Assembly (NCBI RefSeq): GCF_006345805.1
Contig: NC_043009.1
Span: 33,728,001-33,792,000, forward strand
Direction of reading: 5' to 3'
Source: Octopus sinensis
Lineage: Eukaryota
Length of the DNA: 64,000 bases
The notes beneath the pieces are model-generated. The model worked only from the letters and a program-made list of their open reading frames with translations, ran no database searches and was not told the origin of the DNA. The translations under genes and the position numbers were made by a program. Shown here one piece after another: positions 1 through 64,000 of this stretch; positions within the stretch are counted from its first letter, which is position 1; the number at the start of each line of letters is the position of its first letter.

Positions 1-148
1 CGTAGAAACATTGCCAGATCAGACTGGGCCTGGTGCAGCCTTCTGGCCTCCCAGACCCCAGTTGAACCGTCCAACCCATGCTAGCATGGAAAGCGGACGC
101 TAAATGATGATGATGAAAGCAGACAAAAGTACAAACCAAATAACTCAC

Positions 149-226
149 TAGACTTAACTGGCAACTAAGATCTTCCACTTTCTGTTCCAGATGAGCTCGT
201 TCAGTTAACGATGAATCTGTGGACAG
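149..226 (-). CDS. CEP135: CEP135 coding exon 13 (LSTDSSLTERAHLEQKVEDLSCQLSL); gene continues beyond the left edge
   Basis: Polypyrimidine tract plus ttccag acceptor, gtgagt donor; 78 nt, phase 0-0. Confidence 0.85.
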
Positions 227-523
227 CTGGAAAGAAGGAAAAAAATCCAAGAAAATATTAAATTATTTTGGAAATCGAAATCGAAATCAATGACTGGCAT
301 CTGTGCTAGTGGAGTGCTAAGAGCACCATCCGAGTGTGACTGTTGCTAGAGCAACTGACATTACTGACAGTACTTAACACAACAAAGCTTTACATTTTAC
401 TTTTGACAAGCTTTTTCTAAAAAAATGAAACCAGTCAAGTAAATAAACATCTTTTAAAATTGCATTTTCAAACCTTCTTTCATATATATTTCCACTCGTG
501 TGCTACCTTACAACTTCACTTTG

Positions 524-560
<37 letters not shown>

Positions 561-579
561 CGTACCTTTCTTGCATTAG

Positions 580-1040
580 ACACTAAACTCTGCTTGCGAA
601 GACCTGTTAAGGCAAGCGAGACTGAAATCAAATTCAATGACAGAACCACGTGACTGGCATCCATGCTAGTGAAGAGCACCATCCAAGCGTGATCATTATC
701 AGTGTCGCTTTACTGGTACTTGTACCGGTGGTACGTGAAAAACAACATTCGAGCGAGGGCGTTTCCAGTGCCACTTGACTGGCTCCTGTGCAGGTGACAC
801 GTAAAAACACCATTTGAGCTAGGCTGTTGCCAGTACTGCCTGATTGGCCCTCATGCCAGTGGCACGTAAAAAACACCCACTACACTCTCAGAGTGGTTGG
901 CGTTAGGAAGGGCATCCAGCTGTAGAAACTCTACCAGATCAGATTGGAGCCTGGTGCAACCATCTGGGTCACCAGTCCCCAATCAAACCGTTCAACCCAT
1001 GCCAACATGGAAAGTGGACATTAAACGATGATGATGATGA
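580..1040 (+). mobile_element. RTE LINE 3'-UTR / tail repeat ending in (GAT)n
   Basis: GGTGGCACGTAAAAA...GGAAGGGCATCCAGCTGTAGAAAC...AACCCATGC...(GAT)n. Further copies at 1-117, 14260-14370, 20430-20555, 32760-32970, 45030-45300, 46070-46240 and 46540-46707 (+), and 22410-22740, 28060-28310, 36690-36960 and 42340-42520 (-). Confidence 0.75.
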
Positions 1041-1078
1041 TACACATACGTCTATACATATGCATGTATACATATACA

Positions 1079-1142
<64 letters not shown>

Positions 1143-1683
1143 TATATACATATAAGAGGGATGACCATAGTGGTCATCCTTCTTATATATATGTAATACA
1201 ATTTACTGAACTTTCAGGTTTTAATATGCTAGACCACTGGTGTTAAATTGATGTTAAATTAATATCCAATTTCTCACCCTCATTTTAAATTTATATATAT
1301 ATACACATACATAATATGTCTGTATGTAATGTGGTGGTGTGTGTAATGAGGTGGTGTGTATGTGTTGAGGAGGGTGATTGAATTAACTGGAGCAAGAAAA
1401 CTAAGTAGAGCAAGGAAAACATGAAGGAGACAGGTGGAGGTGGAGATTAGGAGGGTTAGTTTGTAAAAGGAGGATGCCCAAAACTGGGCAAGATGGCAAG
1501 ATGGTGTGAGGGCAATTGCTATGGCACTGAGGTAGATCCAGCCACGCCCCTTGATAGGGACAAAACCTGGATTTAAAACACTGTAAAGCCGAAATATAAC
1601 AATCTGCTTAATTATCATCACACAACACTTGCAACATACTTTAAACCTAAAAATTTAATCAAGCATCAATATAAATTTCTTAA

Positions 1684-1900
1684 CCTTTTCGTTACTGTAT
1701 TTCTGTTGAGATGCTCCGTGTTTTTCTCAATTATTTTAGATATAACAAAGAATCTATTAAAATAACATAGTTATCATTAAGCTAGTGTTAGGAACATTAA
1801 TTATAACTAAGGTTTGGTGGAAGATTTTAATTTGAAACTTATGTAAACAAGACATTTGTATGCCAGAGCCAGTTTCAGCCCCAGGTTCGTAATGAAAGGG
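1684..1900. mobile_element. piggyBac-type MITE, family E (second copy at 8716-8936)
   Basis: TTAA on both sides; TIRs CC(C/T)TTTCGTTAC / GTAATGAAAGGG; near-identical internal sequence at 8716-8936. Confidence 0.8.
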
Positions 1901-2075
1901 TTAAACCACCTCATCCTGAAGGGGCTTAGTGAAGTGTATTCTTGCATTTGGCTGATGTCTTATTTTTGAGAACAACCTCAACAGGTGTTATTAGTGCCCT
2001 CTTTTTTCCTATGAATGATAATAAAAATATAAATTCATTAAAAAAAAATCTTAAGACTGCAGCTCAACTATTTAA

Positions 2076-2296
2076 CCCTTTAGCATTCGGATTAATCTGT
2101 CAATAGAAATGCTTATTTGTTCAGATTATCTTAAAAGACATCATGTATTATCTCATAGCTCTGGGATTTCAATAATGTGATTGTTTATTTTTAGAATGAC
2201 ATTGTCAGCCAGATGTGAGAGGCTGGATCTGGCCAGTTTGATTATGAAACAGATAAAATATTTGGGCCAGATGTAGCCAGTTTAAATGGTAAAGGG
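2076..2296. mobile_element. piggyBac-type MITE, family F (inverted decayed copy ~26115-26330)
   Basis: TTAA|CCCTTTAGCATT...AATGGTAAAGGG|TTAA. Confidence 0.8.
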
Positions 2297-2313
2297 TTAA
2301 GATAAGAAATTAC

Positions 2314-2487
2314 CCGAAGTCTTTCTTGTAAGCTGTCTCTCTCCGTCATTATTCTCTGAAGGTCAGCTGAGGCATTATCTCGTTCATTCTCTACTTGGCG
2401 CAACACGGCTTGAGCAGCTAACGATGTTCTGGGTGATTTTGGAGAGCGAAGTATTTCTCGTCTCAATTTCTGGAGTTCCTCCTTGGC
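2314..2487 (-). CDS. CEP135: CEP135 coding exon 12 (AKEELQKLRREILRSPKSP...ERDSLQERLR)
   Basis: AG acceptor and gtaatt donor; 174 nt, phase 0-0; overlaps ORF 2242..2466; DL.RIM.E...L.E.L motif. Confidence 0.9.
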
Positions 2488-3619
2488 CTTTAATGATATG
2501 ATGAGTTAATTTATTACAGATAATTAATTAGAGAGTAATTAAAGTAAATGGAACTGTAGTAGAAGAATGAGATAACAGAAGAAAGAGGCAGAAAATAGGT
2601 CTTCATTACATCCACCAACACTGCTCAGAAACCAATTAAAGGATGGAGATGAAACAGAAAAGCCATAATCCAAACTGTTTTATCAAGAGTTCTTGGAATA
2701 TATTGTCAAGAATTATTCTACAATAAAATTATACAATGGTTTGAACAAATAACAGCACTAAACATTTAACACAATAATAATTCCTTCTGACTTCGGCACA
2801 GGACCAATTATTAACGAGTCACCAGGTAGACAAATGATTCAACTCAACTATCTACTCCAGGTAAACAGGTGAGACAATATTTAATATTGCTATCCTCACC
2901 CCCGCCCTGCACCAAATTGAAAAAACTGTGTGACTATAGAACCCACAATTCAGGAGAGGACTCAGTATATTTGGAATGCATTGTATATTAGAATTTACTA
3001 AGAACAATATCACCCACCCACACACCACCACTATCACCATACACACACCACACATACAGGTTGCCCCTGGCAACTGGGAACAAAACAAACTACAATAAAA
3101 CAAACAAATAAAAAAAAACATCATACAGAAAACTATTTCTTCCAGAAAAATGAGACACATGTTCAAGCAAAAATATCTCTGAAACAGGCCATTAGATAAA
3201 TCCTCCTTCATTCCCTAATGACGGCCCCAATGCAGCCAGGAAATAACAGCATACCAGGATCAAGTGGCTCCCACCTATGCCCTCCACCATGCTCATGATG
3301 GCAACCCTCAATGTGCCCCTGACACTATGGAGGCCACTGTCTGGTTTCATCCCTGATGATGCTCCAAAAGTAGAAATCTACAGGTTTGAAACCCAGAGAG
3401 CCAGGAGGGCACATGCTTTTATAGGTACATGATTACATGGTACTCGCAGAACTTCACAGACATGTGCTCTCCCTCCTCATCACATAGGATCAGCACCTGA
3501 GGTCTTTCTGGGCCATATGCCTGGTGGTAGACTTTGCCACTTTTGTGCCCTCATCACAGACATAAGAAAAAAAATAGGAATGAGATAATTGATAAATGAG
3601 AACCAATGAAAGAACTTAC

Positions 3620-3682
3620 TCCATCATACATGTCTTTGAGGTTGTCTCGTTCTTTAGTTAACACTTTTACATTAGCACGAAC
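3620..3682 (-). CDS. CEP135: CEP135 coding exon 11 (VRANVKVLTKERDNLKDMYDG)
   Basis: ttgtag acceptor and gtaagt donor; 63 nt, phase 0-0; NVK.LT.ERD motif. Confidence 0.92.
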
Positions 3683-4737
3683 CTACAACAAAATAAAAAT
3701 GTATTTGTAATAGCAAGAATGATGATGACGACGATGAAGAGGAGGAGGTGAAAGTATTGCGGCAAGAAGGTGCAAGTGTAGTTGTGTGGTAAGAGGTTTT
3801 GCTCCCCAACCACATGTTTCTAGGTTCAGTCCCACTACGTGGCACCTTGGGCAAGTGTCTTCTACAGTAACCAGAGGCCAACCAAAGCCTTCTGAATGGA
3901 TTTGGTAGATGGAAACCAAGAGAAGCCCATCATGTATATATATATATAAGAGAATAAAGGGTATGTACACCGCTATATATATATATAAAATACCAAATGG
4001 GACAAGAATGCAAAACATTCAGAAGACAATACAAAAAACACGGACGGGTCATTCGAAGCTTTCAATCTTCAGTCAAGAACCGGATCATCTTCGCAATTTT
4101 GGCTGATTAATCTTGATATATATATATATATATATATGAATGAATGTGTGTGTGTGTGAGTGTGTGTGAGTGAGTGAGTGCATGTCTATGTCTCATTGTC
4201 GTTATATTGCATGACAGTTGTAAATGAGTGTCACTGTCATACAAGCAGTGTCCTTTCCAATATTCTGTGAAAAACGTACCTGGCCATGGAGGAGAAATAT
4301 TAACTTGCTTAGAAACAGGTGATGGTTGGCAACAGGAAAGGCATCCAGCCCTAGAAAATATACCTCTACAAATTCCATCCAACCCATGCAAGCATGGAAA
4401 AATGGACATTATAATGATGACGATGAAAATGATGATGATGATGATGTGTGTGTATAGGTAAAGAAGCTTGCTTCCAAGCCATGTGGTTTTGAATTCAGTC
4501 CTACTGGATGGTATCTTGGGCAAGTGTCTTTTATTATAGACCTGGGACAACCAAAACCCTGATGAATTTGAAGAAGTTCATCGTGTGTGTGTGCGCACAC
4601 GTATGCGTGAGTGTGTCATGCTTACTGATAGTGACAAAGAATCTTTGTTTTGCAAGTTACTTGGAGTCCCTACCAATGCTGGTACCATGTAAAAAGCATC
4701 CAGTCCACAATGTAAAGTGTAGTTAGCATTTGGAAGG

Positions 4738-5230
4738 GCATTTGTAAACAGCCATCTTTCCCTTTTTCTGACAAGGATGTAGTCAATTTGACTAGTGTGT
4801 CTGCCAGAATGGAAGGTGACTAGGTGACTGGTAGGTTTCCTGAAGTTAGTATTGCAAACCATAAGATCATTTGCATCGCAGAACTCCAGCAGTCTGGTTC
4901 CCTCCTCATTGCGGGAACCAAAACCGTAGCCTCCATGTATGCCATGGAAGCCCCCTGTATGTTGTCCAACATGTCCATTGAAGTCACCAGCCACAAAGAG
5001 AAGATCCCTGTCATTTTTCAACGAGGTAGTCTGCAAGAGGGTGTCATGAGGAACCTAGCGGAACCTCCTCTTCACCTTACTTCTTGGAGGCAGCACAAAT
5101 CGACACATCTCCATTCAAGCATCTCAACAATCTCACCAGGCCTACCTTTCAGTGTGCCGACGTTGAGAGTGCCAAGCCTGAGGGTATGGGAGGTGTGGGC
5201 CTGTGAGACCCTGGGACGGGGGACAGCAGT
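4738..5230 (-). mobile_element. RTE-clade LINE, AP-endonuclease fragment with internal deletion
   Basis: TLNVGTLKG..GEIVEML....VDLCCLQEVR, then AGDFNGHVG...HGGYGFGSRNEEG.RLLEFC...NTNF.K...SQIDYIL (APE motifs). In-frame TGA and a missing central segment. Confidence 0.88.
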
Positions 5231-6228
5231 GTCATGTACCTGAAAAGAAAGCTTGCATTTGGCAGAATTCATAAACAAACAATAGCCTTCAATTCAACCT
5301 GCATACACTACACCATCATACTTATGCACTATATGATCACTACCTTACATAGGATATAAACCCTAAGTAGGGGTGGGGATGGCGTAAAGCCTTTAGAAGT
5401 GTTCATGGGAGACAACCAAAGGATGACAGAGGATAGGAACTTCCACAGGTGGAGGGGGTGGGAGGGCGGGTGTACTGCGAATTAGCAAATTTAGACGAGA
5501 GCATCTTCTGGATACATATTCTTTCAGCAGAGGTATTTAAAATTAAGTAGGGCAATCCGAGTGCGTGCGTTAGTTTATATACAGTGGGGTGGGGAGTCTT
5601 GGCGAAGCAAGTGGTAATCGAAAGAGAGAGAGAGACAGACATACAGACAGAGTGAGGCTGAGAGAGAGGGAGACAGAGTGAGGCAGAGAGAGAGAGAGGG
5701 AGTGCCAGAGTTGGTCAGAACACGAGGGAGAAAAATATTTTTGGGGATTGGGATTTGGGTACATTATTTAACGAAACAGCAAATTTAGATAATAGTAAAA
5801 TAGAATTGAAAAATCTTAGAATTTTTAGTCAGTCAATCTATGACAAAATTAGAGAAATAAGTGGTGGTGTGATAAACTTGAATAAATAAATATGTGGCGA
5901 TTAAAGGATATGTGTGAACTAAGGCTATCTTAAGGCAACAACGAGGAAGACGAAACTATTGAAACTATATTTACATGTTTACATGGTAATGAAATAGATA
6001 GAATAATGAAAAGAACTAATAAGGGGTTTATGATCTGAGCAGAAACAGAAGAGTAGATAAACAAGGTTGAAAGACAAAATTACTTACTTGATGATCATCT
6101 GAGATTCGTATCCTTTTGGCAGAGGTATTGGTTGTAAAACAATGCCTCAATAATATACTCCTCTGATCCATGTTAGCATGGCAAAATGAATGTAAACACA
6201 CACACACACACACGCATACAATTCTTAC

Positions 6229-6324
6229 CTCGTTCATATGACGTTCAAATTTCTCAAGCATGTCTTTCATCTTGTCCCTTTCTTCTCTTGCTTTCTGTAA
6301 TTCTTCATCATTGTAATTCTGGTT
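6229..6324 (-). CDS. CEP135: CEP135 coding exon 10 (NQNYNDEELQKAREERDKMKDMLEKFERHMNE)
   Basis: ttgttag acceptor and gtaaga donor; 96 nt, phase 0-0; ERD....MLE.FE..M motif. Confidence 0.92.
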
Positions 6325-8297
6325 CTAACAAGAAATGTTCAGAAACATGAGTGACAAAATCAGAACTGTTCATATGAGCAACATAAAGGGTTGCTATCAT
6401 CACTAGTAAAGAAAGAGCCAGCCATCAACTGCAAGCAAGTAGGGTTTGCTAGCATGTACCATGCTTTCACTAATTGTTTTAGGTGCCTGTGGAGTCATGA
6501 GCAAACACAGACAACCAATCATCCACCTCCCATTTTTTGACCCAGTGGCACATTTAAGATGTGACAGCTGATGTTGGAGAGGGCTGCACCAGCACTTAAC
6601 AGGTTCTCATGTTCAGGTGAGGAGACTATAGCAATGAAGTAAAGTGCCTTGCTCAAGGACACAATGTCTTGTCCAGGAATTGAAACCAGGATATTATGAT
6701 CGTGAGCCCCTAACCCCTAGGCCAAGTATCTTTGTGACTTACCCATTATAAGTACAAATAATTCATTATGCATCATTTCTGTGTGCTAGGGTAGGTAGGT
6801 ACTTTGAAAATGCCTCATATAGTAATAACCAAAACCTGCACAGTTCCAAGCTTCCTTTGGCAAGGTATAGCACTTGTTTGGTCACTCTGCCAGGGATGCA
6901 GCAAACCCATGGGACGGCAGCACAGTGGGCAGTGAAGAGGTTAGCAGAAGGGTTCAACTAAGCCAATGGTGCTTCTTACAATGATGCTGAGCAGAGGAAT
7001 CCAAAGTCAGCAGTCAGGATCACTAAGATCAATCAAGAGAGTAACTGCAACACATCTGGTGAAATCAGCTAATAGAAGATTCATTATGAATCAAGTTTCA
7101 AATTCAAATATGAATAGAATCAGATGGCAACAGAGAGTCACAGGAACCCGTGAAAGAGTGCAGCTGGATGATGATAAGCAATTAAAATTACATCTAATCG
7201 AATTAAAGAACTTTTCTCTCTCTCTCTCAGAATTCAAGTAGACAGTGCCGTGAAAGTGCTGTGGAAGCCCATTCACAGAGTTCCTTTCCTCCAAGAAATA
7301 GGAATGGATTAAACCAGAGGCTGGCAACCTTTTCTCGTGTAGTATACTGTCCAAAGAAACGAGAGAACAAGGTAGACGTACACAGATCCGTTGTACAGCA
7401 TGGAACAGTTAAAAAGTAAACTAACCATGGCGAGAACTTATTAGTTTAATGGTTAATTCTAGCTACAAAGAGTAAGGGAGATAACCCTTGCCAGAATGAG
7501 GCTAAATATGCATATATTATGTTAATTATTGAATTCTAATTAGCTGACTTGAAAGAAAAAGTATTCAGCTCTCTCTCAAATTACATTCTCCTAATATAAA
7601 GGGATAATTTATAAATGGGATAATTTAGTGCAAGGTTCCTTGTGCACTGGAAACTGATGGGATGAATATGGTTGGAATGTCTTCAACCATAGGTTTCTGC
7701 AATTAGGAGAAGCTAAGGCTAAATGGCAAAACTAAAGTAAAAAACTGTCATTTACATTGAAGAAACAACTAATAATCTCTATGTGTGTGTATACAAGCAG
7801 CATCTGCATTATCACTATATATATAGAGAGAGATTTATTACTGAGAGAATTTACTCAGACAGCAAATCCACAAAAGATAATAATTAAGATAGTGTAGAAA
7901 TACTCATGCAATGAAGAAAAGTCATCATTTTATGTGTCTGGGTTACACCATAATTTATGTACTGGAAATATGCTAATTTCTCATTCTCACTATGCATGTA
8001 CAATATTGTAGACCTACTCAGGGATTCTTTTATCGTTAATTTAGCAAGTACAGTGAAGTTTATACTTTGCTGAAGAGACTTAACAAAACTGAAACATGCC
8101 TGGAATTATCTCCTACTCTAGCCAAGTTTATTAAAGTAATACAAATTATTGATTAATATTGTCATTTCCTCGTCATAAAATTATTTCTTATTTCATTGGT
8201 TATGTTAACACTAAAACTAATTGAAGTCATTTAAGGTTGACATCCACTTCTTTTAGATATATTTTCTCTCAAAGACAGCAGAAGAATGGAATCTTAC

Positions 8298-8423
8298 CTT
8301 GTTAGATTGAGGACGTTTGGGACTCGTAGATCTCCTGATAGCTTTCAGCTGTTCGTATTCGGATTTAAAGTAATCCCGTTCTTGCTCCAACAACTGACAT
8401 ATTCGTTCGTAATGAGAAATTGT
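8298..8423 (-). CDS. CEP135: CEP135 coding exon 9 (TISHYERICQLLEQERDYFKSEYEQLKAIRRSTSPKRPQSNK)
   Basis: tttttag acceptor and gtaaga donor; 126 nt open frame, phase 0-0; ERDY motif. Confidence 0.85.
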
Positions 8424-8715
8424 CTAAAAATACAAATATACAAACAACTATTGGTATGTGGAAACACAACGAAACTTATACGTACATATACATATCTATA
8501 TAGAAATACACACGCACACACTAACAGATACACATTCATACACACACATACAGATATACACTGCTATATATGAAGTTAAGTTTTTTTTCTTTTCATTGTC
8601 GCGACTAAATTCCTGTATTTGTTCTGCACAAAAGAAATTCTCAGTTTTCAATAAAACATTAACCACAACACATTTTGAATGCTTTTCTCTCATCTGGGCC
8701 TTACAAAATCTACAA

Positions 8716-8936
8716 CCCTTTTGTTACTGTATTTCTTTTGAGATGCTCTGTGTTTCTTTCAATTACATTAAATATAACAAAGAATTTAGTAAAATAACTT
8801 AGTTATCATTCAGCTAGTGTTAGGAACATAAATTGTGATTCAGGTTTGGTGGAAGATTTTAATTCAAAACTTTAAAAAATAAGACATTTGTACTACAGAG
8901 CCAGAGCCAGTTTCAGCCGGGTTGGTAACAAAAGGG
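8716..8936. mobile_element. piggyBac-type MITE, family E copy 2
   Basis: CCCTTTTGTTAC...GTAACAAAAGGG TIRs; degenerate TTAA. Confidence 0.75.
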
Positions 8937-9599
8937 TTACATAAAGTAACACTCACATACATACACACACACACAATCATCATCATCGTCATCCTCCCAT
9001 TCAGCATCTTCCTATCAAACCTCGTTGCTTCTTCCCAAAACATTTCCAGTCTTCCCCTTCCACACATTCATTCCATCTTTATCATTTTATACTTTCCCAT
9101 CCAATTACTTTCCTCCATACACATCACCAACTCAAATCTTATACTCACACTACACCTCACTCCTCCTGTAGCCAGTCATTCTCTCTGTCATTCCACACCC
9201 AACAGAGCCTCCACCCTCCTCATTACTTTCCAACCGCCACATATCCTCCTCTTTCTCAACACCCACGTCCCTCAACAATCCAATATCATACACTATGCAC
9301 AAACATCATGAAATCTAACGATCAGTCGGCAAGGAAAGCTTTGTTTTGTTGTTGTTGTTGTTTTTTAATCCCATTCGACCAGGACCCAGCTGACCTCTGC
9401 GCAAAAGGCACTCCAGCCATGACCACTACCTCTTTGTATTTGAGTCTAAACAGCTCAATGTATCCTTTCTTTTTAAGACATCGGGTGTGAATTGAGGGGC
9501 GATTTCAGGGTGAGAGAAACAAATAAAAAAAAAAATGAAAGCCTGAGCGAAAAAATGCAAAGACGAAATTTCTAATTGAAGTTTAATTAGAAACAAAGT

Positions 9600-9817
9600 T
9601 CAAATTTTGAATGAAGTTTGACATTTGAAGGAAAGCAAGCGAAAGTAAACAAAGGGAGATGACTCTCATTTATGAAGTTAGGCGTGCGTGTGTGGATAGA
9701 GGGCGTTGTACAGATTACAAATAATATGGCGGGTAAACGTGAAAACGGACATTTCGATCATTGTCTGTTAATTATTAATTAATTATGAATGTTTGTTGGC
9801 TGCCGACACAAGTGAGT
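9600..9817 (+). promoter_or_regulatory. Putative RAD54L promoter and non-coding first exon
   Basis: CpG-enriched. CHR-like TTTGAAT (9606-9612), YY1-like AATATGGCG (9723-9731) overlapping E2F-like GGCGGGTAAA, and an A|GTGAGT donor at 9812. Confidence 0.55.
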
Positions 9818-9996
9818 AAATTTTCTCATATCAAACAACAAACTTTGTAAAAAAGAACATTTTCATTGTCGTCAACCATGTTTATTTTGAATATTCCCGA
9901 TTGTTAGACAAGTATTTACTGTCACATATATATATATATATATACACACACACATACAACATTGTATTGGTGATAATCTAGTCGGAGTGGTACAGG

Positions 9997-12213
9997 ATGC
10001 GGCGAAGTTTAGCCCCGAGTAAAGTATCAACCTGTAAAAGGAAATTCGATGATACTAACCATTTCACTCAGTTTAAAAAATGCCGACCTCTGGAAACTTC
10101 ATCACCAGCATCACAACGTCCGGCTTTAACAACCCTTGACAACAATAAATTCATATACACTACACCTAATCATTCTGAACATGAGGCCTTTATCCGCAAA
10201 ATCTTATCGAAGCCTTTCCGAATACCAATTCTAAATTATAAAGGCGCGACACTTTCCAGTAAAGCATTGGGAGTTCGTAGGCAAGGAACTCGAAATGCCC
10301 TGCACGACCCCGATGAAGAAGGAGCCTTGATTTTGTATTCTCCACCGGAACTCTCAGCTCATGAGCTGGTGAAAATGAACTCTGAAAAGTTGCCTGTCCA
10401 TGTAGTTGTTGACCCTTTGTTGTCCAAAGTGTTACGTCCTCATCAACGAGAAGGGGTTAAATTTATGTATGACTGTGTAACTGGACAGCAGATAGAAAAC
10501 AGTTACGGCTGTATAATGGCTGACGAAATGGGGTTAGGGAAAACGTTACAGTGTATCACATTAATGTGGACACTGCTTCGCCAGAGTCCAGACTGTTGTC
10601 CATTGATTAACAAAGCTGCCATTGTATCTCCCAGCAGTTTGGTCAAGAATTGGGCCAACGAAATCAATAAATGGTTGCCAGGAAAGATAAACCCGTTAGT
10701 GGTGGATTCGGGCAGTAAGAGTGAAATTGACCGCAATTTAAATCATTTCATGAGATCACAGGGTCACCGAATCACAAACAACGTGTTAATTATTTCCTAT
10801 GAGACATTCCGACTTCATGCAGAAGTACTTCACCGGGGTAGTGTAGGTCTGATCATCTGTGACGAAGGACATCGTCTCAAAAACTCAGAGAACCAAACCT
10901 ACCAAGCATTAGACAAACTTAATGTTCAGAAAAGACTGTTATTGTCTGGTACACCAATCCAGAACGATCTTTTGGAGTATTTCAGTTTAGTTCACTTTGT
11001 CAACAAAGGAGTTTTGGGAACTGCTAAAGAATTCAAGAAGAATTTTGAGAATCCTATTCTTCGAGGAAGGGATGCTGATGCTTCTGATGCTCAGCACCAA
11101 AAAGGTCAAGAAAAACTAAAAGAATTATTAGAAACAGTCAACAGATGTATTATTCGTCGTACACAAGAGCTACTAACAAAATATCTCCCTGTGAAAATTG
11201 AACAGGTTATCTGCTGTAATATGACGCCAATCCAAACTGAATTGTACAAACGGTTTGTGAAATCTAAAGCCGCTCAAGCTTTAATTGAAAACCGAGATGG
11301 CAAAATGACAGCAAGTTCGCTTGCAGCCATCACATCTTTGAAGAAACTGTGTAACCACCCTGATTTAATTTATGACAAATGCAGTCAACGGGTCGATGGC
11401 TTTGAAGACTGTCTTGAGGTGTTTCCTAGCAATTATAATCCAAAAATTTTGTTGCCAGAATTATCTGGTAAATTCCTTTTGTTAGATTATCTGCTGGCTG
11501 TGATAAAAGCCAACTCCAATGATAAAGTAGTGTTGGTTTCTAATTACACAAATACTTTAGACTTGTTTGAAAATTTATGTAAACAGAGAAAATATACCTG
11601 GGTCAGACTTGATGGAACAATGTCGGTGAAAAAACGAGCAAAAATTGTTGAAAAATTCAATGATCCACTCAGTACAGAATTTATTTTCATGCTCAGTAGC
11701 AAAGCTGGTGGGTGTGGCCTTAATCTCATTGGCGCTAATCGTTTAGTGATGTTTGATCCTGATTGGAATCCAGCCAACGACGATCAAGCTATGGCCAGAT
11801 GTTGGCGTGATGGACAAAAGAAGCAATGTTACATTTACAGACTTGTTGCCACTGGCTCTATTGAAGAAATGATCTTCCAGCGCCAAGCACACAAAAAGGC
11901 ATTAAGTAGTTGTGTGGTCGATAACGAAGATGTAGAGAGGCATTTTAGCCGGGAAGATTTAAGAAATTTGTTTCAACTGAATGAAAATACTAAGAGTGAC
12001 ACACATGATAAATTCAAATGCCGTCGATGTGTTAACAATATTCAAGTGAAAAGTCCACCTGAAGACTCTAATTGTAATTCAGATCTTTCGCTATGGCATC
12101 ATGGCATTGACAAAAAAGGAATTGTAGACACTATGCTAAAAATGGCTTGGCACCCAACTGTTAGTTTTATATTCTATCACAGGTCTCATGAGGAACAAAG
12201 AAAAACTGTCTAA
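9997..12213 (+). CDS. RAD54L: DNA repair and recombination protein RAD54-like (SNF2-family translocase), single-exon ORF, 738 aa
   Basis: N-terminal MRRSLAPS. Motif [70 protein letters not shown]-terminal Zn-binding HDKFKCRRC...WHH. No stops or frameshifts. Confidence 0.97.
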
Positions 12214-12252
12214 ATACTAAACTACTTCCACTCGTTTTTTTTTCTTGCCAAA

Positions 12253-12258
12253 AATAAA
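12253..12258 (+). terminator. AATAAA polyadenylation signal for RAD54L (second candidate at 12520-12525)
   Basis: 40 nt after the stop codon, followed by T-rich sequence. Confidence 0.55.
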
Positions 12259-12795
12259 CATTTATTTATTCAATGGTGTTCATTTTTGTTGTTGCAAAAC
12301 TTGAAAATATATTTTTTTAAATTTTGTTTGTTTGTTTCAACTTAATTAAATGTGAAGCCTGCAACCAAACCTCTGTAAAACAGAATTTTAGACAACCAGA
12401 ATCTCAAATTTGCCAGCATTCTTCTGAAGAGATTTTCCAAAATAGAATTCAACAGTCAGTCACAGCTAAAATCCTGAAAGGCTTCTCAGAAATAGTAAAA
12501 GATGTTATTACATAAACAAAATAAACGTTTTTTCCTTTCTTTTTCCCAAATTGTATCAAATGCTGAGTTCTTTCCACATTAAAAATAACAAAAACATCAA
12601 AACTTTGTAATACTTTCTCTTATTAGGAAATCATTTTAAAATTTCTGTAATCTTAACAATTTTTATTTAATGTCTGAAAGATATAAAATATGAATTTGGT
12701 CCAAATTATTTTGGATCTTTTGCCATGACTCAGACATTCTTATTTACATTCCTAAACAATTCTGAGCATAAGCTTAAACAATACAGTCAACTCAC

Positions 12796-13058
12796 CTTCT
12801 TGTCAAGTTTATCAGGAAGAGATATCATTTCTTTATTAGGACTTGCTGATCTGGATCTAGGAAGTCTAGTCTTTCGATTGCTGCTTCCACTCGGATCACT
12901 TTGTATCGTCTTTTGTAGACTGGTAGCTTGGTCACGGTAATAGTTTCTGTCTTCTTCAAGAGTTTTAATCAAACTTTCGACTCGAGCTGGAACTTTACCT
13001 TTTTTGGTTATGGTACCTCTGTGTTTTAGCTGCTCATTCTCTAAAATCAGTTCTTTCT
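12796..13058 (-). CDS. CEP135: CEP135 coding exon 8 (EKELILENEQLK...LEEDRNYYRDQ...PDKLDKK)
   Basis: atcag acceptor and gtgagt donor; 263 nt, phase 1-0. E(D/E)R.YY motif typical of CEP135. Confidence 0.9.
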
Positions 13059-14942
13059 CTGATATCAGAAAATTGTAAAAAAATAAAATGTAAACTCTTT
13101 TAAAGAATGGTGGAACTTGAAGCAAATAAAGCTATAAATAACAACCAAAAACATTTTTAAAAGAAGTCCCACAAGCAACCTTTAACTTCTATCCAAAATG
13201 TCTTAACTCAATGTAGATTTACTTGGAGCTTTATTTCCTTTGAAATTCACTCTTCCTATAAAGAATTATTTCACATTCTTAAAGTTCCTAAATCCTTATG
13301 ACATCAACAACAGAATGTAAATACTTTCACAAAAAAGAAAATTTCAGCATTGCAAGAAAAAAACCCATTTTTGGGGGGTTTTTTTCTTCACATATTTGTA
13401 TTTTAGACAAACAGATGACACAGACTCTGTATATAAAAATGTTTTGAGAAACATTGAAATTAAAGTCGATATGTTTTAATAATAACATTCATTAACAGTT
13501 TTCTTAATAGAGTGTTGCACTCACAAATTGCATGACCATGGTTTGATTTCCCAGATCAGGTGGTGCATTGAGATCTTGAGCAAAACTTTTCATTCCACGT
13601 TTGATATATGATCCTTTCGACACCTGACTTCTGTCATACAGTACACTTGTACAGGTAAGGTCAATTTGATGGAGAGAGACAGCTAAGGTGCAACACAAAT
13701 ATTTGATCAAAAATGATTTGTACTGGTTGTTCATCAACAAGTTGTGGAATAACCTTTCTCAGATTTGAGAAATTAATTATTAAGAGCTCAATTTTATATT
13801 GATTGTAACAATTTAATGCTGAAGGAGATATTTACAAGAATAATGGTAAACTTTTCTTGTATGGTTGTACAATATTTCCTGTGAATCATTTCACTGTTTT
13901 GGATCTGCTTCTTCTCAGTTTATAACTTGCCATCACAGAAACTTTACGATACATAAAAGATATCAGACGTTGTTGTTTAACCCTAGGTCGGCCAAGGCCA
14001 AGCAGATCCATGATCACAGGAATTGAGCAACATGGTCAAACAGTTTCAGCTGACATTTCCAAATCATCCAGGCAGAAGATAAGACTGTAAAAAAAGGTAG
14101 GGGGACAAGAAGCATTCTTAGGGAGAATGGTCCATTGGATGTGCCAATTTAGAATGAAAGGTTGAGTCCAAGTCAGCCACTGGACAGTGATAGCATCAAT
14201 TAGTATGAACTTGAGATATGACTGTGATGGTGATATAAAAAATAGTACATTCTGTAAAGTGGTTGGCATTTGGAAGGGTATCCAGCCATGGATACCCTTC
14301 GATAACAGACGGCTGGAGCCTTGTCAGCATCTGTCAAACCAGTATGGAAAATGGACGTTGATGATGATGATATATTATCAGTGGCAGAAGAGGGATGTTG
14401 GACCTCATATTTATTGTGACAATGTGATGAATTGGATATCCAAGCTATTAGGAGAGAAAAGGAAAAAAAGCTTCTATCCCCAAGGGTTTAAAATGAGAAA
14501 GCAACAAAGAAGATAATTCCAATCAATAGATCAAAATTTTTGGACAATGTATATATATAGCAAACTTGTGAAAGCAATGGACATGTTTCAATATCATTAA
14601 ACCTCTTTAGTGTCCTATTCACCTCAGTTGATAAAACTAAGAGATCTGTGAGTGATATATATATATACACACACACATACATACATGTGAGAGTATATAT
14701 ACAAATTTAGTGATACTCATTATGAATATGAGTGAACAATTAATCTACCATTGCGAGAACAACTTATCTTGATTCTCAACTGAAATTAATTTCGTCTTTA
14801 GCAAAAAAAAAAAAAAAAAAAAAAAAAGTTGAAATTTCATTAATAATTTTTAAATCAAATTAACGATTTCAGTTCATACCATCATCGAAAGAAGACATAA
14901 GTTGCTGTTGTAGCTTCTGATGATGATGATTTCTTAACTTAC

Positions 14943-15093
14943 CGTTGGCCGTTAGTTTATTCACTTTATGTATCATGCGACGTTTTTCTTCTTGAACTTT
15001 GTCCAGCAACATCTCCAGTTTCTTAAGGCTAGTTGTTTTATTGCTGTTCTGAGTCTCTGCATCTTCCAATTCTGTTTGTAGCTGTTCATTCTC
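14943..15093 (-). CDS. CEP135: CEP135 coding exon 7 (ENEQLQTELEDAETQ...IHKVNKLTAN)
   Basis: ttgtag acceptor and gtaagt donor; 151 nt, phase 0-1; fits the next exon's phase. Confidence 0.88.
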
Positions 15094-15875
15094 CTACAAT
15101 TTAAAATTATCGAAATATTTCAAATCTCCTACATCAAGGGGTCCAGTGTGTTTAGCTCTAGTTTCATGGCATAAAACAAAGATAAATCCCCTGGATATGA
15201 CACCAGTCTACCACAGGTAATTTCCCCAGGTGAGCTGGTACATATTTCTACAGACAGTGAGGTGAACTGTGCCAATGTGGAATAAAGAATTCTATCCAGG
15301 CATGACAAGTATCATTATGAAGTTTGCTTTGCAGCTATAGTTTCATGTTCAATTCCTCTGTACAGCACAACACCTTAGGCAAGTGAGATCTCGCAGGGCC
15401 TTGAAAGTGTAATGTGGAAGGCAGAAACTGAAGAATCTCATCAGAGGGTCCGTTCTTGTATTTGGATGGAAAATGTAATCCATTAGCCACTTTGAACTAT
15501 TTCTTCAACCCCAGCATGGCCGCAGCCTTCGGGCTGAAACATTTTTAAGGATTTAACTCATATATTTTGATGAGAAAAGAGGAGTTCCACCAGCATACCT
15601 TTATCAATCCTACATGAAGGGCCGCTGGCAAGCTGCACGTTTGTCAGGTTCTCAATGATACTTACCATTCAGCTAGATGTTTCAGATGACTATCAATCAC
15701 ATCAGTCTCACAAACTGCAGATCTTGACCACAACAAAGGCCACAGAAGAATCTGCCCTCATTTTTTCTAACAACAACCTTGGTTTTGAATATATTTTTTC
15801 AAGTTTTGCCAATCATAAAACAAAATGTAAAATTTATATTTGTTATAAACAAGAAACTTCTAATAAACTACTTAC

Positions 15876-15941
15876 AGACTTCAGCTGTGATATACAACGA
15901 TCTAAATCTTCAAGTTGTTGCCGTGATTTAAGTAATTCTTT
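15876..15941 (-). CDS. CEP135: CEP135 coding exon 6 (KELLKSRQQLEDLDRCISQLKS)
   Basis: ttccag acceptor and gtaagt donor; 66 nt, phase 0-0; coiled-coil. Confidence 0.85.
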
Positions 15942-17565
15942 CTGGAACCAAACCAAAACCAAAATTATAGAGTCGTATTTCTTAACATGGCTGATAATAA
16001 TTAGATATTTAGCATAGATTATCATTTTAATCTGATATTAGTAATTATCTTCTCCGACTCTTACATACCCACCACCACTGCCCTATACAAGTAATTACAA
16101 TCAGTGTAAATACTGATTGTTTTGAATATTAAATAATAATCATAAAAATAATGAACTTATTGCACACAGTGATCAGGTGCTGCACCACAACTCATCAGGA
16201 AATGTAACCATGAAAAAGTCTAAAGAAAAAAGAAATGGGGTGGAGGTGGGTCAGTTGGTGAATTGGAATTTGATGCTGAAAATATTATCAAATGAAAGAC
16301 TGTATGGCTATGTGTATCATGATATATTATTCAAAGAAATGTCTGTTCCTAGCAAAAGGAATTGCCAAGAAATGATAACTCTTTGTTATTTTTCATTAAT
16401 AGAAAGAAAAGAGATCTAAAAAGATGGAAATATTTCTATGTATTTATCTTTATTGCAGTTTCCTTTGAAATAGTTTGCCAGTGGCCGCCTCCTCTCTTCT
16501 TTCTACACATCAATGATATAAAAAGAATGAAGCTGTTCACATTCTTAACCTACAAAGAGGTTTCTGATTCAGGCTATATTGTACATAAATAGTTACTGTT
16601 CAATTAATGGTGGACCATCAAAAATACAAATTTGCAAATTAAACTATCCACCAAAGTCCTAACCTAATTCAGAACAGCTTTTTATAGCAACTTATCTATG
16701 ATATTAATTAGGAAAGGAAGCCAAACACATCTGTGCAGATCACTTAAGAAACCAGGAAACTGTTGGGAGACACCTTCCTCCATTTTTTAATACATAGAAA
16801 AAAATGTGTTTACACTCTTATTTAACCCACAGTGAAGCTTTATAATATTTATATTTATTTCAGTTCTTCTGATTTACACTGTGTTGGTCATGGATAGATA
16901 GTTTAGTTTTCTTTCCAGAGACAAAACCATGCTATAGTGTTATAGTGATCTTTGATTGAAAGTCTTATGACCAAAAGTATCACTCAGTTTCCTTGAGTTC
17001 CTCCATACCTTTTCTCACCTTCACTACATTTGTCAAAATTTTGTATGAGTCTGTGTACACTATCATAAAACCAACCAAACCAAACTAAACTGCACTGGAA
17101 CGAGTCTATGGAGACTTTCTAGAATATCAGTTTTGAAATCTCTATGTAGCAAATTTTTGCCACCTGCTTCAGATTCTTGTAAACATACAAAAAAGATTAC
17201 ATTTTCCACCCAAATACAGGCCACAAATTATTGATCTATTTGTATAGAAAAGTTCCCTATTGATTGTTCATCAATTTGTTGCTATTAGTTTGTACATTTG
17301 TCTTTTTAAATTCCAAATATATTTACACATATACAATATAATTAGCCTCATTTACAATAGAATAATTCATTCTCCTTCAAAAGATACTAACTAAAATGGC
17401 AAACCAATTTATTTTACTTCTAAACTCTTTTATTACCAAATGTTGATGTGACCATCACTAAAATTTCATTAGATTTTATTATTTACTTAAACCAAAATAA
17501 ATGTAGGTCCTAAATTATTTCATGCTTCTTTTTAAAGAGATAAACTGCCACAAGAATCTGCTTAC

Positions 17566-17781
17566 CTTTGCGACATTTATTTCAGAGTCAGCCGCTTTCA
17601 CTACATATTCTTTATCATTTTGCAACAGTTTAGCTTTACGATCAATATTTCTCATCTGTAGTTGGAGATCAGCATTCTTCTTATTCAACTTAAACATCTC
17701 ATCCTGGACATCATCTCTCTTCTCAGTGCTTTCATGAAGACGATGCTGTAATTCTCGGTTCTGTTCTTGCAAGATATCCAC
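17566..17781 (-). CDS. CEP135: CEP135 coding exon 5 (VDILQEQNRELQHRL...AADSEINVAK)
   Basis: Coiled-coil heptads continuing HLNIQ|VD.LQ; gtatcag acceptor and gtaagc donor; 216 nt, phase 0-0. Confidence 0.92.
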
Positions 17782-17802
17782 CTGATACAACAACATAAAA
17801 AA

Positions 17803-18300
17803 GTACAGTTCTACATTTAAGAAATGAGGAATTATGTACATTGTCCTCATCTTGTTTGTTGTTAACATGTTTCGGCTGATATAACCCGCCAGCCTTCATC
17901 AGGTATCTTGAGGGAAATTTCAAACCTGGGTTCTTATTCCTAAGTTATTTTTCAATGTTATTATTATTATTATTTATTATCATTCAGGTCACTACCTGGA
18001 GGCAAACTCAGAATCTTGGGATTAGTAGCCTGCGCTCTTAACCACTACACCCAAGGGCATATGGTGTAGTGGTTAAGAGCACTGGCTACTAACCCCAAGA
18101 TTTCAAGTTCAATTCCAGGCAGTGACCTGAATAATAATAATAATAACAACAACAACATTGAAAAATACCTTGGGAATGAGAACCCAGGTTTGAAATTTCC
18201 CCAAGACACCTGATGAAGGCTGGAGGGTTATATCAGGCGAAACGTGTTAACAACAAACAAGATGAGGACAAATATCCGTCGAATGTAAATAATGAACATA
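17803..18300. mobile_element. Two head-to-head copies of a tRNA-derived SINE-like element forming a long palindrome; each 3' part carries a hammerhead-like core
   Basis: Arms ~17841-18050 and 18064-18271 are reverse complements around a 13-nt spacer. tRNA-like heads (GTGTAGTGGTTAAGAGC...GTTCAATTCC), (AAT)n linker, CTGATGA...GAAA motif. Confidence 0.85.
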
Positions 18301-19199
18301 AAAAAGGTTATTGTATTAAGATAAACTTATATATAATCCAATCCTAATTAATCTGATATATTATAAATCTCATAAAGAAAAAACAAGTTGCAGGCGGGAG
18401 GTTTATAGCCTTATAATGAAATGAGTTTCAGTGTTTCACTTTAAACAACCTCAACTATAGAATGAAATTAAAGACGCATTTTGAAAATAATAAAACAATG
18501 TTAGGCTAAGAAAATAAATTTATTCATCAATATAGAAGTAAAAACATATGTAAATGTGGAATTTCCACTGATTAATAATATTTAATAGTCAAAAGCCAAT
18601 ACACTGCACAGGCTTATACATGTAGCATATAGGTTTTTAATAATTAAAATATCATGGAATTCCACTGATTGCTATTGAGTCTTTTATAAGAGTTGGTAAC
18701 ACTGTACATCAAACAAGAATCAAGAATAACCATATTTATATATTTATTGATTTTCTTTTTGTTTACCTTGAAAAACAATGATCATCAAAATATTTGACAA
18801 AATTAAGTTAGTTTTGCTTAAATTTTTCTTTAGTAATGATTAACTTTATTTTTACAGACAAAATATTTTTTTTTTTAATTTTCATCTACACAATGTTTCG
18901 ACTGGATTGATTTCTGATCATTACCAGACATCTTATTCCTGAATACATACAACTGAAGTTGAACTTGGAGCCTTTAATAAGGGTAATGGCGATTCTCTCC
19001 ACTCAGCCACAATCAGAGATCAAACTGATTGAAATGTAGCCAACAGCAGCCGTTCAAGAATTTGGACCTGGAGATCTCCATTTCCAGTGACTTCGAGGGC
19101 CACTTCCCAGTGGTGTTGGGCATCAACGAAGAGCCCTCGACTGCAACAAGACAACCAAAGTTTTTTTTATCTTTCCAAGGCCTGGGGTCTCCTGCCCCT

Positions 19200-19492
19200 A
19201 AGCCCTAGACTATCACCTAATCGCCCTTACACTTCTTGTTGCTTAACAACAACAACAGCATCTTACATCCATTTTCCCATGCTTGATGAAGTTGGATAGG
19301 TCATCTCCAACACAACATCTCACCACTTTTTGCATCCAATGCCAACTCCTTCAAGTCCAGCGTTCTGAAATCGACCTTCACCATTTCTTCCCATGCCTTT
19401 TTCAGTCTTGCTCTTCCATAAATTCCTTCCATTTGGATTACTTGATATTTCTCCATACACATTGCATGGTTCCATATATATAGCATGGCCAT
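19200..19492 (-). mobile_element. Decayed RTE LINE RT C-terminus
   Basis: ORF MEGIYGRARLKKAWEEMVKVDFRTL resembles the RTE C-terminal EG..GRGRP.K.W.E.V..DL..L motif. Confidence 0.6.
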
Positions 19493-19608
19493 ACTATGTA
19501 AATATTGAAAGGAATTTCATGTCTGAAGATGAGGCTAATGAGTCTGAAAAATGATAATCTTATTAACATTAATTAATCTCATCCAATTAAATGTATACAA
19601 TTAAATAC

Positions 19609-19737
19609 CTGAATGTTAAGGTGAGAAATCATCTTTTCGTTGGCTCTGTTTTTGACCTCAAGGGCCAATGTATCTGATGGTCGGCCTCCACTCAACATTT
19701 TGTTTAATCTGTCTATTTCATCATCTCTTGCAGAAAC
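19609..19737 (-). CDS. CEP135: CEP135 coding exon 4 (VSARDDEIDRLNKMLSGGRPSDTLALEVKNRANEKMISHLNIQ)
   Basis: GGR..D.L.LE..N..NEK.I.HLNIQ motif; AG/GT ends; 129 nt, phase 0-0. Separated from exon 3 by a 22,968-bp intron. Confidence 0.95.
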
Positions 19738-21213
19738 CTAAAATAGATTTTAAGCAACAGAAAAATCAAAAATACTAGTTTAGATCAACAGAACTTCTAC
19801 AATTTCAAAATAGAATAATCACAAATGAATAAGACAGGTTCAACAGGGGTATATAATTTCCAGGTGTGTTGAATGGGCAAAGATAGTTAAATATTCTTTA
19901 TGATAATTCTGTTCTTACAATACCATGATATAACCTGGTTATAATCTGTCTTTAAGTCTAATAAAGTACTCTTAGAAAGAAAAACTGTGTATTTATATCT
20001 ATGCCATAGTTGTAAATCCAAAACAGTGACACACCCAGTGATAAAACTCATTACATACAACTGAACTTGAGATTAACTTGTGGCATTATTGAAATGATGA
20101 CACCCATTGTTTTATTCTGAAGTTTGGTAAAAACATTAGAATTCTTCAGCTTTACAATCACAGTGTTGACTTTGATAATTCCTTTCAGTTCTTGCTGAGA
20201 AGATCTGCCATTTACTAGGGAGATAAATGTAATAAACAACTGCAATTTTTACACATATCCTACTACATAGCTCATCATATTAAGTATGTTAGCCAGGACT
20301 TAACTTATGTTCTTCATGCAGAAGACACCCCTTGGAATTTTTTTCTGATTGTCACTGTCATGAAAGTAGTGTCCTTTTCCTATCTTCTATTAAAACATGT
20401 CTGGTCATTGGGAAAAATTACTTTATTTGAAGACATGAGGTATGGGTTGGTAACAGGAAGGGCATCTGGCTGTAGTAATCTACTTTAACAAATTCTGCCT
20501 GACCCTTGAAAGCATGGAAAAGTAGATGTTAGATGACAACGATGATGGTGATGATCACAGATTCCTTTTACCAATCATCCAGTATTCAGACATAGTAACA
20601 GGTTCATTAAAATCTCTCGCGCTTGATCAATAAGTCACAAGTCCAACTCTACTTCAAGAATCACATTTATTCTTAACCAGTCCCTGCAACCTCCTTAAAG
20701 GCTGTTCCCTTATTCAGATTTTTAATTTGAAAATTCATCTAGACATAAAAAAAATTACACCACTATATAAATGGCTTCTTATCTTTTGTGTGTCAATCTT
20801 TAGCTCTTGCAGACATAAAAAAAAAAGGTGATGAAATTAATGGTTAAGAAAATTTTAAGCTTAGAACAAATTTTCAACACATTTTCATGAACAATCAGTT
20901 CCATTATTTTGGTTTTCTTCCTTCAACAGTTGATGTCTATAAAGGTACCAAATGCTGTAGTGTCACTATCAACAAGGTGTTTCAGACTAATTTGAATTAG
21001 CTTAAGCGTGTGAGGATGCATGGCCTAGGGATTAGGAGTGGTGGGTTCACAGTCATAAGGTCATGGGTTCAATTCTCAGACTGGGCAGTGTGTTGCATCC
21101 TTGAGCAAGTCACATCATTTCACACTGCCCCAGTCTAGTCTGCTAAAAATGAGCCATAGACAAGTGCTGAGGCAGCCTTCACTTCCTTCCTGCAGTCACA
21201 TCCCAGCTGCTGG

Positions 21214-21439
21214 ATCAAAGGGTGCAAGGGTCAAAAGGGTGGGTATGTTTGCTTCTGATGGCATTGCTCTTGTGTGTGTGTGTGTGCAGATACACACAAA
21301 CATACATACACATATATATATATATATATATGTTCCTGAAATGTTTTAGAATTCAATCTTGATGCAGTGGAAAATTGGTACATAAAGAGGACTGGCATAT
21401 ACATACATACCCACCCTTTTGACCCTTGCATCCTTTGAT
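21214..21439. repeat. 35-bp inverted repeat pair enclosing ~156 bp (MITE-like)
   Basis: 21214-21248 versus 21405-21439 match 34/35 as reverse complements. Confidence 0.75.
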
Positions 21440-21447
21440 TATTAACA

Positions 21448-21566
21448 ACTTACAACCATATCATGTTAAAAGCACTGATTCTCATCCAATTGCTGAAGTT
21501 AAGCAACATCGAGCCTAGTGAGTACTTAGATGGGTGACCGCTTGGGAAACCTAGGTGCTGTAAGCG
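21448..21566 (+). pseudogene. 5S rRNA pseudogene (full length, decayed)
   Basis: 119 nt collinear with metazoan 5S rRNA: AAGTTAAGC box A (21496-21504), AGTACTT, GATGGGTGACC box C, GGGAA and GGTGCTGTA. Many CpG-to-TpG/CpA changes; no oligo-T terminator. Confidence 0.85.
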
Positions 21567-21571
21567 TCACA

Positions 21572-21747
21572 CTTAGGTGTAGGAATGGCTGTGTGGTAAG
21601 TAGCTTGCTTACAAACAGTATGGTTCCGGGTTCATTCCCACTGCGTGGCACCTTGGGCAAGTGTCTTCAACTATAGCCTCGGGCCAACCAAAGCCTTGTG
21701 AGTGGATTTGGTAGATGGAAACTGAAAGAAGCCCGTTGTATATATAA
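21572..21747 (+). mobile_element. SINE family A, 5' half, directly after the 5S pseudogene
   Basis: GGAATGGCTGTGTGGTAAG...GGAAACTGAAAGAAGCCC. Confidence 0.8.
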
Positions 21748-22779
21748 TAAGGCATTTCAATAGAACATCTTTATCCCTGAGAACTACCGGGAACACCAGC
21801 TAGTTTATCCTCCCTCCTCTCCCTCTCCTCTCTCTTCTCTTCCCCTCTCACTCTCCTCACAACCCCCAGCCGAACCCACACCCCACATGGGCTTTCCCCA
21901 CTCTCGCCCCCCCCAACATCACACCACACTGCACTACACCATACAACATTACACATCACATCACAAAACACCACCCACAGCACACTGCCCACACACCCAT
22001 CCCCACATCTTTACACCTACACATATCATATCACAACACACCACCCACACATACATACACACGTCCAGACCACCAGCCCTCTTTCACATGCACATACATA
22101 CTCTCTTATACACACACACACCTTCATGTTGGGGCGAAGTCACTTGACCCTGTTATCTCCCCTACTATCCCTCTAGCGTCTAACCTCTGACTTCTGCCCG
22201 AAGTCAGAACGCCATAATAGACCGTTAGCTCCTACACACATTTTTTTGTCTCCTTGCTTCTTTTCTGTGTATCTTTCTGTCGAAGATCGTAGGCTCGAAA
22301 CGTAAAAGACTTGTTCTATTTCTATTCCTGAGCACTATACTAATACATTTGTTTGTTTGTACTCCACCTGCCTTCGTCTTTTGTTTATTTTCATAAACCT
22401 TCCCTTTATATATCATCATCATCATTGTTTAACGTCCGTTCTCCATGCTAGCATGGGTTGGACGGTTCGACCAGGGATCTGGGAAGCCAGAAGGCTGCAC
22501 CAGGCTCCAGTCTTATCTGGCAATGTTTCTACAGCTGGATGCCCTTCCTAACGCCAACCACTCCGTGAGTGTAGTGGGTGCTTTTTACGTGCCACCTGCA
22601 CAGGTGCCAGGCGAGGCTGGCAACGGCCACGGTCGGATTGGTGTATTTTATGTGCCACCGGCACGGAAGCCAGTCGAGGCGGCGCTGGCATCGGCCACGA
22701 GTCGGATAGTGCTTTTTACGTACCACCAGACCAGGGATCCTAGCTGGTTCAATTTGATTTCGCTTTCCCCAACATGTCT

Positions 22780-23025
22780 TATATATATATATATATATAT
22801 AATATATGTGTGTGTGTGTATGTTTATGTGTCTGTATTTGTCCCCCCAACATCACTTGACAACCGATGCTGGTGTGTTTACATCCCCGTAATTTAGTGGT
22901 TCAGCAAAGAGACCAATAGAATAAGTACTAGGCTTACAAAGAATAAGTCCTGGGGTCGATTTGCTCAACTAAAGGCAGTGCTCCAGCATGGCCACAGTCA
23001 AATGACTGAAATGAGTAAAAGAGTG
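22780..23025 (+). mobile_element. SINE family A, 3' half
   Basis: TTTGTCCCCC...GACTGAAATGAGTAAAAGAG. Confidence 0.75.
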
Positions 23026-23700
23026 AAACCTGTCAGTTTGCCTTCACCACAAACTACTTGAAAAGGCCCTCAATTGGGACCCTAATTCCACAGCAAGTTT
23101 AAATACATACGAATATGACTATTTATATGTATTTCCTTTTTATTTGTTTCCAATCAATTTTGGATGCTTGTGGTTTTTGCACAAATCACTTTACTCCATG
23201 AAAATGATGAATAATTAAATATCTTTATATTGTAGTGATCATACAATGGCTATAAATGTTTTCGTTTTTGTGTGATTGTGTTCTTAAATAACTAAACAGA
23301 CTCTCCCACAATTGATTTTACGTAAAATCCCAGTTCAAGTTAGCAAACAGCTACAGTTGTCGTTTATCTTTATATTGATTTCTTCTTTGACCAACCCCAA
23401 AAACTTAACGTTTTTGCTCTTTAAACGCTGTATGTATATTTGATTAATTCATATCCAGTATCTGAGATGGATAAATAATTAGTGTGCCTGTAAAGTTTTA
23501 GAATTCAGTTTCAATGCAGTGGAAAATTGAGATGTGCAGATATATGGCCACATACATACTTAAGTACCAGTTAAGTCAATAATTACTTTTAAAAGACTTC
23601 TGCTTTTCCTGGTTCTTTTCCTTATATTTGTGCAGTAACCCCCAACTTTACTTTGTTAGCTATATATATATTTATTAAATAAATTAAATTCTGACTCAGC

Positions 23701-24421
23701 TCCATATATATAAAACTGAGAATGTCTGTCTGTCTGTGTGTTTCGCTAAAACTTGAGAACTACACAACCAATTTCATTCAAATTTTACACATGCCTTACT
23801 TAGGGTACATGTAGTTTCATGGGCAAAAAAAAATGTTCAACTTCTTGTCTAGAGCGAGTCCATAGCAATATCATATCTTCTCCACTATTTCAGTATTATG
23901 TGTTAAAGGTGAAACAAAAATATTTCTCTATTTTATGTCAGATGCTCTCACTTTAACAATAAAAATAATAATAACAATTGAATTATATGTAGTAAGTAAT
24001 AATTAAAATCAAACTAAAGTATAATATAATCGTAACATAACAAAAGTAAAAACAGCAATTGGTATAAAATTGCATCAATGATTTTAACTTGAATAAGTGG
24101 TTTCACATGAATGGGAATAAATTAAAAATAAAATTAGCGTGCAGAAATGGAATAGTCCAGATGGATAATAAAAAATTAAATTAAAGAAAAGACTATTGTC
24201 TATAAAGTATACAATGTAGAGAAAAAAGAGGAGCTAACAATTCCAGTCTGTTATATATTTTGAGTATTGTTATCACTAGTGATATCAAGATATAACTTTG
24301 TATTTTGCATTTTATGTGTAGATGTATATATATAGATGTACATGTAATATGTACACATATATATACACGTATATACATGCACTAGCACTATGACCCGGCA
24401 ACGATGGGTCTTTAATGCTTG
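23701..24421 (+). mobile_element. Non-autonomous Helitron-like element
   Basis: 5' TCCATATATATAAAA...(GTCT)n start; 3' hairpin GACCC/GGGTC (24392-24410) followed by CTTG|T (degenerate CTRR|T). Confidence 0.6.
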
Positions 24422-27400
24422 TATATATATATATATATATATATATATGGAGCTGAGTCAGAATTTCCAACCATGAGTACTGAGTGGCTTGACCAAGTGA
24501 ATTAGTAAGTGGTTGAATATTCCACAGACGTGAACTGTTAATATAATACTCTGGCAAAATCAGTATGACACAATGTGTGACAAACAAGGTTGGGTTAGAT
24601 CCACTTAACAGGCTTCCATATAGTTTCCACCAACTCAGTTTCATTCATGAGATATGGGTCGACCCAAGGCTGTAGAAAATGACATTTGTCTAAGACACCA
24701 TGCAGTGAGATTGAACTTAGAAACCATTCAGCCATGTCTAGACAGGTAATCCTCCTCCTCACCACCACCACCACTATCATCATTATCATCGTTGTTGTTT
24801 CAACATCCACTTTCCCCTCAGAATTCAACAAGGTAGTCTTCCTACAGCCCTTCTTTTCACCAAGTCTCACCTGTTTCCAAGCAAGGAAATATTTCCCTGC
24901 GGCCAGACATGCTTTCAAAGAAATTGGAAACAAATGCCACTTGTAAGATGGCATTGTGTCATGTCAAAACAAGGAAACAAAAACACACACATGATGGGCT
25001 TCTTTCAGTTTCCATCTAATAATTCCATTCATTAAGGTACCGGCCAACCTGGAGCAATAGAAGAAGGCAACTGTCCAAGATGCCACACAGTGAACTGAAC
25101 CCACAGCCATGTGGTTGACAAGCCAATCTGTTAACCACACAACCACACCTACACATAATATGTATGTTCATTTATCACACGTCCTTGGAAAGATATTGAG
25201 TACAACAGAAAAACAATTAATGAGATATAAATGAGCCAGTTGTGAGGTACAAACACAGCAAATATACAGTCTCACATATGTAATGTAGTGAATTGAAACA
25301 GATTAAATGAGATTATCCTTGCAATAAGTAGGCAAAATCTCCCACCAAGGACATATAGAAATCTACATATAACCAAGGAAGATATCAGTGATAATGGATG
25401 AAGACTTGTAGTTTGGATGAAAGTATAAAAGAAGAGCAACGGGCTGGAGAGAAAGGGGTCAGCCCAATAAATGCTGGATAAGCAGTCACAAAGCCACAAA
25501 TTGAATTCAGATAATAATATCAGTGATAGCATCTGAATGGTGATGTAGCGTCTATGTATATTTGTGTGTGTACTTATGTGTGCATGCAAGTATGTACATG
25601 TGAGTGAATAGATATATACATACATATATATATATAGGAAAGAGAGTGGGGTTGGAACAGATAAGTCAATAGTGGAAGACTATTTTATTATAGGTGTTGT
25701 AACTATGGAAACATAACTTTAGAGGGAGATGGAAGAATAAGATGTCTATTTTATAGGAATAGAAAGTAACTGGAAGAGAGAGAGAGGGGGGAGGGAGGGA
25801 GCCTATAGATTTATCTACAGAAGTTTATTTTGAAATCTGGTTACTATTGTTTAGAGTGCCATAGGAGAGAACAGAGATGCAGCAAAGAGACTCAGTTGGG
25901 TGATGGGGAACAGAATAAATTGAATGATGGAGGAGAGACTCAGTCAAGTGTTAGACAAAATACTTTCCAGTCATTCTACATTATGAGTTCAAGCCCCACT
26001 TTGGTCAATAAAAGAAATGTTACTTCAGGGCTGGATTCATTATAATCAACTATGTACCTCGTTAAAATCCATAGATTTGTGCCGATGTAATATATGTTAA
26101 TTATTATTTAACAATTTAGCAGTTAAGCAGGCCATATCCAGCCCAAATAGTCTATCCTTGTTATGTTCAAACTAGCCAGATCCAGCCTCTCACACTTATC
26201 CTACAAGGTCACTCTAAAAATAAATACTACATCATCAAAATCTTGAAGCTACAAGATAATGAATGATTAATTCAAAATATCATGAATAAATAAGCAATAT
26301 GCTCGTTAGAGTAATCTGAATGCTAACGAGTAAATTTTGGAAGGGTTGGCTTAGCAACTGCAAATGCCCATGATCCTTTGTAAATTGATAAAGTTGATGA
26401 GGTTAATATTTTACTAGAAAGTCTGCAACTTTCTGTCTGGGCCAAGAAGGAAGAATTTCCAGAGGATTTCCAGGTGTGTGTATGAGAGTGTGGGGGAGGG
26501 TCAGTTTGTGGAGGAAGGCTTGAGCAAAGTATTAATAACAAGGACATAGAAGAGGCAGTGCATTGGGTGAGCTTGGGTAGAGGTGGGGTATAACTTGCTT
26601 GTTCACATAAGCCACAGTTGCCATAGTAGCATTGAAGGTACAGAGAGAGAGAGTCTGGTGTGGGGGGAGGGAGTGGTTTTTGTGGGGTGTCAGTGAGTGC
26701 CGGGGTTTTCTGAGAGACAAGATATCAACACACATCTAATCCATCCATTTAGCCACTACAACTTCTCCATTCAGATTCAGTGATAATGAATGAGAAGAAA
26801 CAGCCCCAACACTACCATCATCATCATAGTCATCATTATTGCCATCATCACCATGACAATCAACAGTGATAGAAACATTAATTTAATTTATTAAGTAAAC
26901 AATTGGTTTAATGAATGACTGGTTGCCAGGAGAAGAAAGAAGAGCAGTAAGAGACAGTGGGGGTGGGAGACTGAGAGAAAGAGAAGTAGTAGTAATAGTA
27001 AGGGAGAATGGGGGAACAAAACAGGGTGTAACAAAAGACTTGTTGTTTAACCCCCATCCCGATCCCCCACCCCACCACCCAAAGCCTCATCATGTACACA
27101 TATGGTCCAATGTGTTCTTTTTCCTGTTTTCAAGACAGGAGAATGTGATTAGGAGAGATTTTGCTGCTATGTCTAGCAGGTTAAGTAACTATGTAGAGAT
27201 GCCATTGTTGGCCTGTGACCAGAAGTTTATAGCAGAAGGGAGGGGAGGGGGTAAATAAAGAAACCGAAGAAAAGCACTGAAGAGAGAGGGAGAGAAGGAG
27301 GGAGGAGACTGCTTCTAAGGTGAAAAACAAGATGTGAATGTGGGGGGGGGTCACAAAAGAAGGGTTTTGTCAAAAGAAAAATGTTTTCTGAGGTGGGAGG

Positions 27401-28382
27401 AATTAAATCAAACTAAGGACCAAATAAGAAGGAGGTGGAGGGGACGAAAAAGTGGAGAAAATGAAAGCCTCCACCTCCTCTTGTTATTATTACTACTAAT
27501 ATGAGCCAAAAGGAGCCTCTATGTGGTCACTGCATCTGAAAGAAATAGCAGCTCAACTTTCTGCAAATCATAGCCTACAATCTTTAGAAGAATATGACAT
27601 GGAAATGTGATTCTGAGCTCCCAGCACAAAGGGAAAAATACAGGATGGTCATGGCTGGAATGCCTATGATTACAATCAACTTGATCAGGCTTAGCCTATG
27701 GTTAAACAATATACCTGCTGGTTTTATAATATTTTAAATCCATTTATTGATTTAAATCTCTAGTTTTTTTTGCAATGAGATGGTCTTCCCCATTGGGTAA
27801 CCCCTTAGTCGTCTCCCTTGCTTGCAAACATCAAGAAATTGATTTTTTTTAAAATTATCTCCCCTTTTTCTTTGAGAGTCACTAAGGATTGTCACTAGGC
27901 ATTTGTTTTCCTTTTCCAGTTATAAGGGAACAAATATTAATTATGAATTTATTTACGTACAATATTCAGTCCATCATCCTTTAACTTAATCATCCAATCT
28001 GAAGTCATTAGTCCATTTCAGTTATTTCCCTTGGCTCATATATCTTCATTATGATAATTTAATGTCTGTTTTCTGTGCTATCATGGGTTGGATGGTTTGA
28101 CAGGAGCTAGTAAGGCCAGGAACTGTACCAGATTCCATTGTCTGTTTTGGTCTGGTTTCTACAGCTGGATGCCCTTTGTAATGCCAACCATTTTACAGAA
28201 TATACTGGGTGCTTTTCCCGTGGCACCATCACCAGTGCCTTACATGTAGCACCATCACTAACAGGATCACAACATAGCTTGCAAGACAAAACCCCCTCAA
28301 CTAGAAGAGGGTTAGCTTTGTGTCATTTGAGAGATTAGAGGTACAGAGGGGTAGGGATAGGTACCTTGTTGTAGAGTAGAAA

Positions 28383-29508
28383 CATGGATACCCCAGGTGG
28401 AAAAGAAAGGCGAGGCATACCACAGGTAGAAAAGGTGAGGGCTACACCAGGTGGAAAAGAAAGGTGAGGGAGTGAGGTATGCCCCAGGTGGAAAAGAAAG
28501 GTGAGGGACAAAGGGATACTCCAGGTGGAAAAGAAAGGTGAGTGAGTAAGGGATAACCCAGGTGGAAGAGAAAGGTGAGAGAATGAGGGATACTCCAAGT
28601 GAAAAAGAAAGGTGAGAGAGTGAGGGATACCCCAGGTGAAAAAGAAAGGTGAGGGATACCCCAGGTGGAAAAGAAAGATGAGGGAGTGAGGGCAACACCA
28701 GGTAGAAAAGAAAGGGAAGGGAGTGAGGTATATTCCAGGTGTAAAAGAAAGGTGAGGGATACCCCTGGTGGAAAAGAAAGGTGAGTGAGTAAGGGATACC
28801 CCCGATGGAAAAGAAACGTGAGGGATACCCCAGGTGGAAAAGAAAGGTGAGGGATACCCCTGGTGGAAAAGAAAGGTGAGTGAGTAAGGGATACCCCAGA
28901 TGGAAAAGAAACGTGAGGGATACCCCAGGTGGAAAAGAAAGGTGAGGGAGTGTGGGATACTCCAGGTGGAAAAGAAAGGTGAGTAAGGGATACCCCAGAT
29001 GGAAAAGAAAGGTGAGGGAGTGAGGGATACCCCAGGTGGAAAAGAAAGGTGAGGGAATGAGGGCTACAACAGGTGGAAAAGAAAGGTGAGGGCTACACTA
29101 GGTGGAAAAGAAAGGTGAGAGAGTGAGGGATACCCCAGGTGAAAAAGAAAGGTGAGGGAGTGAGGAATACGCCAGGTGGAAAAGAAAGGTGAGGGAGTGA
29201 GGTATATTCCAGGTGTAAAAGAAAGGTGAGAGATACCCCCGGTGGAAAGGAAAGGTGAGGGATACTCCAGGTGGAAAAGAAAGGTGAGTAAGGGATACCC
29301 CAGATGGAAAAAAAAGATGAGGGAGTGAGGGATACCCCAGGTGGAAAAGAAAGGTGAGGGAGTGAGGGCTACACTAGGTGGAAAAGAAAGGTGAGAGAGT
29401 GAGGGATACACCAGGTGGAAAAGAAAGGTGAAGGAGTGAGGGGTACACCAGGTGGAAAAGAAAAGTGAGGGCATGAGGGATACTCCAGGTGGAAGAGAAA
29501 GGTGAGTA
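28383..29508. repeat. Purine-rich minisatellite, units 29/33/37 bp, about 30+ copies
   Basis: Core CCAGGTGGAAAAGAAAGGTGAG(GGAGTGAG)GGATAC; successive long units measured at 29337, 29374 and 29411. Confidence 0.95.
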
Positions 29509-31319
29509 AAGAGAGCAGGTAAGTGAGAGGGTAAGATAAAGAGGAAGATAGTGGGAGAGATAGTGGAAAAGCTGATATGGGAGATGCCCCTGGAGGACAT
29601 TGGGGTGAGGTGATACAGAGGTTTGGACTGGGTGAGTGGGCAGGATAGAGGTGGCTATAGCAATGACGGCATGAAATAGAGGAGAGGCTCAGGAGCAGAA
29701 GTTGCAGAAGATAAGTGAGGGCATTAAGGGTGATTAACAGATAAGCAAGGTGTTAATGATCGAGTACAGTGGGGGGAGGGGAGTAAAGCAGGAGGTGATT
29801 GGTGGAGATAATGGGAAATGGAAGTGGTTTGGGGTGGAAGAAAAAGGGTAACTGAGAAAGCAGGGGGTGTAGTATGAGCCTATTCTGCATTTTTGAAACA
29901 GTGGATCTCAAAGCAGATGATAAAGCTACATGTAAATACTGATAGAACGTTTGTCATATTTACAGGAGACATGGGTTCACGTTCCACGGGAAGCCTTCAA
30001 CTTTTTCTATCCAAGGTGGCTTTTAAGCTCGGTATTTTAACACGCTATTATTTACAGCTTTATCTTGTTTCAAGCTCCACTATTCCATAAAAAAAGAATT
30101 ATTTCACATTCTTTCAAAGTTTATAAGTGCTTTCAACAATTTTTGGATATGTTAATCACTGAACTGTGAAGCAACAAGTTGATTCCTGTTCTTTCTTGTT
30201 TCTGTAACCAAACAAGCAAACAGAAAGAAGCAGTTTATGAACGTTTATAAGATGCACAACATTATAAACTAGAATGAGGTCTCAACTTCATGGTCAGTAG
30301 TCCAGTGCATTAACCACTCATTGTGCTTTTCAACAAGGGATACTTCATGACAAGGGGTAGCGAACACACACATATACATGGTCAATGGCATTGAAAGAGC
30401 TCAGGCAACAGAGAGCAGCAAGGACTTTTTAGTCTTACAGAAGTACAAGGCAACCTCACCAATGCTGGTGCTAAGATAATATAATGTACCCAGTACACTA
30501 TTAAAAGTAATAGGCAAACAGAAACAAAATAAGGTTTAAGAGGGCCCTGAGGATGTGAGAACTTTTTTAGTGCGGTTAGAACTATGAAGAACACCTAGTC
30601 TGTAAAATGATTGGTGTTAAGAGGAGCAACCAGCCAAAAAGACATAAAAATCAAGTCAAAACTGGAAAATACAAGTGAGAAATGGTCCTGTAACCCATTT
30701 AGGAGTTGGGGTGAGTGCAGTTACTTGGAATAAAACTTAATTCAGACCTTGATGACCTAACCAACCCACACCGGTAGGGAAAGCTGACATCATCATGGTA
30801 AACACACACACATACACACAGAGCAGGCTTCTACAGTTCTTCTCAACCAACTTCGAAATTTCATACACCAGGTTTGAACCTACAAAGACAGGATTACAAA
30901 CCTAGCTTCTTAACCACACAGCTATAACCACATGATGTAAGTTATGACCAGAACAGTAGCCCACTGGGCAATGTGTGTGTTTCGTGTTTCTCACCACTCA
31001 GAGTTCAAAATCACACGGAAATCAATAAATTTATATCAAGTACAACAAATTAATGAATAATATACAGTAATATATTGGGGGTTAGATACTCCAATCCTTC
31101 TCTGTTCTCTCTTAAAATTAATCAAGTATCTTATTAACATATCAATTCATATTAAAAATATTTCGTTGTTAACATAGAAAAAAGAATTGTGTATGTATGT
31201 ATGTGTGTGTATGTGTGTATGTATGTATCTACACACCTACACCCAGTGCGACATACCAATAGTGGATACCTGCTTTCACACAAAATATATGCATGAATGT
31301 CTCTATGTACAGATGTGCG

Positions 31320-31353
<34 letters not shown>

Positions 31354-32025
31354 TGCATATGCTAATGTTTGTTTATATGTTCAGTTATAATAAAAACAGT
31401 TTTACATTAATCTGATGGCTTACTCCTTACTTTTGTAGAGAATAAATTTATCGTTCTTAAATAAGAATGTTGTTGACAGTGACTTCGAAGTTGCAGTCAG
31501 TCAAGCCACATACATGTCTGTATGTGCCCATACCCATCTATAGTGTGGTATACCAATAGCTGGAACCTTTCACACTGTGTGTGTGTATGTGTATGTGTCA
31601 ATGGATGTGTGCATATACCTACCTACAGTGTGTGTCATTCCACCAGCTGTTGCCAGCTTTCACAATACCATCCAAAACAATTTGTAAAACAAGATTAAAT
31701 CCATTGGTTCTGAGATAAAGGGAGTCCAGAACTTTCACAGACGACCATTCCTTGAAGAAATGACAACAGCTGTGCTGGAACACTGTGACTTCGGTCAGTT
31801 GTTTGACAAAACTTCTCAGCAACTTGCAACAAGTCCACACGCATAGACCAGACCCACAGTCCAGGTCCATATGCAAGTCAAAACTCTCTCACACCTCCCC
31901 CTCTATGTCTAATGATGAAGACGACGAGATTATTACATTTGCAGATTTTTTTTCTATGTAGGTTTCACACCTAAGAATGTTAAACTCAATCATTTATAAT
32001 ACAAAACAAGAATACTACACAGTCA

Positions 32026-32065
<40 letters not shown>

Positions 32066-33837
32066 TGAAAGAGTCAATAACTAATCAATGCTTAGCATTT
32101 GTTTAGTAGGGCTTTCTTATATAAATCAATAGAACAGCCATCAGCATCATCATCATCATCAGCCTCTTTAGTGTATTTTAAAATCTATATCCCAGATGAA
32201 CTCGATCGTGAAAAACACTGTACTCTACCGTTACTACAACAATAACAACAAGCATGACTGAAAAATGAGTTACACACACACACACACACACATAGATACG
32301 TGTGTGTGTGTGTGTAAAAAACAGCAACTAAATGTAAAAGTGGGGGGAGGGCAACTGTAAATACTATAAAATCAATTAATCACTCAATAATGAGTTAAGT
32401 GTAAAAGTCTCAAGGGTTTTTGCATTGTTTCTGTGTGTATGTGTGTGTGTGTGTTTTGGGAGGAGGGGAAGGTAGAGTGTTCAGGTCCCCCCCACCCTAC
32501 CACCTCTCTTCAACAACCAAGCAACGGCTTATCACACTCTGTTTGGCCGGAGAAACTAAGGCGAGCATTGATAAGCAATCCAATAGAACTGGAACTCCGT
32601 CGGTTACGACTACCAGGATTCCTGTTGATCTGATCAATGGAGCAGCCAGCTCGTGAAATTCACATGAAATTGGCTGAGTACTCCACAGACACACATATCC
32701 TTGATGTACGACACAGAATGTGACAAGGCTGGCCCTTTTGAAATTACGGGTACAACTGAGCATGGCTATTCGCCAGCCTCGTCTGGCACCTGTGTCGGTG
32801 GCACGTAAAAAGCACCCACTACCCTCACGGAGTGGTTGGCATCAGGAAGGGCATCCAGCTGTAGAAACACTGCCAGATCTGACTGGAGCCTGGTGCAGCC
32901 TTCGGCCTTCCCAGTTGAACCGTCCAACCCATGCTAGCATGGAAAGCGGACGTTAAACGATGATGATGAACTCATTGGAATGGAGCAATGTGAAATGAAA
33001 TGTCTTGCTCAAGAACACAACATGTCACTGGGAAGTGAACTCCTGACCAAACCACTAAGCTACACACCTTAACTTAAGCCACACACACATCTATATTACT
33101 TGCACTGTTATAATACTCTGCTGAAGACTAGGTTTTGGATACAATAGCACCATATTCATAGTAATAACCAGCCTTATTCTGAGTGTAGAAAAGTGTCACG
33201 AGTGGAAAAGAATTTATATATCATGAGGGTACAAAGAGAATATTACAAGAGGTTCCAACCCACTAAACCGATCAAACATGGAGCAGTAGGTTCAAATAGA
33301 GGAAAAGTACCTTAATCTGTGAGAAACAAAAACAGAAACCTTGTTGAGGAATTCCTAGGGTTGAAGAAAATAGCTGAGACAGCGAATAATGATGGACTAT
33401 TGGGTTGTTGTTGTTTAGCCCCAGGTCAGTCCTGATCGAGCATATCTATGCCACTAATTAGTTGTAGAAATGGTGTTTCTCAAGACAGCAACTAAAGAAT
33501 ACATTAATCCTACAAAGATTTGGAAACGAAAATGTTTTAGGATTAAATTGTCATTTCCAATAAATTATTTAGTTATAGAATTTTACATTTTGAGTTCAAA
33601 TTTAGCTGAAGTAAATTTGGTCTTTTACCCTTCTGGATCAATAAAATATCACTCAAGCACTGGTAAGGATTTAATCAGTAACTACATAACTCCAACCCTG
33701 CACATATGTTCAAAATCAATAAGTCATGTATGAGAAATCAATAAATTTTTCTAAGCAATTTTACTTTTCCTTTGTCTCAGCTGGTCAATGGATATATTTT
33801 ATACTAGAATAAGACTTAGTTAAGATTATAAGGGTTA

Positions 33838-34400
33838 TTATTATTATTATTATTATATTATTATTATTATTATTATTATATGAAAACTCACAACTTATTT
33901 TGCTGGGTATGATGGAAAGTGTCAGCTGTCCACATACAGCAGACTAAGGTGACACTTGTTTACTGGTCATGCTTCAAGAACCCTGCAAAGAATTCTTGCA
34001 GTTCTAAGCAATGCTGATTTTTGTTGGTGTTCCACTTTCACCAATCTCTTTCAGCTATGTTGGTAGTTGAGTGCTGATACTCTCAAGTACACCAATTACT
34101 ATTGGTATCACACCTACTCTCTTCGTTGACCACAACCTTTGTATTTCCCACTTAAAATCATCATAGCTGTTTATTTTTTCTTCTTCTTTCACATGGATCC
34201 TGTTGTCACCGGGGCATGTTATGTCAATTATCACACATGTTCTTTATTTTTTATTTACCACAGCAATGTCTGGTTTCCGATGTCTGGTCAGGTGACCACA
34301 ATGGATCATTGCATCCCACAGGATTTTGCAATTCTCATGTTTGGTGACTCCTAGAGTTTTCTCATACCACATCTTTGCCCTTTGTATTGTCATTATTATT
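33838..34400 (-). mobile_element. R4/Dong-clade LINE 3' fragment (restriction-like endonuclease region)
   Basis: WYEK...ENCKILWDA...RKPDIAVVNKK, then VIPIVIGVL...QKSALLRTARIL; ends in a (TAA)n tract. Confidence 0.75.
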
Positions 34401-34712
34401 ATAGACATTGCACAGTATACAATGTCGTGAGATTGTTGATCGAAGATATTGTGTCTACTGGGGGATGTACTGTTTGTCAAGTCACAACAAGGACCTCAGA
34501 CAGACAGTACAATATGCAAGCAGTTCCAAGTAAAGCTGACTTTTGCAAGAAATCTAGATTGTAGGGTATCTCTAAGGTTTTCAGATATTTTTTCAGATTG
34601 GGTGGTATTGAACCCAATGCTCCAATGACAATAGGGATAACCTTTACGTTTGACTCTCATAGCTGCCACATCTTGGCAATCTCTATTCTCAGGTCTCCAT
34701 ATTTATCAACTC

Positions 34713-34715
<3 letters not shown>
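34400..34715 (-). mobile_element. Second, different R4/Dong-clade LINE 3' end
   Basis: KYGDLRIEIAKMW...VKVIPIVIGALGSIPPNLKKYL...LQKSALLGTA; bounded by TAA-repeat tracts. Confidence 0.75.
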
Positions 34716-34744
<29 letters not shown>

Positions 34745-34754
<10 letters not shown>

Positions 34755-35250
34755 GATGGCAAGCTGACAGAATCGTTAGCATACCAGGCAAAATGCTGAG
34801 CAGTATTTCATCCATCTTTGCGTTCTGAGTTCAAATTCCACCGAGGTCGACTCTGCTTTTCAAACTTTTGATAAAATAAGTTGATAAAATAAGTACCAGT
34901 TGAGCACTGGGGGGGCAATGTAATTTGACTTATCCCCTACCTCCAAAATTGCTAGCTTTGAGCCAAAATTTCAAACCATTATTATTATGGCGGCAAGCTT
35001 GCAGAATATTTAGCACACTGGACAAAATACTTAGCAGCATTTCTTCCAGCTCATTACATTTTGTGGTCAGTTTTACCTTTCATCCTTTTGTGGTCAATGA
35101 GCAAAAATACCAATCCTACATTGGGATTAATGAAACTGATTTACCCTTCCCCTAAAAATTGCTTTCATCCTATTGGAGTCGATGGAGTAAGTACCAACTG
35201 TACACTGGGGTCAATGTAATCAACTTATACACCCACCCAAAATTTCAGTC
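34745..35250 (+). mobile_element. SINE family D, two tandem decayed copies (others at 41740-41940 and 47620-47825 minus, 48270-48490 plus, 58930-59075 minus)
   Basis: GGCAAGCTG.CAGAATCGTTAGC...GTTCAAATTCC...ATAAGTACCAGTTGAGCACTGG. Confidence 0.7.
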
Positions 35251-35766
35251 CTTGTTTATTATTATCATGATTATTATTATCCCCTATATGTTGACCCTGG
35301 TGACCAAGAAATGAAATAATAATAATAATGATTATTATTATCATCATTATAATCATCAGAGACATTGAACTAGAAGATACATTTCCCCCTACACACACAC
35401 ACACTAAATTCTTTGGATTATTTACTGGAATCCTTTCATGCTAAGCTCAAATTCTGTTGAGGTCAACTATAGCTTTCCTTACTTGTTAGGTTGATTGACA
35501 AAACATCAGTCAACAAGTGTTGTCCCCTGCCAATGAACAAATATATATACACACACACACACACTCAATACATATACAAGTATTTATACACACACACATA
35601 GAGACAGAAACACACACACGTAAGTGTACAATATATCAAAGTGTATAACATGGAATGCAATTGTGTTTAGCATCAATGAAAAAGCAAACCAAAATTTGAT
35701 ATATCAGAAAGTTTCAGACTAACAACATGCCAAGACATGTTGTAAGCAGTCAACCTATTATATGCG

Positions 35767-35798
<32 letters not shown>

Positions 35799-35900
35799 TC
35801 AACAGCAAATGTGAATGGGTATAGTATGAAACATGACCCGACTAAGTTGTTGCATATTTCTGACAATACACATACACACAGATACATACATGCATGTGTG

Positions 35901-35946
<46 letters not shown>

Positions 35947-37419
35947 CATGTGTGTGTGAGTGTGTACATACATATATATATATATATATTATAATACAGA
36001 AACAACTAATGAATACTTATGATTAATTAGATTAATTCTCATTTAAGAGACAGTAAGTGGGGTCACAACAATGGCTGGATGCCTTTCCTGCCACCAACCT
36101 CCACCTGTTTCCAGGCAAGGTATTATTGCCCCATGGTCCGACATCACATGATGTCAAGACAGGGAAACACACACACACACACATACATGCAATGGGTTTT
36201 TTTAGTTTCCATTTTTCCAAATTTGATGACAAGAATTTGTTCAGCCTGGGGTTAGAGTAAAAGACTTTTGCCCAAAATACCATGCATTGGGACTGAACCC
36301 AAAGCCATGTGACTGGGAAGAGAACTTCTTGACCACACAGCCACACCTGAATATTTCCCCAATTCCAACAAATGAACATAGGGTGTAATTTTGAGGGAGA
36401 TTTGGTTGGTATTTCTAGCAGATCATGCAACCACTGAGAGACTCCTGCACTAGTGATGCCTCTATGAAGTGGATGAAGTATGTTTCATTGATGTGTAGCT
36501 GTGAGTTAAATGACTTGACTAACGATAGAGAGGGAGAGGGAGAGTGGATACATAAGGCTATAAATGAGAAGCTAACACCACAACATTAATTAATGACTAA
36601 TTAAAGCCAATGAAGGCATCTTTATGTAGTCATACAAGCTGCTAGAAATAGCAGCTAAATCTCCCTCAAATTATACTATCATCATTATAATCATCATTTA
36701 ATGTTCGTCTTCTGTGCTGGCATGGGTTGGATGGTTAAACAGGAGCTGGCAAGACCAGGGGCAGCACTAGGTTTCATTGTCCACTCTGGCAGGTTTCTAC
36801 AGTTGGATGCCCTTCCTAATGCTAACCACTTCTCAGAATGTATTGCGTGCTTTTTACAAGGCACCAGTGGCTTTTGCATGGCACCATCACCAGTGCTTTT
36901 TATGTGGCACCAGCATCGACCAGGTCACCAAGTACTTTGCAAGACAAAAATCCCTCAACTGGGAGGTGGGAGTTGTATTTGAAGGGGTGTGGCTTTACGC
37001 CAGTTGAGGTAAAATTCTCAACTTTAAATCAAGGGAACAGACATGGGTGTTTTGCTGTAGATACATGGATATCCCACACTAAATAATGTACTCCTAGATA
37101 CTCTCTTCCTTCGAAAATATAAAAACACAATGTGATGGTCACTGTTAGAACTCGTTTGATTACAGGCCTGCCAAAACAGGGTGACCTGGAGTGGTTCCCT
37201 GTAATTACTAAAACTGTTTATGTAATGGCATTTCTTAATTACATAAGTATTTTTACAATTAAGAACCTGCTCTGTAATTATACTAATTCAGTTTAAAGAA
37301 AGAGAGAGAGAGAGAGAGAGAGAATTGTTGGTAGGTGGGAGTTACCACTGACCAGAACAAGAAAAAGACCACACACACATACATGTGTGTGTGATTTTAT
37401 ACATATATATATATATATA

Positions 37420-37926
37420 TATATCATCATCATCATCATCATCATCATCGTTTAACGTCCGCTTTCCATGCTAGCATGGGTTGGACGGTTCAACTGGGGT
37501 CTGGGAAGCCCGAAGGCTGCACCAGGCCAGTCAGATCTGGCAGTGTTTCTACAGCTGGATGCCCTTCCTAACGCCAACCACTCAGAGTGTAGTGGGTGAT
37601 TTTATGTGCCACCGACACAGGTGCCAGACGAGGCTGGCGAACGGCCACGCTTGGATGGTGATTTTTATGTGCCACCGACACAGGTGCCAGACGAGGCTGG
37701 CAGACGGCCACACTCGGATGGTGTTTTTTATGTGCCACCAACACAGGTGCCAGACGAGGCTGGCAAACGGCCACGCTCAGATGGTGTTTTTTATGTGCCA
37801 CCGACACAGGTGCCAGACGAGGCTGGCAGACGGCCACACTCGGATGGTGTTTTTTATGTGCCACCAACACAGGTGCCAGACGAGGCTGGCAGACGGCCAC
37901 GCTCGGATGGTGTTTTTTATGTGCCA

Positions 37927-37929
<3 letters not shown>
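37420..37929 (-). mobile_element. RTE tail copy with internal 63-bp tandem array
   Basis: (CAT)n plus tail consensus, then ATGTGCCACC anchors at 37604, 37667, 37730, 37793, 37856 and 37919. Confidence 0.85.
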
Positions 37930-37978
<49 letters not shown>

Positions 37979-39354
37979 GTCCATATTTAGTAGAACTACA
38001 GAGAACCGGTTTTATGGGGCAGATACATTATTGTTGTATAGATAAACCACAGACCCCCTGCTGTAAACAGCAAAACCAGCAAAGTCATTAATGTAACTGA
38101 TAGGAGTTTCTTAGTCTGATGTAACAGACCAGAAATCCCTCCAAGAGGTCTGTAGAAAATAACAGAAATATATTTCAATGTAAACATCTCCTAATATGAA
38201 AATATAAATTTTATGCTACAAACAATATAAATCACACACACACACACATGTATGTAGTATACATCATCATCATCATCATCATCACCACTACCACTGCTAT
38301 TATGTCAACTTTTCTGTGCTCACAATAGGTGGACAGGGCCTTTTGTTAGTATGTCTTCTAGTCTAGATGCTATATTTAAGGCCAATATTTATAATCAGTT
38401 TTATGGTATATCTTTCTTATATTATATTTTGATTATATTATAACATATATTTTATAATATATTATATCATTATTATAAGTTATATCTTAATTATGTAACA
38501 TTTTAATTCTATATTATTTTATATTTTAACAGCATACATATAAGATAAATAAAGAATTTGCTTCATGTATTTCAATATTAAAACACTTTACTACAAAGAA
38601 CTCCTCATTTTTCTATAGAATCACAAACCCATTTATATGTTTGATTACACACACACAAAGTGACACAACCTTATTTGTATCCTAGGTTACCAAGGGCAGA
38701 CATCCCTCACACACCTGAGTGTGTAACCAAAGATACAAGTATGTGTGTAGTGTCAATATGGATATTACTCAAAACAGAATTTTAAAGACAAGCTTTATAA
38801 AAGTTGACTTTTTTTTTTAAATCACTTGTAATAGAATTTTTTTAGCAGCTATCTTCACAATGACTGCTATATTTAATTACTCTATCTGTAAATCATGTTA
38901 ATTATGAATTAATTAAAATTAAGAATAAAGGCTAAAATGCTGAAAATGAAAACTTGAAAAGATGTTGTTTACAGGTGACGTTTCATTAAAAATAATTTTG
39001 ATAATTCATATAAACTTTAATCTTAAATCAGTTGAATCAAATTTTAAATATACATATATGAAATAACGGATTACTTGGACTGAAATAAAACACTAATTGA
39101 TTTACAACTAATTAACAGCCTAAATATAACGACATGCAACAAGACAACTGATTATCTTCACTGAAATAAAAGGTTAAATAAATTTTCAACTAATTAATAA
39201 AATAACGATTGAGAAGCACAAATGAAGGAACAATTATTTGCTGGTTGAAATGAATTAATAAATATCTTGATAAACATCGTTATAATTAATTAGTAATATA
39301 TACATTTTTATTTATTATTATCTTTATAGATATTCCTCTAGATTATATGCACAC

Positions 39355-39773
39355 AGATGCAGGAGTGGCTGTGTGGTAAATAGCTTGCTTACGAACCACA
39401 TGGTTCTGGGTTCAGTCCCACTGCATGACACCTTGGGCAAGTGTCTTCTTCTATAGCCTCGGGCTGACCAAAGCCTTGTGAGTGGATTTGGTAGACAGAA
39501 AACAAAAGAAGCCTGTCGTGTGTGTGTGTGTGTGCGTGTATGTATGTATGTATGTACATATGTATGTGTATACGTTTGTGTGTCTGTTTGTCCCCCAACA
39601 TCGCTTGACAACCGATACTGGTGTGTTTATATCCCTGTAACTTAGCAGTTCGGCAAAAAATACTGATAGAATAAGTACTAGGCTTACAAAAAATAAGTCC
39701 TGGGGTTGATTTGCTCGACTAAAGGCAGTGCTCCAGCATGGCCACAGTCAAATGACTGAAACAAGTAAAAGAA
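39355..39773 (+). mobile_element. tRNA-derived SINE family A, full length
   Basis: Same head, central microsatellite and tail as 56134-56565. Confidence 0.85.
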
Positions 39774-40715
39774 GAAACACACACACTTATATATACCACT
39801 AAATTGAAACTGCTTTTTACCTTCAGAAAACTTAAATATTGTTGTCAAACTTTTAAAACAATTGTAAAATACATTTTTGCTAACAAAATGAAAAAATAAA
39901 AAGAAAAAACAGAAACAAAGTTGGAATAATCAGAACGAGACATTTGAGAGAATGGTGATGCCATCAAAAAATATTACCGAGAAAGATGGTAAAATAAAAG
40001 TTCTTTATTAAACTATTCTAAGTTTATTTTTAAAGACTGAAATCTGAAGTTTAGTCTTGGTTTCCGCTACAAGACCACACTCGTTGTTGGTCAGCCATTA
40101 AGTCAAACACAAGAGAGATTTCACAACTTACCTCTAAAGTTTTCCAACTTTAGTTTTTGACAAAACAAAATTATTTACAATTAAATAATAATAATAATAA
40201 TAATTAATAATAATAATAATTGTTTTTTGGTACTTCTTTCACTAATTTATAAGAGTGTATCAATGGAGAAAAAGAAGAAAACAGCCACCTACCCATGAAT
40301 GGTTTATGAATTGAATTGAAAATATCTTATTGCTAAGACAAAGTTCTTATTTAGTGGGATTGGCAGCGGGGTGGGGGCGGATATACGGAGATATGTAGTA
40401 TGGAGTGAAGAATTCCTTTACATACCTACAAATATACACACTCACACACACGCAGACACACTCACTCACACACAGATTAGGGGGGAGAGAAAGGGAAGAT
40501 ATAAGAAGAGAATATAGAACAAACAATCAATAGAGAAAGGTTACAAGTTTGGACAAGCCCTCTCTTTCCTACAGAGCTTACTGCTGTAGAATAATAAATA
40601 ATAATAATAATAACATTAACGAAAATGATCAAACATGTAAGGGAGGTAAGTCTATGATATAACAGTCACTGTTGACAATACAATTTATTTATCCAGTGGT
40701 GGTGGTGATGATGGT

Positions 40716-40747
<32 letters not shown>

Positions 40748-40904
40748 CCTCAGGGGGCAATTAAAAAGGGGATAGAGTAGGAGGCCCTGGAATTTCCTGA
40801 GCTTTCAAAACATATTTGCATTTATTGAAGACTAACATTACTGCAAGTTACCTCTCCCCTCCTCCCCATACCTCTGCTCACCAACTTATCAACAGAAATA
40901 TATT

Positions 40905-41170
40905 GGATAATGGAGTCCCAAAAGTTTGGAAACAAAAGATCGGAGGGATGGTCAAAGTTGGAATGTCATATCACAAAGTTGCTCAATCAGGGCCAACCCA
41001 GGTTTAAACAGCAACAACAACTGAAATATGGCAAGTTTAGAAAAACAAGTTTAAAGCAATTTTCAAAACTTGATTCTTGCTTCACAAAAAAAAATACGAT
41101 GACCGATGAAGAATTCTGGCCGAATCACAAGAAGAATCAGTTAAGCATGATTTGTTGGGCTTAAAATATA
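40905..41170 (+). mobile_element. Tc1-like transposon 5' remnant
   Basis: GGAGTCCCAAAAGTTTGGAAACA resembles a Tc1 TIR; the following frame IGGMVKVGMSYHKVAQ resembles a Tc1 transposase N-terminal HTH; frameshifted. Confidence 0.45.
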
Positions 41171-42630
41171 AATTTGTATGATAGACATAAAGGTAGAGAG
41201 TTCTGTTTTCTCAGCAGTTTAGTTTGATGAAGGCCTTCTTCATGCCCTCTATGACCTTCATCAGGCCCTTGGTGACTTTCACAGGTCCCCAAGACATATG
41301 CAAGATCAACATGGTTAAAGTTCTTTTTTAATTAGTTGCATGATGATGAATGTAGGTAAAACACAGGCAGGGAGGGAATTCCAGAACGGAGATGGGGTGG
41401 GGAAAAAAGGACCGAATGAAGTAATCCATGTAGAGCCTGAGGGAGAGGAGGAGATATGTGAGTGTGAGTTGAGAGGGCTTGGGTAGGGGTGGCATGAGGC
41501 CAGCCAGCAGAGACCATATTTTTTGTGGTAGTGGAAGAGAGAGAGAGAGAGAGAGAGGACACAGCACATCTGTGGCCATTGTAGTAATGGTAGACATAGC
41601 AGAAGGAGAGGACACAGAAATGCTAAGGCACACAAGAGAACGAACTATATGCAGATTTGGGATGAAAGTGTAGGAAACTAAGGGTGTTGGGGGTCAAAGA
41701 CTGACAAAGTACTGTGGTCATTTACTGATTTCAAATTTTGGGAAAAGGCATGGAATTTGGGGGAAGGGAGTAAGCCGATTACACTGACCCCCACCCCACC
41801 TGTACTCAACTGGTACTTATTTTATTGACCCCAAAAGAATGAAAGGCAAAGTCAACCACAGTGGAATTTGAACTCAGATACAAAGATGGACAAAACAGCA
41901 CCGTGCAATTTGTAATGATTCTGCCAACTTGCGGCCCTACAATGGTCATATATTAGAAAGAATGTTAATTAGAATTAGTATTTAATGTTATATCACCTTA
42001 GACTGGGTCTTTGGATTGATTTATTTGTGAGACATTCCAAACAATATGCTAATTTCACTCAAGTACTCCATTAATTGTAGTTAGGTGTTTGGTAAGTAGA
42101 ACTGCCATCGTGGGTCACATCTCGGTTTGGAACTGAAGTATTCCTTGGCCTTAGTCTTAGAGAGCAGCAACACTATTATTGTGCATACTGTCTTCTTTCC
42201 TGTTGGATCGTTTGGCCCTTATTCTTTCAGTTCCTCCAATTCCCATAAGGTTTGTTCCTATTTCATGTACAATAAATCCTTACTCAATGCTGGTGAATTT
42301 CTTGGGAAATGTGACTTCAAATGAAACACTATCATTATCATCATCATCATTTAACATCCATTTTCCATGCTGGGATGAGTTGGATGAATTTTTGACAGGA
42401 GCTGGTAAGGCCAGGATCCACACCAAGTTCTGTTGTCTGTTTTGGCATGGTCCCTACGGCTGGATGCCCTTCTTAATGCCAACCACTTTACAGAGTAGAC
42501 TCGATGCTTTTTATGTGGCACCATCACAATGTAAACAAAAAAAACAAACATTGAAACAAATTTAATCTAGATTCCAGGGTAAATAAAGACACAGATTGTG
42601 CTATTCCCAAGGAAATTTAAATATATCTAA

Positions 42631-42668
<38 letters not shown>

Positions 42669-42705
42669 ACCAAATGTATCTACCAAAACCAGAGCAAATC
42701 AATAC

Positions 42706-42932
42706 CTGTTCCTTAAAAGCCTCCAATTTACTTTCCAATAATTCTTTGTTATCTTTCAATTCTGTAACTTGTTCTTCATTTTCTGCAATCCGTTTATCGG
42801 CGGTTTCCAGCATATCTGCTATATATGGATCAGGAACTGGAGGCGGAGATGGTAAATCAGGTTCTGCTGGAGGTATCAGGCAATCAACCACCATACGCTG
42901 CCGACGGAAGGGAATATTCTTCTTTTTGCCAC
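42706..42932 (-). CDS. CEP135: CEP135 coding exon 3 (GGKKKNIPFRRQRM...DPYIADMLETADKRI...AFKEQ)
   Basis: FRRQRM and DPYIAD.L..AD.RI motifs; ttttag acceptor and gtattg donor; 227 nt, phase 1-0. Confidence 0.95.
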
Positions 42933-43297
42933 CTAAAAACCAGAAGAAAGCAAAGTTGTACACAGGACTTCCAGACAGAGAGAAGAAGTTGTGTCTTGTA
43001 CTCGTCTTAGTCATTGGACTGCAGCCATGCTGGGGCACCACCTTCAAGGGTTTACTCAGAAAAATTGAATCCAGGACTTATTTTTTTAAGTATGGTATTT
43101 ATTTTGTCAGTCTCTTTTGCAGAACACTGCTAAGTTACAAGGATGTAAACAAACCAACACCGGATGTCTAGATGTCAGGCAGTGGTGGGAGACAAACACA
43201 AACACATACACACACAAATATGTGTGTGTGTGTGTGTATTATATTTATATATACATACATGTATGTATGTGTATATATATATATGGGGGGGGTATAT

Positions 43298-43762
43298 AGG
43301 CACAAGAGTGGGTGTGTGGTAAGATGCTTGCTTCCTAACCACAAGGTTCCAGGTTCGGTCCCACTGCATAGCACCTTAAGCGAGTGTCTTCTACTATAGC
43401 CTCGGGCTGACTAAAGCCTTGTGAGTGGATCTGATAAACAGAAACTGAAAGAAGCTCGTCAGATATATATATATACATAGTCCAACCCATGCTAGCATGG
43501 AAAACGGACGCTAAACGATGATGATGATGATGAATGATGATGTATGTATGCATTTGTGTGTCTGGGTTGGTCCTTCCACCATCGCTTGACAACTGATGCT
43601 GGTGTGTTTACATCCCCATCACCTAGCAGTTCGGCAAAAAGAGACAAATAGAATAAGTATTAGGCTTACAAAGAATAAGTCCTGGGATTGATTTGTATGA
43701 CTAAAGGCTGTGCTCCAGCATGGCCACAGTCAAATGACTGAACCAAGTAAAATAATAAAAGA
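43298..43762 (+). mobile_element. SINE family A with a nested RTE-tail fragment (43480-43541)
   Basis: Family A head and tail, with GTCCAACCCATGCTAGCATGG...(GAT)n inside the central microsatellite. Confidence 0.8.
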
Positions 43763-44054
43763 ATATATATATATACATACATACTGGCTTACACACACTT
43801 TCTGTCTATCAACGATGTTAAGTGGGCATTAAAACAATGATGATGAATATGTGACCCTGTGTGTGTATGTACATTTAATCATCATCCTTTTAATGACGTC
43901 CACTTTTCTTATATTTGCATGTATCAGAGTTTCTTGAGGTAGAATTTCTACAGCCAGATGCCCTTCCTGTTGCTAAACAAGCTATCTCCTTATAACCAGA
44001 CATGTATACAAGGAAAACTGGAAATAAATAACACTGCTTGTATGATGGCAGTGC

Positions 44055-44086
<32 letters not shown>

Positions 44087-44376
44087 ATATATACATATAT
44101 ATTCTTATATATATATATATATATATATATATGAGTCTTTGATTATGTCTGGTAGCATGGTAGCATAAACAGGTCTGTTGAATTACATTTCTTTATATCA
44201 AAAACACAATTTAGTTATTTGAGAAACAGGATCAATAGAATAAGTTGGAGTTAATATGTGTAATTAAAACCCTTGGAAATAGGTGTTGTAGAATGGCCAC
44301 AGACCAATAACTGGAAACATTTAAAAGATTACATGTACAAGATTACATATATAAAGATGTATAAAAATCCACTGAC

Positions 44377-44544
44377 CTGGAGTTTGAACCACAGCATGGA
44401 AGTTTTTCTCTTGCAGTTGTTGAATTCTGTCTGATTTTTCTTTAGATTCTTTCTCCAATAACTTTATCTTATGTAAATATTGATTGTTTAAGAACTTTAT
44501 ATCTGCAAGCGTGTGCTCAGATTTTCGCAGGGAAGACTTGAGAT
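44377..44544 (-). CDS. CEP135: CEP135 coding exon 2 (DLKSSLRKSEHTLADIKFLNNQYLHKIKLLEKESKEKSDRIQQLQEKNFHAVVQTPG)
   Basis: Not in the ORF track; found by hand. ttacag acceptor and gtcagt donor; 168 nt, phase 1-1. KFLNNQY and RIQQLQEKN.HAVVQTPG are typical CEP135 motifs. Confidence 0.95.
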
Positions 44545-45499
44545 CTGTAAAGCAAAATATAGATATAACAATCTAAAATATAATTTCATTCTACATTTAA
44601 GTGGCACTACTATCTCTAAAAATAACTGCTTCAGTGAGATGTCAACCATTGTGCATCCATCTGGACAGTGGCCATACTTGATATGTAAAGGGGGAGGTAG
44701 GAATACCAGAAGGTACACCTAATGTAAAGTATGGCTACACAAAATTCCTGACAGGCTGACAGAGAACTTCAAATATAGCAGATCACCATGTTGCACACAT
44801 ATGGTTGTGATGCATGTACCTGGTGTACCCTTATCAGACAGGTAGTCATGATGGGTATACTGGGTTTCATATATTTTACCCCAGTGTCACTTTGATGGAA
44901 TGCACTACTCTCATTCAATAATATTAATAATAATATGACAAAGGACCGAGATACTGGGCACCTTGCTGTACTCAAGAAGACCCAATACTCTACGGCAGAG
45001 GTGTTAAAGTAACTCCCCTCAGTGAGGAGGACTACCCTACAAGACTCCTGTGCTGGTGCCATATAAAAGGCACTCATGCCAGTGCAATGTACAAATCGCT
45101 TGAGCCAGTGCCATGTAAGAGCACCCAGTAAACAACTGTAAAGCGGTTAGCATTAGGAAGAGCATCCAGCCGTAGAAACCGAACTAAATCAGACAGGAAC
45201 CTGATGCAGCTCTTCTGCTGACCAGCTCTGGACAAACCATTCAAACCTATACCAGCAGGGAAAGTGGACATTAAATAATGATGATAACGATAATGATGAT
45301 GAAGGTCAGAAAATTTGGTGGGAGAGCTTTGTCAATTACATCACCTCAACTGGTTCAAATAAATACCAGTTGAGTACTGGGGTTAAGGTAAATGGCTTTC
45401 TCTTCCTTCAAAATGGTTGGCCTTCTGCCAAAATTAGAAATAGTAATAACAATAATAATAATAATGATGATAATAACTGAGTTAACTATTTGTACAAAC

Positions 45500-45809
45500 C
45501 TTTCATAGCAGTATTATTTTCTTCTGTTGCTTTAAGAAGTTTCAAATTTAAAGCATTGTTCTCTTTAACCAATTTAGCATTATCATTTTTATAGGAGTCA
45601 ACAATTGTTGGATCCTCTGCATCACTTTTTCTGGAGTGTTCTACTTTGATCTTACGAAGATCTTCAATTGTTTTCAACAGGTCCACAAACAACCGTTCAA
45701 CCAATGGCAAAGATTCAATTCCAAGAGAATCCTTATAACCAAGCTGTTCCAACCGCCGCCGCAGATTCTTCAACTTCTCAGATGTATTCATTGTTTCTTT
45801 TGATGACAT
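45500..45809 (-). CDS. CEP135: Centrosomal protein of 135 kDa, first coding exon (MSSKETMNTSEKLKNLRRRLEQLGY...NTAMK)
   Basis: RRRLEQLGYKDSLGIESLPLVERLFVDL matches the conserved CEP135/Bld10 N-terminus (R.RLDQLGY...L..E.LPLVE.LF.DL). Acceptor ttccag at 45841-45842, so the exon starts at 45840 with ATG at 45809. Donor GT at 45499-45498; 310 nt, ends phase 1. Confidence 0.93.
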
Positions 45810-47038
45810 TTTTAAATGACACTTAAATATCAATGTCAATCTGGAAGTTAAAAACATAATTATAAAATAAATGTTAATTTATTGCTAATTAAAAGTGAGA
45901 AAAACAAATAATAATGATTTCTTTTGTCTTGTCCCATGATTAATTTTTCTAGGAAGGTTAACAGAATCAACTGAATTATCCCAGAGTATTAAATAAGAAG
46001 CTAAAATGGATCCAGATATTAATTCAAAAAAATCTTTAGAGACTTCCTATAATTTGTGATTTAATGTTTGGTGCTACGTAAAAAGCCCCTGTGCTGGTGC
46101 CAAGTAAAAAACACCTAACACTCTCTGTAAAGCAGTTGGCATTAGGAAGGGCATCCAGCCATAGAAACCAAGATAACTGGAGCCTGCTGCAGCTCTCCAG
46201 TTAAATTGTCCAACCTATGACAGCATGGAAAATGGACATATGATGAGGTGATACCTGAACAGTAATGACACAGAAAATAATAGATCAGACATTGTTTTAT
46301 TTATTAATTGATGTCATGCTTTTGTGAAAAATTGATGTTGTCAGTAACAGGTATCCAGTGGCCCAATCACTGGGTCACTGCATTAAACAGAAGTTTCCAG
46401 TGGACCAATCATTAATTTACTGCATGAAATGCAAATTACCAAGATCAACAGCTCAGACATACAGCTGTAAGATGTCTAACTGGCTGATTGTTACTGTATA
46501 TGATCAGAGTTCATTTTGTAACAACATTATCTTTATTATAACTGTACACTCATGGAGTGGTTGGCGTTAGGAAGGGCATCCAGCTGTAGAAACACTGCCA
46601 GATCAGACTGGGCCTGGTGCAGCCTTCTGGCTTCCCAGACACCAGTTGAACCGTCCAACCCATGCTAGCATGGAAAGCGGACGTTAAATGATGATGATGA
46701 TGATGATACTGTCAATAAATTTAGAGTAGAACCATGTGGAGCTTCTTCTACAGACTGATTTGGGGAGGGCATTTTTTTATAGAAAAGTTGGCAGCAACAA
46801 GAATCTGGAGAAAGAACTTCACAGATGATGGATCTTTCAATGAGTTGTTTACTTCAAAGTTGTGACATCTGATGTCGTAAAACAGTTCCTTCATTCCATA
46901 AACCACCAATAATGTATTTATGTGCTGCCTTCCACAAACACACCAGAGTTCCCCAATTCACCAACAAGGAAATAATCAATAAAAGATATCTACTCTTTAT
47001 TAAATTCATGGATAACAACAATAAGGTAGATGACTTAC

Positions 47039-47158
47039 CAACTTCTTGAGATTCTAACTTCAAATCATTTATCTGCCATCACCAATAATTGTTGGTGATG
47101 AAGAATGTAATTATCATGATTGCAGTCTGTGCATAGAATTGAACCAGTTGATGTTTAC
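47039..47158 (-). other. Candidate non-coding 5'-UTR exon of CEP135
   Basis: 120-nt non-repetitive segment bounded by tgtttgacag and gtaagt, between the putative promoter and the first coding exon; contains only short uORFs. Confidence 0.4.
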
Positions 47159-47959
47159 CTGTCAAACACAAGAATATCAAAATGTAAAAAAATTAAACTG
47201 GTCTGTTATGGTGTATAACAGAATTATGGTGATACAGAATCTAGTGATTGATGACTTAATTAGCAAATAATTATAATCTTTAATCTTCAAATGATTTTTG
47301 AAATTTGATATCACAAAACATTTTATATCTCAGTTATAAAAGGAAAAATGAATATTATTTAGTAGTTCAGAAATAAAATTACTTATTTATACATACTGCT
47401 ATCTTTAATAATAATGATCATCATTGTTTGAACATGTATTTCTCATATTGAGAGGAATCAGATGAACCTATCACACAGATATTAGCTTCACCTTTCATCT
47501 TCTCAAGGGTTTGATAAAGTACCTGTGAAATACTGGGATCTATTTCATTCACAAACTCCACCCATCAAAAAGATTGCTCACTTTGTGCCTTTAGCAGAAA
47601 GAGTTACAATTCATTTCTTCTCCAGGTACAAGGCCCAAAATTTTTTGGGAAGGAGCCAGTCAATTAGATCGATCCAGTATGCAACTGGTACTTAATTTAT
47701 CGACCCTGAAAGGATGAAAAGCAAAGTCAACCTCTGCAGAATTTGAACTCAGAACATAAAGATAGACAAAATACCACTAAACATTTCACCCAGAGTGCTA
47801 ACATTTCTGCCAGCTCACCGCCTTGAGAAAGAGTCATAATTGTTATTATGTTTTTGTCTTTGATTTAATTTATACACCCAAGTCTCAACCAGAGACATCA
47901 AGGGGACAACAGATTTTTGCACCTAAAGATGTAAATTTATTATTATTATTATTGTTATT

Positions 47960-48125
47960 ATTATTACTATTCAGTAGTCTTATTTCGGTCACTACAGTAC
48001 CAAGCACACCCATATGCCTTGGTTATGTGCAGCAGTTTGTTTTGGTGTTGTTATTTTTACTATATTGAAAGTGCTTTATGCATGATGGGTGTGGTGCCTA
48101 GTGGTGCTATTTTCTCTATGTTATA
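47960..48125 (-). mobile_element. Third R4/Dong-like LINE extreme 3' end
   Basis: NIEKIAPLGTTPIMHKALSI* resembles the QK.ALLGTA.ILRK.LS C-terminus; adjacent (TAA)n. Confidence 0.5.
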
Positions 48126-48239
48126 TGAGGGGTGTATAAAAAGTTTTGAGCCTTGAAGACTTGTACCTTCATCAGAAGTCTTGTACCATGTTTTTTTTTT
48201 GTTTTCTTTTGAGACTCGAGACTTTTCACACACCCCTCA
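48126..48239. mobile_element. Short mariner-type MITE
   Basis: TA|TGAGGGGTGT..AAAAAGTT...ACTTTTCACACACCCCTCA|TA. Confidence 0.65.
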
Positions 48240-50303
48240 TATATTATTAGTAATATTATTATTATTGGTCTTAAGATGACAAGCTGGCAGAATCGTTAGC
48301 ACACCAGGCAGAATGCTTAGTGGTGTTCTGTCCATCTCTATGTCTTCAGTTCAAATTCTGCTATGGTAAACTTTGCTTTTCATCTTTTTGGGGTTGATAA
48401 AATAAGTACCAGTTGTGCATTGAGAGCAATGTAATTGACTCATCCCCTCCCACAAATTTCAGGCTTTATGCCTATACAAGAAAGGATTATTATTATCATT
48501 AAAAATTTGGTAAAACTCTGCACTTGTCTCGTATCTAAAATGCAAAACCATATTTAACTCCTTTTGATTCCATCTCACTAATTCTACAATTCAAACCCTC
48601 TTGTTTTAGAGTGTTTAAATTTAAATCTAAACATTCCACCATAATTTTTAATATGACATTTTTCTAATGTTCCAAACATAACTTTATAATGAAGAAAGTT
48701 AGTTTAGAAAATTGCTTAAATTCTTGATTATTTTACAAAACTAATTAAAACACACAGGCATTATTTCATTAAGAATGTGGTCACAAAGGTTTAAATATGT
48801 TCAAACTTCATAAATAATAATCATAGATGATACATGAGAATGTGGTTTAGTGACAGCCGAAATAAATTAATGGAATTTCTCAATTCAATTTTTTTTTTTT
48901 TTGTTAATTAGATATCGTAATTTAAATATATCAAATAGAAGTACAAAACAATAACTGTTTAAAATATGAACTCAAAACTGGAGATGATCAAACCAAAGTT
49001 TTGGCACTGTCATTTTGTGTTTAAAAGACAATACAGCTGATTACTTCAAGATATATATATATCTTAGAAACCGTGCCAAAGCAGGTATTAGAGCAATGAT
49101 GAAGTTGTCCAGCTTACCAGATCCTATCAAACAATCCATCCAACACCAGCATGGAAGACATATCAAATGATGGTGATGGTGGTAACGATGATGATGGAGA
49201 GAAGGAGGAGGAGGACTGTTCCTTGTCTAATGAGGTTCAGAATTTTAAATTTAAACTATTTTGTTATTTCTGTATCAGTGTACAAACAAAAACAGGATTT
49301 ATCTTCAAAGAGTTAATATGACACCAACAGACTTTAAAAAGAGGATGAAGCAGACTCTGAAGAATGGTGCATAAGTTTGTTGCAAGTCAGGTCTACAAAT
49401 GGGTTTCTGTTCCTAGCTGGAGCAATTATGATTCTATAGTCTTATAGATCAATCAAACAGCAACTATGATGATGATGATGATATAGACAATATTTTCAGG
49501 TGTTAGGATATTAATCTTTCTTCATTGTATACAAGACATATCCGGAACTCGTTTATTCTTCGCAGGCAAATGTCGTAGCTGTTGCCAATCTCAGCTCTGA
49601 GATATGGTACACAGGTAATTGGCAAACAAATAGGTATGACAGTAGATGCCCTCTTCAAGATATAACCAGGTCTCACCCACCTCGTAGCTAAGGAACGAAT
49701 GAATACACAAATGGTGGTCTTATTGTTATGAACAGAATTCATGTTTGTTGATTCTTTCAAAAAATACTTTAACCGATGTTCTGAAACAATTTAAGAGCAA
49801 TTGTGAACAAACTTATTCAAATAAAATATAATGGCTTGAAGCAACATTAAACTTAATTTTTGAAAATAGGTAGAGAGCATTTCTATAAAAAAAAAAGCAA
49901 CCGTTTTTAACACTGAAGCGCCCTTTTTTTTTACCATTTAATAATGTCCTTGCGTTTTCTATTCACATTTTTATATATTTTGTAATATATCGTAACAGAT
50001 ATACGATCAATAATAATAATAATAATGATGATGATTGCTTTTATTAATAATAATTGAAATATAATCGCTCTAACAGAAAGTAAACGATTTCCATAACCAG
50101 CATCTTTATTCCTCTCCTTCTCTCTCCGTATGTGTGTATCACACACACACACACACCACTGAGAAATCTGAAGCCAAAAAATGACACAGAACGAAATTTT
50201 CAAAAGAATTTTTTAAAGTAAAAATCTTTTTATATATAAATATATATATTAAAACATCAATTCAAGATAAACTATTTGCTACATAAAATAAAAATGAACT
50301 CAC

Positions 50304-50420
50304 TAATTGCTTTACATTTGTTATATTCGGTAAATAAGACATAGAAACACACTTTATCTCGCCAAAATACATGAACGGACAAGTTGTGAAGTTTTGTTTT
50401 GAAACTGGCGGAAAGAAATC
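50304..50420 (-). promoter_or_regulatory. Putative CEP135 promoter and non-coding first exon
   Basis: Local CpG enrichment. E2F-like TTTTGGCG (minus strand, ~50359-50367) and GGCGGAAA (50407-50414); CHR-like TTTGAAA (50398-50404). GTGAGT donor on the minus strand at 50303-50298. TSS not defined. Confidence 0.5.
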
Positions 50421-50775
50421 TTTACGGTGGGAAAGTATAATTGATTTCGGTGTAACATCAATTAGGTATCTTATAGTAAAAAGTTCCGCTTTCTTTTTTT
50501 CGTGCATAAATAATATTTCAAAACTGAAATCAATTATTTTGCAATTTGGAAGAAGATGAATCTGACTTTAGATATGTGCTTTCTGATAAAGGGCTCTGGT
50601 TGAAACGTTTATACATTTTCATCTGTATCACAACAAACTAATAAATTGCCCATTTAAACTGTTTATATATACTCACTAACTACTGGCACAGACCCTTACT
50701 TTTTCCTCTCATATCCTACTGTTTATCTATCCAACCATCCTCCCCTCCGCCATCCATCGATCTTTCCCTCAATCC

Positions 50776-51040
50776 ATCTATCTATCTATCTATCTATCTG
50801 TCTATCTATCTGTCTATCTATCTATCTATCTATCTCTATCTATCTATCTATCTATCTGTCTGTCTGTCTGTCTATCTATCTGTCTGTCTATCTGTCTGTC
50901 TGTCTATCTGTTTATCTAGATCTGTCTAACTCGCTTTCTACCTGTCTACCTCCTTACCCATCTTCTAGTCCGGCTATCTATTCATCCCTCTATCTCTTGG
51001 TGTTTCTCTATATCTCTTTCTTTCTCTCTCATTCTACCTG

Positions 51041-51103
<63 letters not shown>

Positions 51104-51135
51104 CTACTTGTCCATCTCTCTCTCTCTCTCTCTCT
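50776..51135. repeat. Compound (TCTA)n/(TCTG)n and (TC)n microsatellites
   Basis: Direct reading. Many other (TA)n, (CA)n, (GA)n, (TAA)n and (CAT)n tracts occur throughout, plus A25 at 14803-14827. Confidence 0.95.
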
Positions 51136-52364
51136 TTGGCTCTGACTGGCAGGCTATCTGTTTACATGTCTGTCTTTGTCTGTCTGTCTCACTATTGATT
51201 TATATTCCACTATCAGTTTCAATTTCAAAATTTCACCACAGAAAGTTGCCACATTTATACAGAACAAAACAACAGAGTGAATGAGTTTGTATTTTTACTT
51301 CGACTTGTTAAAAATAACTGCCAAACCATTCTCAAATTATAAGCTACTGTCATAAATAGGGAAAAGACACATTGGACAATGTAGTCCTAGATTTACATAT
51401 CAATACCCCTAAAAATACAGTCACAGAATTCTTTAATCATAAATTTTCTCAGTGAGGTTTGACCCAATGCTAAACAGTAACAGTAATAACCTTTCTTGCT
51501 TTCTATGTCTCCCAACCTATTGGAATTATCTCTTCCCACTCACCACTTAATCTCTGGTTCAACTCAGCTGACAAATTGAAACATCAGTTCATATATCTGA
51601 GTGATAATAGTAGTTGTTGTTAAAAATGATGAGATTTATTTTTCTCTCCTTTTGATAATTCCTTACCTTTCTACTTCAAGCCATGCTCCATTTTCTTCTT
51701 GTGTTTCATTTTGTTTTCTTTCGGTTATTCTTTTTCTTTTTATTTTCATGTTGGTTTCTGTTTCTTCTTGGATTTCTTGCATTCCTCCTCTCAGTTGCAG
51801 AGTTCTATCTTTTCTCTTTCCACTCTTAATCATGTTATTTCTTTCTCTTTCACTCTTTCATCCAACCTTCTCTATATTTCACAGTCTGCAAACCTGATTG
51901 TTAACGTTCTTACTGCTGACTACTGATTAGTTCTCTCTCCTCTTCACACTGTCATCTTTTACCTATCTGTTTGTCTCCCTAATCCACCTTGCATTATAAT
52001 ACTTTCTTTCTCTCTAATGCATCTCTCTCAGCACAGTCATTGCTTTCACTTTCTCCCTCCCTAAGGCATGATAGAAAGGTGGAATCAATCAAAAAGAGGG
52101 ACACATGGCTTGGCCTTTTATAACATTGTCATTTTATTTCCAAAGTTTTTCTCAACAATCACACTTCTTTGAACCCTCATCCATTGTTTCCATCGGATTG
52201 CCAATTCTTTCAAACATTAAGTTCTTCAATCATTAAATGCCTGCTAGAATACCAATGTAACTTGCTTATGAAGAAATAGACACAGAATACATGCCAAAGT
52301 GGAATGAGCTTTGCATCACAAGTTACTTGTCTTGCAAGGCAATAATTCCAGACAAGAACTAATA

Positions 52365-52751
52365 GATAGAAGCACTCCATCGGTTACGACGACGAGGGTT
52401 CCGGTTGATCCAAATCAACGGAACAGCCTGCTCGTGAAATTAACGTGTAAGTGGCTGAGCACTTCACAGACACGTGTACCCTTAACGTAGTTCTCGGGGA
52501 TATTCAGCATGACACAGAGAGTGACAAGGCCGGCCCTTTGAAATACACGTACAACAGAAACAGGAAGTAAGAGTGAGAGAAAGTTGTGGTGAAAGAGTAC
52601 AGCAGGGATCACCACCATCCCCTGCCGGAGCCTCGTGGAGCTTTAGGTGTTTTCGCTCAATAAACACTCACAACGCCCTGTCTGGGAATCGAAACCGCGA
52701 TCCTATGACCGCGAGTCCGCTGCCCTAACCACTGGGCCATTGCACCTCCAC
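52365..52751 (-). mobile_element. Full-length young tRNA-derived SINE with 13-bp TSD
   Basis: A box TGGCCCAGTGG and B box GGTTTCGATTCC on the minus strand; CpGs retained; TSD ACAAGAACTAATA at 52352-52364 and 52752-52764. Confidence 0.88.
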
Positions 52752-52783
52752 ACAAGAACTAATACAGAATTAAGAAACTAATC

Positions 52784-53188
52784 TTGACTGAATCAGCTTC
52801 GCTGACTGACAGGTAACGGTTGTTTAGAAAAAGCGCGGGCTAAAACTACGCGCCTTCACTAGTCAGTTAAGGTGAGACAGTGTCACATGACAACTTGCTG
52901 GAGCTGCCTGCTGGAGACTATGCGGCAGGTATTTAAAGGGAGAAATTTGACAAGACAGTCAGTCACCGGCTGACACTCGCTGACGATACATCGAAGAGGC
53001 CAGGGAACAGAAGAAAGAAGACATGCACCCAACACCAGAGCTGAAGACACCTCTGAAGCGGGGGGCCCCGCCACATCAAAACAGTAGAGGAGTAGGGGCT
53101 GAAACCAGACGTGGTTCCTCCTAATGATGTCTTGAACTAACTGGATCCTATAAAGGAGCTGCCACGAAACATGGTTGTAATTCCTTCC
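52784..53188. mobile_element. Unclassified 405-bp insertion with 22-bp direct repeat
   Basis: Flanked by ATACAGAATTAAGAAACTAATC at 52762-52783 and 53189-53210; GC/CpG-richer than its flanks. Confidence 0.7.
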
Positions 53189-56133
53189 ATACAGAATTAA
53201 GAAACTAATCCTTTTCCAAAAGGACATCTCTAATGCTGGTAGAACACATCCCATACATGCCATGAAATGAATAATGGTAGGAAAGACATCCAGCTACAGA
53301 AAAATGCTGAAAAATGATAGTATAAAGAAGATGCAGAATCTGCAAGACAAGTTACAGGTAACTTATCTATGAGAGCAGTAAACCTGAGATATAAATGAGA
53401 GGGGAGTCTTTAATCCTCATTACATGGAACAATGCTTTTAATGCCAGTGGTAGCCAGTCTATGTATTGAGATATAAACATCTCTAATATGGCTTTATGTA
53501 AGATAATGTGGGCTATGATGAACTGGCCTGTCCATATCAGCATGAATTAAAATAGCAAACAGACATAAAATGATGGTGATGGTGGTGGTGGTGGTAGTGG
53601 TCATCGTCGTCGTCATGACAGTCATTCTTCCCTTTGAACCAAAGAAATTATGTTTCCATTGGTTTTTCAAATTGCTGATACATTCTGTCATTTGGAACAC
53701 CTGACAAAATGATGATCATAATTGAATCCATATCCATGAAGCCTTCTCATAAAATTATGGCCCATGTGGGCCTTTTTTTTTGAAAGCTTAGCATGAGGAA
53801 TGAACTGACACAGCTTCATTGTTATTTAATAATTCATGATTTGCTCACCAATTCGTTTTCACGTTTACCAAAGAAGGAAACCCCATAAAGTAGATTCCCA
53901 ACCATTAGCAGACATTGCCAAACAGCACCAGCTCCACTTTGCAGCATAGAGTTTGTATTATTGTACATGTCTGGCAAACAACATGGAAAAGAAAGAAATG
54001 GGAAGAGAGAGAAAGGAAGATTGCACAAAACTTTGGAGATGGTCTGTAAGAACTGGATCTTAGGGGAGAAGAAGATGTGGTCACTGCTAATAGAAGCTGA
54101 TGGAAAAGACACCTTGACCAATGTGCTATCAAGAACAGGGGTGGTCTATCTTTAAATTAGTTATTATGCCCTCTGTTGGTCCCATTGGTCAAAAGTGGTT
54201 GATTGCCTCAGAGAAATATGGCAAAGTGGAACAAAACTACTTTCAGACTTCAAGGTAGAAAATGTTCTCAAAATTCAAGGATGTCAAACATTTTTTTAAG
54301 GAGGTGCTCAGAAGACAGAAACTGATGTACCAACTGGACCCATACCTCACAAGTCCCGGTTATTGGTATGAAGAGAGAGTAAATTTTCAATGAAAACATT
54401 ATATTACTTTATTTGGATTTAATCTTGATGAAAATTCTCTTTTTCTCTGATGCTAATTCCAGACTGTTGCCATGCTTGGAATTTGTTTACATTCCATACA
54501 AATAAAAACTTAAACTCATTCTGTAACTTTGAATTATTTTCTATATTTGTAATGGTTTAATGAGTTGAGGAGAGGCAAAATTTATGGCACTCTACTTAGG
54601 GTTTAGTGTCAAAATGATAGACAGTGTCTGTGGCCTTTTATTCAGGGTTTAGTGACAAGAGGAGAGACATATCTATGTTTCTTTATTTCCACGTGTACTC
54701 CAAGACTGCTGGACAAAAACCCCAACTGCATTTACAGGAAATTACCCTCAGAATACAGAAATGATCCAAATGCTTGCAACAGGGTGGACTCTGTTCAAAG
54801 TACACAAGAGCCTGGTGGTGGTATTGAGCTGGGTAATGGCTTAAGTCCACAGCATCAACACTCAATCTCTACATTAAGTAGTGCACAATACATTTGCATT
54901 ATGATTCATTACGGCATTGTAACCCCAACCAATGGAGGCACGTGGCCCAGTGGTCAGGGTGTTTGGCTCACAATCATAAGGTTGTAAGTCAATTTCCAGT
55001 GGCACATTTTGTCCTTGAGCAAAACACTTTCTCTCATGTTGCTCCAGTCCATTCACCTGGTTGGCAAAAATGAGTTGTACCTGTAATTCAGAAGGGTCAG
55101 CCATGTCACACTGTCTGTCACATTGAATCTCCCTGATATTGCACATTAGTTTCACGAGTAGGCTTTTCCGCTGATCAAATCGACTGAAACACTGATCAGT
55201 GTAACCAACACAGAGCCAGTTAACCCTAATCATAGGTGTGTGGCCAAGTGGTTAAGATGCTGTGCTCACAATTATAAGGTCTCAGGTTCAGTCCATGGAC
55301 CAGGTGGCATATTGTATCCTTGAGCAAGGGACTTCATTTTATATTGCTCCACTCTACTCAGCTAAAATTGAGTTCCAGCCCAGTGCTGATGTAGCTTTCT
55401 CTCCTTCCAGCTGTTATATTCTTTATATTCTGCTGGGCAAAGGGTCGGAGTCTCAAGAAGAGGACTATGTCTGCTCATAACTCTGTAAAATTGACAAGAA
55501 AAGCCACGGTACAAATCACCGAGTCACACTCACTCCTGAGTGATGAATAAGCTGCTTGTTTTTAATCAAAGCTACAACCGTTTTACATTGGGATAAAAAG
55601 TTAGGAGTAGATCTAATTAAGCAAATGTTTTAGGTGGGTGTTTGGTAAAACACAACTCTATACAAATGTCTCACTTTACAATCTCAGATGACCTTTTGTG
55701 GCAACCACGGGTTGGGCTTCATAGTATGCCAAGGGTCAAGTTTCCTACGCAGGTTTTAAAAAATACTTCTCTTACTATAAACAGATGCTACAACAATGAT
55801 ACAAGATACAAGTCAGCTGCCCTACATTACAAAGCTGATTATACATCTAGGCCATAGCTGCTACCAAATACAGAAACTTCTAGACACCACATCCACAAAA
55901 GTCTAAAATACACACCTTCACTCTTTTAAACATTATGAACCAACGAGAGAGCTTCTATAGGGTCACCTGGTATGCTAGAAATAGAGACTAAACCATCCTC
56001 AGATCACTTTTTATAAACGGACTCATAAGATCAGTTGTTCTCAGTTTTTTAGAAGATTCCCCTTTCTGCAAAGAGCATTTTACAAATCCTCCCTTGGCAT
56101 CTTCCACCACCACCACCAGAAAAGAAAAGAAAC

Positions 56134-56299
56134 AGGCGTCGGAGTGGCTGTGTGGTAAGTAGCTTGCTAACCAACCACATGGTTCCGGGTTCAGTCCCAC
56201 TGCGTGGCATCTTGGGCAAGTGTCTTCTGCTATAACCCTGGGCCGACCAATGCCTTGTGAGTGGATTTGGTAGACGGAAACTGAAAGAAGCCTGTCGTA

Positions 56300-56356
<57 letters not shown>

Positions 56357-56565
56357 CTGTGTTTGTCCCCCTAGCATTGCTTGACAACCGATGCTGGTGT
56401 GTTTACGTCCCCGTCAATTAGCGGTTTGGCAAAAGAGACCGATGGAATAAGTACTGGGCTTACAAAGAATGTCCTGGGGTCGATTTGCTCGACTAAAGGC
56501 GGTGCTCCAGCATGGCCGCAGTCAAATGACTGAAACAAGTAAAAGAGTAAAGAGAGAGTAAAGAG
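56134..56565 (+). mobile_element. tRNA-derived SINE family A, full length, young
   Basis: GGAGTGGCTGTGTGGTAAG head, GGTTCAGTCCC B-box-like, central (TA)n(TG)n, GACTGAAACAAGTAAAAGAG tail; same family recurs about 9 times in the window. Confidence 0.85.
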
Positions 56566-57371
56566 AAGCTAAATGTGCACAATGGTTTACTTATCCACAT
56601 TTTTAATATTATTCCATCGACCATGTAATGTCTTTTACATGTTTACAAGGACTATTCTGTGATGTAGTGTAGGGGTTGGCTTCCATGTGTTGTAGCCACT
56701 CCTTTCATACCTTCAGTATATGTTTGTCAACTCCAAACAGGACCACCCTGAAGAGTCTGCACATCCCCACCACCACCACTCTATGCCACTGGGATTAGTA
56801 TCCCTTGTGGTAAATTTTTATGACAATTACTAACGGTGAAGACTTAGATAATAGAATTATATTTGACTTTGGTACGTCATTAGTTCATGTTTCTGCTCAG
56901 AAAGATGAAATATTGCACCTGGTTGAAGTATTTTATTTCTAAGAAAAATTCACAACCCTTCTAAACACCCAGTACCCCTCGCTCTCTCCCCAGTACCCCC
57001 CACTGAACCTGAAATGCCCTGAAGGGAGTCCTGCTGCACAGGTTAGGAGCTACTGCATTAAATAATGTAATCCTGGGTTTGCTGCAAATAGGAAAAAGAG
57101 ACACAGCTGGAATGTCTTTCATCATAGATCTGTTCAATAAAAGCCTCACTTGGGGGATAAACAAGATCAATAACAAGTCTCCAGTCTTTAAAATGACAGA
57201 ACACATCAAAGAATATAGTCCTAGATGACATAATGTCTAGAAAATAGATATGTCTCCTGGCAGAGGAAAAAGATGTATTCCTTAGACTTGTTGGATTCTT
57301 TTGAACTGTCATGTCCATGCTAGTGTGGATGGCAGATGTTACGTGATTTCACTGCATCACTGTATTGACTC

Positions 57372-57782
57372 GACTCTTTACTCTTTTACTTGTTTCAGTC
57401 ATTTGACTGCAGCCATGCTGGAGCACTGCCTTTAGTTGAGCAAATCGACCCCGGGATTTATTCTTTGTAAGCCCAGTACTTATTCTATCGGTCTCTTTTG
57501 CCAAACCGCTAAGTATCGGGGACGTAAACACACCAGCATCGGTTGTCAAGCAATGTTAGGGGGACAAACACAGACACACAAACATATACACACACATACA
57601 TATATATATATACATATGTACAACAGGCTTTTTTCAGTTTCCGTCTACCAAATTCACTCACAAGGCATTGGTCGGCCCGGGGCTATAGCAGAAGACACTT
57701 GCCCAAGATTCCACGCAGTGGGACTGAACCCGGAACCATGTGGTTGGTTAGCAAGCTACTTACCACACAGTCACTCCTGCGA
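57372..57782 (-). mobile_element. tRNA-derived SINE family A, full length
   Basis: Reverse complement of the 56134-56565 copy. Confidence 0.85.
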
Positions 57783-57898
57783 CTAGTGAATGTTGTTACA
57801 CATCGCTTGTCACAATGCACATCCTCGCATTGTTGTAGCTCCTGAATGATGCCGTCTGCTGGCTAGGCAAGCCAATACATGATGTACGTATGTATGTA

Positions 57899-58109
57899 CA
57901 AGGGGGTGCTGAAAAGTTCCTGGCTTTGTGTAAAACAAAATACAGGAGGATCAGTTAATTATGATTTTTTTTTACATACTCTCTTCTCAGATTCACACAC
58001 TTACTGCAGAGGACCTTCAGTTTTTCTAAGCTCTGAACTCAGAAGTTTGGGCCTTCAACCAGGCTTTTCACGACACCCTTAAAGCCAGCAACTTTTCAAC
58101 ACCCTGTTG
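57899..58109. mobile_element. Tc1/mariner-type MITE
   Basis: TA TSD; TIR CAAGGGGGTGCTGAAAAGTTCCTGGCTTT / AAAGCCAGCAACTTTTCAACACCCTGTTG. Confidence 0.8.
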
Positions 58110-59679
58110 TATGTTTGTAACCGAAAGAAACCTGTTGTATATTATTAGTATATATGTTCCTACAACTGGCTTCTTCCTGTGACTGCCTCCCAAATCTACT
58201 CCCAAGACTTTGTTGGTACAAAGCTATTGGCACAAAGCACTTACCTAAGATGCTGTGGAGTGGGACTGAACTCAAAATCACGTAACTGAAAAGTGAATTC
58301 CTGTAATATTTCCTAAGCCTTACACTTAATTTTTGATATGCTTCTACCCTCACCACCATATCCTCCTCCTCCCCTTTATGGCTCAGTTATTTAAATTTAA
58401 ATACCATTTCCTCTGAAATCCGTTATGTGTGCACACATATTCATACATACACTCACAAGCACACGCACATATACACTTTCATACACACACATACAAGCAA
58501 ACGTGTACACACATACGTATTTATACACACATACATACATGTATATATATGCACATGCACATCCGCAAAATTATTCCCACGTTCCCTTTCCCCATTCTAC
58601 AAACTGTTCCTTACTTAATTGACTTTTAATGTTTGCTTTAAGCTGTGACGGTGGCGGCGGAGATTATTGCGATGATAGCGACAGGGCCTGTGATAGTATT
58701 GGTTGTCGTGATAATGGTGGCGCTGGTGGTGATGGGAGCGGTGATGATGACGACGGTGGTGGCAAGAGATGGTGATTGTGATAGGGGATGGTAACAATAA
58801 TGATGATGATTGCCTGTCTTATCCAAACAGCATAACCGTTCAAATTCAAAACTTGCCAGCAACAAAACAGTAAATTCTAATAAAAGCACAAAGCCACAAA
58901 TTTAAAAATGTGTGTTTGAGGGGTAGAAGGAGTAAATTATATTGATCCCAGTATTGTCTGATACTTTATTTTGTCCCACAGAAGTACAAAAGTCAAAGTA
59001 TTTGAACCCAGAACGTAAAGGACCATAGCTAATAATTCATCAATCAAGACATTTTGTTCGACGCTCTAACGATTCTTTCAAGTAATTTACAATTAATATA
59101 GACCTAGTTTCCTTAACAGACCCCAGTTATAAAATTATAAATTTTGTAATATCTACTGGAATCTTCTACCAGTAATTATAGCGAAAAAGATCCTTGTCAA
59201 ATAGTATTCGGAATCGTTAAAACCCATTTAAAACAATTTTTAAAAAAAAGACTAATTAGTTTGAGATAATATTATTTGCAACGAAAAATTGATTAAATTT
59301 TAAACGATAAAAGAAAAGTAATTAAAAAGCTTTCAAAAAGTATTCAATGAAAATATCAAAATTATATGAAAGTTTTCTAAAAAGAATTTGATTGTTAACA
59401 CTAGATCTACCGTAATTCAGAAAACCTATGATTAAAGACGTTCTAGTTATGACCATCCCATCTTATATATTTAAGATTACATTTTTCAAAAAACGGTTGG
59501 GTGAAATGTGAACGAATTTGGTTGCTATTTCTACCAGATCAAAGAACCGCTTGTGGGAGGGTTCCTCTGTTGATTGGAGAGAAATCTGCTAGTTTAATTC
59601 ACAGCAACAAAATCGGGAAAGTTTGTATGAGTGTGTATGTGAAGATATATGTGTGTGCGCATGTGAGAGTGTTATAGCT

Positions 59680-59849
59680 GTCTGCTGTCACCCGGGTACA
59701 TTACGACACAGTTGGGACGACAACAACAACAACAACGGCTCTAAAAAAACGGCGCCATTTTTAAAGTTCAGTAGTGAGTCATCTGTTGAACTAGAAACAT
59801 TTTCTATGTCTGGATAGACGGAGGACTTCGATGTTCCTCTCATGTAAGT
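59680..59849 (+). promoter_or_regulatory. Promoter and first exon of an unidentified + strand gene
   Basis: CpG cluster, YY1 motif GGCGCCATTTT (59751-59761) and a consensus GTAAGT donor at 59844. No recognisable coding exon downstream within the window. Confidence 0.45.
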
Positions 59850-62189
59850 AAAATTAGTGTCAATGACACCCTCATTTCTACCTTAAATTTTTATTTTGCA
59901 TTAATTAATGTTCATTCAACGATGCCTAGAGTATTTTTTATGTGTTTTATAATTAATTTCTTCAAAGTTTTGATGTCCTGCTCTTTTGTAATGTTTGTTT
60001 TTAATTGAAACATTTTATTAAACTTTGTCAAAAAAATGGGTTTCAATATTTCTATGTGCAATTTTAAAGGACAGTTATTTTTGAAGGTTAATATACATCT
60101 AATTAAAAATTATTTAAATACCTGTAAATGAAGTTGTGGGTTTCTTAATTGCTTCAGGTATTTTGTGCATACATAACAGGGACCAGTTCGGTAGTCGCAA
60201 TTTATCTCATTGTAGTTCTGTCAGCTTAAATGTTTGTTTGAAATGTATATTTTAAAGTTCTGATGATCTAATAATTGTCTTAATTTAAACAGTTTCTTTC
60301 ATTGCACAATTAACATCACCTTTCTTTCTGCTACGAGTTCCAAATAGGGTAATCAGTCATAGTTTCTTTGTATATTTTAATAATTTGTTTAAATTATTTA
60401 ATTATCAAAACAAGTTTAATAAAACTGGAAGGTAGGAAATTCTTATTAAATTCTTAAATTTTTAGTCATTAACTTTTCTTGTAAATGTTTCTTCTTTGTC
60501 ATAATTTTAAATTTGATTTTTGAGGAATTTTTCAAATGCAAATATTTAATCAGGTGAAAAAAGAAGGTGGGGTGGGATGCACCATAATTCTTTTAATTAT
60601 TTTTTCCATGTATGTATGTTTCTGTATCCTGTATTTATAATCTTAAATCGCGTTTCACACGCAACTGTCAAACATTTTGTAATGTTATGTTCCCTGAAAT
60701 ATCTTTTTAAAACCATGCGGCTGACCCCTTTTAACCGATTTATTAAGCAGCACCCAAGCGTATGTTTGTGTGTGTGTCTGTGTGCATACACACACATACG
60801 CATGTACACATCCTGCCACATACTGTTTTGACCCTATCCTAACACCACCCCCAACCATTTTATTTGCTACGAATTCTAAATTGACATTTTCTTTCGATGA
60901 AGCTATCAGCAGGTAAATTGGCCGTTTTATTTCAAAAAAGGCCAAACACCTGATCACCAGGTGTCCAACTGCTTCACAACAATATTTTGCCTGATTCATA
61001 GACTGAATGGAGTGACTAATAACTACATTGACAGCTGACCTTGCTACTTGTTCTTCAATAATTTTGAATGAGCCATTTGTTCTAATCACAATCTTCCTGT
61101 TTACTCTAGATAATACGTTATTTTTGTTTTGATACCCGGAGGATATATGTATAATATAATGTACGTGTGTAGAGAGAGAGAGAGTTTGTGGGGTTGAAAT
61201 GAACGATGTTATTGTAAGCGAGGGAGATGATTGCTGATTTAGATTTAATCTTAGATTAATTTGCTAACATCATTTTAAATGATGTCTCTATTTGAGTCTT
61301 TGACTTCTGAACAGCCTTCAATGTCTCTGTATTTACCAAATCTTCTCCAGCAACATTTCTCTTTCATAAGATGTGGCAATGAATAGTCTTGATACAAATG
61401 AGATGAACTTGGTTCTTTCTTCTTTGTCATTTTGTCTTTACCTGTCAGTTATTTAAAAATCAGGTGTGATACTCTTCTAACACTCTTGTGGTCTAGCATT
61501 GATTTAACTGGTTATATTTTATAGCTACTCTCTCACTCTCTTTCTCACACACACGCCCTTATCTTTGGCCATTTCTATGGTCATAGATTGGTCAGGTCAT
61601 TCTTATAGCCTTTCTTTAATAATTTCATGAGAAAATGCAAATTTTCTGCTTTTGTCAATATGAATCATCATTATTAATACTTATAAAGACTTGAGTAGCA
61701 AGATATCTGTAGATCTAGTCATTACATCAACTCTAACTTATTTGATTGAGTTCTCCTTTAGATCACTAAGCCTTATCCAAGATTATCACATCTGTATATA
61801 TATTGCATGATCAACCAGATTATTGGGTGTTGTTATACATCGCTAGTCACAATGCACTTAGGATGGTTTTAGCTTTTGAATGATGCCCCCCTGTTGCCTA
61901 GGTGAACAGGCCAAACAGTCCCTCTATTTGGAAGGCTAGTCTCACAGCATTACCCATTTACAGCTGAGTGGACTGTGACTCTGTGTACATATATATACAG
62001 AGAGAGAGAGAGAGAGCAGTTGCCATGTTTCATTCCATAGCAGCTTCCCCTGAAGAGTGCAGGGTTACATAATCGGATAGTTACCTAACACTCCGTTGAA
62101 CCCCCTACTGCAAAACCGATTGGTAAGATCGACCATAATGGATATATAGTACTGTACACTTGGATAGGCAAGGTGGCTGAGTTCCTTTT

Positions 62190-62430
62190 GAGTCTTGGGC
62201 CTCACGGAGACAATGACTGAGACCTTTGGCATTATGTTGTGCTTGAGAAGAAGACCCATCAAGCTGAGTAAAATAGCAGTCATGGCAGATACTGGTGCCA
62301 CGCAAATTGACACTCATGCTGGTGGCACGTAGATGCACCCTGATGTCACACAAATGGCACCTGTGCTGGTGGCATATAAAAGCACCCATTACAACTCACA
62401 GAGTGGTTGGTGTTAAGAAGGGCATCAATT
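62190..62430 (+). mobile_element. RTE LINE 3' end and tail
   Basis: TTGGGCCTCACGGAG.CAATGAC...GTGCTTGAGAAGA followed by the GGTGGCAC tail units. Confidence 0.65.
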
Positions 62431-62559
62431 TCATGTTCTGTTTGATCCCTACCAATAACACCAATGTATTTGAGTGGTCTTCTTCCTTTAATACGGTACA
62501 GAAGTCTCCAAAACATAACATCTGATATGGCCTGTTATTCAGCTTGCTAGAAGTGACCA

Positions 62560-63050
62560 GGAAAGCTTACACTCTCACCTAACCATAGAAATTTACAACT
62601 TTATGGCCCTTAACAGGATTTCACTTCACATTCATCCCAATCTAAAATGGAACCAAAACTGCTTCCTCAAAGGCAGGTCCTTGCTCTTATAAGAATTTTA
62701 GAACTCAGATTCTTCAAGCAAATAGCATCAGTTGTATCTGGATTTCTTCAAAACATTTGTGTTAACAGAAAGGTTATGTTCCAGAACGAGTTTAACTCTG
62801 GTACCCTTGATGAGATTCTCAAAGCCCTCACCATCATATCAGAACAGTCAGCAAAGCACAGATGGTTTAACAAAGGAGTTTCCATCAACAGCACCAATAA
62901 TCTTTTAGGGAAACACTCTATCCCCTTTTTGTTTTTGTAACTCTAGTGGAACACATCTTTAGCCAGTCTTGACTTCATCCAAGACAGTGGCCTCATCTGT
63001 AGGTGCAAGACATCAGTGGAGAGTGTGTACCTATGATCTTGCCTTGCCCT
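62560..63050 (-). mobile_element. Highly decayed LINE reverse-transcriptase remnant
   Basis: Minus-strand frame gives QKQKGD and RKQFWF at spacing resembling the YK.KGD...QFGF RT motifs; many stops. Confidence 0.35.
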
Positions 63051-63459
63051 CACAACTCATTGTGTGATGTGCAAAACTTAACATCTCTTGAGAATGCTGT
63101 AATCAAAATTGGTCTGTTATAATATACCTCTGTGTGTGTGTTTGTGTATGAGATAGAAAGGGTTCTCTTTAGTTTTGCTGAAAGTATGACCACCTCTTTT
63201 GTGTTGATGCCATGATAAAATAATAAACTTAGTACATCCTGTAAAGAGGTTGGTGATAGGAAGAGTGTCCAGCTGTAGAGAATATGCCCAAAATGGAACA
63301 CACACCAAAGGCATGGTCTCTGAATAGAATAGTTTATAGCATTGTACACATTATACACCCATGAATGCCGTAGCTTTTTACAGTCTATACATTATTCATA
63401 TCACTACATTTACATGATTACATTGTACACATGTATAAATCAGTTTAATAGTTTATTAT

Positions 63460-63614
63460 ATGTGGGTGTGTGGTAAGAAGCTTGCTTCTCAACCACATGG
63501 TTCCAGGTTCAGTCCCACTGTATGACACCTTGGGCAAGTGTCTTCTACTATAGCCTCAGGCTGACCAAAGCCTTGGGAGTGGATTTAGATGGAAACTGAA
63601 AGAAACCTGTTTGG

Positions 63615-63654
<40 letters not shown>

Positions 63655-63750
63655 CAGTCCTACAGTCAATGTGTTTGACTAAAACCTTTCAAGGCGGTGC
63701 CCCAGCATGGCCACAGTCAAATGACTGAAACAAGTAAAAGAATAAAAGAT
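63460..63750 (+). mobile_element. SINE family A, internally deleted
   Basis: Head, microsatellite and tail match family A. Confidence 0.75.
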
Positions 63751-64000
63751 CTAATTTATTACATTGTACACATAAGTACTTTAGATTATTACATTCCACA
63801 CATCTAAACAGTAGAATTCAGATTAAATACTAACCAAAGGAGAGAAATAGAATAAGAGGAAACTGGTGATGGTTTGTATTAGGAAAGGTAGCTTATGAGA
63901 ATCTTGATAGACTTAAGAAATGTGGTTTTTCAAAGAATGATCACATCTGGAACACCACAAGTCATGGCACATAACCTTATATTTTGGTTTACAAGTTTTA

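Follow-up and report, generated by a model that had tools for sequence, protein, structure and literature searches.

A single-exon RAD54L within an intron of octopus CEP135: a probable old retrogene that replaced its parent

How does a core factor of homologous recombination come to be encoded by one exon, on the opposite strand and inside an intron of a centriole gene? RAD54L is a Snf2-type double-stranded DNA translocase and the partner of RAD51 in homologous recombination. In Octopus sinensis it is found in this unusual setting, within a 64,000-nucleotide stretch of contig NC_043009.1 (positions 33,728,001 to 33,792,000; hereafter "the window", in whose numbering all positions are given). 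The answer we regard as probable is that the window gene would be the genome's one functional RAD54L, an old retrogene that replaced a multi-exon parent. A sequence-only reading of the window had already proposed retroposition and replacement of the parental gene; comparison with other genomes largely supports that interpretation, and the RNA-mediated mechanism itself is what we infer.

The RAD54L coding sequence occupies positions 9997-12213 of the plus strand as a single uninterrupted open reading frame of 2217 nt (738 codons plus the stop codon), with no internal stop. Its product matches the Pfam families SNF2-rel_dom (PF00176, 1e-77) and Helicase_C (PF00271, 1.4e-22), and Rad54_N (PF08658) has a score of 27.0 bits, the cut-off being 27.5; named orthologues conserve the N-terminal MRRSLAPS and residues 62-81. 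Zebrafish Rad54 (PDB 1z3i) aligns to residues 91-735 with 1073 bits, as against 274 bits for ERCC6 in the PDB, and over this span the two RAD54 proteins are alike in an essentially gapless alignment that takes in both the Snf2 ATPase lobes and every invariant motif. The catalytic motifs are intact, namely Walker A GLGKT (G179-T183), DEGH (D289-H292) and motif VI QAMAR..R (Q597-R604), and the columns of all three are invariant in an alignment of 18 animals. The best protein-search matches, at 65-97% identity, all bear the name RAD54-like, and in the tree the window protein falls inside a cephalopod clade (100% support) that is nested within the molluscs. Its cluster at an identity of at least 90% also contains the RAD54L annotated in O. 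bimaculoides and in Argonauta hians. These matches identify the gene as the orthologue of RAD54L, as against RAD54B, ERCC6 or ATRX, and the earlier description of an intact RAD54L with its RAD54 motifs and no coding introns is borne out by the reading frame, Pfam, the 1z3i structure and the alignment. It differs from vertebrate RAD54L in gene structure: many coding exons there, one in the octopus.

Strong constraint at the protein level is indicated by the alignment. Among 13 non-cephalopod animals 340 columns are invariant, and the window protein retains 331 of these (97%); of its nine changed residues, six are common to all 5 cephalopod sequences, so that at these six otherwise invariant positions there are cephalopod-specific substitutions that distinguish it from vertebrate RAD54L. 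Identity among three octopod genera is 92-97%. Conservation argues against a pseudogene. An assembly artefact is likewise rejected: the contig that carries the locus is 72 Mb long, and two further octopod assemblies of chromosome scale encode the conserved protein. The position of the protein within the molluscs in the tree argues against horizontal origin from the parasite.

The surrounding gene is identified by its exons as the orthologue of CEP135/Bld10, on the minus strand. Searches with tblastn, using CEP135 of Mya, Tegillarca and Lingula, recovered 13 ordered and collinear exon blocks that cover residues 1-669 of the Mya protein and 1-680 of the Lingula protein. The exons were treated individually, and the limits are approximate (tblastn) for exons 2-7 and 10-13. 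In coding order these are exon 1 (45495-45809), exon 2 (44375-44554), exon 3 (42703-42957), exon 4 (19606-19737), exon 5 (17563-17784), exon 6 (15867-15956), exon 7 (14938-15093), exon 8 (12796-13058), exon 9 (8298-8423), exon 10 (6223-6321), exon 11 (3605-3682), exon 12 (2305-2490) and exon 13 (155-232), the gene running on beyond the left edge of the window; exons 8 and 9 are placed by the sequence together with tblastn collinearity. Exon 1 encodes the N-terminal domain of Bld10/CEP135, as judged from PDB matches to 9qzc (1.5e-6), 5fcm (3e-5) and 7bji (1.7e-4). Three relatives of this exon carry the JGI name "CEP135", and relatives of P0178 are named CEP135 or TSGA10-like. Pfam searches with single exons returned only coiled-coil noise. 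In a large protein search with the exon 8 peptide most matches were ORF-called fragments of exons and none was a named protein; the search was informative only through P0178.

Intron 8 of CEP135 (8424-12795, minus strand; 4372 bp, phase 0) holds the whole RAD54L unit on the opposite strand. Its predicted splice signals, as read on the minus strand, are a donor AAG/GTGAGT, at which the intron begins (12795), and an acceptor ttttag/ACA, at which it ends (8424), and the flanking exons are collinear with CEP135 orthologues. The antisense placement proposed in the sequence-only reading, between coding exons 8 and 9, is exact to the base. Most other CEP135 introns in the window are 0.8-2.5 kb long, and the 4.37 kb of the host intron fits the entry of an insert of about 2.9 kb into an intron that was originally about 1.4 kb long. 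A neighbouring CEP135 intron contains a fragment of a non-LTR retroelement endonuclease.

Outside the cephalopods the two genes appear to lie apart. In six outgroup lophotrochozoans RAD54L and CEP135 are found on contigs of differing size: 133.1 Mb vs 97.1 Mb, respectively, in Mytilus galloprovincialis, 142.4 Mb vs 99.9 Mb in M. californianus, 151.1 Mb vs 133.5 Mb in Solemya velum, 26.5 Mb vs 43.2 Mb in Pomacea, 2.82 Mb vs 3.89 Mb in Nucella, and 0.456 Mb vs two CEP135 contigs of 0.076 and 1.53 Mb in Lingula. Gene structures in the outgroups, as in O. bimaculoides and Argonauta, were read through isoforms, ORF fragments and contig sizes, and for the outgroups they point to coding introns. RAD54L homology in the mytilid genomic ORF fragments P0137 and P0140 starts at codon 672 with Arg replacing Lys, which is the signature of AG and the third codon base being read across a phase-2 acceptor; the phase-2 intron seen at codon 672 in these bivalve fragments is missing from the octopus gene. 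Chiton RAD54L isoforms differ by an internal block of 23 amino acids, and isoforms of Mytilus RAD54L likewise point to introns. An intronless RAD54L already at the CEP135 position in outgroup molluscs, a possibility raised by the sequence-only reading, is thus not what these genomes indicate. A metagenome scan for RAD54L found mainly fungal genes and transcript-like contigs, and its one informative sequence was an unplaced metazoan contig (L027) with a RAD54L containing a single intron, from which it follows that intron loss in RAD54L is not unique to the octopus gene.

The arrangement in the octopus appears to be old. A sister cephalopod lineage has a full-length, uninterrupted RAD54L ORF of 741 amino acids (P0132), and for both this ORF and a CEP135 exon-1 ORF (P0229) the contig is reported to be 425,475 bp long; the ENA and Logan proteins are taken to be ORF-called since they read through splice sites. 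Linkage of the two genes and an uninterrupted RAD54L frame, common to octopods and this sister lineage, mark the event as old on the available sequences, in agreement with the age suggested earlier. A bolder proposal, which we offer tentatively and think rather doubtful, is that the replacement predates the octopod/decapodiform split (more than 200 million years) and that nesting in CEP135 intron 8 was kept by selection, through a chromatin or regulatory environment shared by the two genes and linked to proliferation or the germline, and is not a frozen accident.

If the window gene is the sole RAD54L of the octopus, its multi-exon parent should be gone. Searches of the 2.72-Gb assembly with the whole protein and with the RAD54-specific N- and C-terminal parts (E <= 0.01 for the ends) found no other cephalopod-type RAD54L; the search of the species' own genome had a stricter first look, in which weak exons could be missed. 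The multi-exon paralogue for which the sequence-only reading advised a search is therefore absent from these results. The stricter first look and an assembly in 13,516 contigs do leave some room for the window gene being an extra retrocopy, with the multi-exon parent persisting as a gene that is absent from the assembly or was overlooked. We consider this quite improbable, given that even the RAD54-specific ends detect no cephalopod-type exons elsewhere, that the annotated RAD54L of two other octopods falls in the same 90% cluster as the window ORF, that the cephalopod sequences among the top matches all fall into two clusters, with no further, divergent lineage of RAD54L beside them, and that nearly all universally invariant residues are kept.

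The other RAD54-like matches in the assembly are compact copies on the unplaced contigs C9495 and C12386/C12597. Their GT..AG introns are 19-28 nt long, and their identity to RAD54L is about 40-45% whichever bilaterian is compared, without affinity to cephalopods. One of the compact, dicyemid-like copies has the phase-2 intron at codon 672. Dicyema japonicum, which lives in O. sinensis, has extremely small introns (PMC6736024), and the tiny introns, the equal distance to all bilaterians and the presence of this resident fit dicyemid contamination; the compact copies are probably parasite DNA. Reading them as the octopus's own ancestral RAD54L genes, with the window gene as a newcomer, would draw on their presence in the same assembly, on their possession of introns and on the ancestral position of the codon-672 intron. 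It seems very improbable all the same: introns in the octopus genome extend over kilobases, the copies are as distant from cephalopods as from other bilaterians, and the contigs that carry them are unplaced, all of which fits the dicyemid parasite of O. sinensis.

Putative expression signals flank RAD54L. The stretch 9600-9996 (plus strand), which contains a CpG-rich patch, is a putative promoter with 5' UTR; observed/expected CpG is 1.57 at 9600-9800 vs 0.34 for the whole window, and a GGCGGG (E2F-like) site lies at 9728. The same stretch includes a microsatellite, (TA)n(CA)n, at 9923-9958. A first AATAAA, noted earlier and confirmed, lies at 12253-12258, 40 nt past the stop codon, and a second at 12520-12525, both on the plus strand. 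An intron in the 5' UTR could run from the donor-like GTGAGT at 9815 to the acceptor-like CAG at 9994-9996, in which case the gene would not be strictly intronless.

Direct traces of insertion are lacking, as the sequence-only reading had also observed. There is no A-run of at least six between the RAD54L stop codon and position 12800, and a search for a target-site duplication around the gene found only short direct repeats at chance level. The loss of a poly(A) tract is expected for an old event; with neither trace to be seen, an RNA intermediate is suggested only by complete intron loss together with relocation. The same two absences, together with the independent occurrence of an intron-poor RAD54L on L027, can be read in favor of a rearrangement at the DNA level, in which RAD54L was moved as a multi-exon gene and its introns were lost separately, by stepwise deletion or cDNA recombination, without retroposition; a 5'-UTR intron would fit the 3'-biased intron loss of cDNA recombination. 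Such a course of events is unlikely, in our view. It calls for two rare events, the entry of a multi-exon gene into an intron of about 1.4 kb and the subsequent loss of all its coding introns, whereas one retroposition explains both, and it runs counter to the retention of many long introns by the genes of this genome (CEP135 has 12 in the window). Retained retrocopies typically lie antisense within introns, and the position of RAD54L conforms to this general pattern.

Retroposition followed by replacement would have proceeded as follows. A RAD54L mRNA was presumably reverse-transcribed into a single-exon coding sequence, and this copy would have been inserted antisense into the then ~1.4-kb intron 8 of CEP135, in an ancestor common to octopods and one or more further cephalopod lineages. 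A promoter, of which the CpG-rich patch at about 9.6-10.0 kb would be today's mark, may have been gained by the copy or brought along with it, and the putative transcript would use the AATAAA shortly after the stop codon. The original multi-exon RAD54L, elsewhere in the genome, would then have been lost.

Genes lying within introns of other genes are familiar from F8A in intron 22 of F8, and from OMG, EVI2A and EVI2B, antisense in an intron of NF1. The likeness to the octopus locus is that of a small gene on the opposite strand, wholly inside a host intron and with its own promoter (putative in the octopus). What sets the octopus guest apart from these genes is that it is an essential and ancient housekeeping repair gene, the sole copy of which is nested.

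Retrogene replacement, giving rise to an "orphan retrogene", is a known kind of event that apparently is unreported for RAD54L; a literature search found no paper on cephalopod RAD54. Documented cases are few, and include SYCP1 of amphioxus (Garstang & Ferrier 2018, PMC5803294) and a set of human orphan retrogenes (Ciomborowska et al. 2013, PMC3548309). These resemble octopus RAD54L in being single-coding-exon copies of many-exon genes at a new locus, with the parent gone, and in the ancestral function that the copy carries, as the octopus gene appears to do. SYCP1 acts, as does RAD54L, in recombination and meiosis. The octopus case differs in its lineage, the cephalopods, and in lying antisense in the intron of an unrelated gene, SYCP1 being intergenic beside a gene cluster; its transcription and any co-opted regulatory elements are also putative. 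What is unusual is that a whole animal lineage would be running a core homologous-recombination factor from a processed and relocated copy in a centriole gene. Should the arrangement hold across coleoids, it would serve phylogeny and dating as a rare genomic character. It would also be a natural experiment in how regulation suited to the cell cycle is acquired by a retrocopy whose host gene is likewise cell-cycle-linked, and a caution for annotation pipelines, given their tendency to treat single-exon copies as pseudogenes. In the O. sinensis assembly, for its part, there are parasite-like contigs that could be taken in error for paralogues of the host.

RAD54L of Octopus sinensis is encoded by an uninterrupted 2217-nt open reading frame (9997-12213, plus strand) that specifies a 738-residue protein. 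A sequence-only reading of this DNA had described an intact frame carrying every RAD54 motif, and that observation is confirmed here: in an 18-species alignment the catalytic motifs all fall in invariant columns. The protein retains 331 of the 340 columns that are invariant in 13 non-cephalopods, and six of its nine departures are common to all five cephalopod RAD54L sequences. The protein carries the Pfam domains SNF2-related (1e-77) and Helicase_C (1.4e-22); Rad54_N scores slightly below its cut-off (27.0 vs 27.5 bits). Among solved structures the zebrafish Rad54 core (1z3i) aligns nearly without gaps across residues 91-735 at 1073 bits, and the next family, ERCC6, reaches 274 bits. A word search matched proteins named as RAD54-like at 65-73% identity in molluscs, brachiopods, echinoderms and vertebrates.

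The frame lies antisense within a 4372-bp, phase 0 intron of the minus-strand gene CEP135 (8424-12795), and the splice sites read in the sequence fall exactly on the limits proposed earlier, with donor AAG/GTGAGT at 12795 and acceptor ttttag/ACA at 8424. Searches with Mya, Tegillarca, Lingula and Mytilus CEP135 (tblastn) aligned 13 ordered minus-strand blocks between 45.8 and 0.15 kb of the window; the RAD54L-bearing intron falls between the 8th and 9th, which bears out the placement between coding exons 8 and 9. The exons were also searched singly. Exon 1 (45495-45809, minus strand) matches solved Bld10/CEP135 N-terminal domains (9qzc, 1.5e-6; 5fcm, 3e-5; 7bji, 1.7e-4). The exon adjoining the RAD54L-bearing intron (12796-13058, minus strand) matched chiefly ORF-called exon fragments, together with a 707-residue Solemya protein (P0178) whose relatives carry the name "centrosomal protein of 135 kDa" or TSGA10-like; these come from molluscs, Lingula and vertebrates. 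Because the other CEP135 introns are mostly about 0.8-2.5 kb, with one of 23 kb, the 4.37-kb length fits an intron of about 1.4 kb that received an insert of about 2.9 kb. The 23-kb intron 3 holds a repetitive block (28300-29600) of long repeated minus-strand pseudo-ORFs with strong GC skew (0.35-0.59), probably a minisatellite.

A retained parental gene would be expected as a multi-exon RAD54L elsewhere in the genome. The full-length protein and the N- and C-terminal segments specific to RAD54 were searched against the 2.72-Gb assembly of 13,516 contigs, where the window is C13:33728001-33792000, and all recovered the window locus with 100% identity. Beyond it, RAD54-specific matches occurred only in compact genes on unplaced contigs, at C9495:167781-170080 (loci L008, L014 and L018) and at C12386:5775-7731 and C12597:74096-76052 (L009, L015 and L019), the remainder of this search being generic Snf2 motifs that belong to other members of the family. 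The C12386 and C12597 matches are identical in score, identity and span. In these copies some 680 codons occupy about 2.3 kb and the frame changes often, at junctions that read as numerous introns of 19-28 nt bounded by GT..AG. Their identity to each bilaterian RAD54L tested is about 40-45%, with no preference for cephalopods, and introns of the octopus itself measure kilobases. The dicyemid Dicyema japonicum, collected from O. sinensis, has a 67.5-Mb genome of 36.7% GC with extremely small introns (PMC6736024). On these grounds the copies are probably parasite-like contamination, from a dicyemid of the octopus kidney, and, given their tiny introns and lack of cephalopod affinity, probably not the parental octopus gene. 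The paralogue search of this assembly thus yielded nothing of cephalopod type. Four further matches, identical in score and span (L002-L005; C279:1049-2578 and 18853-20382, C8595:732-2261, C8896:119942-121471), lie on small contigs in an open frame of Snf2 type, about 716 residues long; each shows 31% identity to residues 124-643 of RAD54L and has one TAA inside it.

Nesting at this position in outgroups would have made it ancestral. Location was judged in six species from the size of the contig encoding each protein, and RAD54L and CEP135 are on contigs that differ in length in all of them: Mytilus galloprovincialis (133.1 and 97.1 Mb, respectively), M. californianus (142.4 and 99.9 Mb), Solemya velum (151.1 and 133.5 Mb), Pomacea canaliculata (26.5 and 43.2 Mb), Nucella lapillus (2.82 and 3.89 Mb) and Lingula anatina (0.456 Mb for RAD54L; 0.076 and 1.53 Mb for CEP135). 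The nesting is therefore not ancestral. Nor, it appears, is the lack of introns. Proteins from Logan and ENA are simple ORF calls, which continue past splice sites into intron sequence; the tails of P0161, P0166, P0228 and P0229 show this. In the mytilid fragments P0137 and P0140, homology starts at octopus codon 672 with Arg replacing the mature Lys, as expected where a phase-2 intron splits a Lys codon and its acceptor AG is read together with the codon's third base. In a dicyemid-like copy this codon is also interrupted, in the same phase, by a GT..AG intron (L008:2711-2729). Judged from these sequences, RAD54L probably had the phase-2 intron at K672 early in spiralian history, and the octopus frame lacks it. 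Coding introns are likewise implied by isoforms that differ in an internal 23-residue block at residue 451 (chiton) or at the N-terminus (Mytilus). An unplaced metazoan RAD54L (L027, JGI Ga0100406_1211484, 2079-5101) has a single intron, about 1 kb long, after residue ~85, and one exon encodes residues 88-657, so that the gene became intron-poor independently elsewhere.

At an identity of 90% or above, the window protein groups with the annotated RAD54L of Argonauta hians (740 aa) and that of O. bimaculoides (741 aa). A second cluster of Logan and ENA sequences, at 79-82% identity, is sister to the octopods (100% SH-aLRT), and the cephalopod stem (0.31) is the longest internal mollusc branch of the RAD54L tree. 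One member of the sister cluster, P0132 (ENA), is a full-length 741-residue ORF call from a 425,475-bp contig, which implies an uninterrupted genomic frame in that lineage. The ENA protein P0229, 62% identical to CEP135 exon 1 (E 1e-29), also comes from a contig of 425,475 bp; that two separate contigs should share exactly this length is very unlikely. An intronless RAD54L coding sequence is thus linked to CEP135 in the sister lineage, probably decapodiform, and the event is older than the split between the two.

Since all coding introns were lost and the gene moved antisense into an intron of an unrelated gene, the simplest account is a single retroposition, in which an mRNA-derived copy would have inserted into CEP135 and the parental RAD54L would then have been lost. 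The earlier suggestion of a retrogene that replaced its parent gains support from the relocation, the missing introns and the absent paralogue, and from the first two of these we infer the RNA intermediate. Octopus RAD54L adds a further case to a phenomenon already described as retrogene replacement or orphan retrogenes (PMC5803294, PMC3548309) and does not represent a new type of system; searches of the literature turned up nothing on RAD54 in cephalopods.

As the sequence-only reading had noted, neither an A-tract past the stop codon nor a target-site duplication around RAD54L was found, as expected of an old event. Circumstantial sequence signs suggest an independent transcription unit: CpG observed/expected of 1.57 at 9600-9800 (0.34 for the window), an upstream GGCGGG site at 9728, and AATAAA at 12253, 40 nt past the stop, and again at 12520. 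A donor-like AAG/GTGAGT (9812-9820) and an acceptor-like ACAG/G (9991-9997) immediately before the ATG could bound an intron in the 5' UTR, about 180 nt long. The start codon is preceded, 40 nt upstream, by a (TA)n(CA)n microsatellite (9923-9958), and similar CA-rich tracts lie at 8477-8566 and 8940-8983 of the same CEP135 intron. A neighbouring CEP135 intron, between exons 10 and 11, holds part of an endonuclease from a non-LTR retroelement (4581-5036, minus strand; Exo_endo_phos_2 at E 1e-4, which misses the Pfam cut-off), which indicates that retroelement machinery has been active at the locus.
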